Below, one piece after another: positions 1 to 46,386 of a stretch of 46,386 nt of DNA. A program made the position numbers and the translations under genes. This stretch comes from Omnitrophica WOR_2 bacterium RBG_13_41_10 (GTDB taxonomy: Bacteria; Omnitrophota; Gorgyraeia; Gygaellales; Profunditerraquicolaceae): NCBI GenBank assembly GCA_001805465.1, contig MHGH01000013.1, forward strand, positions 53,631-100,016. Reading direction: 5' to 3'. Position 1 is the stretch's first letter. The number at the start of each line of letters is the position of its first letter. The notes under the pieces were generated by a model. That model was not told where the DNA came from. It worked only from the letters and a program-made list of their open reading frames with translations, and did no database searches.

Positions 1-270
1 TTGTGCAGGAAGCAATTCAATAAACTGGGCTAATTCAGAAGGCAGGATGTTCCAGCCTAAACGCAGGTGCTTTTGTAGAGATGCAGATTTATATTGCGTC
101 AAGACATAAATCCGGCGCAGCCCAGAATTAATGCAGTTGCTTAAAGTAAAATCTATAATCCGGTATATCCCGCCAAAAGGGACGGCGGGCTTGGTCCTGT
201 CGCGGGTAAGAGGAAACAGCCTTTCCCCTTTGCCGCCGGCCATGATAAAAGTCAAAACTTTCTTCATCAT
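1..270 (-). CDS. glgC: Glucose-1-phosphate adenylyltransferase, first 90 codons only (gene runs off the window start)
   Basis: Absent from the ORF track because it is truncated. Manual minus-strand translation from the ATG at 270..268 gives [73 protein letters not shown]... It has the GGxGxRL nucleotidyltransferase loop plus the KPAVPFGG and YRIIDF signatures typical of GlgC. The start overlaps the upstream stop (ATGATGA). Confidence 0.85.
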
Positions 271-866
271 TTTAGTAAAATTGCCGTAATCCCGCGCCTG
301 ATCATCATTACGCTGATAGCAGCAAGTAAGATATACATAATTTTAGAGAATGCCCATGTACCGCTGGCACCCATAATTTTCATAATGGTATCGGCCTTCA
401 CTAAAGTAACCCAGACAATAGCCATATTTATTACCAAAGAAACAAAAGTCGGCATAATGCCAAAGCTATCCAGCATCATGATGGTAGTAGTCAATACTGC
501 AGGCCCGGTAATTAAAGGTGTGCCTAAAGGAAAAACCCCGATATCTTTATCGTGTTGGGAAGCAAAGGCTGCCTTGGAGCCGCCCGGCAGTAATAAGCGT
601 AGGGCAATTACAAATAAGAGCGCTCCTCCTGCAATCTGAAAATCCGCGATGGTAATACCGATTAAATTAAACACCCATTTGCCGATAAACATAAAGGAAA
701 CTGCCATGATGGTGGCGGTAGCAACCGAATCAATAATAATCTTATGCCTTTGCTTTTTATTTACGCCTTCTACCAGCGAAACAAACAAAGGGATATTACC
801 GATAGCGTCTACCGCGACAAATATCGGGATAAAAGTCAATATATAGGGTTGCAAGGTCTCTAACAT
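267..866 (-). CDS. MarC/UPF0056 family integral membrane protein
   Basis: 199 aa and multi-TM. The N-terminal [20 protein letters not shown] and central [14 protein letters not shown] motifs are characteristic of the MarC family. Confidence 0.7.
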
Positions 867-914
867 AGTATTTTATATTATATCCAACTGCCCTTAAAAA
901 GCAATGAAATTTTT

Positions 915-985
915 GTAAATGGGGTCAGAATTATTTTTTCATCCGACCGCATTTTTAGAAAAAAAATAATTCTGACCCCATTTAC
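915..985. repeat. Perfect 25-bp inverted repeat (915-939 / 961-985) with a 21-nt spacer
   Basis: GTAAATGGGGTCAGAATTATTTTTT ... AAAAAATAATTCTGACCCCATTTAC, read directly. It lies in the 140-bp gap between the BT1 transporter stop and the MarC start. No U-tract follows on either strand. Confidence 0.85.
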
Positions 986-1006
986 GGAAACGCCAGATTC
1001 ATTTTA

Positions 1007-2155
1007 TTATTCTATTTTTTTAATTAAAGGCAGGCAGAGAAAACTGGTTAAGGAAGAGATAATAATCAGCCATTTTAGGCCGATTACGGGCAATAAAAAT
1101 GCTCCGGAAAGGTTACTGGCAGGAATTGACAGGTTACTCATGCTGCAAAGCAGCGCAAAAGAAGTGGCCTCCAGGCCCTTGACACTATTTCTGGCCATGA
1201 AATCCATGACCATTAAAAAGATAAACATGCCTATCAGGCTATAAATTACGTCATAGATAACCGCAGTAACAGGGGTATAGTAGAGATAGCTTAGGCTAGT
1301 CACTGCCCCTAAAAATACGGAAAAGTACAGCCATTTTTTAATGTTGATTTTTTGGCTAAATTTATAATATAAAAGAGAACCTATCACCCCAAAGACCGTG
1401 CTGATACTGCCTAAAACCCCTATCCAAACCTTGCCCCATTTAAAAGTATCCCTCTGGATAAAGAAAAGCGGGGTCCCGAAAGAAGGAGAAAATTTATAGA
1501 GAAAAATAAACAGCCCGATAATCAATAATTTTTTATGGCTGAATAATTTTTTTAAATCTAATAAGAGCGTAGTGGGAGGTTTATTTTGCTTGGCATCATC
1601 CTCTTTATAGAAATAGGCAGGGATTGCTACTACTAGATAAACCGGGATCAGGGCCAAGAAGGCCATCCTGTAGCCCCATTTTTCTGCGATATAGCCCCCT
1701 CCTACGCCGGTAAACAAACCTGCTATGGTAATAGAAATCCATTGCACGCTCTGAATTTTTCCGGTCAGGCTATATTTTTTTCCTTCTACGCACATAATTC
1801 CATCCACTGCGACATCTCTAAAAGCAGAATTAGCGGAATTAAGTATCAGCATGGTAATGAGGGCAAATAACGGCAAGGTTGCTAAACCCACCCATAGCGA
1901 TAAAATTATATCAAATGCCAGTGCCATAAAAATCCAAACCTTCTTATTAAAAAAATTATCTATCAGATACCCTATTAACGGTTTTACTAGCCATGCAGAT
2001 ATAATAATGCTACTGATAATCATTATTTTTTCCGCAGGAAAATTGAGGGTTTCTTTTAAATAATAAAATAACCCCTGTGAAGGCAGGCCTTCTATTCCTT
2101 GGGTAAAATAAACCGCACTACTCAAAGTGAATATCCAGAATAGTTTCTTATTCAT
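1007..2155 (-). CDS. MFS transporter, folate-biopterin transporter (BT1)-like
   Basis: 382 aa with about 12 TM. The N-terminal YFTQGIEGLPSQGLFYYLKETLNF...WLVKPLIGYLID pattern resembles BT1-family transporters. Confidence 0.6.
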   Translation of the reverse strand: MNKKLFWIFTLSSAVYFTQGIEGLPSQGLFYYLKETLNFPAEKIMIISSIIISAWLVKPLIGYLIDNFFNKKVWIFMALAFDIILSLWVGLATLPLFALITMLILNSANSAFRDVAVDGIMCVEGKKYSLTGKIQSVQWISITIAGLFTGVGGGYIAEKWGYRMAFLALIPVYLVVAIPAYFYKEDDAKQNKPPTTLLLDLKKLFSHKKLLIIGLFIFLYKFSPSFGTPLFFIQRDTFKWGKVWIGVLGSISTVFGVIGSLLYYKFSQKINIKKWLYFSVFLGAVTSLSYLYYTPVTAVIYDVIYSLIGMFIFLMVMDFMARNSVKGLEATSFALLCSMSNLSIPASNLSGAFLLPVIGLKWLIIISSLTSFLCLPLIKKIE

Positions 2156-2164
2156 TATTTAAGT

Positions 2165-2521
2165 TTAAGGGGTAACTGGTAGAGTTTCGCTTTTTTCTAC
2201 AGGGTTTTCTTGAGGTTCGGGCTGGGCTACTTTTTCTTTAAGAGGCGCATCTTGCGGCACAGCGGCATCTGGGGCCTTGATATTTCTCATCAGAGACTTG
2301 CTTTGCCTTGCCGAGAGCACTGCCAGGCTTAAGACGGTAACAAAAAAGAGTATCGCCAAAATAGTAGTGGTTTTGGTAAGGAAGGCGCTGGTTTTTGTTC
2401 CGAACATCGACTCTACCCCTGAGAAGCTATCGACTAATCCTCCGCCGCGTCCGGATTGAATCAAAATAATCCCGATCAATAACACACAGACAATAACATG
2501 AATCGCAATGATTAAAGCCAT
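2165..2521 (-). CDS. secG: Preprotein translocase subunit SecG (with a Pro/Glu-rich C-terminal tail)
   Basis: The N-terminal TM is followed by LIQSGRGGGL and then FG..T..LTK and a second TM, the classic SecG layout. It sits directly downstream of tpiA, as in many bacteria. Confidence 0.8.
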   Translation of the reverse strand: MALIIAIHVIVCVLLIGIILIQSGRGGGLVDSFSGVESMFGTKTSAFLTKTTTILAILFFVTVLSLAVLSARQSKSLMRNIKAPDAAVPQDAPLKEKVAQPEPQENPVEKSETLPVTP

Positions 2522-3294
2522 TATTTTTTCACTCCGCTTGCTAATTTTACAATTTCAGAAAAAGAATCAACCTTTAAACTGGCGCCCCCCACCAATGCCC
2601 CGTCTACATCAGGCTCACTTACTAGCTCTACGATATTCTCCGGTTTTACGCTTCCGCCGTATTGAATGCGGAGGAAAGAGGCAACCTCTTCATTATACAT
2701 CTTAATCAATAAACCGCGAATATATTTTTGCGCTTCTTCGGCCTCTTGGCTAGTTGCGGTTTTTCCCGTGCCTATTGCCCAGACCGGCTCATAGGCTATG
2801 ACTATCTTTAATATATCTTCCGGGCTAATATCCATAAGGCTATTTTTTATATGGTCGTCTAAAACTTTAAAGGTTTTTTTGCTTTCTCTTTCCGAAAGGG
2901 TCTCTCCTACGCATACTATTGGAGTTAATCCTTCACTAAGCGCGGCCTTTAACTTTTTATTTACCGATTCATTTGTTTCAGAGAAAAATTGCCGGCGTTC
3001 GGAGTGCCCGATAATCACGAAACTACAACCTGCGTCTTTGAGCATCAGGCTAGATATCTCTCCGGTAAAAGCCCCCTCTTTCTGCCAATAAAGGTCTTGC
3101 GCACCCAGCTGAATATTAGACCCTTGAATCACTTCTGTCACTTCAGCCAAAGCCGTAAAGCCAGGGCAAATAACAATATCTATATCCTGGGTGTCTAACT
3201 TAAAAAGTTCGCGTTTTAGGCCATTGGCTAATTCTATTGACTCGCTGATGGTCTTATGCATCTTCCAGTTTCCGGCGATAATAGTCTTTCTCAT
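2521..3294 (-). CDS. tpiA: Triosephosphate isomerase
   Basis: IIAGNWKMHK, VIIGHSERR, AYEPVWAIGTGKTA and YGGSV motifs. Confidence 0.95.
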   Translation of the reverse strand: MRKTIIAGNWKMHKTISESIELANGLKRELFKLDTQDIDIVICPGFTALAEVTEVIQGSNIQLGAQDLYWQKEGAFTGEISSLMLKDAGCSFVIIGHSERRQFFSETNESVNKKLKAALSEGLTPIVCVGETLSERESKKTFKVLDDHIKNSLMDISPEDILKIVIAYEPVWAIGTGKTATSQEAEEAQKYIRGLLIKMYNEEVASFLRIQYGGSVKPENIVELVSEPDVDGALVGGASLKVDSFSEIVKLASGVKK

Positions 3295-4475
3295 TTTATA
3301 TCCGTAAGCGCGGCTATGCCGGGTAGGGTTTTACCTTCCATAAACTCTAAGCTTGCACCACCGCCGGTTGAGATATGGGCCATCTTATCTTCTAACTTAA
3401 ATTTACTCATTGCTGCTGCGGTATCTCCTCCGCCGATAATACTGGTCACCGAAAGCCCGGCAATAAAATTAGCTATACTTTTAGTCCCTTTGCTAAAAGG
3501 CTCTATTTCAAAAATTCCTAAAGGCCCGTTCCAAACAATAGTTTTGGCGCCTTTAAGTTTATTCTTAAAAAGCGCTATGGTTTTTGGCCCGATATCAACA
3601 GCAATCTTGCCTTCGGGCACATCTTCACCAACGATCTCTTGATTTAAGGGAGGATCGATATTATCTACTACCAAATTGTCAATGGGCAGGAGAATATCTT
3701 TTTTAAGGGATTTGGCTTTTTCTAAAATAGTTAGGGCTAATTCGATTTTGTCTTTCTCTAGCTTAGAATTCCCGATTGTTTTTCCCTGGGCTTTTAAAAA
3801 AGTATAGGCCATCCCGCCGCCTATTAAGATAGCATCGCATTTAGGAAGCAGGTTTTCTATCACCCCTATTTTATCAGAGACCTTAGCCCCTCCTAAAATA
3901 ACTACAAAGGGCCTGGCCGGATTCTCAATGGCATTTCCTAAATAGCGGATTTCTTTTTCCAAAAGAAAGCCCGCCGCAGACTCTAGATACCGCGTTACCG
4001 CCTCAGTAGAGGCGTGCGCCCTATGCGCAGTGCCAAAGGCATCGTTGACATAGATATCAGCCAGGCTGGCTAATTGGCCGGCAAACTCTGTATCATTTTT
4101 TTCCTCTTCAGGGTGAAACCTCAAATTCTCTAGTAGCACCACTCTTTTCCTGGATGCCTTGACTTCTTGCCTGATTTTTTCTCCCACGCAATCACTTAAA
4201 AACTCTACCGGTTCCCCTAATAACTGCGATAACCTCTCTGCCACTGGTCTTAAACTGTATTTTGCCACTACCTTGCCATCAGGCCTGCCTAAGTGGCTGA
4301 TAAGTATTAATTTCTTAGCCTTATTCTCTAATATATATTTTATCGTCGGTAAAGTTGCCTTTATGCGTGTGTCATCGGTAATATTCAGCTTTTCATCCTG
4401 CGGCACATTAAAATCCACCCGCATTAATACCGCCTTGTTTGCCAAATCAATGTCTTTTATTGTTAACTTGTTCAT
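3291..4475 (-). CDS. pgk: Phosphoglycerate kinase
   Basis: 394 aa with RVDFNVP, SHLGRP, NDAFGTAHRAHAS and STGGGASLEF motifs. It overlaps the tpiA start by 4 nt. Confidence 0.95.
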   Translation of the reverse strand: MNKLTIKDIDLANKAVLMRVDFNVPQDEKLNITDDTRIKATLPTIKYILENKAKKLILISHLGRPDGKVVAKYSLRPVAERLSQLLGEPVEFLSDCVGEKIRQEVKASRKRVVLLENLRFHPEEEKNDTEFAGQLASLADIYVNDAFGTAHRAHASTEAVTRYLESAAGFLLEKEIRYLGNAIENPARPFVVILGGAKVSDKIGVIENLLPKCDAILIGGGMAYTFLKAQGKTIGNSKLEKDKIELALTILEKAKSLKKDILLPIDNLVVDNIDPPLNQEIVGEDVPEGKIAVDIGPKTIALFKNKLKGAKTIVWNGPLGIFEIEPFSKGTKSIANFIAGLSVTSIIGGGDTAAAMSKFKLEDKMAHISTGGGASLEFMEGKTLPGIAALTDIK

Positions 4476-5495
4476 TTATAAACCTTTCTTCGCTACATAT
4501 TCACATAAGTCTACGACCCTTAGCGAATATGCCCATTCGTTATCGTACCAGCCCAGCACTTTTACCAGGTTAGTGCCAACAACCTTAGTTAACTCTGCAT
4601 CCAATATGCAAGAATAGCTAGAGCCATAAAAATCTTTTGAAACTAACGGCACAGTAAGGTACTGCAAAATGCCTTTTAAGTTAGTTTCTGAGGCTTTCTT
4701 AAAGGCTGCGTTTACAGATTCCACCGTTACCTCTTTTTCCGTAATACAGGTCAAATCCGTCAGCGAAACATCCGGAGTGGGAACGCGAATTGCTAACCCA
4801 TCCAGCTTGCCTTTTAACTCAGGAATCACAGAACCGATGGCCTTGGCGGCACCCGTTGACGTAGGTATTATAGATACGGCTGCAGCGCGCGCGCGCCTTA
4901 AATCCTTATGCGGAAGGTCTAAGATTTTCTGGTCATTAGTATAAGAGTGTATAGTAGTCATCAGGCCGCTCTTGATACCGAAATTATCCATTAATGTTTG
5001 TGCCATAGGAGCCAGGCAATTGGTAGTACAAGAGGCATTAGAGATAATATTGTGTTTTTTGGGGTCGTAATTTTTTTCATTGACGCCTAAGACAATAGTG
5101 ATGTCTTCTCCCTTGGCAGGAGCGCTGATTATTATTTTCTTTACTCCACCGTTAGTGATATGCCCGATACATTTTTCCTTATCCGTAAATACCCCGGATG
5201 ATTCTATCACTATCTCTACCCCGTAATCCTTCCAGGGAATCTCTGCGGGAGATTTAGCGCTTAAGACTTTTAGGGTCTTGCCATTTACTATTAAAGCATC
5301 TTCTTTTGCTTCTATATTGGCATCCAAAGTGCCAAAGTTAGAATCGTATTTGAGAAGATGCGCTAATGTTTTTGTCCCGACGGGCAAATCATTTACTGCT
5401 ACAAAATCAAGATCTTTGGAGGCCTTTTTTAAGGCTGCCCGATAAACCAACCTGCCTATTCTTCCAAATCCGTTAATACCAACTTTTACTGCCAT
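4476..5495 (-). CDS. gap: Glyceraldehyde-3-phosphate dehydrogenase
   Basis: INGFGRIGR, the active site [12 protein letters not shown], and [10 protein letters not shown] strong SD (AAGGAGG) lies upstream. Confidence 0.95.
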
Positions 5496-5529
5496 TGTGT
5501 TAACCTCCTTCTTTTTAGCTTTTGATGAT

Positions 5530-6525
5530 CTAGGCTTCTCTTAAGAATTTTGCGGATAATTCAGGCGGGGTAGCTACAACGTAAACCCCGGAACCCCATT
5601 CAAAACCTGCTACGCGCGTCAACTTTGGCATAAATTCAATATGCCAATGATAATATTCTGTATCGCTATCGCCGTTAATGGGCGAAGAATGGATAATAAA
5701 ATTATAGGAGGCATTGGGAAAAATCTTTTTTAGCTTTATGATGGTGTCTTTCAGTATCACTGCCAATGCCGGCAGTTCCTCTGCAGATATTTCATAGAAA
5801 AAGCCGTTATGTTTTTTGGGGATAATACAGATTTCAAAAGGAAAACGCGAGACAAACGGGCAAAAAGATAAAAAGTATTTGTTCTCTAGGATTATTCTTT
5901 TCTTTTCTTCTTTCTCCTGACGAATCATATCGCAGAATAAACAACGTTCGCGGTAATTAAAATAATGATGCGCACCGCGGATTTCTTCCATGGCATTCTT
6001 GGGCACCATCGGTAGAGCCACTATTTGAGTATGCGGATGCTCCAGGGAAGCGCCGGCAGCCGCACCGTAATTTTTAAAAATCATAATATATTTAAAGCGT
6101 TTATCTTTAATTAAATCGACTGTCCTGCGGCAATACATAGAAAGGAACTTCTCTACTTCCTCACCAGATAAATCGTAAATATCTTTCTGATGATACGGGG
6201 TTTCTAGCAGCACCTCATGCGCACCCACGCCATTAGACATATCATACATGCCTGAACCGCGCCGGTCGAGTTCGCCTTCGATTTGCAGTGCGGGAAATTT
6301 ATTAGGGACTACTCTTACCTGCCAGCCGGGCGTATTGGGGCTGGTGTGCGGATCACGGATGGCCTCTATCTCTGGAGGGGTCATCGCTTCATTTCCGTAA
6401 CAAAAAGGGCATGTCCCCCCGCGAAAAGTACGCGGCTCGTATTCGAATTCTTCGGGCTTACTAGGATGATCGGTATTTACGATCACCCATCTGCCGCCTA
6501 TAGGATCCCTTCTTAACTCTGACAT
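5530..6525 (-). CDS. Galactose-1-phosphate uridylyltransferase-like (GalT/HIT superfamily) nucleotidyltransferase, catalytically intact copy
   Basis: [12 protein letters not shown], the Zn knuckle [15 protein letters not shown], and the intact HxH motif LEHPHTQ. I set the start to the internal ATG at 6525 (MSELRRDP...), 2 nt after the upstream stop. The 26-codon track extension overlaps the upstream gene. Confidence 0.8.
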
Positions 6526-6527
6526 AT

Positions 6528-7553
6528 TTAAACTGCAACCTCTCTTAAAAATTTTGCCGCATCTTCTGGCGGCAAAGGGCAGATATAAAACCCTGTCCCC
6601 CACTCAAATCCAGCTACCCGGGTTAACCTCGGCATTATTTCAATATGCCAATGATAATCATGGTCTATGCTCTTCCAATAGCCTACCTTGGGGCGCTTAA
6701 AGGGGGCTGTATGAATAACGTAGTTATAAGGAGGGTCATTCAGGCCTTTTTTTAATTTGGCAAGGGTTTTTCGTAAAATCCGGGCCAGATCAAGACGCGA
6801 TGCCATCTCCAGGTTTGTAAAATCGCAGGAATGTTTTTTGGGCAAAATCCATGCTTCAAAAGGAAACCTTGAGGCAAAAGGGCTTATTGCGATATAACCG
6901 TCGATATCCAATATCAGGCGGTCTTTAGTTTCTAATTCCTGCCTAATAAGATCGCAAAATACGCATCTTTCGTGATATTCATAGTAATGCCTTGCGCCTA
7001 CGAGCTCTTCTTTGACGCGTTTAGGATTGACGGGGGTAGCGATTATCTGAGACCGGGTATGCTTGATCCTGCCACTACCGGCAGCCCAACCGTAATTTTT
7101 AAAAATTAGGACGTATTTAAAACGTTTATCTTTTTCTAGATCTAATACACGATCACGGTAACAGGCGATTACTTTAGCTATCTGCTCATCGCTTAAATCT
7201 GCCATATTGGCTATATGCTGATTAGTTTCAATAATAATCTCGTGCGCTCCGATACCGTTCATTAAATCATATAATCCGTCCCCGCGCCGGTCAAGATCTC
7301 CTTCAATTCTCAAAAAAGGCGCAATGCTCGGTACCACTCTTAAATCCCATCCGGGAGCATTAGCGGGATTGTTTCTAGGTCTTATGGCGTATATTTCCGG
7401 GGGAGTTTCTTTTTCTTTACCTTCACAAAATGGGCAGGGTTTTTCCACCGGTTCCTGCTCAGCTTGAGCAGTAAACTGATCAGGCCTTTTAGAGCGCTCG
7501 GTAGCAATAATAACCCATCGGCCTATAATCGGATCTTTTCTTAGTTCCGGCAT
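6528..7553 (-). CDS. GalT-like paralog lacking the canonical HPH nucleophile motif
   Basis: Colinear with the downstream paralog: [53 protein letters not shown]. The position of HPHTQ reads HTRSQ instead. Confidence 0.75.
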   Translation of the reverse strand: MPELRKDPIIGRWVIIATERSKRPDQFTAQAEQEPVEKPCPFCEGKEKETPPEIYAIRPRNNPANAPGWDLRVVPSIAPFLRIEGDLDRRGDGLYDLMNGIGAHEIIIETNQHIANMADLSDEQIAKVIACYRDRVLDLEKDKRFKYVLIFKNYGWAAGSGRIKHTRSQIIATPVNPKRVKEELVGARHYYEYHERCVFCDLIRQELETKDRLILDIDGYIAISPFASRFPFEAWILPKKHSCDFTNLEMASRLDLARILRKTLAKLKKGLNDPPYNYVIHTAPFKRPKVGYWKSIDHDYHWHIEIMPRLTRVAGFEWGTGFYICPLPPEDAAKFLREVAV

Positions 7554-7601
7554 CTTAAAAAGTGAAAAGTTAAATTTGTTAATTATACCACGACTGATTT
7601 T

Positions 7602-8558
7602 TTATGCAATCTTTTTTTCGGGGTAGCCCAGTCTGTCACCTGGGCTAATTCTGTGCCCGGCAATAAATTCTTCGGCGGGCATCCTACGCTTACCCTCTAT
7701 CTGTAATTCTTCAATGATTAAATTATCTTTTCCGGTTTCCACAATTATGCCTTCTTTTGAAACTTGAATTATTTGTCCTGGTTCCCCAGCGTCCCCCCGG
7801 CCCAATGCCCTAGCGAGCTGTGATCTATAAATCTTCAATAACTTGTCATTATAATAGGTAAAAGCCCCCGGCCATGGCAAAACTCCTTTTATTAAGTTAA
7901 AAATATCTATAGCGGATTTTTCCCAATTAATCTGGCCGTCTTCTTTCTTGAGTTTCGGTGCAAAAGTTATATTTTTATCATCCTGCGGCTTTAAAATATA
8001 ATTCCTTTTCTCTATAGAATGAATTGCTTCTAACAATAACCGTGCTGCGATATCAGCTAATTTACCTTCTAAGCTTATCGCAGTATCGGCTTGGCTAATA
8101 TTTATTTCTTTTTGTAAAATTATCGGCCCGCTGTCCATGGCTTTTTCCATCTTTATTATACTAAGCCCTGTTTTTGTGTCGCCATTTATAATAGCCCAAT
8201 TTATAGGAGCAGCTCCTCTATATTTAGGCAAAAGCGAGGCATGGGCATTGAGAGAAAAAATTTGGGGGATATCCAGGACTTCTTGAGAAAGAATCTGGCC
8301 GTAGGCCGCTACTACAAAAAGATCGGGTTTAAGTTTTTTAAAAAAGGCTATTGCCTCAGCATGATTAATTTTAACAGGTTGATAGGTTTTTAACTTTAGC
8401 TCCAGGGCTTGGTCTTTCACTGCAGTATGCTCTAAAGTGAGGCCGCGTCCTTTTTGCTTATCCGGCTGAGTCACTACACAGGATACATTATACAATCCCG
8501 CCAAGGCCTTTAACGCGGGGACAGCAAATTTTGCGCTACCGAAGAATGCTATGTTCAT
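7602..8558 (-). CDS. fmt: Methionyl-tRNA formyltransferase
   Basis: FFGSAKFAVPAL, VVTQPDKQKGRG, NAHASLLPKYRGAAPINWAIING, and a C-terminal Fmt domain. Confidence 0.9.
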   Translation of the reverse strand: MNIAFFGSAKFAVPALKALAGLYNVSCVVTQPDKQKGRGLTLEHTAVKDQALELKLKTYQPVKINHAEAIAFFKKLKPDLFVVAAYGQILSQEVLDIPQIFSLNAHASLLPKYRGAAPINWAIINGDTKTGLSIIKMEKAMDSGPIILQKEINISQADTAISLEGKLADIAARLLLEAIHSIEKRNYILKPQDDKNITFAPKLKKEDGQINWEKSAIDIFNLIKGVLPWPGAFTYYNDKLLKIYRSQLARALGRGDAGEPGQIIQVSKEGIIVETGKDNLIIEELQIEGKRRMPAEEFIAGHRISPGDRLGYPEKKIA

Positions 8559-8570
8559 TTTATTCCTTTA

Positions 8571-8654
8571 GGGACACCCTTTGAGCCAATCGGGAGTGTG
8601 TCCCTTAACGAGCTACTTTGGGGACACCCTTAGCTTTGGCTGGAAGGGTGTCCC
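8571..8654. repeat. Two tandem GC-rich palindromic units (REP-like) between priA and fmt
   Basis: Hairpin 1 is GGGACAC (8571-8577) paired with GTGTCCC (8598-8604). Hairpin 2 is GGGACACCCTT (8621-8631) paired with AAGGGTGTCCC (8644-8654). Unit 2 resembles the reverse complement of unit 1, including the loop core TTGGCT. Confidence 0.75.
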
Positions 8655-8656
8655 TG

Positions 8657-10510
8657 TTATAGCGGATCGACATCCACCGTTACTATTATACCTGAATGAC
8701 GCAACTTTTTTAAGCGTATTTTTAAAAACCTGCTTATTTTTTTAGCACCGGAGGCGCTTAGCAATATCTGCCAATAAAAGTTACCCCGCTGTTTTGTGGG
8801 TTGGCCCGGGCTAAAAGAAATAATCCTAATGCCATCTTTTTTGGTTTTAGAAAGCTCTTGGAATAAATCCTGTGTAATTTTTTTTACGCGCTCCTGGATC
8901 TTGCCGCGTAATTTTATCAATGCCATGTTTTTATACGGCGCAAACCCCAGTTGCCTCCTCTGTTTTAATTCTGTATCATAAAATATGCTGACATCTTTAG
9001 CCAATAATGCCTGAAAACAATAGTGCCGAGGAAGCGCTGTTTGAATAATCATCTTTTTTGAAGATAATCTCACCAGGTCAATCAGTAAAGAGAAGGTTTT
9101 TTCTGCCGCGCGCAAATCTATACGGTTTAAAGAATTATCTATCGCCAGGACCCCTACTAAATCAAATCCATACCCGGTTTCTTTTATTACCGATTGGGTG
9201 GATATAAATATATCGGCATCGTTAATATCGGCCTTTTGCCAATTATCCTGCCGCTTGATTATTCCTTTAGGAAAAATACGCGCAATCTCGCTTTCTATTT
9301 TTTCTATGCCTAATCCAGAATAACGCATATAACCGGCATTACAATTAGGGCAAATATCCTGCGGCTGCATTTTAAAATTACAATAATGGCAGCTGAGCAC
9401 ATTTTCCTTAAAATGATAAACCAGGTTTATATTGCAGCGCGGGCATTTCAAAACCATTCCGCACTGACGGCAGGAAATAACGGTTGCATAGCCCCTGCGG
9501 TTTAAAAACAAGAGTATTTTACCTTTTGTATTTAAAGCTGAAAAAATAGCATCCTCTAGAGACTTAGATAAAATCTTATTTTTCTCTTTGGTGCCCCTAT
9601 TGAGATAAGTGGTATCGGCTATCTTAATTTCCGGAAGGTTTTCTCTTTTTTGGGTAAATATATTTTTAATTTTATTTTGTTTAGCCAAAAGCACCATTTC
9701 TAAAGAAGGCAGGCTACTGGCTAAAATAAGCTGGGCGGTCTCTATGCGGCTGCGCATAAAAGCAACTTGACGAGAATGGTAATGCGGCACCTGATCCTGC
9801 TTATAGACGCTATTTTGTTCTTCATCAACAATAATCAGGCCTAAGTTTTCTACTGGAGCAAAAATACTGGAACGGCTGCCTACTACGATTTTAACTTTAC
9901 CTTCTAGAATCTTTAACCACTCCTTGAGTTCGCCGGGTTGGTTTCTGTATAAAACTATTAATTCTGACCCCATATGTGCCATACGACCTTGTATTATTTC
10001 TTTGGCTTTAAAAACCGTTTCTCTATCCGGTAATATAACTATCGCTGATTTATCCTGGCTTAATACATTTTTTATTGCTTCTAGATAAATACCCCATCTT
10101 TCTTTTGTCCCTGAATCGTGTATTAGAATAGGTTCTATCAGTTTGCCTTTTAGCCTATTTTTTTCTGGCTTTTCTATTTGCGTTATTTTTCTTCCTTTAC
10201 GTATTGCTAATGGCAGCGCCGTCTCAATAGCCTCACCCCAGGAACAACAGTAATAATCCGATAATTCTTTAGTCAACAGCAGCATATTTTTATTTATTAG
10301 GGGCGGATTATCTAAAAGTTCTAAGATGGGTTTTAAATTCTTAATATTAGTAGTGTGGCTTAATCCTACAACATACCCCATTAATCTTCTGTTACCAAAG
10401 GAAACCCAGACCCTGGCTCCTACCTTTATTTGTTTTTGCAAGGCCTCTGGCACAATATAATCAAATGGGCCTGCCACAGGAAGCCCTAATACTATTTTAG
10501 CGTATAACAT
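8657..10510 (-). CDS. priA: Primosomal protein N' (PriA) with divergent helicase motifs
   Basis: The N-terminus YAKIVLGLPVAGPFDYIVP and the Cys-rich Zn region CRQCGMVLKCPRCNINLVYH...CHYCNFK...CPNCN are typical of PriA. The Walker A position reads HDSGTKERW and Walker B reads DEEQ. Confidence 0.85.
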   Translation of the reverse strand: MLYAKIVLGLPVAGPFDYIVPEALQKQIKVGARVWVSFGNRRLMGYVVGLSHTTNIKNLKPILELLDNPPLINKNMLLLTKELSDYYCCSWGEAIETALPLAIRKGRKITQIEKPEKNRLKGKLIEPILIHDSGTKERWGIYLEAIKNVLSQDKSAIVILPDRETVFKAKEIIQGRMAHMGSELIVLYRNQPGELKEWLKILEGKVKIVVGSRSSIFAPVENLGLIIVDEEQNSVYKQDQVPHYHSRQVAFMRSRIETAQLILASSLPSLEMVLLAKQNKIKNIFTQKRENLPEIKIADTTYLNRGTKEKNKILSKSLEDAIFSALNTKGKILLFLNRRGYATVISCRQCGMVLKCPRCNINLVYHFKENVLSCHYCNFKMQPQDICPNCNAGYMRYSGLGIEKIESEIARIFPKGIIKRQDNWQKADINDADIFISTQSVIKETGYGFDLVGVLAIDNSLNRIDLRAAEKTFSLLIDLVRLSSKKMIIQTALPRHYCFQALLAKDVSIFYDTELKQRRQLGFAPYKNMALIKLRGKIQERVKKITQDLFQELSKTKKDGIRIISFSPGQPTKQRGNFYWQILLSASGAKKISRFLKIRLKKLRHSGIIVTVDVDPL

Positions 10511-11585
10511 TATAAAGGTCCTTTACTGCATTGGGCTTCTTGATTTTTCTGATGCTTTCTTTGGTGGCTTGTATTTTAGAGGGGTTATTTTTAAACTCTA
10601 ATATTGTATTTTTAATATCCTCTGCATTCTCTAGGCAGGTACCTACGTTATATGAAGACAAAAATTTAATATTCTCGGTTTCCTGCCCTGCAATCGCAGT
10701 TACAAAAATTAGCGGTAATTCCATAGACAAACTTTCCGAAATAGTCAGGCCCCCGGGTTTGGCAATAATGATATCGGAAATTGCCATGAGCTCTTCTATA
10801 TTATTTACAAATCCAAAAATAAAAAGCGAGGCATAGTTACGCTGCTTTAACCTTTGATACAAGCTTTTATTATGGGCGCAAACTACTATGATCTGGACAT
10901 CTTTATATGCTAGATCCACGATCTCTTCAATCGGACCCATCCCAAAAGAGCCGGTAGTAATTAATACGGTAAATTTATCCGGCTGCATACCAAATTTCCT
11001 ACAAAGGTTGAGCTTATCGTATACTAGAGAAAACTTGGTATCTATGGGGATACCTACGACTTTAATACGTTGGTCTTCTATGCCTTCAAAAAGCAATTTT
11101 TCTTTGGTGTAATCCGAAGCTACCGCATATGTGTCTATACCTACGGATATCCAAAAAGGATGCACTCCAAAATCAGTAATTACTGCGATTATCTTAGAGG
11201 TTATTTTTTTTGATTTTTTAAGGAAGTTAGCTACGTTAGGTGGAGAAAAATGCGTACAGATTATATAATCAGGATTTTCCTTAATAAGAAGCCTGCGAAA
11301 TCTTGGCGTATTAACAATGTCTAAGACAGCGGCTAGCCACTTACTAAACTTACGGAATCTTACTGAATAGGTAAAGTAAAAAGATATTGACCAAACCCAG
11401 GGGAGATAATTTACCAGAAATGAGTAACCATGAGTATAGGCATACTTAAAGAAGGGATTGGAGTCTTTTAATATGTCTACCAGCTTGATTTCTAGGTTGC
11501 CTTGGGATTTAAAATAATTATATATTGCCTGCGCTGCCTTGGTATGCCCGCCGCCGGCTGAAGCATATGCAATGATTATCTTCAT
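10497..11585 (-). CDS. GT28 glycolipid synthase (MGDG synthase / UgtP-like diacylglycerol glycosyltransferase)
   Basis: The N-terminal IIAYASAGGGHTKAAQAI motif and the C-terminal KPGGLTISESL motif match the MGDG_synth plus Glyco_tran_28_C architecture. Confidence 0.7.
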   Translation of the reverse strand: MKIIIAYASAGGGHTKAAQAIYNYFKSQGNLEIKLVDILKDSNPFFKYAYTHGYSFLVNYLPWVWSISFYFTYSVRFRKFSKWLAAVLDIVNTPRFRRLLIKENPDYIICTHFSPPNVANFLKKSKKITSKIIAVITDFGVHPFWISVGIDTYAVASDYTKEKLLFEGIEDQRIKVVGIPIDTKFSLVYDKLNLCRKFGMQPDKFTVLITTGSFGMGPIEEIVDLAYKDVQIIVVCAHNKSLYQRLKQRNYASLFIFGFVNNIEELMAISDIIIAKPGGLTISESLSMELPLIFVTAIAGQETENIKFLSSYNVGTCLENAEDIKNTILEFKNNPSKIQATKESIRKIKKPNAVKDLYNVIR

Positions 11586-11594
11586 AGGGTTTAA

Positions 11595-12155
11595 CTATTT
11601 AAGAATTAAATCTACAGCTTTTTCTAAATTGGGACTAGTAAAATCAGGTAGGACCGGCCAATTCTTTTTATTTTCCGGCTTTTCTTTTCCGCTAAAAACC
11701 AAGATTGTCTTTAGGCCGCTGGATTTGCCTGTTTCTATGTCTTTTATCGTATCGCCGATAAAGAAACTTCTAGATAAATCAATATCGTAAGATTTGTTCT
11801 TTAGGCTTTCTAAGGCCATCTCTATCAAGCCGATTTTGGGCTTACGACAGGAGCAATTATCTTCTTGCCTGTGTATGCAGTAATAGACGCCAGAAACCTC
11901 TATACCGTGCTTTGAAAAATCATTAAGCATGTTTTGGGTAATTTTATCAAGATTTTCCTGGGAATATATGCCTTTGGAGACTCCGGCTTGGTTAGAGATA
12001 ATAAAAATTTTAAAACCATTATCAACTAAATTTTTAAGGGCGCTTTGCACTCCCGGAAGAAATCGAAACTCTTCCCAGGATTTTACGTATTGATAGTCAC
12101 CGGGGTATTGATTTATTACGCCGTCTCTATCTAAAAAAACTGCCTTTACTTTCAT
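11595..12155 (-). CDS. gmhB: D-glycero-D-manno-heptose 1,7-bisphosphate phosphatase (HAD-IIIA)
   Basis: FLDRDGVIN, ISNQAGV, the Zn motif CIHRQEDNCSCRKP and FFIGDTIKD. Confidence 0.8.
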   Translation of the reverse strand: MKVKAVFLDRDGVINQYPGDYQYVKSWEEFRFLPGVQSALKNLVDNGFKIFIISNQAGVSKGIYSQENLDKITQNMLNDFSKHGIEVSGVYYCIHRQEDNCSCRKPKIGLIEMALESLKNKSYDIDLSRSFFIGDTIKDIETGKSSGLKTILVFSGKEKPENKKNWPVLPDFTSPNLEKAVDLILK

Positions 12156-12158
12156 ATA

Positions 12159-14558
12159 TCAAACAAAATAGTTCTTATTTTCCTTGACCCATTCAGTAAG
12201 CTTTCTAATCCCTTCTTTTACGGGAGTTTTAATTTTCCAACCCAGGGCTTTTTCTAACTTCGTAATGTCGGTAATATAAACCTTCTGGTCAGAAGGCCGC
12301 CAATCGGAAAAATTTACCTTTGGCCTTTTACCGGTTAGCAGCTTGAGCTCATCTAAAAATTCTAACAGCGAAATAGTATTGCCGGGGCCGCCTCCGATAT
12401 TAAAAAGCCCCCGCTTTAAATCGCTTTTTATAAAACGATTGAATGCATCCACTAAATCATCGGCATAAAGCATATCGCGCACCTGTTTGCCATTGCCATA
12501 AATAGTAATGGGTTTATTGAATAGTGTGGCAATAATAAACCAGGCCACCCAGCCCTGGTCTTCAAAGCCAAACTGGCGCGTACCGTAAGTACAATTATGC
12601 ACTAGAAAGCCATTTGCAAAGAAATTATGCTGATTGGGAACTGTAATATCATAAATATCGGACATGGGGGTTTTCTTTTTTTCTATTATCCTATCCCATA
12701 GCAATCCGTTGCCGTTAAGTAGGTAGGTATTTTCTTTTAACCACTCATCATAACAACTGTAAGGCAAGCCGGTTTTTAAGAACTCTGCAATATTAAAAAG
12801 GGTTGATTTTCGTTTTTCATTAAACGCGAAACCTATCTTTGCGAAATTTAATATGTTCTGTTTCGATGCATTGATTATAAGATCAAAACAGATTGATTGT
12901 TGCCCATCTTTCTTGCTAAAGAAATTAGCCTTTGTCGTATAAACCTTTGTCTTAATTCCTCTCTTTTTCAACATAGATACAATTTGTTTTCTAAAACGAG
13001 TAAGGCTTTTATGCAATTTTATTGTTTTTGACTGCGTAAAATGGGGTGGTTGTAAATCTAAACCATTCCCGCCCTTTCTTCTATAAAAGTTAGGCGCGCT
13101 CATTTCTGCGCCAAAAAGACCAGATAAATATTCATCCTGCACATCATCTTGCGCTTCTAGTATCCATTTGGGCACTTGGAATTTCACCCTACTTTTATTG
13201 CCAACAGGCACACCAAGTAATTCAAAGAAAGCAAAGGCTTCTGTTTTAGTAATTGAGAATCTATAGCTTGTACCGCTTATAATTTGTCCACTTGAAAGCA
13301 TAGAAACTGATGAGGAACATCTTGTTTTACCGACTCCAAAACCAAGCTTCCTGAAGCTTTCTTTAATATTTTCAATTTCGTCTTTAAGAGCATATACCTG
13401 TATTTCAGTATAAGACTTGCCATTAGGCTTAATCCTGTGGTACATATGTGCATCTCCTGTCAGATATCCGACTAAGCGCGATATTAAATATATGTTTTTA
13501 TTCCTAAGAGAAAGTGGCAATAGCTCTTTTGCTTCCAAATTTTTTATATAAATTAAATTATTAGCGGACATCCTGCCATATTTTTTAATGTGCGCTGCGT
13601 ATTTTTCTTTTGAGAATATAATTTTATTTGGCAGGAAACTAGTATATTTTCTTTTTACAAAGAAAAACTCAGGGCATGTGGCAACCAAGCTTCCATAATC
13701 TATATTTTCTAAACTTTTGTAACCCGACGGAGTAAAAAAGGGATGGTCTCCTGTGGCCTCTATTCGATATCCTCGCTTAGTCCTAATGCTATATAAGGTT
13801 TTCCCTCGGTTTGCCGTTTTAAAAGCTCCGCTCGTAGATTTGGTATCGATACTATTGCCTAAACAATATACCTGCGCCTTCCTTCCGTTTATTTGACTAA
13901 TCTTTATTGAACCTTGAGGAGTAGCAACTTCTGTATTCTTTGATAGACAACTCATGCGGAATACTGCGGTTTTCATTTTATAAATATGGCTATATTCTTG
14001 AACATATAGATCACCCACCAGCTTACTGACTCCGTATGGGGTATGCCCGGTTAAATCTGTGCACATATCTTCAGATACGCCCTTGGTGCCGCCAAAAATA
14101 TATCTTTTTCCTTGCTCTAAAAGAGGAATTTTATCTACGTTCTCTCCGTAAACTTTATTAGTTGAGCAGTAAATAACAATGGTGTCTTTAGATTTTTTGC
14201 GCGTTGCCTCTAAAACATTTAAGGTACCGAAAGCATTAATACTAAAGTCTTCCTTAGGCATACGTACGCTTGAAGGCACACCCGGCTGACCGGCAGTATG
14301 TATCAAAACATCTACCCCTTTTCCGATTGCCTTAGCAACATCTTTATCATTACGCACATCACCCTTAATACGCTCTATATTTTTAAACTTTTTTAGATAA
14401 TTCCAGTTAAACTCTACCGAGTCTTTATCATACCCAAAAATCTTTGAGCGCATCAGGTTATCTAAAACAATAACTTTATTCTTAAGGCTATCCAAGGCAA
14501 AAAACTCGGCGCAATGCGAACCCACTAAGCCTGCTCCTCCGGTAATAAGTATTTTCAT
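12159..14558 (-). CDS. NAD-dependent sugar-nucleotide epimerase (CDP-paratose 2-epimerase-like SDR) interrupted by an intein
   Basis: The N-extein (aa 1-203) has ILITGGAGLVGSH and the catalytic YGVSKLVGD. The C-extein (aa 656-799) begins CTYGTRQFGFEDQGWVAWF...GNGKQVRDMLY. Joined, the 347 aa match the RfbE-type epimerase layout (FRxS-xYGxRQF..DQGWV.WF). Confidence 0.9.
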   Translation of the reverse strand: MKILITGGAGLVGSHCAEFFALDSLKNKVIVLDNLMRSKIFGYDKDSVEFNWNYLKKFKNIERIKGDVRNDKDVAKAIGKGVDVLIHTAGQPGVPSSVRMPKEDFSINAFGTLNVLEATRKKSKDTIVIYCSTNKVYGENVDKIPLLEQGKRYIFGGTKGVSEDMCTDLTGHTPYGVSKLVGDLYVQEYSHIYKMKTAVFRMSCLSKNTEVATPQGSIKISQINGRKAQVYCLGNSIDTKSTSGAFKTANRGKTLYSIRTKRGYRIEATGDHPFFTPSGYKSLENIDYGSLVATCPEFFFVKRKYTSFLPNKIIFSKEKYAAHIKKYGRMSANNLIYIKNLEAKELLPLSLRNKNIYLISRLVGYLTGDAHMYHRIKPNGKSYTEIQVYALKDEIENIKESFRKLGFGVGKTRCSSSVSMLSSGQIISGTSYRFSITKTEAFAFFELLGVPVGNKSRVKFQVPKWILEAQDDVQDEYLSGLFGAEMSAPNFYRRKGGNGLDLQPPHFTQSKTIKLHKSLTRFRKQIVSMLKKRGIKTKVYTTKANFFSKKDGQQSICFDLIINASKQNILNFAKIGFAFNEKRKSTLFNIAEFLKTGLPYSCYDEWLKENTYLLNGNGLLWDRIIEKKKTPMSDIYDITVPNQHNFFANGFLVHNCTYGTRQFGFEDQGWVAWFIIATLFNKPITIYGNGKQVRDMLYADDLVDAFNRFIKSDLKRGLFNIGGGPGNTISLLEFLDELKLLTGKRPKVNFSDWRPSDQKVYITDITKLEKALGWKIKTPVKEGIRKLTEWVKENKNYFV
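12594..13949 (-). mobile_element. Class 1 intein (452 aa) carrying a LAGLIDADG homing endonuclease domain
   Basis: Block A is CLSKNTEV (Cys1 codon at 13949..13947). Block B is IEATGDHPFF (TxxH). The two LAGLIDADG-like motifs are LVGYLTGDAHM and YLSGLFGAEMS. Blocks F/G are NFFANGFLVHN followed by the +1 Cys (codon 12593..12591). Confidence 0.9.
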
Positions 14559-14577
14559 AACTATTCCTTTCTATGGT

Positions 14578-15354
14578 TTACTTGGGTTTTCTAAACAAAT
14601 TATAAAACCCGGAAAGTTTAGCCCACATAACTATCGGATTATCCGAATCTTCTCCCATTTTTATCCTTCTTATTTCAAAAAGATTAGTTTTATTAATAGG
14701 CCCTGCCTTGTTACTGACACAAGCTCCCATATATCCTGTTTCTTTAACGAGTTCCATGATCCGGGGATTACGCCCGCCAGCAGGATAACAAAATAAAGCT
14801 ACTTTACTACCGAGTTTTTTCTCTAAATCCCTTTTGGAATAAAAAATCTCTCTGATTAATTCTTCCTCACTTGCCTGGGGTAAATAAAAATGCGTCCGGG
14901 TGTGACTAGCGACATCAATGCCATATTTCTGCATTTCTTTTAACTCGTCCAAAGTAAGGTATCCAGGTATTCCTATATAACTGGAAATCATAAAAATAGT
15001 GGCAGGAAAAGCGTATCTTTTTATAATAGGAAAAGCATTTATATATATATCTTCTGCCCCATCGTCAAAGCTAATGGCTATAGTTTTTCTAAGGATGGGT
15101 TTATTTTTAGAAAGGGCTTCTACTATATCTTCTAAAGGTATTACTTTATAATGATGGCGGGCTATAAAATCCATCTGTTTCTTAAAACTTTGCGGGCTGA
15201 CATTTAACAAGGGCGAACCGCTATAAGTAGTGCCTACATGATGGTACATTAAAACCGGCACCTCATAGAAAAAGAACCAGATAATAATAACGTAACTAAG
15301 GCAGATTGCCATAACAGTCAAAAATAAAGCCTTAATTATTTTGCCTTTTTTCAT
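14578..15354 (-). CDS. Polysaccharide deacetylase (CE4/NodB homology) with an N-terminal TM anchor
   Basis: The NodB motifs ISFDDGAEDIY and ASHTRTH, plus FCYPAGG. Confidence 0.8.
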   Translation of the reverse strand: MKKGKIIKALFLTVMAICLSYVIIIWFFFYEVPVLMYHHVGTTYSGSPLLNVSPQSFKKQMDFIARHHYKVIPLEDIVEALSKNKPILRKTIAISFDDGAEDIYINAFPIIKRYAFPATIFMISSYIGIPGYLTLDELKEMQKYGIDVASHTRTHFYLPQASEEELIREIFYSKRDLEKKLGSKVALFCYPAGGRNPRIMELVKETGYMGACVSNKAGPINKTNLFEIRRIKMGEDSDNPIVMWAKLSGFYNLFRKPK

Positions 15355-15358
15355 AAGA

Positions 15359-16123
15359 TTATCTGCCTTTTTTCTTTTTTAACTCCCAATATTTAGTGTA
15401 ACTCATCAACTGATACAAACTATCAAAAAAAGCAATCATAAAACCGATAAATCCGTCTTTATGGGCCTTTTTATAGAAATACCTTCTAAAAAAGCGGTCT
15501 ATCGTCCTCCAAATGGCCTTGCCAAAAGACATCTTTCGCCCGGTCGCAAGCCACTTCTCTGCTTCCCAGCTGGTCTGACGGTTTAACTTTGCTAAAAAGT
15601 CAGAGAAATTCTCCCAAGAATAATGGATTAAGTCTTTTTGTAGGTGCCCACATTTCCCTTCTAAAAATGCCCTAGGGTGAACATTGACCTCTTCGTATTT
15701 AAACTTGTCCTTTTTAAACAACCGTAGTTGCGCGGCAGGATATTCTCCGCCGTATCTTACCCAATAGTCACCTAAATAATTACGCCTGGGAATAGTAAAA
15801 GCATCAAACCCCGGTTCTTTCTTAAATAACCCAATAATCTCTTCCTTTAATTCAGGAGTCACCCTTTCATCGGCATCTAAACTCAAAACCCATGTATTTC
15901 GGCTTAAAGAATAAGCAAAATTTCGGTGTCTACCTTCTATATCCATTTTTCTTTTAATAATTTTATCCGCGTATTTTTTAGCGATCTCACAAGTATTGTC
16001 AGAGCTTTCGTCATCCACCACGATTATCTCATCCACCCACCCTGAGGCACTTAACAGGCAATCCTGGATATTTTTTTCTTCATTTTTAGTAATGACGACA
16101 ACTGAAAGGGGGGTTTTATACAT
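15359..16123 (-). CDS. Glycosyltransferase family 2 (WaaE/KdtX-like)
   Basis: LSVVVITKNEE, IIVVDDESSDNT and the SLDADE (DxD-type) motif. Confidence 0.8.
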   Translation of the reverse strand: MYKTPLSVVVITKNEEKNIQDCLLSASGWVDEIIVVDDESSDNTCEIAKKYADKIIKRKMDIEGRHRNFAYSLSRNTWVLSLDADERVTPELKEEIIGLFKKEPGFDAFTIPRRNYLGDYWVRYGGEYPAAQLRLFKKDKFKYEEVNVHPRAFLEGKCGHLQKDLIHYSWENFSDFLAKLNRQTSWEAEKWLATGRKMSFGKAIWRTIDRFFRRYFYKKAHKDGFIGFMIAFFDSLYQLMSYTKYWELKKKKGR

Positions 16124-16126
16124 ATA

Positions 16127-17359
16127 TTATAATTTTTTCTTAATTAGTATATTTTTACTGAATTTTATTTTAACCAACGCACTAAATAAAAATAATGCAC
16201 CTAAGGTTACTACAGAGCATGACTCAAACAAATCCTGTAATTTATTACCTACCAAAGATTCGCTACCCCAGGAACATAAAATAAAAGAAATCAACACAAG
16301 AAAAACAATCGCCTTATCTTTAAATTTGGACATTATTAAATAATATATAATTACCATGTAAGGGAAAAATACTGATACAAAGTTATGCATCCAAGCATTG
16401 GGATTAAATAATGCTATGCAAATAAAAAGCATTCCGTAATCTATGCAATTATAGAATTGATTTAATTGTGGCATTAGCATTTTTCTATTAGCAGGAAAAA
16501 TAATAAAAAGGTACAATATAATACAAAAGATTGCGGCTATTAATAATGTTGTATCGATACTGAGCTTCGCAACCTGTATACAGTATGGGCTATCCTTTGA
16601 TAATACTCTAGCTGCCATAGACCAGAGAGATTGATTTTTATAATCTAAAAATGAAATTTTATCGAAAGAGGTTGCTGAAATAAAAGGTAACCATTTATTA
16701 AGATAAAGCGAATTTCTTTCTATGCCTATAAATAAAATAGGCAATAAGCAATAAAACAAAATTAAAATAATAATAAATGTCAGGAGCCTATACTTCTTTT
16801 TTAAGAAAAAATAAGGAAGAAATAAGGCTGACGTGTATTTTATCATTACAGATCCACTTATAAAAAATGAGCCAGTCAATTCATGTCTTTTAGATATAAA
16901 ATACAGCCCGAAAATCACTAATGTAAGCATAAGTATACTTGCTTGCCCAGAAACAAGGCTATACACGAAGAATCTAAAATTAAGAATAGCTACCATAAAA
17001 TATGTAAGAAACTTTTGATTAGAATTCAAATCTTTAAAAAATATTAACTTCTTAGATAATTCAAATATAAGAAATATACACAAGATGCTCAAAATAAAAA
17101 ACAAATTTGCTGACGTCCGCTCGCTAAAAATAGCTAATGGCGCCATAAATAAAGCAAATAGTGGGGAGTATTTAAAAGGCGTAATTTCTTCTTTTGAGCG
17201 GGTATATATATCCTGTCCCTGTAAAATTCTCTTACCTGTAGCGTAATAAACACGATAATCGCAAAAGTGCCTTTGTGGGGCGCGGTATTGATAGTGAATA
17301 AATAAACCTAAAAATGTACCAATTAATAGAAAACTAACTATAGTTTTACGCCACATCAT
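16127..17359 (-). CDS. Polytopic membrane glycosyltransferase, GT87/DUF2029-like (GT-C fold)
   Basis: 410 aa with more than 10 TM. The first-loop motif GQDIYT...PFKYSPLFALFMAPL is typical of DUF2029/GT87. It lies immediately downstream of a polyprenyl-phosphate-type GT2. Confidence 0.55.
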   Translation of the reverse strand: MMWRKTIVSFLLIGTFLGLFIHYQYRAPQRHFCDYRVYYATGKRILQGQDIYTRSKEEITPFKYSPLFALFMAPLAIFSERTSANLFFILSILCIFLIFELSKKLIFFKDLNSNQKFLTYFMVAILNFRFFVYSLVSGQASILMLTLVIFGLYFISKRHELTGSFFISGSVMIKYTSALFLPYFFLKKKYRLLTFIIILILFYCLLPILFIGIERNSLYLNKWLPFISATSFDKISFLDYKNQSLWSMAARVLSKDSPYCIQVAKLSIDTTLLIAAIFCIILYLFIIFPANRKMLMPQLNQFYNCIDYGMLFICIALFNPNAWMHNFVSVFFPYMVIIYYLIMSKFKDKAIVFLVLISFILCSWGSESLVGNKLQDLFESCSVVTLGALFLFSALVKIKFSKNILIKKKL

Positions 17360-18083
17360 AAAATTTTCTTAAGTTATTAAATTTGATTTTAAAGAGGTCA
17401 AAAAACATACAGATAGAATCATTAAATATTGCCACTCGTGATTGCAAACAATTTAACCAAATTATCGGAACCTCTTTTATTTTATAACCTAATGACTTTG
17501 CTATATATAGAATCTCAACATCAAAACAAAAACCATTTAGTCTCTGTAGGCTAAATATCTTATGTGCTACCTCCTTTCTAAAACATTTAAAGCCGCACTG
17601 GGTATCCTTTATTCCCTTTATAATAAATAACCTTACCAATAAATTAAAAATCTTTCCCATGTTTTTTCTATACCACGGTTGTTTGAGTAAAATTTGTGAG
17701 TCTTTTAAAGCGCGTGAACCTATGACAATATCGTAACCTTTATTAAAATGTGGAAAGAACTTTTCTATTTCTTCGATAGGTGTAGATAAATCTGCATCGC
17801 TGAATAATACATAATCACCTCGTGACTCCAAAACACCTCTTTTCACACTAAAACCCTTCCCCATATTCTTTCTATTTCTTAAGATCTTGATATTTGAATG
17901 TCCTCTAGATAATGAATCTACCAAATTATATGTGACGTCTGTACTTGCGTCATCAATTATTATTATTTCGTAGAGATAATTATGAATTTCAAAATAATCT
18001 AATGTCTTCTCTAATGTTTTAACTATCCTTACATTTTCATTATAAGCGGGTATGACTACAGAAATATAAATATTATGGTTCAT
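17346..18083 (-). CDS. Glycosyltransferase family 2, polyprenyl/dolichyl-phosphate hexosyltransferase-like (GtrB/DPM1-like)
   Basis: ISVVIPAYNE, IIIDDASTD, FSDADLSTP and DTQCGFKCF motifs. Confidence 0.8.
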   Translation of the reverse strand: MNHNIYISVVIPAYNENVRIVKTLEKTLDYFEIHNYLYEIIIIDDASTDVTYNLVDSLSRGHSNIKILRNRKNMGKGFSVKRGVLESRGDYVLFSDADLSTPIEEIEKFFPHFNKGYDIVIGSRALKDSQILLKQPWYRKNMGKIFNLLVRLFIIKGIKDTQCGFKCFRKEVAHKIFSLQRLNGFCFDVEILYIAKSLGYKIKEVPIIWLNCLQSRVAIFNDSICMFFDLFKIKFNNLRKFYDVA

Positions 18084-18090
18084 TTATATC

Positions 18091-19212
18091 TTATTTATCC
18101 ATAATGTCTTTTAAAACACTTGTAATAAATTTAATCTGCGTTTCTTTTAAATGCGGATACATCGGTAAAGATAAAATTTCTTTTGCTATCCTTTCTGCTA
18201 CTGGAAAATCTCCCTTTTTATAACCTAAATCCTTATATACTTCCTGTAGATGCAGAGGTATGGGGTAATGTATCAATGCTCTAATTCCTTTTTTAGCAAG
18301 TTCCTCTATTACCCTATCTCTATTTTTGACTCTTATTGCAAAAACATGATAAACATGATAGGCATAGCCAGCTTCCAAAGGAAAAATCAGGCCTTTTATG
18401 CCCTGAAGTTCTCTAAGATATATCTTGGCATTCCTACGGCGTAAGGCGTTCCATTTATCCAGATGTTTTAATTTCACCCTTAATACCGCTGCCTGAATGG
18501 TATCAAGCCGGGAGTTATACCCTAAAGTAATATGCTCATAGCGCGAACGGCGGCCGTAGTCGCGCAGCATTAACAGTTTTTTATAAATTCCTTCATCATC
18601 TGTTAAGCACATTCCGCCATCACCAAAAGCACCTAAATTTTTAGTAGGATAAAAACTAAAAGCGCCTATATCAGTCATGCTTCCGGCTATTTCCCATTTA
18701 CCGTTAGGCATCTTATATTTTGCGCCGTGCGCCTGCGCAGTATCTTCTATGGCTTTTAAATTATATGCTTTAGCGATTTTTAAAATAGGCTGCATATCCG
18801 CAGGTTGCCCGTATAAATGGACGGGGATTATAGCCTTGGTTCTATTGGTAATTGCGGCCTTAATCTTACCGGGATCTATATTATAAGTGCGCTCGTTGAT
18901 ATCTACAAAGACTGGCTTGGCACCCGTATAACTTACTGCTAAGGCCGTGGCAATATAAGTAAAAGTTGGCACAATAACTTCATCGCCGGGCCCCACCCTT
19001 AAGCTTAATAATCCTAGAAATAATGCGTCTGTCCCGGAATTAACCCCAACAGCAAATTTCTTATGACAATATTGAGCAAATTCCTTTTCAAATAATGCCA
19101 CCTCTTCTCCTAAAATAAAGTCATAATTTTTTACCGTTTTATTAAAAGCGGCGTTAAAGTCTTTTTTTGCTTCTTTTATCTGTTGACTTAAGTCTAGAAA
19201 TGGTATTTTCAC
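18091..19212 (-). CDS. DegT/DnrJ/EryC1/StrS family PLP-dependent sugar aminotransferase
   Basis: FEKEFAQY, GTDAL, and FSFYPTKNLGAFGDGG, which retains the Schiff-base Lys. Confidence 0.85.
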   Translation of the reverse strand: MKIPFLDLSQQIKEAKKDFNAAFNKTVKNYDFILGEEVALFEKEFAQYCHKKFAVGVNSGTDALFLGLLSLRVGPGDEVIVPTFTYIATALAVSYTGAKPVFVDINERTYNIDPGKIKAAITNRTKAIIPVHLYGQPADMQPILKIAKAYNLKAIEDTAQAHGAKYKMPNGKWEIAGSMTDIGAFSFYPTKNLGAFGDGGMCLTDDEGIYKKLLMLRDYGRRSRYEHITLGYNSRLDTIQAAVLRVKLKHLDKWNALRRRNAKIYLRELQGIKGLIFPLEAGYAYHVYHVFAIRVKNRDRVIEELAKKGIRALIHYPIPLHLQEVYKDLGYKKGDFPVAERIAKEILSLPMYPHLKETQIKFITSVLKDIMDK

Positions 19213-20276
19213 ATTAGTCTCCTCGCCGCTAGATAAACTTCATCTACGGTAATATCCTCTAGGCATTTGTGGTTATTCGAACAACCATAAAAGCGAAAAT
19301 TTTTATAACAAGGCCGGCAGCTCATTTCTTTTTTGATTATTATATCCCTATCGGTTAAAGGATATGGCCCGTAGGCATTTTCATCGCCAGGACCAAAAAG
19401 AGAAACAGTTTTTAATTTTAAAGCTTTGGCTATATGTAGAGTACCACTGTCATTACAAATCAGCAAACCTGAATTACTCAAAACCCCTGCTAGTTCCGTC
19501 AAAGTGGTCTTACCCGCCAAATTGATTATTTTATTTTTCATTAAGGCTGTAATTTTATCCGCAATAACTACTTCCGAGGCATCGCCGAAAATGATTATTT
19601 TTGCTTTCAAGTCCTCTATGAGCCTATCTGCCAATTGAGCAAACCTCTGGGGTGGCCAATGCCTAAACAATCCGTGTTCACCCCAGCTTAAACCTCCTCC
19701 GGGGACGAGCCCGATAACTATGTCGTTATGAAAAATGCCTAATTTGGCCAGAATATCTTTGCTTCTTAAAATATTTTCTCTAGATAAAAATAAATCTAAG
19801 GTTTTATCGTTACTCTCTATATTAATAAATTTTAATAAATCAGCATAATATTCGATTGCATGTTTGTCTTGATAACCGGTAACATCTATTTTGTCTGTTA
19901 AGAATTTTCCGCGATTTTTATAATTTAATCCGATGCGCCTCCTTATCCTTAAGATTTTTGAGATTAAACTGTAGCGATAATCCAGAGAAAAATCAAGGCA
20001 AATATCAAAGTGCCCTCTTTTTATATCCCCAAGTAACCTGAAAAGATGTTTTATACCCAGCCACTTCGAAATACGAAATATTTTTTTTAAATCTCCCCTG
20101 GAAATAGCAAATATCTTATCGATATAGGGGTTATTCTTTAATATATCTTCCACTCTTTCATTACACCAGTAACCGATAAAAGCATCAGGGTAATGCTTCT
20201 TGATAGACTTAATGACGGGCGCAGTAAATAAGACATCGCCTATGCCAAAAGGATTAACAATAAGAAACCTTTTCAT
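19209..20276 (-). CDS. Glycosyltransferase family 9 (heptosyltransferase-like)
   Basis: LIVNPFGIGDVLFTAPV and the C-terminal NDSGTLHIAKAL motif. Confidence 0.8.
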   Translation of the reverse strand: MKRFLIVNPFGIGDVLFTAPVIKSIKKHYPDAFIGYWCNERVEDILKNNPYIDKIFAISRGDLKKIFRISKWLGIKHLFRLLGDIKRGHFDICLDFSLDYRYSLISKILRIRRRIGLNYKNRGKFLTDKIDVTGYQDKHAIEYYADLLKFINIESNDKTLDLFLSRENILRSKDILAKLGIFHNDIVIGLVPGGGLSWGEHGLFRHWPPQRFAQLADRLIEDLKAKIIIFGDASEVVIADKITALMKNKIINLAGKTTLTELAGVLSNSGLLICNDSGTLHIAKALKLKTVSLFGPGDENAYGPYPLTDRDIIIKKEMSCRPCYKNFRFYGCSNNHKCLEDITVDEVYLAARRLM

Positions 20277-21313
20277 CGGGCTTTTTCTTTTATCCGTTTA
20301 ACTATTTCCCTTACTTCTTGTGTCTTATTTTTATCACATACCAATAGCCCATTTTGCGTATCTACAATAATAACATTATTTAGACCAACGGTAGCAACGA
20401 TTTTTTCTTTCGCCCAGACAGTAATATTTTTACTTCCCAGGTCAATATGCCTACCTTGACTAATATTACCATCTTGGTCTTTCTTCATAACCTCGCCTGC
20501 TACCTGGTAACTGCCTAAATCCGACCATCCACAAACCAAAGGTAATAAGGCCAGGCTTTTTGATTTTTCCATAATTGCATAATCTATGGATATGTTAGGG
20601 AACCTAGGCCAAAGTTTATTCAGATCATCCCTATTTTTAATTTTCGTTATAATTCTAAAAGTTTGGGGATTTAGCTTTCGTATTTCTTCTAACAATTTAC
20701 TTGCCTTAAAAATAAAAATACCGCTATTCCAATAAAATCTCTTATTTTTTATGAGGTTGCTTGCCTTGACTAGGCCTGGTTTTTCAATAAATCTATCAAC
20801 CCGATAGGCGGTTATATTCTTTACTTTTAGCTTATCTTTTATTTTGATGTAGCCAAAACCGCCTTCGGCTCTCTTGGGAATAATTCCTAAGGTAACAATA
20901 AAATTAGCAGTTGCTGTTTGAATAGCATTTTTAATAGTTTGCCTGAATGTTCTTTTATCTTTTATAATGTGATCAGAAGGCAATACGACTACAACCGCAT
21001 TTTTATCCATCTTGTATATTTTATTAACTAAGACTGCTATCGCAGCTAAAGTATTTTTGCTTCCTAGTTCAAATAAAATATTCTTTGCAAGTATCCCTGT
21101 CTTTTTCAAGCACTGTTGTATTGCCTTTTTATATGTTTTATTGGTGGCAATATAAATATTTCGCTTAGTAACCGGGCCGCTTATCCTCTCAATACTTTCT
21201 ACTAATAGCGGCTTATTAGAAAAAAGGCTTAAAAACTGTTTTGGTTTAGCATCAGTGCTCAATGGCCAAAAACGGCTCCCTATCCCTCCGGCTAACACAA
21301 TCGCGTAATTCAT
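20273..21313 (-). CDS. Mannose-1-phosphate guanylyltransferase-like sugar-phosphate nucleotidyltransferase (no cupin/PMI domain)
   Basis: VLAGGIGSRFWPLS...KPKQFL and the VLPSDH motif. It is 346 aa. Confidence 0.75.
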   Translation of the reverse strand: MNYAIVLAGGIGSRFWPLSTDAKPKQFLSLFSNKPLLVESIERISGPVTKRNIYIATNKTYKKAIQQCLKKTGILAKNILFELGSKNTLAAIAVLVNKIYKMDKNAVVVVLPSDHIIKDKRTFRQTIKNAIQTATANFIVTLGIIPKRAEGGFGYIKIKDKLKVKNITAYRVDRFIEKPGLVKASNLIKNKRFYWNSGIFIFKASKLLEEIRKLNPQTFRIITKIKNRDDLNKLWPRFPNISIDYAIMEKSKSLALLPLVCGWSDLGSYQVAGEVMKKDQDGNISQGRHIDLGSKNITVWAKEKIVATVGLNNVIIVDTQNGLLVCDKNKTQEVREIVKRIKEKAR

Positions 21314-22302
21314 CCTATAACGCTCCTTACTTTATCTAAAACCTCTGCTACAGTAATATCATCTAAATTATTTTTCTCTATTATAATGCTCCCTTTGCTC
21401 TTTGGGCCCCATCTGGTAGCGCTTTTTCCCGGGATATCGCTGCGAAATATGGCTATTACCGGAATATCTACGCAGCAAGCCAAGTGCACGGGACCGCTAT
21501 CCCCAGAGATAAGTAATTTTGTTTTTTTAAACAGCCCTGCCAATTCTTTGAGGGTTGTCTTTCCTGTCAAATCAATTATGCTGTCATTTAAATTAGTAAA
21601 ATATTCCTGGCTTTTTATGACCTCTTCTTTGCCGCCGATTATAACCACACTTAAATTTGTTTCTTTGACTATTTTTACTGCTAATTCTATAAAATTATGT
21701 ACCGGCCATTGTTTTATGGAATCGCTCGTCCAAGGGTGTATAATAATAAATCCGGATTCATTGTTTATACCGCGTTTGGCTAAAATTTTTAACGCCTGCC
21801 CCTCCTCTTCCTTATCAATAAAAACAGAAGGCAACCGGTTATCTGAATCTACGCCAATAGCTTTTACTAAATCAAAATTATAATCAATTTCATGTTTAAT
21901 ACCTAAAGACTTAAGGTCCTTAATCTTTCTATTCAAAAGGAATCTCCACTTACGGCCGTAGCCGACTCTAATAGGAATCCCGGCTAAAAAAGTTATCAGA
22001 TGAAATTTTTTCTTGGGATTAAAAATTACTGCTAAATCAAATCTATGTTTTCTTATTTCATTTATAGTCTTTATAGTCCGTACGATACCTCTATTGAGAG
22101 AGTCATCATATTCTAAAATTTCATCAATTGTTTTATTTCCACGAATAAGCTCTGTGCTATAGGGATGAGCCATTACGGTAAGACGGCTTTTGGAGAAATT
22201 TTCTTTCAGCGCAAAAATCGCAGGCAAGGTCAAGATAAATTCACCAAATCGATCTGTCCTTATTGCCAAAATATTTTTAATTTCCTTTGCATCTATCTTC
22301 AT
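21310..22302 (-). CDS. Glycosyltransferase family 9 (heptosyltransferase-like)
   Basis: ILAIRTDRFGEFILTLPA and the C-terminal GDSGPVHLA motif. Confidence 0.8.
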   Translation of the reverse strand: MKIDAKEIKNILAIRTDRFGEFILTLPAIFALKENFSKSRLTVMAHPYSTELIRGNKTIDEILEYDDSLNRGIVRTIKTINEIRKHRFDLAVIFNPKKKFHLITFLAGIPIRVGYGRKWRFLLNRKIKDLKSLGIKHEIDYNFDLVKAIGVDSDNRLPSVFIDKEEEGQALKILAKRGINNESGFIIIHPWTSDSIKQWPVHNFIELAVKIVKETNLSVVIIGGKEEVIKSQEYFTNLNDSIIDLTGKTTLKELAGLFKKTKLLISGDSGPVHLACCVDIPVIAIFRSDIPGKSATRWGPKSKGSIIIEKNNLDDITVAEVLDKVRSVIG

Positions 22303-22323
22303 AAATAAACTAAGGGCTCTTTA

Positions 22324-23010
22324 TTATCCAAAGAATTTTACCTTCAAAGTTGCTATAATCGCTGGTATTATATCGCTGGCTTTAACTTTTTTTCCTTCAA
22401 TCCTTGGTCGATAAGTTACAGCTATCTCTTTAATTCTAAATCTATATTTACATAATTTACTTACTACCTCAAAATCAAAACCAATACCGGTTGCTTGAGG
22501 ATTAATGGTTCTTAAAGCACTGGTACGATAAAACCTGTTGCCAATAATATCGGTAAAATTCTTATGATAAAAAAGATTGTTTAAAGAAGTAGTGATTATG
22601 GTCCCCAAATAAAACGGCCTATCTACTACAATGTTAATTTTAGAGTCGGCCTTTCTTTTCAATAAACGCGACCCAAAGACAGCATCAAGCCTTTCTTTTT
22701 CGGCTAATTCCAACATTTCGTACACGCAGCTTGGGTCATATTCTAAATCAGAATTATGCACGTACATGTATTCGCCTTTAGCCAACTTCATCCCCGTGAT
22801 CACCGACATGCCATAACCGTAATTTCTCGGTTGATAGACTATTTCCAGCGAGCTATCATTTATTTTTTTTAGAATTTCTCTTGTTCCGTCAGTAGAATAA
22901 TTATCCACGATAATGATCTGTTTCTCTATAGCTAAATCCTTGGCTTGCTCGATTGCTTTTACGATAGTGGATTCCTCATTATATACGGTAATTACTACTG
23001 TTAATTTCAT
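22324..23010 (-). CDS. Glycosyltransferase family 2 (polyprenyl-phosphate glycosyltransferase-like)
   Basis: LTVVITVYNEE, IIIVDNYSTDGT and HNSDLEYDP. Confidence 0.8.
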   Translation of the reverse strand: MKLTVVITVYNEESTIVKAIEQAKDLAIEKQIIIVDNYSTDGTREILKKINDSSLEIVYQPRNYGYGMSVITGMKLAKGEYMYVHNSDLEYDPSCVYEMLELAEKERLDAVFGSRLLKRKADSKINIVVDRPFYLGTIITTSLNNLFYHKNFTDIIGNRFYRTSALRTINPQATGIGFDFEVVSKLCKYRFRIKEIAVTYRPRIEGKKVKASDIIPAIIATLKVKFFG

Positions 23011-23011
23011 T

Positions 23012-24340
23012 TTACCTTAGCCTAAAAAAAGAATGGAATTTATCCAGGATATAGGCCATTTCCTTATGGCCTAACTTTGGATAAATGCCTATAAAAAATG
23101 AATTAGTCATTATAATATCTGAATTTTTAAGGCCGCCGACTATGCGGCATCTGATATCTTGGAAGGCCGGCTGCCTTAAGATATTTCCTGCAAAAATCAG
23201 CCTTGTTTGAATTTTTGCCTTTTCCAAAAAAGAGACCAAATCTTGCCTCCTAAATCCTACCTTTTCTCTTACGGTTATTGGAAAACAAAACCAAGAAGGC
23301 TGAGCTAACTGTTCCTGTTTAGGTAATATTAAAAAATCTTCGTATTTTCTTAATCCTTTGTAGAGGATATTAAAATTTTCCTTTCTTTTGCGCAGAAAAA
23401 AAGGAAGCTTTCTTAGCTGCTCTATTCCTATAGCAGCCTGCATATCGGTCAACTTAAGATTATAACCGATATGAGAATATATATATTTATGATCATAGCC
23501 AAACGGAAGCTTTCCCATCTTGCATCTAAATCTCTTTCCGCAAGTATTGTCTCTGCCAGAATCACACCAACAATCCCTGCCCCAATCACGAAAAGAACTT
23601 AGAATCTTCTTCAATGCTACATCATCAGTTAATACTGCGCCACCCTCACCTGTAGTTATATGATGAGCAGGATAAAAACTCGAAGTAGACAAATGCCCAA
23701 AGGTTCCTGTATATTTTTCATTATATTTTGCTCCCAAGGCATCGCAATTATCCTCGATAAGCCACAGATTATATTTTTTTACTATTTTCATAATTCTTAA
23801 GATATTTGCTGGATTACCAAGGGCATGGGCAATAAACAATCCTTTAGTCTTTTTGCTTATTGCCCTTTCTATTTTTTCTGCCTGAATATTATATGTTCCT
23901 AAATCAACATCGATAAAGACCGGGACTAGATTATTTTGGATGATGGGAGCTAAAGTCGTAGGAAAACAACAGGCGGTTGTAATAATCTCATCGCCAGATT
24001 GTAATGTTTTATTGCCTAACTTAGAGGATGTGAGCCCAGAAACAGCCAAAAGATTTGCTGATGAACCAGAGTTAGTAAGCATACAATATTTTATACCTAA
24101 AAATCTTGCTAAACCCTCTTCAAACTGCTTGGCAAATCTACCTGCGGTCAGCCAAAACTCCAAAGCAGCCTCAACTAGCTTCGATAACTCTTTGTCATCG
24201 TAAACACGCCCCGCGTAATGAATAATGGATTTTCCCGGTATAAATTGCTCGCTATTTTTATTTGACTCATAAAAAATAGAAACTTTTTCTAAGATTTCTT
24301 TTTTAATTTTTTTCTTGGTCTTATTTATTTTATGGCTCAT
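23012..24340 (-). CDS. rfbH: CDP-6-deoxy-L-threo-D-glycero-4-hexulose-3-dehydrase (E1; RfbH/DdhC)
   Basis: It has a DegT fold, but His replaces the Schiff-base Lys (SSFYPAHHITTGEGG). The E1 [2Fe-2S] spacing C-X57-C-X1-C-X7-C is exact by hand count (NCDALG...RDCWCDSGRDNTC). Confidence 0.85.
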   Translation of the reverse strand: MSHKINKTKKKIKKEILEKVSIFYESNKNSEQFIPGKSIIHYAGRVYDDKELSKLVEAALEFWLTAGRFAKQFEEGLARFLGIKYCMLTNSGSSANLLAVSGLTSSKLGNKTLQSGDEIITTACCFPTTLAPIIQNNLVPVFIDVDLGTYNIQAEKIERAISKKTKGLFIAHALGNPANILRIMKIVKKYNLWLIEDNCDALGAKYNEKYTGTFGHLSTSSFYPAHHITTGEGGAVLTDDVALKKILSSFRDWGRDCWCDSGRDNTCGKRFRCKMGKLPFGYDHKYIYSHIGYNLKLTDMQAAIGIEQLRKLPFFLRKRKENFNILYKGLRKYEDFLILPKQEQLAQPSWFCFPITVREKVGFRRQDLVSFLEKAKIQTRLIFAGNILRQPAFQDIRCRIVGGLKNSDIIMTNSFFIGIYPKLGHKEMAYILDKFHSFFRLR

Positions 24341-24343
24341 AAG

Positions 24344-26089
24344 CTAAGCGCGTAATGGTTTAATGATCATATTTGCTTTAAATTCATCGTCTGTTAAATA
24401 AGGATCTTGATCTTCCAATGGCTTATTCACCGCTAATTTAGGTAGAACCATACAGCCTTTCTTTATATCAACTTCTAAGAAACTTGGTTCGGTATCGTGA
24501 AAAATATTTTTTAGCGCTCTTTTAATTTGGCGGTTGTGTTTTATCCGTGTTGCCCTAATCTTATATGCAGAAACTAGGTCTTGAAAATCTGGCTCACTAT
24601 ATCCGATAACTGTAGATTGATACCTACCTGCAAAATATTGCTTTTGAAATTGCCTCACCATTCCATAACAATGATTGTTCAAGAGTATTATCTTGATGGG
24701 TAATTGATGGTGATATAGTGTTTGTAATTCCTGAACGTTTAGCTGAAAGCCGCCGTCGCCGGTAATCGCTACAATGATTTTTCCAGGTTTTGCAAAGGAT
24801 GCGCCGATTGCTGAAGATAAAACTGAACCCATAGCTGCCATACCGCCCTGAGTCAAAAACCGCTCTGAACCCTTTATCTTAAAGGATTGAGCTGCCCACA
24901 TTTGATTTTGACCGATATCTACGCAGATAATTGCACCTCTCGGAGCATATTCAGAAAGGGTATGGATGAAAAAATTTGGGTCGATGATATTGTCTTTGGT
25001 GGGATTTTTATAGGAAGGGTATTTATCCTTATATTCTTTTATTCTTTTTTTCCAAGACAATAATTTAGCTTTATTGAATTTTTTGATCTGCCTATTTAGC
25101 ACCGTAAGAAATTTTTCTACATCGGCATTCACTGCAAAATCCACTTTAATCTTATTATTGAGTTCACGGGGATCTATATCAACATGGATTATTTTAGCTT
25201 CTCTGGCAAATGTCTTAGTATTAGTGCCGGTCTGCCGCGTATCAAATCTCGTTCCTAAAGCCAAAACTAAATCTGCGTTTGCAATGGTTAAATTGGCGTA
25301 ACGATTACCGTAAGTACCAATCATCCCGACGAAATAATTTCCGCTATGGGGTATCGAATCTAACCCCATCAAAGAAGTAACGACGGGGATGCCTGTCTTA
25401 CGGATAAATTCTAATAGCACATCGCAGGCATTAGCAACTCTGACACCACCACCTGCCAAAATTACCGGCCGCTGAGCTTCTTTGAGGGTTCTGATTATAT
25501 TCTTTATTAATCGCGTATCAATGTATTGTACTACTTTTGGTTCCCGATATGATTTTAATAAATTAGGATTAATATCAGCTCGCTGTATGTTCATTGGAAT
25601 ATCCAGTAACACCGGGCCTGGCCGGCCGGACTTTGCCAAAAAAACCGCTTTTTCTAAATAATATCTTATCTTATTGGGCTGAGTTACTAGAATCGCTTCT
25701 TTAACAAGCGGCCTGATTATTTTTACAATATCTGTTTCTTGAAAACCGATTTGTCTCACCGGCTTGTTAAATTTGAACTCATAGGTATTAACCTGCCCGG
25801 TTATAAAAATACAAGGCGTGCTATCAAAAAAAGCGTTGCCAATTCCGGTGATTAAATTAGTTGCTCCCGGTCCGCTAGTTGCCATTGCTACGCCGATATG
25901 CCCACTGGCGCGGGCATAACCTTCAGCGGCAAATGCTGCGGCCTGCTCATGGTGCATAGAGACAGTAGATATATCTTTTCTTTTATATAATGAATCAAGT
26001 AGGTGCGTTATTGCTCCGCCGCAAACTTCAAAAATATACTGAATATTTTGCGAAACCAGGAAATCGATAACATAATCAGAGAGCTTCAT
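24344..26089 (-). CDS. Thiamine-diphosphate-dependent enzyme, acetolactate-synthase-large-subunit-like (YerE-like candidate)
   Basis: 581 aa with the three-domain AHAS layout. It has the N-terminal HEQAAAFAAEGYAR, TSGPGATN, and the ThDP motif GDGGFQLNVQEL...LLNN. It is embedded between the CDP-sugar genes. Confidence 0.8.
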   Translation of the reverse strand: MKLSDYVIDFLVSQNIQYIFEVCGGAITHLLDSLYKRKDISTVSMHHEQAAAFAAEGYARASGHIGVAMATSGPGATNLITGIGNAFFDSTPCIFITGQVNTYEFKFNKPVRQIGFQETDIVKIIRPLVKEAILVTQPNKIRYYLEKAVFLAKSGRPGPVLLDIPMNIQRADINPNLLKSYREPKVVQYIDTRLIKNIIRTLKEAQRPVILAGGGVRVANACDVLLEFIRKTGIPVVTSLMGLDSIPHSGNYFVGMIGTYGNRYANLTIANADLVLALGTRFDTRQTGTNTKTFAREAKIIHVDIDPRELNNKIKVDFAVNADVEKFLTVLNRQIKKFNKAKLLSWKKRIKEYKDKYPSYKNPTKDNIIDPNFFIHTLSEYAPRGAIICVDIGQNQMWAAQSFKIKGSERFLTQGGMAAMGSVLSSAIGASFAKPGKIIVAITGDGGFQLNVQELQTLYHHQLPIKIILLNNHCYGMVRQFQKQYFAGRYQSTVIGYSEPDFQDLVSAYKIRATRIKHNRQIKRALKNIFHDTEPSFLEVDIKKGCMVLPKLAVNKPLEDQDPYLTDDEFKANMIIKPLRA

Positions 26090-27072
26090 ATGTTTATTCC
26101 TATTTTATAATTATCGCTTTTATATAAAGACAGATTTTCTTTGAACCATTCAATAGTTTTCTTTAAACCTGCTTTTAAAGAATAAGTTGGCATCCAGTTT
26201 AAGATTTTTTTTGCCTGTGAAATATCGGCAACCCAAACTGACGGTTCAATACGCGGATTAGGAATACGGCCCCAATCAGGCTTAACTTTCTTTCCTGTTA
26301 ACTTGATGATTTCGCTGACAACCTCATATACCGAATTCTGATTACCCGAACCGATATTAAATATCCCGCCTTTAACTTTGCTGCTATTTTCTATGGTTTT
26401 CATATAAGCGCTTACCACATCTTCAATAAATACGAAATCTCTCACTGGTTCCGGAGATGAAACCCCGGGATTTTCGCCATTTATGCAAGATAATATTACC
26501 GAAGGAATCAACCGGTTAGCTTCTTCGTAATATCCGTATGGCGAAAACAACCTTAGTGTTACTATTTGCCGGCCTTCGCTTATAGCCACTGCTTGACAAT
26601 ATAAAGTGGCGGCGGCTTTTGATACTCCGTAATCGGTTACCGGAGCTAATATGCCGCTTTCCTTCATTGGTTTAGATTTTATACCATATTCCGAAGAAGA
26701 ACCAGTATTTATAAAAATTTCGAAATCTATCATTTTACATGCATTGATTAGATTGACTGTGCCCATAAAATTAGATTCAAGAATTTTTCTGTCTTCTTTT
26801 TGAAAAAGATATCCTCCGTAAGCTGCTGTATGTAATATGATATTTGGTTTGATATTTAAAATATTTTTTTCTAAAACAGGGTAATCTAACAATTCTACGG
26901 TATATTGCTTTAAATCATTCGGGACATCAGCTATCCTCCATTTATTTGAGTCTTTACGGGTAAAAATATGCACTTGGGCACCTGTCTTTAAGAAGGCGCG
27001 CGTAAGATTTGCGCCAACAAAACCATTGGCACCGGTAATTAAGACCTTTTTGCGAAGTAATCTTGATACCAT
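26086..27072 (-). CDS. NAD(P)-dependent sugar epimerase/reductase (extended SDR)
   Basis: VLITGANGFVGANL and the catalytic YGVSKAAATLY. It overlaps both neighbouring genes. Confidence 0.8.
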   Translation of the reverse strand: MVSRLLRKKVLITGANGFVGANLTRAFLKTGAQVHIFTRKDSNKWRIADVPNDLKQYTVELLDYPVLEKNILNIKPNIILHTAAYGGYLFQKEDRKILESNFMGTVNLINACKMIDFEIFINTGSSSEYGIKSKPMKESGILAPVTDYGVSKAAATLYCQAVAISEGRQIVTLRLFSPYGYYEEANRLIPSVILSCINGENPGVSSPEPVRDFVFIEDVVSAYMKTIENSSKVKGGIFNIGSGNQNSVYEVVSEIIKLTGKKVKPDWGRIPNPRIEPSVWVADISQAKKILNWMPTYSLKAGLKKTIEWFKENLSLYKSDNYKIGINI

Positions 27073-28019
27073 TTAATTGTTTCCTTGAGGGCTGCCTCTA
27101 ACTTATGATGCGGCCTCCATTTTAATATTTTTTTAGCTTTAGCAGCCGAAAGATACTGATATTTAATTTCGTATTTTGCTTGATTGGTTATCTTGTAATT
27201 CGGTTTTTGTTTACCCGATAACCGGGATATTATTTTGACTAATTCTAAAACTGAAAGAGGAGATTCATTGCTGAAATTAAACGCCTCGCCACTAATTTTC
27301 AAGTTTTGCATGTTCTCTGCCAAAAGTAGATACCCAGAAATGATGTCTTTTATATAGATATAATCTCGCGTAAATTTTCCGTCACTGCGGATAATTAAGG
27401 TTTTATTTTTTATAATTGACCTTATAGCATCGGGTACAATCCTTGAAAAATTAAAATCTCCGGGTCCAAAGATATTCCCGCAACGCGTAATGCATACCGG
27501 CAAGCCATAGGTATGAAAATATGTGTAAGCTAATAAGTCTGCGCAGCTTTTAGACACATCGTAGGGATGGCAACCACAGAGCGACGAATCTTCCCGATAA
27601 GGCAATTTATTCTTGATTCCGTATGCCTTATCGCTCGAAGCTATAATGGCTCCTTTGGTAAATTTAGAGTGTCTTGAGGCTTCTAAAATGTTCCAGGTCC
27701 CTCTGATATTGGTGGAAAATGTCTCCAGAGGATCAGCTAACGCTTCCCCTACCAGAGAAGTAGCGGCTAAATGAAAAATAAATTCTATTTTATTTTGTAT
27801 AATAATTTTATAAACCAAATCATAGTCTGCAACGCTTCCTTTTATAATGTTAATCTTGCTAGAATCATTGGTTAAAATAGTATTCTTTCTGCGGGTTAAT
27901 ATATCCAAACCGAATACATTGGCCTGATATTGTAATAATGCCAAAGTTAAATGAGAACCTACAAAACCTTCATAACCGGTAATAAGGATATTTTTATTTT
28001 TCCAGAAGTTATTTTGCAT
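27039..28019 (-). CDS. rfbG: CDP-glucose 4,6-dehydratase
   Basis: MQNNFWKNKNILITGYEGFVGSHL and YDVSKSCADLL. I set the start to the ATG at 28019, which is preceded by GGAGGT. The longer track ORF overlaps rfbF. Confidence 0.85.
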   Translation of the reverse strand: MQNNFWKNKNILITGYEGFVGSHLTLALLQYQANVFGLDILTRRKNTILTNDSSKINIIKGSVADYDLVYKIIIQNKIEFIFHLAATSLVGEALADPLETFSTNIRGTWNILEASRHSKFTKGAIIASSDKAYGIKNKLPYREDSSLCGCHPYDVSKSCADLLAYTYFHTYGLPVCITRCGNIFGPGDFNFSRIVPDAIRSIIKNKTLIIRSDGKFTRDYIYIKDIISGYLLLAENMQNLKISGEAFNFSNESPLSVLELVKIISRLSGKQKPNYKITNQAKYEIKYQYLSAAKAKKILKWRPHHKLEAALKETIKWYQDYFAKRS

Positions 28020-28039
28020 GGTGAGGTACCTCCACCCTA

Positions 28040-28840
28040 TTAATCTTTCCAGACTTTCCAGGGGGCTTTTTTGTTTTTCCATAACTCATTTAATATGTCT
28101 AGCTCCCTTTGGGTATCCATACATTGCCAGAAACCTTCATGCAGATATACAGATAACTGCTTTTCTTTGGATAATTTTTCTAGTGGCTCACGCTCGAGAT
28201 AACAATTATCTTCTTCTTTTAGATAAGTAAAGAATTTTCTATTGAGGACAAAAAAACCACCGTTTATAAAACCCTCTTTTACCTGCGGTTTTTCATTAAA
28301 TTCAGTAATATTGTTCCCCTTAATCATCACTTCTCCAAAACGCGAAGGAGGATGTACTCCGGTAACTGTTCCTATTTTCTTACAAGTTCTATGGTGTTCC
28401 AATAATTTTCCAATATCAATATTGCCTACTCCATCCCCGTAAGTAACCATAAAGATATCTCCATCAATATGCTTCTCTATTCTTTTAATCCGGGCACCTG
28501 TCTGGGCTTCGTTTCCGGTATTAACCAAGGTAACATTCCAATCTTTCTCTAGATGGCCACTATGAAATTGTATGGTATCATGACTACCCAGCTTGATACT
28601 AAAATCGTTATTCATCGCTTCATAATTTAAGAAGTATTCTTTAATCATTTCTCCTTTGTAACCTAAACAAAGGATGAAATCTTTAAAACCATACTGAGCG
28701 TATATCTTCATTATATGCCAAATGATAGGCCTATTGCCAATTTCTACCAAAGGTTTAGGGCGAATTTCTGTTTCTTCTCTTAACCTAGTCCCCCTTCCAC
28801 CACATAATATTACTACTTTTATTTTTTCATTTTTCTGCAT
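28040..28840 (-). CDS. rfbF: Glucose-1-phosphate cytidylyltransferase
   Basis: VVILCGGRGTRLREETEIRPKPLVEIG..PIIWHIMKIY, LCLGYKG and GFWQCMDT are typical RfbF/DdhA signatures. Confidence 0.9.
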   Translation of the reverse strand: MQKNEKIKVVILCGGRGTRLREETEIRPKPLVEIGNRPIIWHIMKIYAQYGFKDFILCLGYKGEMIKEYFLNYEAMNNDFSIKLGSHDTIQFHSGHLEKDWNVTLVNTGNEAQTGARIKRIEKHIDGDIFMVTYGDGVGNIDIGKLLEHHRTCKKIGTVTGVHPPSRFGEVMIKGNNITEFNEKPQVKEGFINGGFFVLNRKFFTYLKEEDNCYLEREPLEKLSKEKQLSVYLHEGFWQCMDTQRELDILNELWKNKKAPWKVWKD

Positions 28841-30068
28841 CTGGCTTCTCCTTGTTTAATTTAAATAATCCTAGAGATAAACCCATCTGATACCAGAATA
28901 ATACTGCCACTTTAGGATAGTAAAGGTTAGTTTCGGTAAGGCCGTTTATAAGAAAAGCAATAATTCCCGCGGCTATTCCCAAGCAGCATATTTTTAAAAA
29001 ATCAGAATTTACCGATTTAAAATAGCTGTGCCATGTCTTAAAAAACATAAAAACCAGCCACGTAAACATAGCCAACCCTAATAATCCAATCTCTCCGGAC
29101 ATATGTAAAAAGATATTGTGTGCATAGTATTTTGCATCACCGGTAAAACCGGACGTTTCCTTAATTTTATATTTTTGATAATTCAAACAGTAGGTATTGA
29201 CCCCGACTCCGATAACCGGATGTGATCTTATCATATTTAAAGAAGTTTTATAAATATTAATCCTTTCTTTATTTAATAAAACTTCCCATACCGAATCAGT
29301 CGTTTTTATCCAATCATAGATATTCTTTGGTAAAAGCAGGGGTGAGATTATTAAAGCTATGGCCAATGACAATAGAACCAATTTACTTCTTTTTATAATA
29401 GCCATAAACAATAAGGCAGCCGCAAAACCAAATATGGCTCCTCTGGAGAAAGTAAATATCAAACAATAAACACCTAATGCCATAACCAACCCCAAAAGTA
29501 TTTTTCTTCTGCCTTTCAAGTAATATAAAGTTAAGGCAATGCCGACAGGTAAAAATAATGCCAAATAAGCGGCAAATATATTTGTATGAGGAAAAGCTGC
29601 CTTTAAACGAGTGAGTCCGATAACATAATCATAAGGCTCATTTCTAAAAAAATCTTTTCCAAAAGCTAATTGATAAACCCCATCAAGGGAGGATAAATAT
29701 ACCCCCAAGATTATTGCCATGATTATTCTTTTTAAGTGTTTTTTATCATTTAATTCTTCCCAGACAATGTGTAATAAAAATCCGTATATAAAAAGCTTAC
29801 CCATGCCTCCTATGCTGGATTTTAAACTTACGGAATTAAAAAATGAAATAAGCGAAACTATAATTATAAAGAGAAAAGGAATAGTTATTGCATTATTCTT
29901 TAGTTGATAATCCCTTAGGAGAATTTTCTTTAAAAGGTATAGCGCGATGAGCCAGCCGATTAAAATATTAACTACCGCAGAGGAAAAGCTTGCGGCAAAG
30001 GGAATTAGAATAATATCCCAATAAATAAATTTTTTAGAGAAGCGGATTATTTGTTCCTTTTTAGGCAT
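28827..30068 (-). CDS. O-antigen ligase/polymerase family (Wzy_C) membrane protein
   Basis: 413 aa and polytopic, with the FTFSRGAIFGF and YAHNIFLHMSGEIGLLGL motifs of the Wzy_C domain. Confidence 0.7.
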   Translation of the reverse strand: MPKKEQIIRFSKKFIYWDIILIPFAASFSSAVVNILIGWLIALYLLKKILLRDYQLKNNAITIPFLFIIIVSLISFFNSVSLKSSIGGMGKLFIYGFLLHIVWEELNDKKHLKRIIMAIILGVYLSSLDGVYQLAFGKDFFRNEPYDYVIGLTRLKAAFPHTNIFAAYLALFLPVGIALTLYYLKGRRKILLGLVMALGVYCLIFTFSRGAIFGFAAALLFMAIIKRSKLVLLSLAIALIISPLLLPKNIYDWIKTTDSVWEVLLNKERINIYKTSLNMIRSHPVIGVGVNTYCLNYQKYKIKETSGFTGDAKYYAHNIFLHMSGEIGLLGLAMFTWLVFMFFKTWHSYFKSVNSDFLKICCLGIAAGIIAFLINGLTETNLYYPKVAVLFWYQMGLSLGLFKLNKEKPDAEK

Positions 30069-30763
30069 AGAGATATGCTCCTTTTAAGGGCCCAAAGATA
30101 AAGCCAAAGATAACCGAGGCTTTGTTTTGATACGCGAAATTTCGATTCCCCCTCTTTTCTATCTGTCCAAACAGTAGGTATCTCTGAAATTTTATAACCG
30201 GCAAAAAATGCCTTCAGCGGCAACTCCACAGATATCTCAAAGCCCTTAGCATCTGGCGCAACAGAATCAACTACTTTCTTTTTATACATTTTAAAAGCAT
30301 TCGCTATATCATGGGTCGGTATATTAATCAGGAAATATAAAGAGAGGCTATATATTTTAGAAAAAAAACTTTTTAACTTTGGGCCCTCTTCTTTTTTGCC
30401 TCCCGGCATATACCTTGAGCCGCAAATTATATCAAACCCCTTTTGTATTTCCTCATACATCTTGTTTATATCTTGGGGGTCATCACATAAATCAGCCATT
30501 ACTGGAATCACGATATCGGAATTAACTTTTTCAAATCCTGCCCTTAAGGTATTAGCGAAACTGGCCTGTTTAGTGTTACTAATCAAAATTAAGTTATTAT
30601 ATTCTTTAGTTAACCCTATAACTATTTTGGCCGTTCCATCAATAGAATGGTCGTCAACTACTAAAATTTCATAATTACCCAAGACATCTTTTTTTATAGT
30701 TCGTATAGTTTTTTCTATATTATTTTCTTCATTATGCGCAGGGATGATAATAGAAAAGTTCAT
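30047..30763 (-). CDS. Glycosyltransferase family 2 (dolichyl/polyprenyl-phosphate glycosyltransferase-like)
   Basis: FSIIIPAHNEE, VVDDHSIDGT and MADLCDDP. Confidence 0.8.
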   Translation of the reverse strand: MNFSIIIPAHNEENNIEKTIRTIKKDVLGNYEILVVDDHSIDGTAKIVIGLTKEYNNLILISNTKQASFANTLRAGFEKVNSDIVIPVMADLCDDPQDINKMYEEIQKGFDIICGSRYMPGGKKEEGPKLKSFFSKIYSLSLYFLINIPTHDIANAFKMYKKKVVDSVAPDAKGFEISVELPLKAFFAGYKISEIPTVWTDRKEGESKFRVSKQSLGYLWLYLWALKRSISLCLKRNK

Positions 30764-32631
30764 TTTTTAATTTTATATATATGAATGGTATCGTTTTTAA
30801 AGACTAAATCAAAAACCTCTGGATGAGCATTCCCCCATTGGTCTTCTACAGGAAATTGAATTGTTTTGATTTGGTGTAAAGAATATATAAAAAGATAGCC
30901 AGTGTTGCGCTTTAATAAATTACTAAGCCAGATAAAATAATCCGGCCTTCCCCTGTAATTTACATCTTCCGCAAAAGCCCTATGGACGCTTTCACCGTCA
31001 TAGCCCCAAACATACTTTGAATTAGGATAATAGTGTATTTTGGCTGGTTCAATTTTATTTACTGATACGTAATAGGCATTGTTTTTAAAATCAGTGCCGT
31101 ATAAAGGAAAAACAGCGGGCCTGCCTGCATAAGCAATATTATTGCCCTTCGTATTCTGATTAAGCCAGTGCCAGGCCTTGGCAGCATCCGGCCAAAAACC
31201 GGAATACTTGACCATTTTGATATAACGGCTATATTCGTTACTGACATAATCTTTCTGTAAAAATACCAAAGATAAAAACAATAAAATGACTATAAAAATA
31301 ACGTATTCAGGAAGATTTTTATTTTTTAATAATTTAAAAAAATGCGGTAACGTAAAGAATAAAACCGGAACAAGTAAAATCGACATAACCAATTCTATGC
31401 GCTTGGCTAATTCAGGAAATGAGGTTAATGCGCATATTATTATTAATATCTTAAGCGGTATTTTTGGCAACTTTAACACATCGGCAACATAAAAGGCAAT
31501 AATGAATCCTATCCCTAGAAGGTTATATATGTAGCGTAAGTTTGCTAAAGGAATTATAAAGCGATAGGTCAAAAATAATAAGAATGGTAAAAGCATAAAG
31601 TAGATAAAATTAAAATTTAAATCCTTCTTCCTTTTTAATATACTTAAAGGCAACCCTAAAAATATAGCCGGCAAAAGGAATATTACTGTCTGCGCCCCTA
31701 GCCCTTCAGAGAAGAGTATTTTTCCTAGGCTATAATCTTTAGGTAAGGTGTGCGCCCTATAAACAGCGCTATCCATAACCCCCTTCATAATAACCTCATT
31801 AAATAACTTAAGGTTCAAGGGGTATAAGGGATTGCCTGTTTCGATAAGATTTCTAAAATAGCTGAATCCCCCCATTAATATTAGAAATAAGACACTCACG
31901 GTTAACACTGCCAGGCATTTTTTAAAATTAAGCTTAGTTATACAAAAAACAAAAAAAGGAATAAATAACAATGGCACATAAGGCAAGGCAGTTGTTTTTG
32001 TACCCAACATTAACCCCAAAGAAATACTATAGAGTATTGTAATTTTTACATAATTTTCTTTGTTTTTATATATTAAAAAAAGGTAATTTGAAGCAGCTAA
32101 AAATAATGCTGCTACCATAATATCAACGTATGCAATATTTAACTGTTTAAAATAATTAGGAACTAACACGAACATGGAGGCACTAAAAAAAGCATATTCT
32201 TTGGATAAATCAATTTTTCTGGCTAAAGAATAAACAACAAAGAATGCAATAATAAAGAAAGGAACCTGCCCCAAGTCAGCAATAAATACATTTTTAAGCG
32301 GCAAAATAAACCATAAGAAAAAAAGGCTGCCGTTTACAGGATAATAAGTAGGGCTGGGGTCGCAGAAAGCTACAATAGGATTTTCTAAATTACGGTGTTT
32401 TAACCACTCTACCGCAAATGTAAAATGGTAATTAAGGTCGTCCCATCCAAAAGGAGGATTTATTAAGTTTATCAATATTTTTACTAAACCAAAGCCTAAG
32501 ATAACCGATAAAAGGAAAATTTCTATTTTGTTAAAACTTAAATGTCCTATACTAGCTTTGGAGATAAGGTATAAATTATTCTTTATCTTAATATTGCCAA
32601 TTTTAATATTCATTAAAAATAGGTTAAACAT
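30760..32631 (-). CDS. Large polytopic membrane protein, GT-C-like putative glycosyltransferase with a C-terminal soluble domain (paralog of 38738..40783)
   Basis: 623 aa with more than 12 TM. It has an acidic first-loop motif NPPFGWDDLNYHF. The C-terminal domain of about 170 aa is shared with the 681-aa paralog. Confidence 0.55.
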   Translation of the reverse strand: MFNLFLMNIKIGNIKIKNNLYLISKASIGHLSFNKIEIFLLSVILGFGLVKILINLINPPFGWDDLNYHFTFAVEWLKHRNLENPIVAFCDPSPTYYPVNGSLFFLWFILPLKNVFIADLGQVPFFIIAFFVVYSLARKIDLSKEYAFFSASMFVLVPNYFKQLNIAYVDIMVAALFLAASNYLFLIYKNKENYVKITILYSISLGLMLGTKTTALPYVPLLFIPFFVFCITKLNFKKCLAVLTVSVLFLILMGGFSYFRNLIETGNPLYPLNLKLFNEVIMKGVMDSAVYRAHTLPKDYSLGKILFSEGLGAQTVIFLLPAIFLGLPLSILKRKKDLNFNFIYFMLLPFLLFLTYRFIIPLANLRYIYNLLGIGFIIAFYVADVLKLPKIPLKILIIICALTSFPELAKRIELVMSILLVPVLFFTLPHFFKLLKNKNLPEYVIFIVILLFLSLVFLQKDYVSNEYSRYIKMVKYSGFWPDAAKAWHWLNQNTKGNNIAYAGRPAVFPLYGTDFKNNAYYVSVNKIEPAKIHYYPNSKYVWGYDGESVHRAFAEDVNYRGRPDYFIWLSNLLKRNTGYLFIYSLHQIKTIQFPVEDQWGNAHPEVFDLVFKNDTIHIYKIKK

Positions 32632-32639
32632 TTATCTTC

Positions 32640-33623
32640 CTACATATGCATAAAACAATTATTTCTACATATCCCGCAAATAGTCTTTGCCTTCCTGTTC
32701 TTATCCACTATCTCCTTACGCGCTTTAATATAACAAGGATTATTCCAAATATCTCTGATATTTTTTTCTTTTATGCTGCCAAAATTATACTCATCTCCGT
32801 AAACAGCACAACAAGGAAATATTTTTCCATCCCAATTAATTGATATTTCAAACCAGGGTTTTCTACACGTTTTGATACTTATTTTCGTTGTACCTTTTTC
32901 TTTGTCATAAGCGCTGTATTCTGGTCTATTGGGTATCCAATCTCCATATTTCTCTATAGATTCAGCATGAGGTTTTAAAATTTCCTCTTTCATGGAGGTG
33001 CGCATTTTACTAATACGGATAAATATGCCTAACGACGACGCCATTTTTTTTGCTTCTTCTATATCGTTCTCATTATGTTTAAAAACGATATAATTCCAAA
33101 CTAAGTTAGTTTTATTATTTAATTGCTTCTGTAAAGAAACCAGGTATTTCATATTACGCATCAGTAAATCGAAGTTTCCGCCGCTACGATACTGAGAATA
33201 TGTTTCCTGATTAATTCCATCACAAGAGATAATAATTTCATTGATTCCTGACTTAATCAAATCTTCGAGCAGCTGGTCATTTTGAATATTTAGGTTAGTG
33301 CTAGTGATTATATTAATGTTTTTATTAGCACTTTTAGCGTATTTAATCATAGCTATAAGATCGGGGTTTAACAACGGCTCTCCCCAACTATAGAGATTGA
33401 TAACTGTGAGATTCTTTTGAAGTTGATCAATTATGCTTTGAAATAGGGCCAAATCCATAAAACCTTTTTTCATGGATTGATCAGCCAGGCCGGTCGGACA
33501 AAGCGGGCACTTAAGATTGCAAATATTTCCAGTTTCTACTCCCAAACTAAAAGGCAAATAGGGTAATTTTGTTATCTTTAAGAATTTAAATAATTTTGCC
33601 TGGCGTTTTGGCGTAATGATCAT
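32640..33623 (-). CDS. Radical SAM enzyme with a C-terminal SPASM/twitch-like Cys-rich domain
   Basis: The CxxxCxxC cluster is GNICNLKCPLCP. GEPLLNP is present. The C-terminal Cys pattern is CRKPW...GKIFPCC...CGICRNNC. Confidence 0.8.
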   Translation of the reverse strand: MIITPKRQAKLFKFLKITKLPYLPFSLGVETGNICNLKCPLCPTGLADQSMKKGFMDLALFQSIIDQLQKNLTVINLYSWGEPLLNPDLIAMIKYAKSANKNINIITSTNLNIQNDQLLEDLIKSGINEIIISCDGINQETYSQYRSGGNFDLLMRNMKYLVSLQKQLNNKTNLVWNYIVFKHNENDIEEAKKMASSLGIFIRISKMRTSMKEEILKPHAESIEKYGDWIPNRPEYSAYDKEKGTTKISIKTCRKPWFEISINWDGKIFPCCAVYGDEYNFGSIKEKNIRDIWNNPCYIKARKEIVDKNRKAKTICGICRNNCFMHM

Positions 33624-33642
33624 TTTCTAAATATAGTTATTT

Positions 33643-33801
33643 CTAAAATAATGTGTATATAAACGGAGCAACTGCACTACTTTGGGTAAAGAAAATCAGA
33701 AAGCCCAGCAATAAAAGCACAACGATAATCGGAGTTAACCACCATTTTTTACGTATCCGTAAAAAGTCCCAAAGTTCTTTTAAAATAGCTAATTTACCCA
33801 T
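33643..33801 (-). CDS. Small membrane protein, DUF5989-like (52 aa), below the ORF-track cutoff
   Basis: Manual translation gives MGKLAILKELWDFLRIRKKWWLTPIIVVLLLLGFLIFFTQSSAVAPFIYTLF. The KKWWL.PII..LLLLG....TQ.SAVAPFIYTLF pattern is the conserved micro-protein found after carbamoyltransferase and SxtJ genes. Confidence 0.7.
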   Translation of the reverse strand: MGKLAILKELWDFLRIRKKWWLTPIIVVLLLLGFLIFFTQSSAVAPFIYTLF

Positions 33802-33815
33802 GCTATCTCTCCTTT

Positions 33816-34217
33816 TTAAAATTGCCTTTCGTAATCTGATACGTTGAATACCTTAGCTTCTTTCTTGTGCCAATAAGAGTCTCTATTCTTGTCAATTTTT
33901 CTATCTAATAAATCCTTCCCTAATAATCTAAGTACTATACTCATAGGCGTTAAAACCAGGTAAAACATAATAATTAAAATCAGCCTAGTATTTATCCAAC
34001 CTAAGATAAAGGCTAGTTTCATCCATAAAATATATACCGGCTTCAATAAATTTGTCATAATAAACGCGAAAATAAAAAACAGAATAGAAACACTTAAGGT
34101 TGCAAAGATACCCTGTTTATGCCTGAAAAGAATAAAAAATGTTATTACAGCAAAGGCAATACCCATAGTGATGCCAAATTTTCTTAAATCCTTCGTATCT
34201 AGATTATAATCTTGCAT
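33816..34217 (-). CDS. SxtJ-like small membrane protein
   Basis: 133 aa with about 3 TM. It has LRKFGITMG...WMKLAFILGWINTRLILIIMFYLVLTP...LLGKDLLDRK...SYW and sits immediately after the carbamoyltransferase. Confidence 0.65.
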   Translation of the reverse strand: MQDYNLDTKDLRKFGITMGIAFAVITFFILFRHKQGIFATLSVSILFFIFAFIMTNLLKPVYILWMKLAFILGWINTRLILIIMFYLVLTPMSIVLRLLGKDLLDRKIDKNRDSYWHKKEAKVFNVSDYERQF

Positions 34218-34219
34218 AA

Positions 34220-36037
34220 TTAATCCAATTCAAATACTTCCTGCCATTTAATATCTTTTTTTATCGGCTTCTGTTCTTTTTTATTTAATAAGAAACACCC
34301 CATTATTAAATAATCCATATCCGTCCTCATAAAACACCTAAAAGCGTCTTGCGGGCTACAGACTAAGGGTTCCCCCCTCACATTAAATGAGGTATTAATA
34401 ATCACCGGACAATTTGTTTTCTTATAAAACGAATTAATCATATCGTAATAAAGTGCGTGGTCCTGGCGCCTTATAGTTTGAATTCTAGCCGAATAATCAA
34501 CATGGGTAACTGCCGGTATTTGCGAGCGCATCACTTTTAATTTATCGAATCCGCTTAAATTTGCTGCAGCATTATCGCCTTCTACCCGCTTGTCGGATTT
34601 AACCGGCGCTACCAAAAGCATATAAGGGCTATCTGCTTCTAAGTCAAACCAGTCACAAACACATTCCCTAAGCACCGTAGGAGCAAAGGGCCGAAAAGAT
34701 TCTCGATACTTAATCTTTAGATTCATCCTTGATTGCATTTGGGGATTACGGGCATCGCCAATAATACTCCTTGCGCCTAAGGCGCGGGGCCCAAATTCTA
34801 GCTGCCCCTGAAACCAGCCGATTACCCTGTCTTGGATAATCAAGTCTGATACGATATCCGGTATCTCTAAATAAGACAGTTTCTTATATGGCATCCCTTC
34901 TTTGAGAAGATAATTTTCAATAGCGTCATCGTTATAAGACGGTCCTAAAAAAGACCCCCTTTGCTTATCATTTTTATTATCCGTGATTCTTTTATTCTTT
35001 AAATATTTATGCCATACCAGAAGCGCTGCTCCTAATGCGCCTCCTGCATCGCCGCTGGCAGGCTGTATCCAAATCTCTTTAAAAGGGCCTTCTCTTAAGA
35101 TTCGGCCGTTACCTACGCAATTTAAAGCTACCCCTCCTGCCAAACAAAGATTATCCTGACCGGTAATTTTATGCACATAACGGCTCATGCGCAACATAAT
35201 CTCTTCGGTTACCAGTTGAATAGAAGCGGCGATATCCATATATCTTTGAGTTATTTTTGTTTCGGGTTTTCTCGCGGGGCCGCCAAATAATTTTTCAAAA
35301 CGCCGATTAACCATCTTTAGGCCGTTACCATAACCGAAATATCTCATATTTAATTTGAACGATCCGTCATCTTTTAAGTCGACTAATTCCTTTAAAATTA
35401 AATTAGTATACTTAGGTTTACCATAAGGAGCCAATCCCATTAATTTATATTCGCCGGAATTAACCTTGAAACCTGTATAATAAGTAAATGCTGAGTACAA
35501 TAACCCCAATGAATGAGGAAATCTTAGCGTTTCTAATATCTGGAAGTCATTATGTTTGCCTACGCCTAAACTAGCAGTATCCCATTCTCCCACACCATCC
35601 ATGGTTAGAATAGCCGCTTCGTGAAATGGCGAAGGAAAAAATGCGCTTGCAGCATGAGACTCATGATGTTCGGTAAATAAAATTCTCCCCTTATAACTCA
35701 ACTCTTTACTAATTAATTCGCGAATCCATAGTTTTTGCTTTAACCATAAAGGCATAGCCTGAATAAACTGCCTTATGCCGGAAGGTGCGTAACTAAGATA
35801 GGTTTCTAAAATTCTCTCAAATTTTATTAAAGGCTTGTCATAAAAAACAACAAAGTCTAACTCTGGCGAACTAATATTGCCTTCTTTTAAGCACCAATTT
35901 ATAGCATTAATAGGAAAACTAAAGTCGTGTTTTTTACGCGTAAAGCGCTCTTCCTGTACGGCAGCAATTATCTCGCCATTCTGTACTAAAGATACGGCAC
36001 TATCGTGATAAAAACAAGATATTCCTAAAATATTCAT
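34220..36037 (-). CDS. Carbamoyltransferase (NodU/CmcH family)
   Basis: ILGISCFYHDSAVSLV..GEIIAAVQEERFTRKKHD, HHESHAASAF, LNTSFNVRGEPLV. Confidence 0.9.
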   Translation of the reverse strand: MNILGISCFYHDSAVSLVQNGEIIAAVQEERFTRKKHDFSFPINAINWCLKEGNISSPELDFVVFYDKPLIKFERILETYLSYAPSGIRQFIQAMPLWLKQKLWIRELISKELSYKGRILFTEHHESHAASAFFPSPFHEAAILTMDGVGEWDTASLGVGKHNDFQILETLRFPHSLGLLYSAFTYYTGFKVNSGEYKLMGLAPYGKPKYTNLILKELVDLKDDGSFKLNMRYFGYGNGLKMVNRRFEKLFGGPARKPETKITQRYMDIAASIQLVTEEIMLRMSRYVHKITGQDNLCLAGGVALNCVGNGRILREGPFKEIWIQPASGDAGGALGAALLVWHKYLKNKRITDNKNDKQRGSFLGPSYNDDAIENYLLKEGMPYKKLSYLEIPDIVSDLIIQDRVIGWFQGQLEFGPRALGARSIIGDARNPQMQSRMNLKIKYRESFRPFAPTVLRECVCDWFDLEADSPYMLLVAPVKSDKRVEGDNAAANLSGFDKLKVMRSQIPAVTHVDYSARIQTIRRQDHALYYDMINSFYKKTNCPVIINTSFNVRGEPLVCSPQDAFRCFMRTDMDYLIMGCFLLNKKEQKPIKKDIKWQEVFELD

Positions 36038-36046
36038 AATGAAGCT

Positions 36047-36130
36047 CCGCGGGCTTGGAGCCCGCGGTTTTGCGGAGCGAAATATTAAAGCGACTCAATT
36101 GTTCACCCGCACCCTACAGGGTGCGGTTTT
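36047..36130 (+). terminator. Two tandem GC-rich hairpins, each followed by TTTT on the plus strand (terminator-like but oriented against the neighbouring genes)
   Basis: Hairpin A is CCGCGGGCT (36047-55) paired with AGCCCGCGG (36059-67), then TTTT. Hairpin B is CCGCACCC (36107-14) paired with GGGTGCGG (36119-26), then TTTT. Hairpin A abuts and overlaps the GGAG SD of the carbamoyltransferase on the minus strand. Confidence 0.35.
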
Positions 36131-36198
36131 CTGGCCGCGAATGTATAAAATAGCTTTTGTTATTAACTCTAATTATTCTAGAGGGTTATAGAGAAACA

Positions 36199-36227
36199 AT
36201 TATAACCCAGAATGCCATATTTGTCTA
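36199..36227 (-). promoter_or_regulatory. Sigma70-like promoter (TAGACA-17 nt-TATAAT) for the carbamoyltransferase operon, overlapped by an 8-N10-8 palindrome
   Basis: The minus strand reads TAGACA AATATGGCATTCTGGGT TATAAT. The -10 lies inside the inverted repeat GGGTTATA (36183-90) / TATAACCC (36201-08). Confidence 0.4.
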
Positions 36228-36278
36228 TTTAAAATAAATTCTTTTATTGCCAAAAATTTTTAGTTAGATTTTACGTTC

Positions 36279-36549
36279 CTTACGTCTATTTATAGTAGAG
36301 TAAAAATCATTGCGAAGGTACTTAGTTTTGGCCTGTTGGGGATAGAAGCATATTCCATCGAAATAGAAGTAGATGCCTCAAGGGGCCTACCCACAGCAAG
36401 CTTGGTAGGGAGCGGATTAAATCCGCGATTAAAAACTCCGGGGTTAGTTAGCCGGGGCGAGAACATCAAAAGAGGGCATATTTCTGAGGCGATCTAGTAC
36501 AGGAGTATGGATAGAGTAGGCTAATCTTTTTTATTATAATAGACGTAAG
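36279..36549. ncRNA. Candidate structured RNA or MITE-like palindromic element (family and strand unknown)
   Basis: It is closed by a perfect 12-bp pairing, CTTACGTCTATT (36279-90) with AATAGACGTAAG (36538-49). An inner stem pairs ATGCCTC (36373-79) with GAGG(G)CAT (36472-79) and encloses three hairpins (36386-409, 36412-26, 36436-57). The element is visibly GC-enriched relative to its AT-rich flanks and has no convincing ORF. Confidence 0.4.
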
Positions 36550-36585
36550 AAGTGAGGAAATCTAAGGGGTTTTAAATTATTTAGC

Positions 36586-37533
36586 TTATTTTTTAAGAAA
36601 GATAGCTCCGATAAAGTTTTCCTCAGGAGCTATATCAACGAGCTCATCGTTTCCATACAGAGAAAGTCCCGAAGGATTAATTATTTCTTCAAATAGTTTG
36701 TGTCTATACCCAAATCTCAATCCTTTATCAGATATAAGCACTTTCCTATTGTGGTCATAATCAACAGTAATGCCTACTATGCCACCTGGTTTTAATACGC
36801 GCCTGACCTCCCTCATCATTCTGCGGCGAACACCTGACGATAAATGCTCTATTGTGCATATTGAAAAAACACGGTCGAAGCTAGCATCGGGAAACGGGAT
36901 TGATCTTGCAATGTCTCTATCAATTGCTTCCACATCCCATTTCATTTTTTTTGCTACATAATTTGTATTATATATTGTACCGCAACAGCACCAATCGTTA
37001 TCGATTACTTTTACGGAACATCCTAAGCTCGCTAAATAAAATACGAAGGCAGTCGAAGCACCTCCGAGATCCAACGCCCTATGCTCTGCCTTGACTTGGG
37101 AATGGTAAAAAACCCAAGCGTTTTCCCATAATTTTCTTCTTTCGGATTCGGGCGTATACATTCTTTTAACGAACGTTCCTGCGGAAGAAGTATAGCGCAA
37201 GTTTTTTGACCGAAGCAACTCTTTAAGAGACTCAATGTTATCCACGACTTTTTTTATTTCAGGGGAAGATAAATCTTCTTCAATCCACATTCCGCTTTTG
37301 TTAATAACCTCCTTGCGATTAATTTTAGATAAGCCAGACGGTGATGTAAAAGCATTGAGTCCGTCGGGGATAATGTCTATTGGACCTTTTTTTGTGGCTT
37401 TATATTCGTTTAGGCGAACGCCAGTTTGGCGTTTTAACTTACGAATCTTGCAGAATATTCTGTAATATAGGGGTATATAATTGGGAAATTCCTCATTTTT
37501 GTTTTTTTTCATGAACCGTTTCCTATTTCGCAA
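36586..37533 (-). CDS. Class I SAM-dependent methyltransferase
   Basis: Motif I is ALDLGGASTAFVFYLASLG. The post-I region is VIDND. VLKPGGIVGITV is present, giving a Methyltransf_11-like layout after an N-terminal extension of about 150 aa. Confidence 0.75.
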   Translation of the reverse strand: MRNRKRFMKKNKNEEFPNYIPLYYRIFCKIRKLKRQTGVRLNEYKATKKGPIDIIPDGLNAFTSPSGLSKINRKEVINKSGMWIEEDLSSPEIKKVVDNIESLKELLRSKNLRYTSSAGTFVKRMYTPESERRKLWENAWVFYHSQVKAEHRALDLGGASTAFVFYLASLGCSVKVIDNDWCCCGTIYNTNYVAKKMKWDVEAIDRDIARSIPFPDASFDRVFSICTIEHLSSGVRRRMMREVRRVLKPGGIVGITVDYDHNRKVLISDKGLRFGYRHKLFEEIINPSGLSLYGNDELVDIAPEENFIGAIFLKK

Positions 37534-37586
37534 AAGCTTACGTATATTTTATGCTAACTTATTAATTATATCACTTCCAATTCAAA

Positions 37587-38732
37587 ATGATAGAGGATTT
37601 AGTAAGTAAGTTCTTGATATTAGTTGCAAAATATTATATAATTTTTCCTATGATACTAAGACTAGTCACAAAAATCTCCATAAGTATTCTGATTGGTTTA
37701 ATCTTTTTAGAATTAACTATCAGAGTAGGCTTAATTTTTCTGCCAAACTTAATGCCTCCTATACAGTTCGGCGGAGCTCATCCGCGAAATTTAATTATTC
37801 CTGATAAAGAACTGGGGTATCTACTAAACCCGAATTTTCATTGTAAAGAAACAAATGACTACAAAGAATACCATATTGATATAAAAATAAGTTCTCAGGG
37901 GCTACGTGATTATGAACACGAATTATCAAAAGATGTCTATCGTATACTAGCGATAGGAGACTCTTACACCTTTGGAGAAGGGGTTGAATTAAACGATGCG
38001 TACTTAAGCGTCCTGGAAGAAAAACTTAAAAACGAATATGGTCAGAAAAATATAGAGATCATTAAAGTGGGTATACCCGGATATGGCACAAAACAAGAAG
38101 TTGGTTTGTTAAAGAGGCTGATTCCGATTTTTAAACCAAAGGTTGTAATAATGGGGCTCCTACCCCAAGAAACTATCCGTTTAGAAACACCGTATACCTA
38201 TTGTTACGGCTATATTGTCGAAAGTAATAAATTAAATAGGTTATATTTGGTCTCTGGAAAATTATATAGTTCCCGTGCTAAAAACCGTTTTTGGGGAAAA
38301 CTGGATGCAATAATAAAACACTACTACCTTACCCCGCAATTTATGCAGGCAAGGTTTAAATATCTTAGGAATAAATTAAAAAAACATAAAACGGAAAGTG
38401 AAAATATAACTTCCGCAGATTATCTAAAGCAAAAACATGCATCGCTTTTTGCTTTATTGCAAGATTTTAAAGAAACTTGCCTTTTGCATAATGCCCAGCC
38501 TATTATTATTTTAATAGACAGTAACCCCATAGAAGATAATTTTATTATCCAATTTACTAAAGATATAGGCATTCCTACTTTAAGCTTATATCCTTTTTTC
38601 AAAGAACTATCCGATAAAAATATTCCTTATCATTTTTCACATGATAAACATTGGAATGCAACCGGACATAAAACCGCAGCATCAGCTATTTTTAAGTTCT
38701 TATCTAGCAATAATATTATTGAAAAAGATTAA
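37587..38732 (+). CDS. SGNH/AlgJ-AlgX-like hydrolase or O-acetyltransferase with an N-terminal TM anchor (the only plus-strand gene)
   Basis: Block I is ILAIGDSYTFGEG and a C-terminal DKHW(N)ATGH (DxHW) motif is present, as in AlgX/AlgJ-type SGNH proteins. The start is uncertain; the alternative is Met22 at 37650. Confidence 0.65.
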   Translation: MIEDLVSKFLILVAKYYIIFPMILRLVTKISISILIGLIFLELTIRVGLIFLPNLMPPIQFGGAHPRNLIIPDKELGYLLNPNFHCKETNDYKEYHIDIKISSQGLRDYEHELSKDVYRILAIGDSYTFGEGVELNDAYLSVLEEKLKNEYGQKNIEIIKVGIPGYGTKQEVGLLKRLIPIFKPKVVIMGLLPQETIRLETPYTYCYGYIVESNKLNRLYLVSGKLYSSRAKNRFWGKLDAIIKHYYLTPQFMQARFKYLRNKLKKHKTESENITSADYLKQKHASLFALLQDFKETCLLHNAQPIIILIDSNPIEDNFIIQFTKDIGIPTLSLYPFFKELSDKNIPYHFSHDKHWNATGHKTAASAIFKFLSSNNIIEKD

Positions 38733-38737
38733 AAAAA

Positions 38738-40783
38738 TTATTTAACTAAGGAATAAACCTTGACCCTGCTATTGCTAAAGACAAGCCTAAACATCTGCGG
38801 GTGTTCGCTGGCCCATTTATCTTCTATAGGAAAGCCCTCAAGAGCATCGGGTTCCCTATCGCAAGGAAGCGACTGCATAATAAAAAGATAATCGATTGCC
38901 TCTTTCCTTAAATTATCCCTCCAGTTTAAAAAAACTTTTTCTCGACGATATAAGCCATCCGGATAATAATGCGGAAGGCTTGGTTTATTATTTACAGAAA
39001 TATAAAAAACGCTATTTTTTATTTTCCTACCGAAAAGAGGGTAAAAATTAATTCGACCAGCATATGCAATCCTAGAGCCTATAGCACTATTTTCGTTCAT
39101 CCATTTCCAGCCTCTCCCCACATCCCGGTCTTCGGATTCCTTACCTATAAATAAAAGCTCATAACGGTTGAACTCTTGGCTATCATATTGAATACTTAGA
39201 AACCATAAAACAAAAATGATGCTGAGTAAAAATAAAACTAAAAAAAATAATTTCAAATTTTTTGATATTTTATTTTTAAATTTATTATATAGAAAAAAGA
39301 TAAGGTATATAAATAAAGATAAAATTAACGAAACAACTAACTGGATATGGCCGCAGAATTCACCAAAAGAAGTTAATACGCTCACCACCCCCATAGAGCG
39401 TATGAACTTAGGGCCCCATTTAAATTGGTTTAAGAATAAAGCCGCACAAATAAAACTTACAGCAAAATAAGGAAATAAGTACCTCGGAAAATATATTTTA
39501 ATACAAAATAAAAAAACAAGAAACATAAAAACAGGTATAATAAAAATAAGGAGGAATTTTACTAAGGGTTTAAACTTTTTGCGTAAAATTGGCGAAAGAA
39601 CCAATGGTAGGATTGTTGCGGGAAGAATAAAAATAAAAAGCTGCGAGCCTAGGCCTTCCCCAAAAAGTAATTCATCCCAATTAAGATATTTAATAGAGTA
39701 ATACGGGGCCATGGTCTGTTTATCTAAGTATCCGGGAAGAATTGTCTTGCCCAAAAATGTAACTTTGAAGGGATAAAGAAAATTACCGGTTAAAAAATAC
39801 GATTTTATATAAGAATAGCTGCCAAATAAAAATATAAAAAATATGATTATAAATATCCCGCATATTTTTTTAGATGCATTCGCTTTGGCTTTTAAATAAA
39901 TATACAAAAATAATGGCATTAACCCAATAGACCAAAAAATATTATGCCTTTTGATCCCTAAGAATATGCCGAAGGAAATCCCGAACAGAACTGCATTTTT
40001 TAAACTAAATCGTTCGCAGAGGAGCATAAAATTTAAACACAGTAGAAATACCGCCGCACAGATAATATCAATATAAGCCCCATCTTCAATATGTTTAAAT
40101 ACATTCGGTATTAATGCCCATAAAAAAGCTATGAGCAACGCATCTCTGGAGGCCAGATTAAATTTTTTCAAAATAGAATAAATCGCTAAAATTGCTATAA
40201 AATAAAACAGAACTTGACCGATATTAGCTAAAAATGCGTTACGAAATGGTAACATTAACCAATAGAAAAATAATTCCCCATTAATCGGAAAATAAGGCAT
40301 GCCATTAGCCAGTAAATTTCCGTAGACTCCAAAGACAAGCATAGGATTATAGAGATCTCCTCTTTTCATCCATGTGGCAGGATAACTAAGGTGATATGCT
40401 AATGCATCGGCTCCATAAGGCGGCCGGTTTAAGTTTATCCATATTTTTAGAGCAAAAAATCCTAAAAAAATTGAAATAGCAAAAAGCAAAATTTTACTTT
40501 GGAAGATAAAACTAAAATCTAAACGATAAGAAAGCGGTGTAAGTGATTTTCTTTTAAGTATAGAAAATGCTACTAATAAAATTAAAGTGTGTAATAGGAG
40601 TATGTTGGTAGGGAATAATACTCCGAAAATTCCTAAAACTAACTCCACCAAGATAATTTCCATAAAAAAGAACAAAAACCAGATTAACATAAAATCTGCA
40701 AGCCTTTCTTTTGAATAAAATGTACGTGTCCAAAAGAACGCGCTTAAAATTACTGTAAGGTTACCTAGAATAAAAAGTAACAT
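38738..40783 (-). CDS. Large polytopic membrane protein, GT-C-like (paralog of 30760..32631)
   Basis: 681 aa. It matches the 623-aa protein at NRPPYGADALAYHLSYPATW, IAYAGRINFYPLFG...FYISVN and HPQMFRLVFSNSRVKVYSL. Confidence 0.55.
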   Translation of the reverse strand: MLLFILGNLTVILSAFFWTRTFYSKERLADFMLIWFLFFFMEIILVELVLGIFGVLFPTNILLLHTLILLVAFSILKRKSLTPLSYRLDFSFIFQSKILLFAISIFLGFFALKIWINLNRPPYGADALAYHLSYPATWMKRGDLYNPMLVFGVYGNLLANGMPYFPINGELFFYWLMLPFRNAFLANIGQVLFYFIAILAIYSILKKFNLASRDALLIAFLWALIPNVFKHIEDGAYIDIICAAVFLLCLNFMLLCERFSLKNAVLFGISFGIFLGIKRHNIFWSIGLMPLFLYIYLKAKANASKKICGIFIIIFFIFLFGSYSYIKSYFLTGNFLYPFKVTFLGKTILPGYLDKQTMAPYYSIKYLNWDELLFGEGLGSQLFIFILPATILPLVLSPILRKKFKPLVKFLLIFIIPVFMFLVFLFCIKIYFPRYLFPYFAVSFICAALFLNQFKWGPKFIRSMGVVSVLTSFGEFCGHIQLVVSLILSLFIYLIFFLYNKFKNKISKNLKLFFLVLFLLSIIFVLWFLSIQYDSQEFNRYELLFIGKESEDRDVGRGWKWMNENSAIGSRIAYAGRINFYPLFGRKIKNSVFYISVNNKPSLPHYYPDGLYRREKVFLNWRDNLRKEAIDYLFIMQSLPCDREPDALEGFPIEDKWASEHPQMFRLVFSNSRVKVYSLVK

Positions 40784-40784
40784 T

Positions 40785-41906
40785 TTATGCCTCTTTTGCC
40801 TTTATTTCTTCAATAATACCCAAGAGCTCATTGTATTCATAAGGCTTTCTTCGGGAATTCTGCATCCTTATGCCATCCATTGCTCTCTCCATGAAGACCT
40901 TTACATCATTACAAAAATAAGTTACCTCCGGATAACAACCATACATACAGCCGCTACATTTATTCACCATATCCCTGATAGAATTTATAAATTCTTTAGA
41001 CCGGAATTTCTGCACAAAGTCATCCTCCAACATAGAAATAGATGTAGGTATATCTACGCAGGGAAGAAAATTTCCGGCAGGGCTGATAGAAAAATACAAA
41101 AATGGGCTATCACAATGCCAATTTACCTGACCACTTTTTAAAAATTCCTTGCTTTCAGATAAGAAACGATAAGAATTGTAAACATTAAACCCTTCCCTTT
41201 TCATCTCTACAATTTTGGCGTATATTCTGTCTAAAACTTCGTATTCTTGAGTGTTAAACCTAAAATCCGGGGCATCTTTTCTGACAATAAACTTATCGTT
41301 ACTGCCGGATATATGTACCGGTATAAGCGAAATATAAAATCCTATTCTTGTAGCAAACTCTATTAATTTAGGAACCTCTTCTATATTCTTTTTGGACACT
41401 ACCGTATTTATTCCTGAAATATTTCCCTTTTTGGGCAGATACTGTGAGAACAAAGCAATACCCTGAATTATTTTATCCCAAGAACCATTGACGCTGGTTA
41501 TCTCATCGTATTTTTTAGCATCAAAAGAATCAAAGGAAATCGTTACCTCCTTTAATCCTGCATCAGTTAGCTCTTTAACTTTGCTTTCGTTGATTAATAT
41601 GCCGTTGGTCTGTAACCTAACCTCAAGCCCTCTTCTAGCAAACAATCTAATGATTTCGGCAAGGTCATTTCTTAATAACGGCTCTCCTCCTGTAAGGATT
41701 AATATAGCGACATCTAACTCCTTCAAGATACCAGCTAATCTTTCTATTTCGGGTAAACCCAGCTCTTGTTCCGCCTTTCGGGAATCTAAAGCACTGCACA
41801 TACTACACCTTAAATTACACCTATTGCTTACGGCGAACTGCACGTAAATAGGCACTTTTTTAGTTAAGGCACCCTTAAGCATCAGTAATTTAGTTCTGGC
41901 TTTCAA
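40785..41906 (-). CDS. Radical SAM enzyme (MoaA/NirJ/PqqE-like core) with a C-terminal Cys-rich SPASM/twitch-like region
   Basis: SNRCNLRCSMC, TGGEPLLRND, and the C-terminal WHCDSP...GNFLPC...CSGCMYGC. Confidence 0.8.
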   Translation of the reverse strand: MKARTKLLMLKGALTKKVPIYVQFAVSNRCNLRCSMCSALDSRKAEQELGLPEIERLAGILKELDVAILILTGGEPLLRNDLAEIIRLFARRGLEVRLQTNGILINESKVKELTDAGLKEVTISFDSFDAKKYDEITSVNGSWDKIIQGIALFSQYLPKKGNISGINTVVSKKNIEEVPKLIEFATRIGFYISLIPVHISGSNDKFIVRKDAPDFRFNTQEYEVLDRIYAKIVEMKREGFNVYNSYRFLSESKEFLKSGQVNWHCDSPFLYFSISPAGNFLPCVDIPTSISMLEDDFVQKFRSKEFINSIRDMVNKCSGCMYGCYPEVTYFCNDVKVFMERAMDGIRMQNSRRKPYEYNELLGIIEEIKAKEA

Positions 41907-42453
41907 TATTAACCTCTTCTTTTAACTGAGTTTTGTTTATATAGAGTAGTGCCAAAATAAAGAACGGTGCTGTTATAATAAATTCTCTAATGATAACTTT
42001 TAGCATATAAAAACTAAAAAGCGTAGAAAATTGCCTCCAGTCAAAACCCATGAATAAATAAAAAGGGGCGGGTATATATTCTTTTGAGAAGGGATAGAAT
42101 AAATTGATACCATTATGTAATATATCGTCTAAGGTAAAAAAATCACAAAACAGGTGTGCGGATAATAAAGATAAAATAAGCAAGAAAGAATTTTTGAAAC
42201 TTAATATTTTTAACTTTTTGAGAAATAAATACACTACAATAGAGGAAAAAATCACAAATATCAAGCTATGTGTCACTGAACGGTGAATACCAATATTCCT
42301 ACTTAATAATACTAAAAGCATATCGATATCTGGTAATAAGCCAATGCCGATAAAAAGAATTAAGTTCCTAAAATCTTTCTTAAAAGAAAAATCCTTTTTA
42401 AAAAATAAATATATGCTACTACTTACTAAGGTATGACCTAGAGGGGACGGCAT
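41890..42453 (-). CDS. Membrane-bound metal-dependent hydrolase, YdjM/DUF457-like
   Basis: The N-terminal PLGHTL, LPDIDML and HRSVTHSL motifs, with 4-5 TM. Confidence 0.6.
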   Translation of the reverse strand: MPSPLGHTLVSSSIYLFFKKDFSFKKDFRNLILFIGIGLLPDIDMLLVLLSRNIGIHRSVTHSLIFVIFSSIVVYLFLKKLKILSFKNSFLLILSLLSAHLFCDFFTLDDILHNGINLFYPFSKEYIPAPFYLFMGFDWRQFSTLFSFYMLKVIIREFIITAPFFILALLYINKTQLKEEVNIESQN

Positions 42454-42455
42454 TA

Positions 42456-43019
42456 TTAACCTCCTGCTCCAAGTTTCAGCTGTTGCTTCATAAAGCTTGC
42501 TATTGCTGCGAATATTTTTCCTTTTAAGGTATTAGAATAATACTGCGATTCTTGAGTTATAAATCCACCCTCCAGCATACCTTTTAATTCTGATTGATAT
42601 TTATTTTCAATATCGTACCTCTGTTTTATTTCAGATACGCTTAATCTTTTGTTTTGGGAGGTTTCTATTAATTCTAAAATCGTAGCCGATACGGAGCGGT
42701 TCACCAAATAATAAAGAGTTAAATAGATAAATGCTAAAAATAAGTAAATAATTATACCGTAGCTAAAATCTATTTTAGCTATAACTGAATTAAGCCTGTT
42801 AGCTAGCACAATAATGGCTGATGGAGGAAAGAAAAATAAAAACATAAAAGGCAACAATAAAATCCCCCATATCCACATCAATAACTTCATCTGACGTGAC
42901 AACTCAAAAATCACGGGTTCATCTGGAGCCCTTCCTTTTCTGAAAAAAGATATGATTAGATGGGCTATTAGCCCAACAAAAGAAAATATTATAGCTAAAA
43001 TTATCCCTATTAATACCAT
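42456..43019 (-). CDS. Uncharacterised membrane protein with a C-terminal winged-helix-like domain (paralog A)
   Basis: Four predicted TM are followed by a soluble domain, RLSVSEIKQRYDIENKYQSELKGMLEGGFITQESQYYSNTLKGK. I recognise no family. Confidence 0.4.
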   Translation of the reverse strand: MVLIGIILAIIFSFVGLIAHLIISFFRKGRAPDEPVIFELSRQMKLLMWIWGILLLPFMFLFFFPPSAIIVLANRLNSVIAKIDFSYGIIIYLFLAFIYLTLYYLVNRSVSATILELIETSQNKRLSVSEIKQRYDIENKYQSELKGMLEGGFITQESQYYSNTLKGKIFAAIASFMKQQLKLGAGG

Positions 43020-43032
43020 ATCTAAATCCTTA

Positions 43033-43545
43033 TTAATTCCTTGGCAATTTTAAATATTCTCGAATAAATTTAAAAATCTTGCAGTGTAGGGTCCCTTTTT
43101 GAGTATTTATAAAATAGCCCTCTTCTTTTTTAAGCCTGCCCAAAATCACCATATCTTCTAATTCATGGGAAAATTTTGTATCAATAGTATATACCTTTTT
43201 TATCTCTTCGTATGATAATTTTTTGTGAAGGGAGTTTTCTATTTCAATAAGGATCCTGGTAGACGGAGACCGGTCAATGATCTGTATAAAATGTAAATAA
43301 AAATACCAAATGAAAAAGTAGATGAAAAAGGCATTTAAAAAAGCGGCTATAAAACGGAAAAGATAAGATGCGTATACGGTAGTTGGCGTAAAAATAAATA
43401 GGGTTATATATAATAAAAGGACGAGAAAAAATATTTTTCCTATTAGATAAAACCTCCGCTTAATATTAAACCTATGAAAAATAAAAATATTAAAAAATAA
43501 AAATATAAAAAAGCACAATAGCCCAATAATTATTCCTTTTAACAT
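43033..43545 (-). CDS. Uncharacterised membrane protein with a C-terminal winged-helix-like domain (paralog B)
   Basis: It has the same architecture as paralog A: KLSYEEIKKVYTIDTKFSHELEDMVILGRLKKEEGYFINTQKGT. Confidence 0.4.
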   Translation of the reverse strand: MLKGIIIGLLCFFIFLFFNIFIFHRFNIKRRFYLIGKIFFLVLLLYITLFIFTPTTVYASYLFRFIAAFLNAFFIYFFIWYFYLHFIQIIDRSPSTRILIEIENSLHKKLSYEEIKKVYTIDTKFSHELEDMVILGRLKKEEGYFINTQKGTLHCKIFKFIREYLKLPRN

Positions 43546-43554
43546 ATAGGCTCT

Positions 43555-45021
43555 TTAAGAAAATAGATTATCTCCGCAACTTGCCAGAAAATAAGCAAAG
43601 GCGATACGCATATCTAACTTATATTTGGCAGCCCTGGACATATACTTCACAAAATTAATGAAGAATCGGATTTTTTGTTTTTTGACCAGCCGCCAAATAC
43701 GCCTGGAAACAAAATAAGCAAAACAGCGTAACTGAAAGTATTCTACATAATTTTCACTGCGATTTTTTGATTTTAAAGCTGCACCCCAATGTAAGGTATC
43801 AATTTCATGAGACATAGCCGCTGCATCAATCTCTTCACCTAATCCATCCACCATACCGATAATATCTGTCCCAGGCAAAGGCCGAAAAATAAAGAAAATC
43901 GGCTTATTTGGGTCCACCTCTTTATTTAAATCATAAGTCTCCCAGAGTTCTTTTTTAGCCTCGGTAGGTCCCCCTAACATATTATACGCAATGGTATTTA
44001 TGCCATATTTACGGAAATTCTTAAAGGCCTGGCGGATCTGTTCGGTGGTAGCATGTTTACCATAAATTTCATTTCTTACCCGCTCGCTACCTGATTCTAT
44101 GCCTATCCTTACCTCTTTGCATCCGACTTCCGCAAGCATCTTTACTTTATCTTCCTGTGAAGTTGCTCCGTGGGTAAAAACCGAAAAAGGCAACTTTCCT
44201 ACAAGTCCCTCTTTCTTATATTCGTCGCAGAATTCTTTTACCCAGGGTTCGTTTACCGTAAAAACTGCATCGAAAGGATGAGCCATGCGGAATCCCCGGT
44301 CTTTATATTTAAGCCACTGGTGCTTTATTTCTTTTACATATCCTTGAGGGTCTCTCATTCTAAAACGCCTTCCCGGAAGTGCCCTAGTCATCGGTTCTTC
44401 TGAACAATTGGTGCATTTAAAAGGGCATCCGCGTGTGCCCATAAACCAAAGTTGTCCGATAAAAAAGAAATATTTATCAATGTCTTCCCAAAGATCATAG
44501 TTAGGAATAGGCAAACTATCAATATCTTCAATCCACGGCCTTTTGGGATTCTTAAAAACCTGGCCATCTTTTTTATACCAAAGTCCGGTAATATTATCGA
44601 GGGACTTACCTTCTGCCAAGGCATTCAAATAATCAGCCATAATAAACTCTCCCTCTCCATGGATGATTACATTAACCCCTTTTTCCTGAATGGCTGACTC
44701 AGAGTTTAGGGTAGTATGGTACCCACCTAACACTATCGGCACTGTACTGCTATAGTTTTTCCTGATCTCATCTATAGTCATGCGCACATACCTCATAAAA
44801 AGCGAGGTGGTAGTAATACCTATGACATCCGGCTTAAATTCGTCTAATTTTCTTTTAAGATATTCTTTCCACTCTTTAACCTTAAAAGTGTAATCTAAAA
44901 CATTAGCCTTATGATCAGTGCGTTCATTGATAAAAGTTGCCAGGCACGTAACCCCAATATCTAATATCGAACAACACCCGCTTAAATTAGGACTGATAAT
45001 ACTTACTTTTAATTTTTTCAT
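43555..45021 (-). CDS. B12-binding-domain radical SAM enzyme (class B)
   Basis: An N-terminal Rossmann-like B12-binding region (DVIGITTTS...PIVLGGYHTT) is followed by GTRGCPFKCTNCSE (CxxxCxxC) and an IGIESGSERV motif. Confidence 0.8.
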   Translation of the reverse strand: MKKLKVSIISPNLSGCCSILDIGVTCLATFINERTDHKANVLDYTFKVKEWKEYLKRKLDEFKPDVIGITTTSLFMRYVRMTIDEIRKNYSSTVPIVLGGYHTTLNSESAIQEKGVNVIIHGEGEFIMADYLNALAEGKSLDNITGLWYKKDGQVFKNPKRPWIEDIDSLPIPNYDLWEDIDKYFFFIGQLWFMGTRGCPFKCTNCSEEPMTRALPGRRFRMRDPQGYVKEIKHQWLKYKDRGFRMAHPFDAVFTVNEPWVKEFCDEYKKEGLVGKLPFSVFTHGATSQEDKVKMLAEVGCKEVRIGIESGSERVRNEIYGKHATTEQIRQAFKNFRKYGINTIAYNMLGGPTEAKKELWETYDLNKEVDPNKPIFFIFRPLPGTDIIGMVDGLGEEIDAAAMSHEIDTLHWGAALKSKNRSENYVEYFQLRCFAYFVSRRIWRLVKKQKIRFFINFVKYMSRAAKYKLDMRIAFAYFLASCGDNLFS

Positions 45022-45046
45022 ATTTTAGCTCTCCAATTAAATAAAA

Positions 45047-46386
45047 TTACCTACCCGGATCCTGCCAGTCAAATATTTTCTTTTCTGTAGCTACTTCAAA
45101 TATTTCTTCTTTAGGATAATCTTCAATAATATGCCGTGCCGCCAATAATCCCATTTTTATAGAGTGGTCAATATTATTGTAACGATAAAGCCCTTGCCTT
45201 CCAATAGAGATAGCATTTTTTATTTGGGAAATAAGATTTAATAAAGCATTGGTTTTGTAAAAATAATCTAAAGTGTACATCGGATAACAATGTTTGGCCT
45301 TAGTACTAAAATATCCTAGTACTTTGTTTCTGTCATTTAATAGCCCCAATTCGTTTAAATTTTTCAGGCTTCTATCTAATAGCTGCTTGTCTTCTGCCTG
45401 CCAGACTTCATCATCTTCGTTACAGGCTATCTCTAAAGTCAGGCCGGTTTTACCCGGCGGTACGGCTTGTGGCGACCAATTGACTATTTCTTGGATTCTA
45501 AAGAACAGGTATTTATTTTCCGGGATATAAATCCAGGTATTATCGGTAATGCGTTCCTGATCGATCATTAAGTGCAAAAATCTGATACTGCGAAAATCCA
45601 TTTTATCGGCAATAGCGTGGAATTTTTCATCTACACGCGGACGAATACCGCGCACAAAATCAGGCAAAGCTATGGTAGAAATAAAATAATCACCCTTTAT
45701 TTTTACCTGTTCTCCGTTTTTGCGACATAATATATCGGCTATCTGGTTATCGTGCATGGTAATGTGTTCGACTTGCGTATTAAGGTGTATCTTGCCGCCG
45801 TTTCTAGTAACGCGCTCTGCCATCTTCTCGCATATTTGGCCGATACCTTTTTTAGGATAGTAGAATTTGCCTGCATAGGTCTTAGGTTCATCTTTTTTCT
45901 TCCCTAGCATCCTCATAAACACATCCCAAAGATTAATCAAGGATATTCTTTGGTCTGCCCAGGCGCTAGAGATCATATTCGGGGGAATACCCCATAATTT
46001 TTTAGAATATGGCCCAAAATACATATTATATAAAGTCGTACCAAAGCGGTTTATCACCCAACTCTCAAAAGAAGAATCCGGCCGGGGAAATAATTTTTGT
46101 AATAGTGAGGTTAATGAATAATCTAGGAAAGCCCTAAAGGTAAATAAAGGGCTGAGTTTCATAACGATATCCTTTATGTCTAAAGGGTAATTAAAATATT
46201 TACCCTGTAATCTAATCACGCTTTTTCGCGGCTGGACTATTAAGTCATCCAGCATTAAGCCTTCAATCTCTTTTTGGATTTCGGCATCTTTTGTGATAAA
46301 CCTGTGACCGCCTAAGTCATAACAATAATCATCTTTTCTAATAGTCCGGCATAAACCTCCTACTTGGTTTTCAGTTTCTACTACTT
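45047..46386 (-). CDS. FAD-dependent oxidoreductase (amine-oxidase / UDP-galactopyranose-mutase-like fold), N-terminus beyond the window end
   Basis: The track ORF starts at Met 46255. The frame stays open to the window edge (...VVETENQVGGLCRTIRKDDYCYDLGGHRFITKDAEIQKEIEGLMLDD...), which is the typical GG...D.GGH.F segment that follows an FAD-binding N-terminus. Confidence 0.7.
   Translation of the reverse strand, partial: VVETENQVGGLCRTIRKDDYCYDLGGHRFITKDAEIQKEIEGLMLDDLIVQPRKSVIRLQGKYFNYPLDIKDIVMKLSPLFTFRAFLDYSLTSLLQKLFPRPDSSFESWVINRFGTTLYNMYFGPYSKKLWGIPPNMISSAWADQRISLINLWDVFMRMLGKKKDEPKTYAGKFYYPKKGIGQICEKMAERVTRNGGKIHLNTQVEHITMHDNQIADILCRKNGEQVKIKGDYFISTIALPDFVRGIRPRVDEKFHAIADKMDFRSIRFLHLMIDQERITDNTWIYIPENKYLFFRIQEIVNWSPQAVPPGKTGLTLEIACNEDDEVWQAEDKQLLDRSLKNLNELGLLNDRNKVLGYFSTKAKHCYPMYTLDYFYKTNALLNLISQIKNAISIGRQGLYRYNNIDHSIKMGLLAARHIIEDYPKEEIFEVATEKKIFDWQDPGR

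What the first reader, a model, noticed from the sequence alone, without database searches (positions are those of the whole stretch)
12594..13949. Full-length LAGLIDADG intein inside a CDP-paratose-2-epimerase-like sugar-nucleotide SDR
The 799-aa ORF is a 347-aa epimerase split after FRMS by a 452-aa insert. The insert begins CLSKNTEV (block A) and contains TGDH (block B). It has two LAGLIDADG-like motifs (LVGYLTGDAHM, YLSGLFGAEMS) and ends GFLVHN, followed by Cys+1. Removing the insert restores the conserved FRxS-xYGxRQF..DQGWV.WF segment just after the catalytic YxxxK. All splicing nucleophiles are present (Cys1, the penultimate His, the terminal Asn and Cys+1), and both endonuclease acidic residues are retained. 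The element therefore looks active rather than decayed. Inteins mostly sit in replication and repair proteins, so a cell-surface deoxysugar enzyme is an uncommon host and this insertion site may be unrecorded.
Basis: partly seen in the sequence, partly recalled or inferred. Interest (0 to 1): 0.8.

Follow-up and report, generated by a model that had tools for sequence, protein, structure and literature searches.

The report
Mobile intein inside a sugar-nucleotide epimerase
A sugar-nucleotide epimerase gene of an uncultured Omnitrophota bacterium is interrupted by a complete self-splicing protein element (intein) with its own DNA-cutting enzyme, and sequence comparisons suggest it has moved between bacterial lineages, but it is an ordinary intein in an unusual host protein.

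Summary
ORF 12159..14558 (-) encodes 799 aa. Residues 204-655 (window 12594..13949) are a 452-aa insert between FRMS and CTYG.

The insert passes the curated cut-offs of three intein profiles. It has Cys1, TGDH, a terminal HN and Cys+1. A confident AlphaFold model matches intein homing endonucleases (TliVMA, PI-PkoII, PI-PfuI, PI-SceI) and free LAGLIDADG nucleases.

The joined exteins align without a gap to CDP-tyvelose 2-epimerase structures and to more than 100 intein-free 347-aa Omnitrophota orthologues. The closest of these lies on a syntenic contig, and its DNA alignment breaks exactly at the intein ends.

At least 14 other public sequences carry an intein at the same site (37-87% identity). 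Seven full-length close copies are exactly 452 codons with no stops. dN/dS is about 0.1, including the endonuclease domain. Synonymous divergence of the inteins is far lower than that of their host genes, which indicates horizontal movement (homing).

The nearest other inteins sit in mostly archaeal proteins such as RtcB, S12, MCM and Pus10.

Verdict: a canonical, probably active class-1 LAGLIDADG intein at an apparently undescribed site in an uncommon host. It is a new member of a known kind, of modest interest.

The parts
12159..14558 (-). Precursor ORF (799 aa plus stop): tyvelose-epimerase-like extended SDR interrupted by the intein
13950..14558 (-). N-extein, aa 1-203. It holds the Rossmann GGAGLVG motif and catalytic Y175GVSK179 (14022-14036), and ends in FRMS.
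12594..13949 (-). Intein, 452 aa (precursor residues 204-655)
   Evidence: PF14890 67 bits, TIGR01445 44.9, TIGR01443 34.7. AF2 model with pLDDT 88, and Foldseek hits to intein endonucleases.
13635..13949 (-). N-terminal splicing (Hint) region, about intein aa 1-105. It includes Cys1 (13947-13949) and block B TGDH (13743-13754; T66 and H69 invariant).
12753..13634 (-). LAGLIDADG homing-endonuclease domain, about intein aa 106-399 (approximate boundaries)
   Evidence: Foldseek hits to PI-PfuI, PI-SceI, I-OnuI and I-DmoI. dN/dS 0.05-0.15.
13443..13475 (-). LAGLIDADG motif 1, LVGYLTGDAHM. D166 sits just after predicted helix 153-165.
13098..13130 (-). LAGLIDADG motif 2, YLSGLFGAEMS. E282 is the last residue of predicted helix 268-282.
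12594..12752 (-). C-terminal splicing region, intein aa 400-452 (blocks F and G: DIYDITVPNQHNFFANGFLVHN). It ends in His451-Asn452 (12594-12599).
12162..12593 (-). C-extein, 144 aa. It starts with Cys+1 (12591-12593) in CTYGTRQFGFEDQGW, the start of the substrate-gated loop.

Best explanation
The 452-aa insert is a canonical class-1 intein that carries a two-motif LAGLIDADG homing endonuclease. It sits in an essential-looking, highly conserved tyvelose-epimerase-like NDP-sugar SDR of a Candidatus Omnitrophota bacterium.

Splicing (inferred). The gene is translated as a 799-aa precursor. The intein lies between the residues equivalent to TaTyvE Ser192 and Ser193, at the start of the substrate-gated loop in the interdomain cleft, so the precursor should be inactive. 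Splicing would follow the standard four steps: an N-S acyl shift at Cys1 assisted by block B Thr66/His69, trans-thioesterification to Cys+1, cyclisation of Asn452 assisted by His451, and an S-N shift. The expected products are a 347-aa epimerase of about 39 kDa and a free intein of about 52 kDa.

Homing (inferred). The free intein, with D166 and E282 as its catalytic acids, is expected to cut the intein-free allele around ...TTYCGCATGTCN|TGTACTTACGGCACG.... Repair using the occupied allele as template would then copy the intein in.

Shown here: the anatomy, family membership by profile and predicted fold, exact excisability, purifying selection on the whole element, and an intein genealogy that is younger than and discordant with the host gene.

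Not shown: actual splicing, actual cleavage and the target sequence.
For: Profiles pass curated cut-offs: PF14890 67.0 against 35.8 bits, TIGR01445 44.9 against 24.5, TIGR01443 34.7 against 15.6. There is also a 183.6-bit match to the intein part of NF038162, the RtcB-related intein protein.

PDB sequence hits to DnaB, CDC21 and DnaE inteins cover both termini.

The AF2 model has pLDDT 88 and pTM 0.90. Foldseek top hits are the TliVMA intein 7qss (1.5e-13), PI-PkoII 2cw7, PI-PfuI 1dq3 and PI-SceI 1ef0, followed by I-OnuI, I-DmoI and the bI3 maturase.

C1, T66, H69, D166 and N452 are invariant in 13 inteins down to 27% identity, and E282 and H441 are nearly so. The penultimate His451 is kept in all ten epimerase inteins of the alignment but not in the two S12 inteins.

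The extein aligns gap-free to 9RL0 and 1ORR and to more than 100 347-aa orthologues at 84-94% identity.

The syntenic empty allele L001 is 88.7% identical in nucleotides to the spliced gene. Its alignment breaks exactly at the intein ends.

Eight occupied alleles are all 452 codons with no stops. dN/dS is 0.07-0.15 for the intein and 0.05-0.15 for the endonuclease domain.

For the same pairs, intein dS is far below extein dS. For L006-L004 it is 0.30 against saturated, with a same-codon fraction of 0.84 against 0.49 (p = 1e-22). For WIN-L005 the same-codon fractions are 0.71 against 0.52 (p = 3e-7).

The window's nearest extein is the empty L001. The nearest occupied extein is only 77% identical.

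Cys+1 is native in all 86 orthologues. The Ser-1 codon is AGY in 7 of 7 occupied alleles against 22 of 78 empty ones (p = 3e-4), which fits co-conversion or target preference.

The insertion point maps to Ser192|Ser193 of the CDP-gated loop Ser192-Trp207 (PMC13098431).
Against: There is no experimental evidence of splicing or DNA cleavage.

Pfam LAGLIDADG_3 is below its cut-off for this protein (14.3 against 22.5 bits).

Motif 1 reads GDA in the window and in L005, where the other epimerase inteins in the alignment have GDG. The effect of this change on activity is unknown.

Global TM-scores to solved inteins are low (0.27-0.36). This is expected for multi-domain proteins whose domain orientations differ, but it is not strong on its own.

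Purifying selection on the endonuclease domain could partly reflect a need for correct folding for splicing rather than nuclease activity.

dS estimates for the exteins are saturated, so the intein-host contrast is qualitative. The codon-bias test at Ser-1 is not phylogenetically corrected.
Confidence: 0.85

Rival explanations
1. The intein still splices but no longer homes. On this view the LAGLIDADG domain has lost nuclease activity. It is kept only because deleting it would disturb folding and splicing of an essential enzyme, or because it has been co-opted for another role.
For: Pfam LAGLIDADG_3 is sub-threshold. The window and L005 have GDA instead of GDG in motif 1. Splicing constraints alone can produce purifying selection.
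Against: Both catalytic acids are conserved down to 27% identity. dN/dS of the endonuclease domain is as low as that of the splicing domain. No mini-intein derivative was found among about 15 alleles: every complete intein is 451-453 aa. Inteins are much more alike at synonymous sites than their hosts, which requires recent lateral movement.
Confidence: 0.1
2. The intein acts as a conditional switch, for example a redox switch. Splicing through Cys1 and Cys+1 at the mouth of the active site would be held back under some conditions, so the intein would regulate envelope sugar synthesis. The host would then retain it for benefit rather than through pure parasitism.
For: The insertion lies exactly at the substrate-gated loop, so the precursor must be inactive. 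Both nucleophiles are cysteines. The whole element is under strong purifying selection. Conditional splicing has been proposed for other inteins (discussion in PMC4760082).
Against: More than 100 orthologues, including the closest relative, do without the intein. All 80 best-matching species-representative loci are empty. This patchy, rare distribution and the lateral-transfer signal fit a selfish element. No data here bear on regulation.
Confidence: 0.04
3. The arrangement is an artefact or a dead gene. On this view the insert is an assembly chimera, a non-splicing Hint-like domain, or an insertion that has made the epimerase a pseudogene.
For: The window comes from an uncultured organism, so assembly errors are conceivable.
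Against: The same in-frame architecture occurs at the same site on at least 14 independent contigs from different projects. All splicing residues are intact. The exteins are under strong purifying selection, with dN/dS of 0.02-0.07.
Confidence: 0.01

Closest known systems
Archaeal RtcB inteins (NCBIfam NF038162, intein-containing RtcB family) and related inteins in uS12, MCM, Pus10, HerA, RpoB/Rpb2, radical-SAM and thioredoxin proteins
   Same: These are the nearest relatives outside epimerases, at about 23-33% identity over the whole intein including the endonuclease domain. They share the motifs LLPL, G(Y/H)LxGDG, LGVPVGxK, FGAE and HNFFANGF.
   Different: The host protein and the insertion site differ. 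The hosts are mostly archaeal information-processing proteins, whereas this host is a bacterial envelope-sugar enzyme. The S12 inteins lack the penultimate His.
Structurally characterised intein homing endonucleases: TliVMA/PhoVMA (7qss, 7qst), PI-PkoII (2cw7), PI-PfuI (1dq3), PI-SceI (1ef0, 1lws)
   Same: The same bipartite design, a Hint splicing domain split by a two-motif LAGLIDADG nuclease. These are the best Foldseek matches, at E 1e-13 to 1e-8.
   Different: Sequence identity is only 10-16%, global TM-scores are 0.27-0.36, and the hosts differ (V-ATPase, DNA polymerase, RNR).
UDP-glucose/GDP-mannose dehydrogenase inteins of Euryarchaeota (COG1004, category M; Novikova et al. 2016, PMC4760082)
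   Same: A precedent for an intein in a nucleotide-sugar enzyme of envelope biogenesis.
   Different: The enzyme family is unrelated (it is not an SDR epimerase), and the hosts are archaeal rather than bacterial. Relatedness of the inteins was not tested here.
CDP-tyvelose 2-epimerase (TaTyvE 9RL0, StTyvE 1ORR), the host protein family
   Same: The spliced extein aligns over its full length at E 6e-73 and 7e-65, with YxxxK and the RxS-xYGxRQF...DQGW loop conserved.
   Different: No NCBIfam equivalog passes its cut-off. Position +1 is Cys rather than Ser. The substrate is unknown. The orthologue is conserved next to a GmhB-like phosphatase across Omnitrophota.

Membership tests
Intein (class 1, Hint superfamily) | Matches curated intein profiles above their cut-offs | tested here: met
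   PF14890 67.0 against 35.8 bits; TIGR01445 44.9 against 24.5; TIGR01443 34.7 against 15.6
Intein (class 1, Hint superfamily) | Cys/Ser at position 1 and block B TxxH | tested here: met
   Cys1, T66 and H69 are present and invariant in 13 aligned inteins
Intein (class 1, Hint superfamily) | C-terminal His-Asn followed by Cys/Ser/Thr at +1 | tested here: met
   The intein ends GFLVHN, followed by C. Asn452 is invariant, and Cys+1 is present in all 86 orthologues.
Intein (class 1, Hint superfamily) | In-frame insertion in a conserved host protein, whose removal restores a contiguous alignment with intein-free homologues | tested here: met
   Gap-free alignment to 9RL0 and 1ORR. More than 100 empty 347-aa orthologues. 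The DNA break-points are exact.
Intein (class 1, Hint superfamily) | Hint fold | tested here: met
   Predicted model with pLDDT 88. Foldseek hits to DnaB and RecA mini-inteins (rmsd 2.4-3.0 over about 98 residues) and to full inteins. This rests on a predicted structure, not a solved one.
Intein (class 1, Hint superfamily) | Protein splicing demonstrated | not testable with these tools
   Needs expression and detection of the 39-kDa and 52-kDa products
LAGLIDADG homing endonuclease (two-motif, intein-borne) | Pfam LAGLIDADG_3 (PF14528) above its cut-off | tested here: inconclusive
   The window intein scores 14.3 bits against a cut-off of 22.5. The homologous intein P0132 scores 30.6 bits.
LAGLIDADG homing endonuclease (two-motif, intein-borne) | Two LAGLIDADG helices, each with an acidic residue at its C-terminal end | tested here: met
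   Predicted helix 153-165 is followed directly by D166 (invariant). Predicted helix 268-282 ends in E282 (at least 90% conserved).
LAGLIDADG homing endonuclease (two-motif, intein-borne) | LAGLIDADG nuclease fold | tested here: met
   Foldseek probability 1.00 to PI-PfuI, PI-SceI, I-OnuI, I-DmoI (TM normalised to target 0.63-0.71) and the bI3 maturase
LAGLIDADG homing endonuclease (two-motif, intein-borne) | Mobility: patchy distribution and a genealogy discordant with the host gene | tested here: met
   Intein dS is far below extein dS for the same pairs. The nearest extein of the window is an empty allele.
LAGLIDADG homing endonuclease (two-motif, intein-borne) | Site-specific cleavage of the intein-free allele | not testable with these tools
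   Needs an in vitro cleavage assay on the L001-type junction
CDP-tyvelose/paratose 2-epimerase (extended SDR) | Rossmann GxxGxxG and catalytic YxxxK | tested here: met
   GGAGLVG at aa 7-13, and Y175GVSK179
CDP-tyvelose/paratose 2-epimerase (extended SDR) | Closest solved relatives are TyvE, over the full length | tested here: met
   9RL0 at E 5.7e-73 and 1ORR at 6.9e-65. The next hit, a GalE, is at 1.5e-32.
CDP-tyvelose/paratose 2-epimerase (extended SDR) | Curated equivalog model or demonstrated substrate | tested here: not met
   No NCBIfam model reaches its cut-off; the best is TIGR01181 at 150 against 365 bits. I therefore call the host 'tyvelose-epimerase-like' and treat its substrate as unknown.

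The most novel reading that the evidence does not exclude
The epimerase intein lineage may have entered Omnitrophota from archaea. Its nearest relatives outside epimerases sit in RtcB, uS12, MCM, Pus10 and Rpb2-type proteins. It now cycles by homing among co-occurring Omnitrophota populations at an intein site that no paper describes. This would be a cross-domain jump of an intein into a metabolic enzyme. It might also mark physical contact between Omnitrophota and archaea.
Probability: 0.25. Interest if true: 0.55.

Novelty: new member of a known kind. Interest (0 to 1): 0.35.

Why it matters
It adds a well-supported intein insertion site in an extended-SDR nucleotide-sugar epimerase, a host class outside the replication, repair and nucleotide-metabolism proteins where most inteins sit. 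The host is an uncultured bacterial phylum. Occupied and empty alleles coexist in metagenomes from the same sample series, and the sequences carry a clear signature of recent lateral spread. This makes a natural system for studying the homing cycle. The intein uses Cys1 and a native Cys+1 and is full length, so it could also serve as a new splicing or meganuclease reagent. It does not change how inteins are understood.

Tried and rejected
- Literature searches found no description of an intein in an SDR sugar epimerase. The terms were intein with epimerase, 'NAD-dependent epimerase', 'nucleoside-diphosphate-sugar epimerase', Ndse and Omnitrophica. Co-occurrences in papers on giant viruses and prasinoviruses were unrelated.
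- I recall that InBase listed 'Ter Ndse' inteins in a Trichodesmium sugar epimerase. I could not verify this, so it is not used as evidence.
- The supplement of Novikova et al. is not held.
- The scan of GTDB species representatives with the extein returned only empty alleles among the best 80 loci. Split matches score lower, so occupied genomes may have been ranked out. That scan therefore cannot give a frequency.
- tRNA and Rfam scans of the window were empty.
- A non-splicing insertion domain and an assembly chimera were both considered and rejected (see rivals).
- I could not determine whether the window lineage gained the intein or the L001 lineage lost it. WIN-L001 extein dS is 0.575, while dS to the nearest sampled intein, L005, is 0.67.
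Full report
**What is in the sequence.** The minus-strand ORF 12159..14558 encodes 799 aa. Window 12594..13949 (-) translates to a stop-free 452-aa segment, residues 204-655 of the ORF. It begins CLSKNTEV and ends GFLVHN. It is preceded by ...KMKTAVFRMS and followed by CTYGTRQFGFEDQGW.

- TGDH at 13743-13754
- LVGYLTGDAHM at 13443-13475
- YLSGLFGAEMS at 13098-13130
- HN at 12594-12599
- Cys+1 at 12591-12593

Removing the insert gives a 347-aa protein with GGAGLVG and Y175GVSK179. The insert has 35.4% GC, against 38.8% for the N-extein and 41.4% for the C-extein.

**It is an intein.** The insert passes three curated profile cut-offs: Pfam Intein_splicing at 67.0 bits (cut-off 35.8), TIGR01445 N-terminal region at 44.9 (24.5), and TIGR01443 C-terminal region at 34.7 (15.6). 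It also matches the intein portion of NF038162, an intein-containing RtcB relative, at 183.6 bits. PDB sequence searches hit DnaB, CDC21, DnaE, DnaX and RecA inteins at both termini.

I aligned 13 related inteins, down to 27% identity. C1, T66, H69, D166 and N452 are invariant. E282 and H441 are at least 90% conserved.

**The endonuclease domain.** Pfam LAGLIDADG_3 is sub-threshold for this protein (14.3 against 22.5 bits), so I tested the fold. An AlphaFold2 model built on 11 sequences has mean pLDDT 88 and pTM 0.90. Foldseek against the PDB ranks intein homing endonucleases first: TliVMA 7qss (E 1.5e-13), PI-PkoII 2cw7, PI-PfuI 1dq3, PhoVMA 7qst and PI-SceI 1ef0/1lws. Free LAGLIDADG enzymes follow (bI3 maturase, I-OnuI, I-DmoI), and then mini-inteins.

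In the model, D166 sits directly after helix 153-165 and E282 is the last residue of helix 268-282. This is the position of the catalytic acids in LAGLIDADG enzymes. Global TM-scores are low (0.27-0.36), as expected when the relative orientation of the domains differs.

**The host protein and the insertion point.** The joined exteins match Pfam Epimerase end to end (1-240 of 240). They align without a gap across the junction to CDP-tyvelose 2-epimerases 9RL0 (E 5.7e-73) and 1ORR (6.9e-65). Here vfrmS|Ctygtrqfgfedqgwvawf pairs with VFRHS|SMYGGRQFATYDQGWIGWF.

In TaTyvE the junction falls between Ser192 and Ser193. These residues open the loop Ser192-Trp207, which lies in the cleft between the two domains and closes over CDP on binding (PMC13098431). 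An unspliced precursor would therefore carry 452 residues at the mouth of the active site and should be inactive; this is an inference.

No NCBIfam equivalog reaches its cut-off. I therefore call the host 'tyvelose-epimerase-like' and treat the substrate as unknown.

**Organism and empty alleles.** The extein finds more than 100 protein clusters of 344-348 aa (mostly 347) at 84-94% identity. Where named, they are from Candidatus Omnitrophota. The 80 best-matching loci from the scan of species-representative genomes are all intein-free.

The closest protein, P0001 (94% identity), lies on a 194-kb JGI contig (L001). That contig is syntenic with the window: deacetylase, epimerase, GmhB-like phosphatase, MGDG-synthase-like glycosyltransferase, PriA, Fmt, two GalT-like genes, GAPDH, PGK, TIM and SecG. 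Its DNA aligns to the window at 85-91% identity on both sides, and the alignment breaks exactly at 13947 and 12594. The empty site reads ...CGCATGTCT|TGTACTTACGGC... and the spliced window gene reads ...CGCATGAGT|TGTACTTACGGT....

All 86 aligned orthologues have Cys at +1, so the intein uses a native residue.

**Other occupied alleles.** The same site carries a homologous intein in the following sequences:

- P0121: NCBI, Omnitrophica WOR_2 bacterium RBG_13_44_8b, annotated 'hypothetical protein'; 82% intein identity
- P0122: 69%
- P0123: 55%
- P0124: 50%
- P0125: 51%
- P0128: partial
- P0132: a more distant SDR with the junction NRFS|C...VHN|CLAG; 37%
- metagenome loci L005-L012: 81-87%

The gene neighbourhoods of P0121 and P0124 resemble the window. 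The window protein itself is already in NCBI nr. The element is therefore present in public data but, as far as I could find, not described.

**Is it active?** Eight full-length copies (the window and L004-L010) are each exactly 452 codons with no stop or indel. Nei-Gojobori dN/dS is 0.07-0.15 for the intein, 0.05-0.15 for the endonuclease domain (aa 106-399) and 0.02-0.07 for the exteins.

The main result is that, for the same pairs of genes, the inteins are much more alike at silent sites than the exteins:

| Pair | Intein | Extein | p (same-codon test) |
|---|---|---|---|
| L006-L004, dS | 0.30 | saturated | |
| L006-L004, nucleotide identity | 91.5% | about 76% | |
| L006-L004, same-codon fraction at conserved residues | 0.84 | 0.49 | 1e-22 |
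| WIN-L005, same-codon fraction | 0.71 | 0.52 | 3e-7 |

Seven further pairs show the same direction. Under vertical inheritance the two values should be equal, so this pattern indicates lateral spread of the intein between diverged Omnitrophota lineages.

The window's nearest extein is the empty L001 (88.6% nucleotide identity, dS 0.575). The nearest occupied extein is only 77% identical.

The Ser-1 codon is AGY in 7 of 7 occupied alleles but in only 22 of 78 empty ones (Fisher p = 3e-4, not corrected for phylogeny). The window has AGT where its closest relative has TCT, a two-base change. This fits co-conversion of the flank during homing or a target preference.

Whether the window lineage gained the intein or the L001 lineage lost it cannot be decided from these data.

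**Relatives of the intein.** An exhaustive HMMER search of 1.84 billion representative proteins found 1,360 hits at E up to 1e-3. After the epimerase alleles, the best hits (about 26-33% identity) sit in RtcB, a radical-SAM protein, ribosomal protein S12/S23, thioredoxin, HerA, Rpb2-type RNA polymerase, Pus10 and MCM. Metagenome loci L013-L018 are RtcB inteins, and several have the high GC typical of haloarchaea. An archaeal source for the lineage is plausible but untested.

**Comparison with what is known.** This is a standard class-1 intein with a two-motif LAGLIDADG endonuclease. The survey of Novikova et al. found that 61.5% of bacterial intein hosts are in COG category L and 21.7% in category F, with category M among the considerably less represented categories. 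That survey does list UDP-glucose/GDP-mannose dehydrogenase inteins in Euryarchaeota (PMC4760082).

The host class is therefore uncommon but not unprecedented. The SDR-epimerase site appears undescribed. I rate it a new member of a known kind, with interest 0.35.

Noticed in passing
window 23012-28840 (-): A block of genes for a CDP-3,6-dideoxy or branched-chain sugar. It holds glucose-1-phosphate cytidylyltransferase (TIGR02623, 344 bits against a cut-off of 300), a CDP-glucose 4,6-dehydratase-like SDR, a second SDR, an acetolactate-synthase-like TPP enzyme, and RfbH (NF011936, 688 bits against 423). This fits a CDP-sugar substrate for the intein-bearing epimerase, but the block lies about 9 kb away.
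   Followed up: partly
window about 21650-33640, compared with L001 2831-3479: The window carries about 12 kb of glycosyltransferase, Wzy-like, radical-SAM/SPASM and sugar-pathway genes, partly at low GC (0.30-0.36). The otherwise syntenic contig L001 lacks them at this place, so this looks like a strain-variable surface-glycan island. Window 16127-18125 (GT87 and GT2, GC 0.30) also has no counterpart in the blastn comparison with L001.
   Followed up: partly
proteins P0126, P0127, P0130, P0135, P0136 (not in the window): Full-length inteins of about 500 aa sit in archaeal-type ribosomal protein S12/S23. The three whose sequences I read (P0126, P0127, P0130) end in SN or GN, so they lack the penultimate His. 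They are among the closest relatives of the epimerase intein outside epimerases. A ribosomal protein is an unusual intein host.
   Followed up: no
L095, L101; also L027, L029, L042 and others: Intein-free orthologues of the epimerase (67-88% identity) occur on contigs from MAGs labelled Woesearchaeota archaeon or Planctomycetales. These are probably mis-binned or mislabelled Omnitrophota contigs, although a real transfer is not excluded.
   Followed up: no
window 30760-32631 (-) and 38738-40783 (-): Two long ORFs (623 and 681 aa) inside the glycan and radical-SAM gene clusters have no Pfam match at E up to 1e-5.
   Followed up: no
window 40785-45021 (-): A run of genes: a radical-SAM enzyme, a YdjM-like membrane protein, two small unannotated proteins, and a B12-binding radical-SAM enzyme. 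A flavin amine-oxidase/GLF-like gene lies next to them at 45047-46255. Function unknown.
   Followed up: no
window 5530-7553 (-): Two tandem paralogues resembling galactose-1-phosphate uridylyltransferase (DUF4921/DUF4931 type). The annotation is inferred from the conserved synteny with L001.
   Followed up: no
L003 and L011 (JGI sample Ga0315284): An empty allele whose protein is identical to P0001 and an occupied allele (85% intein identity to the window) come from the same metagenome. Occupied and empty populations therefore coexist in one sample.
   Followed up: partly
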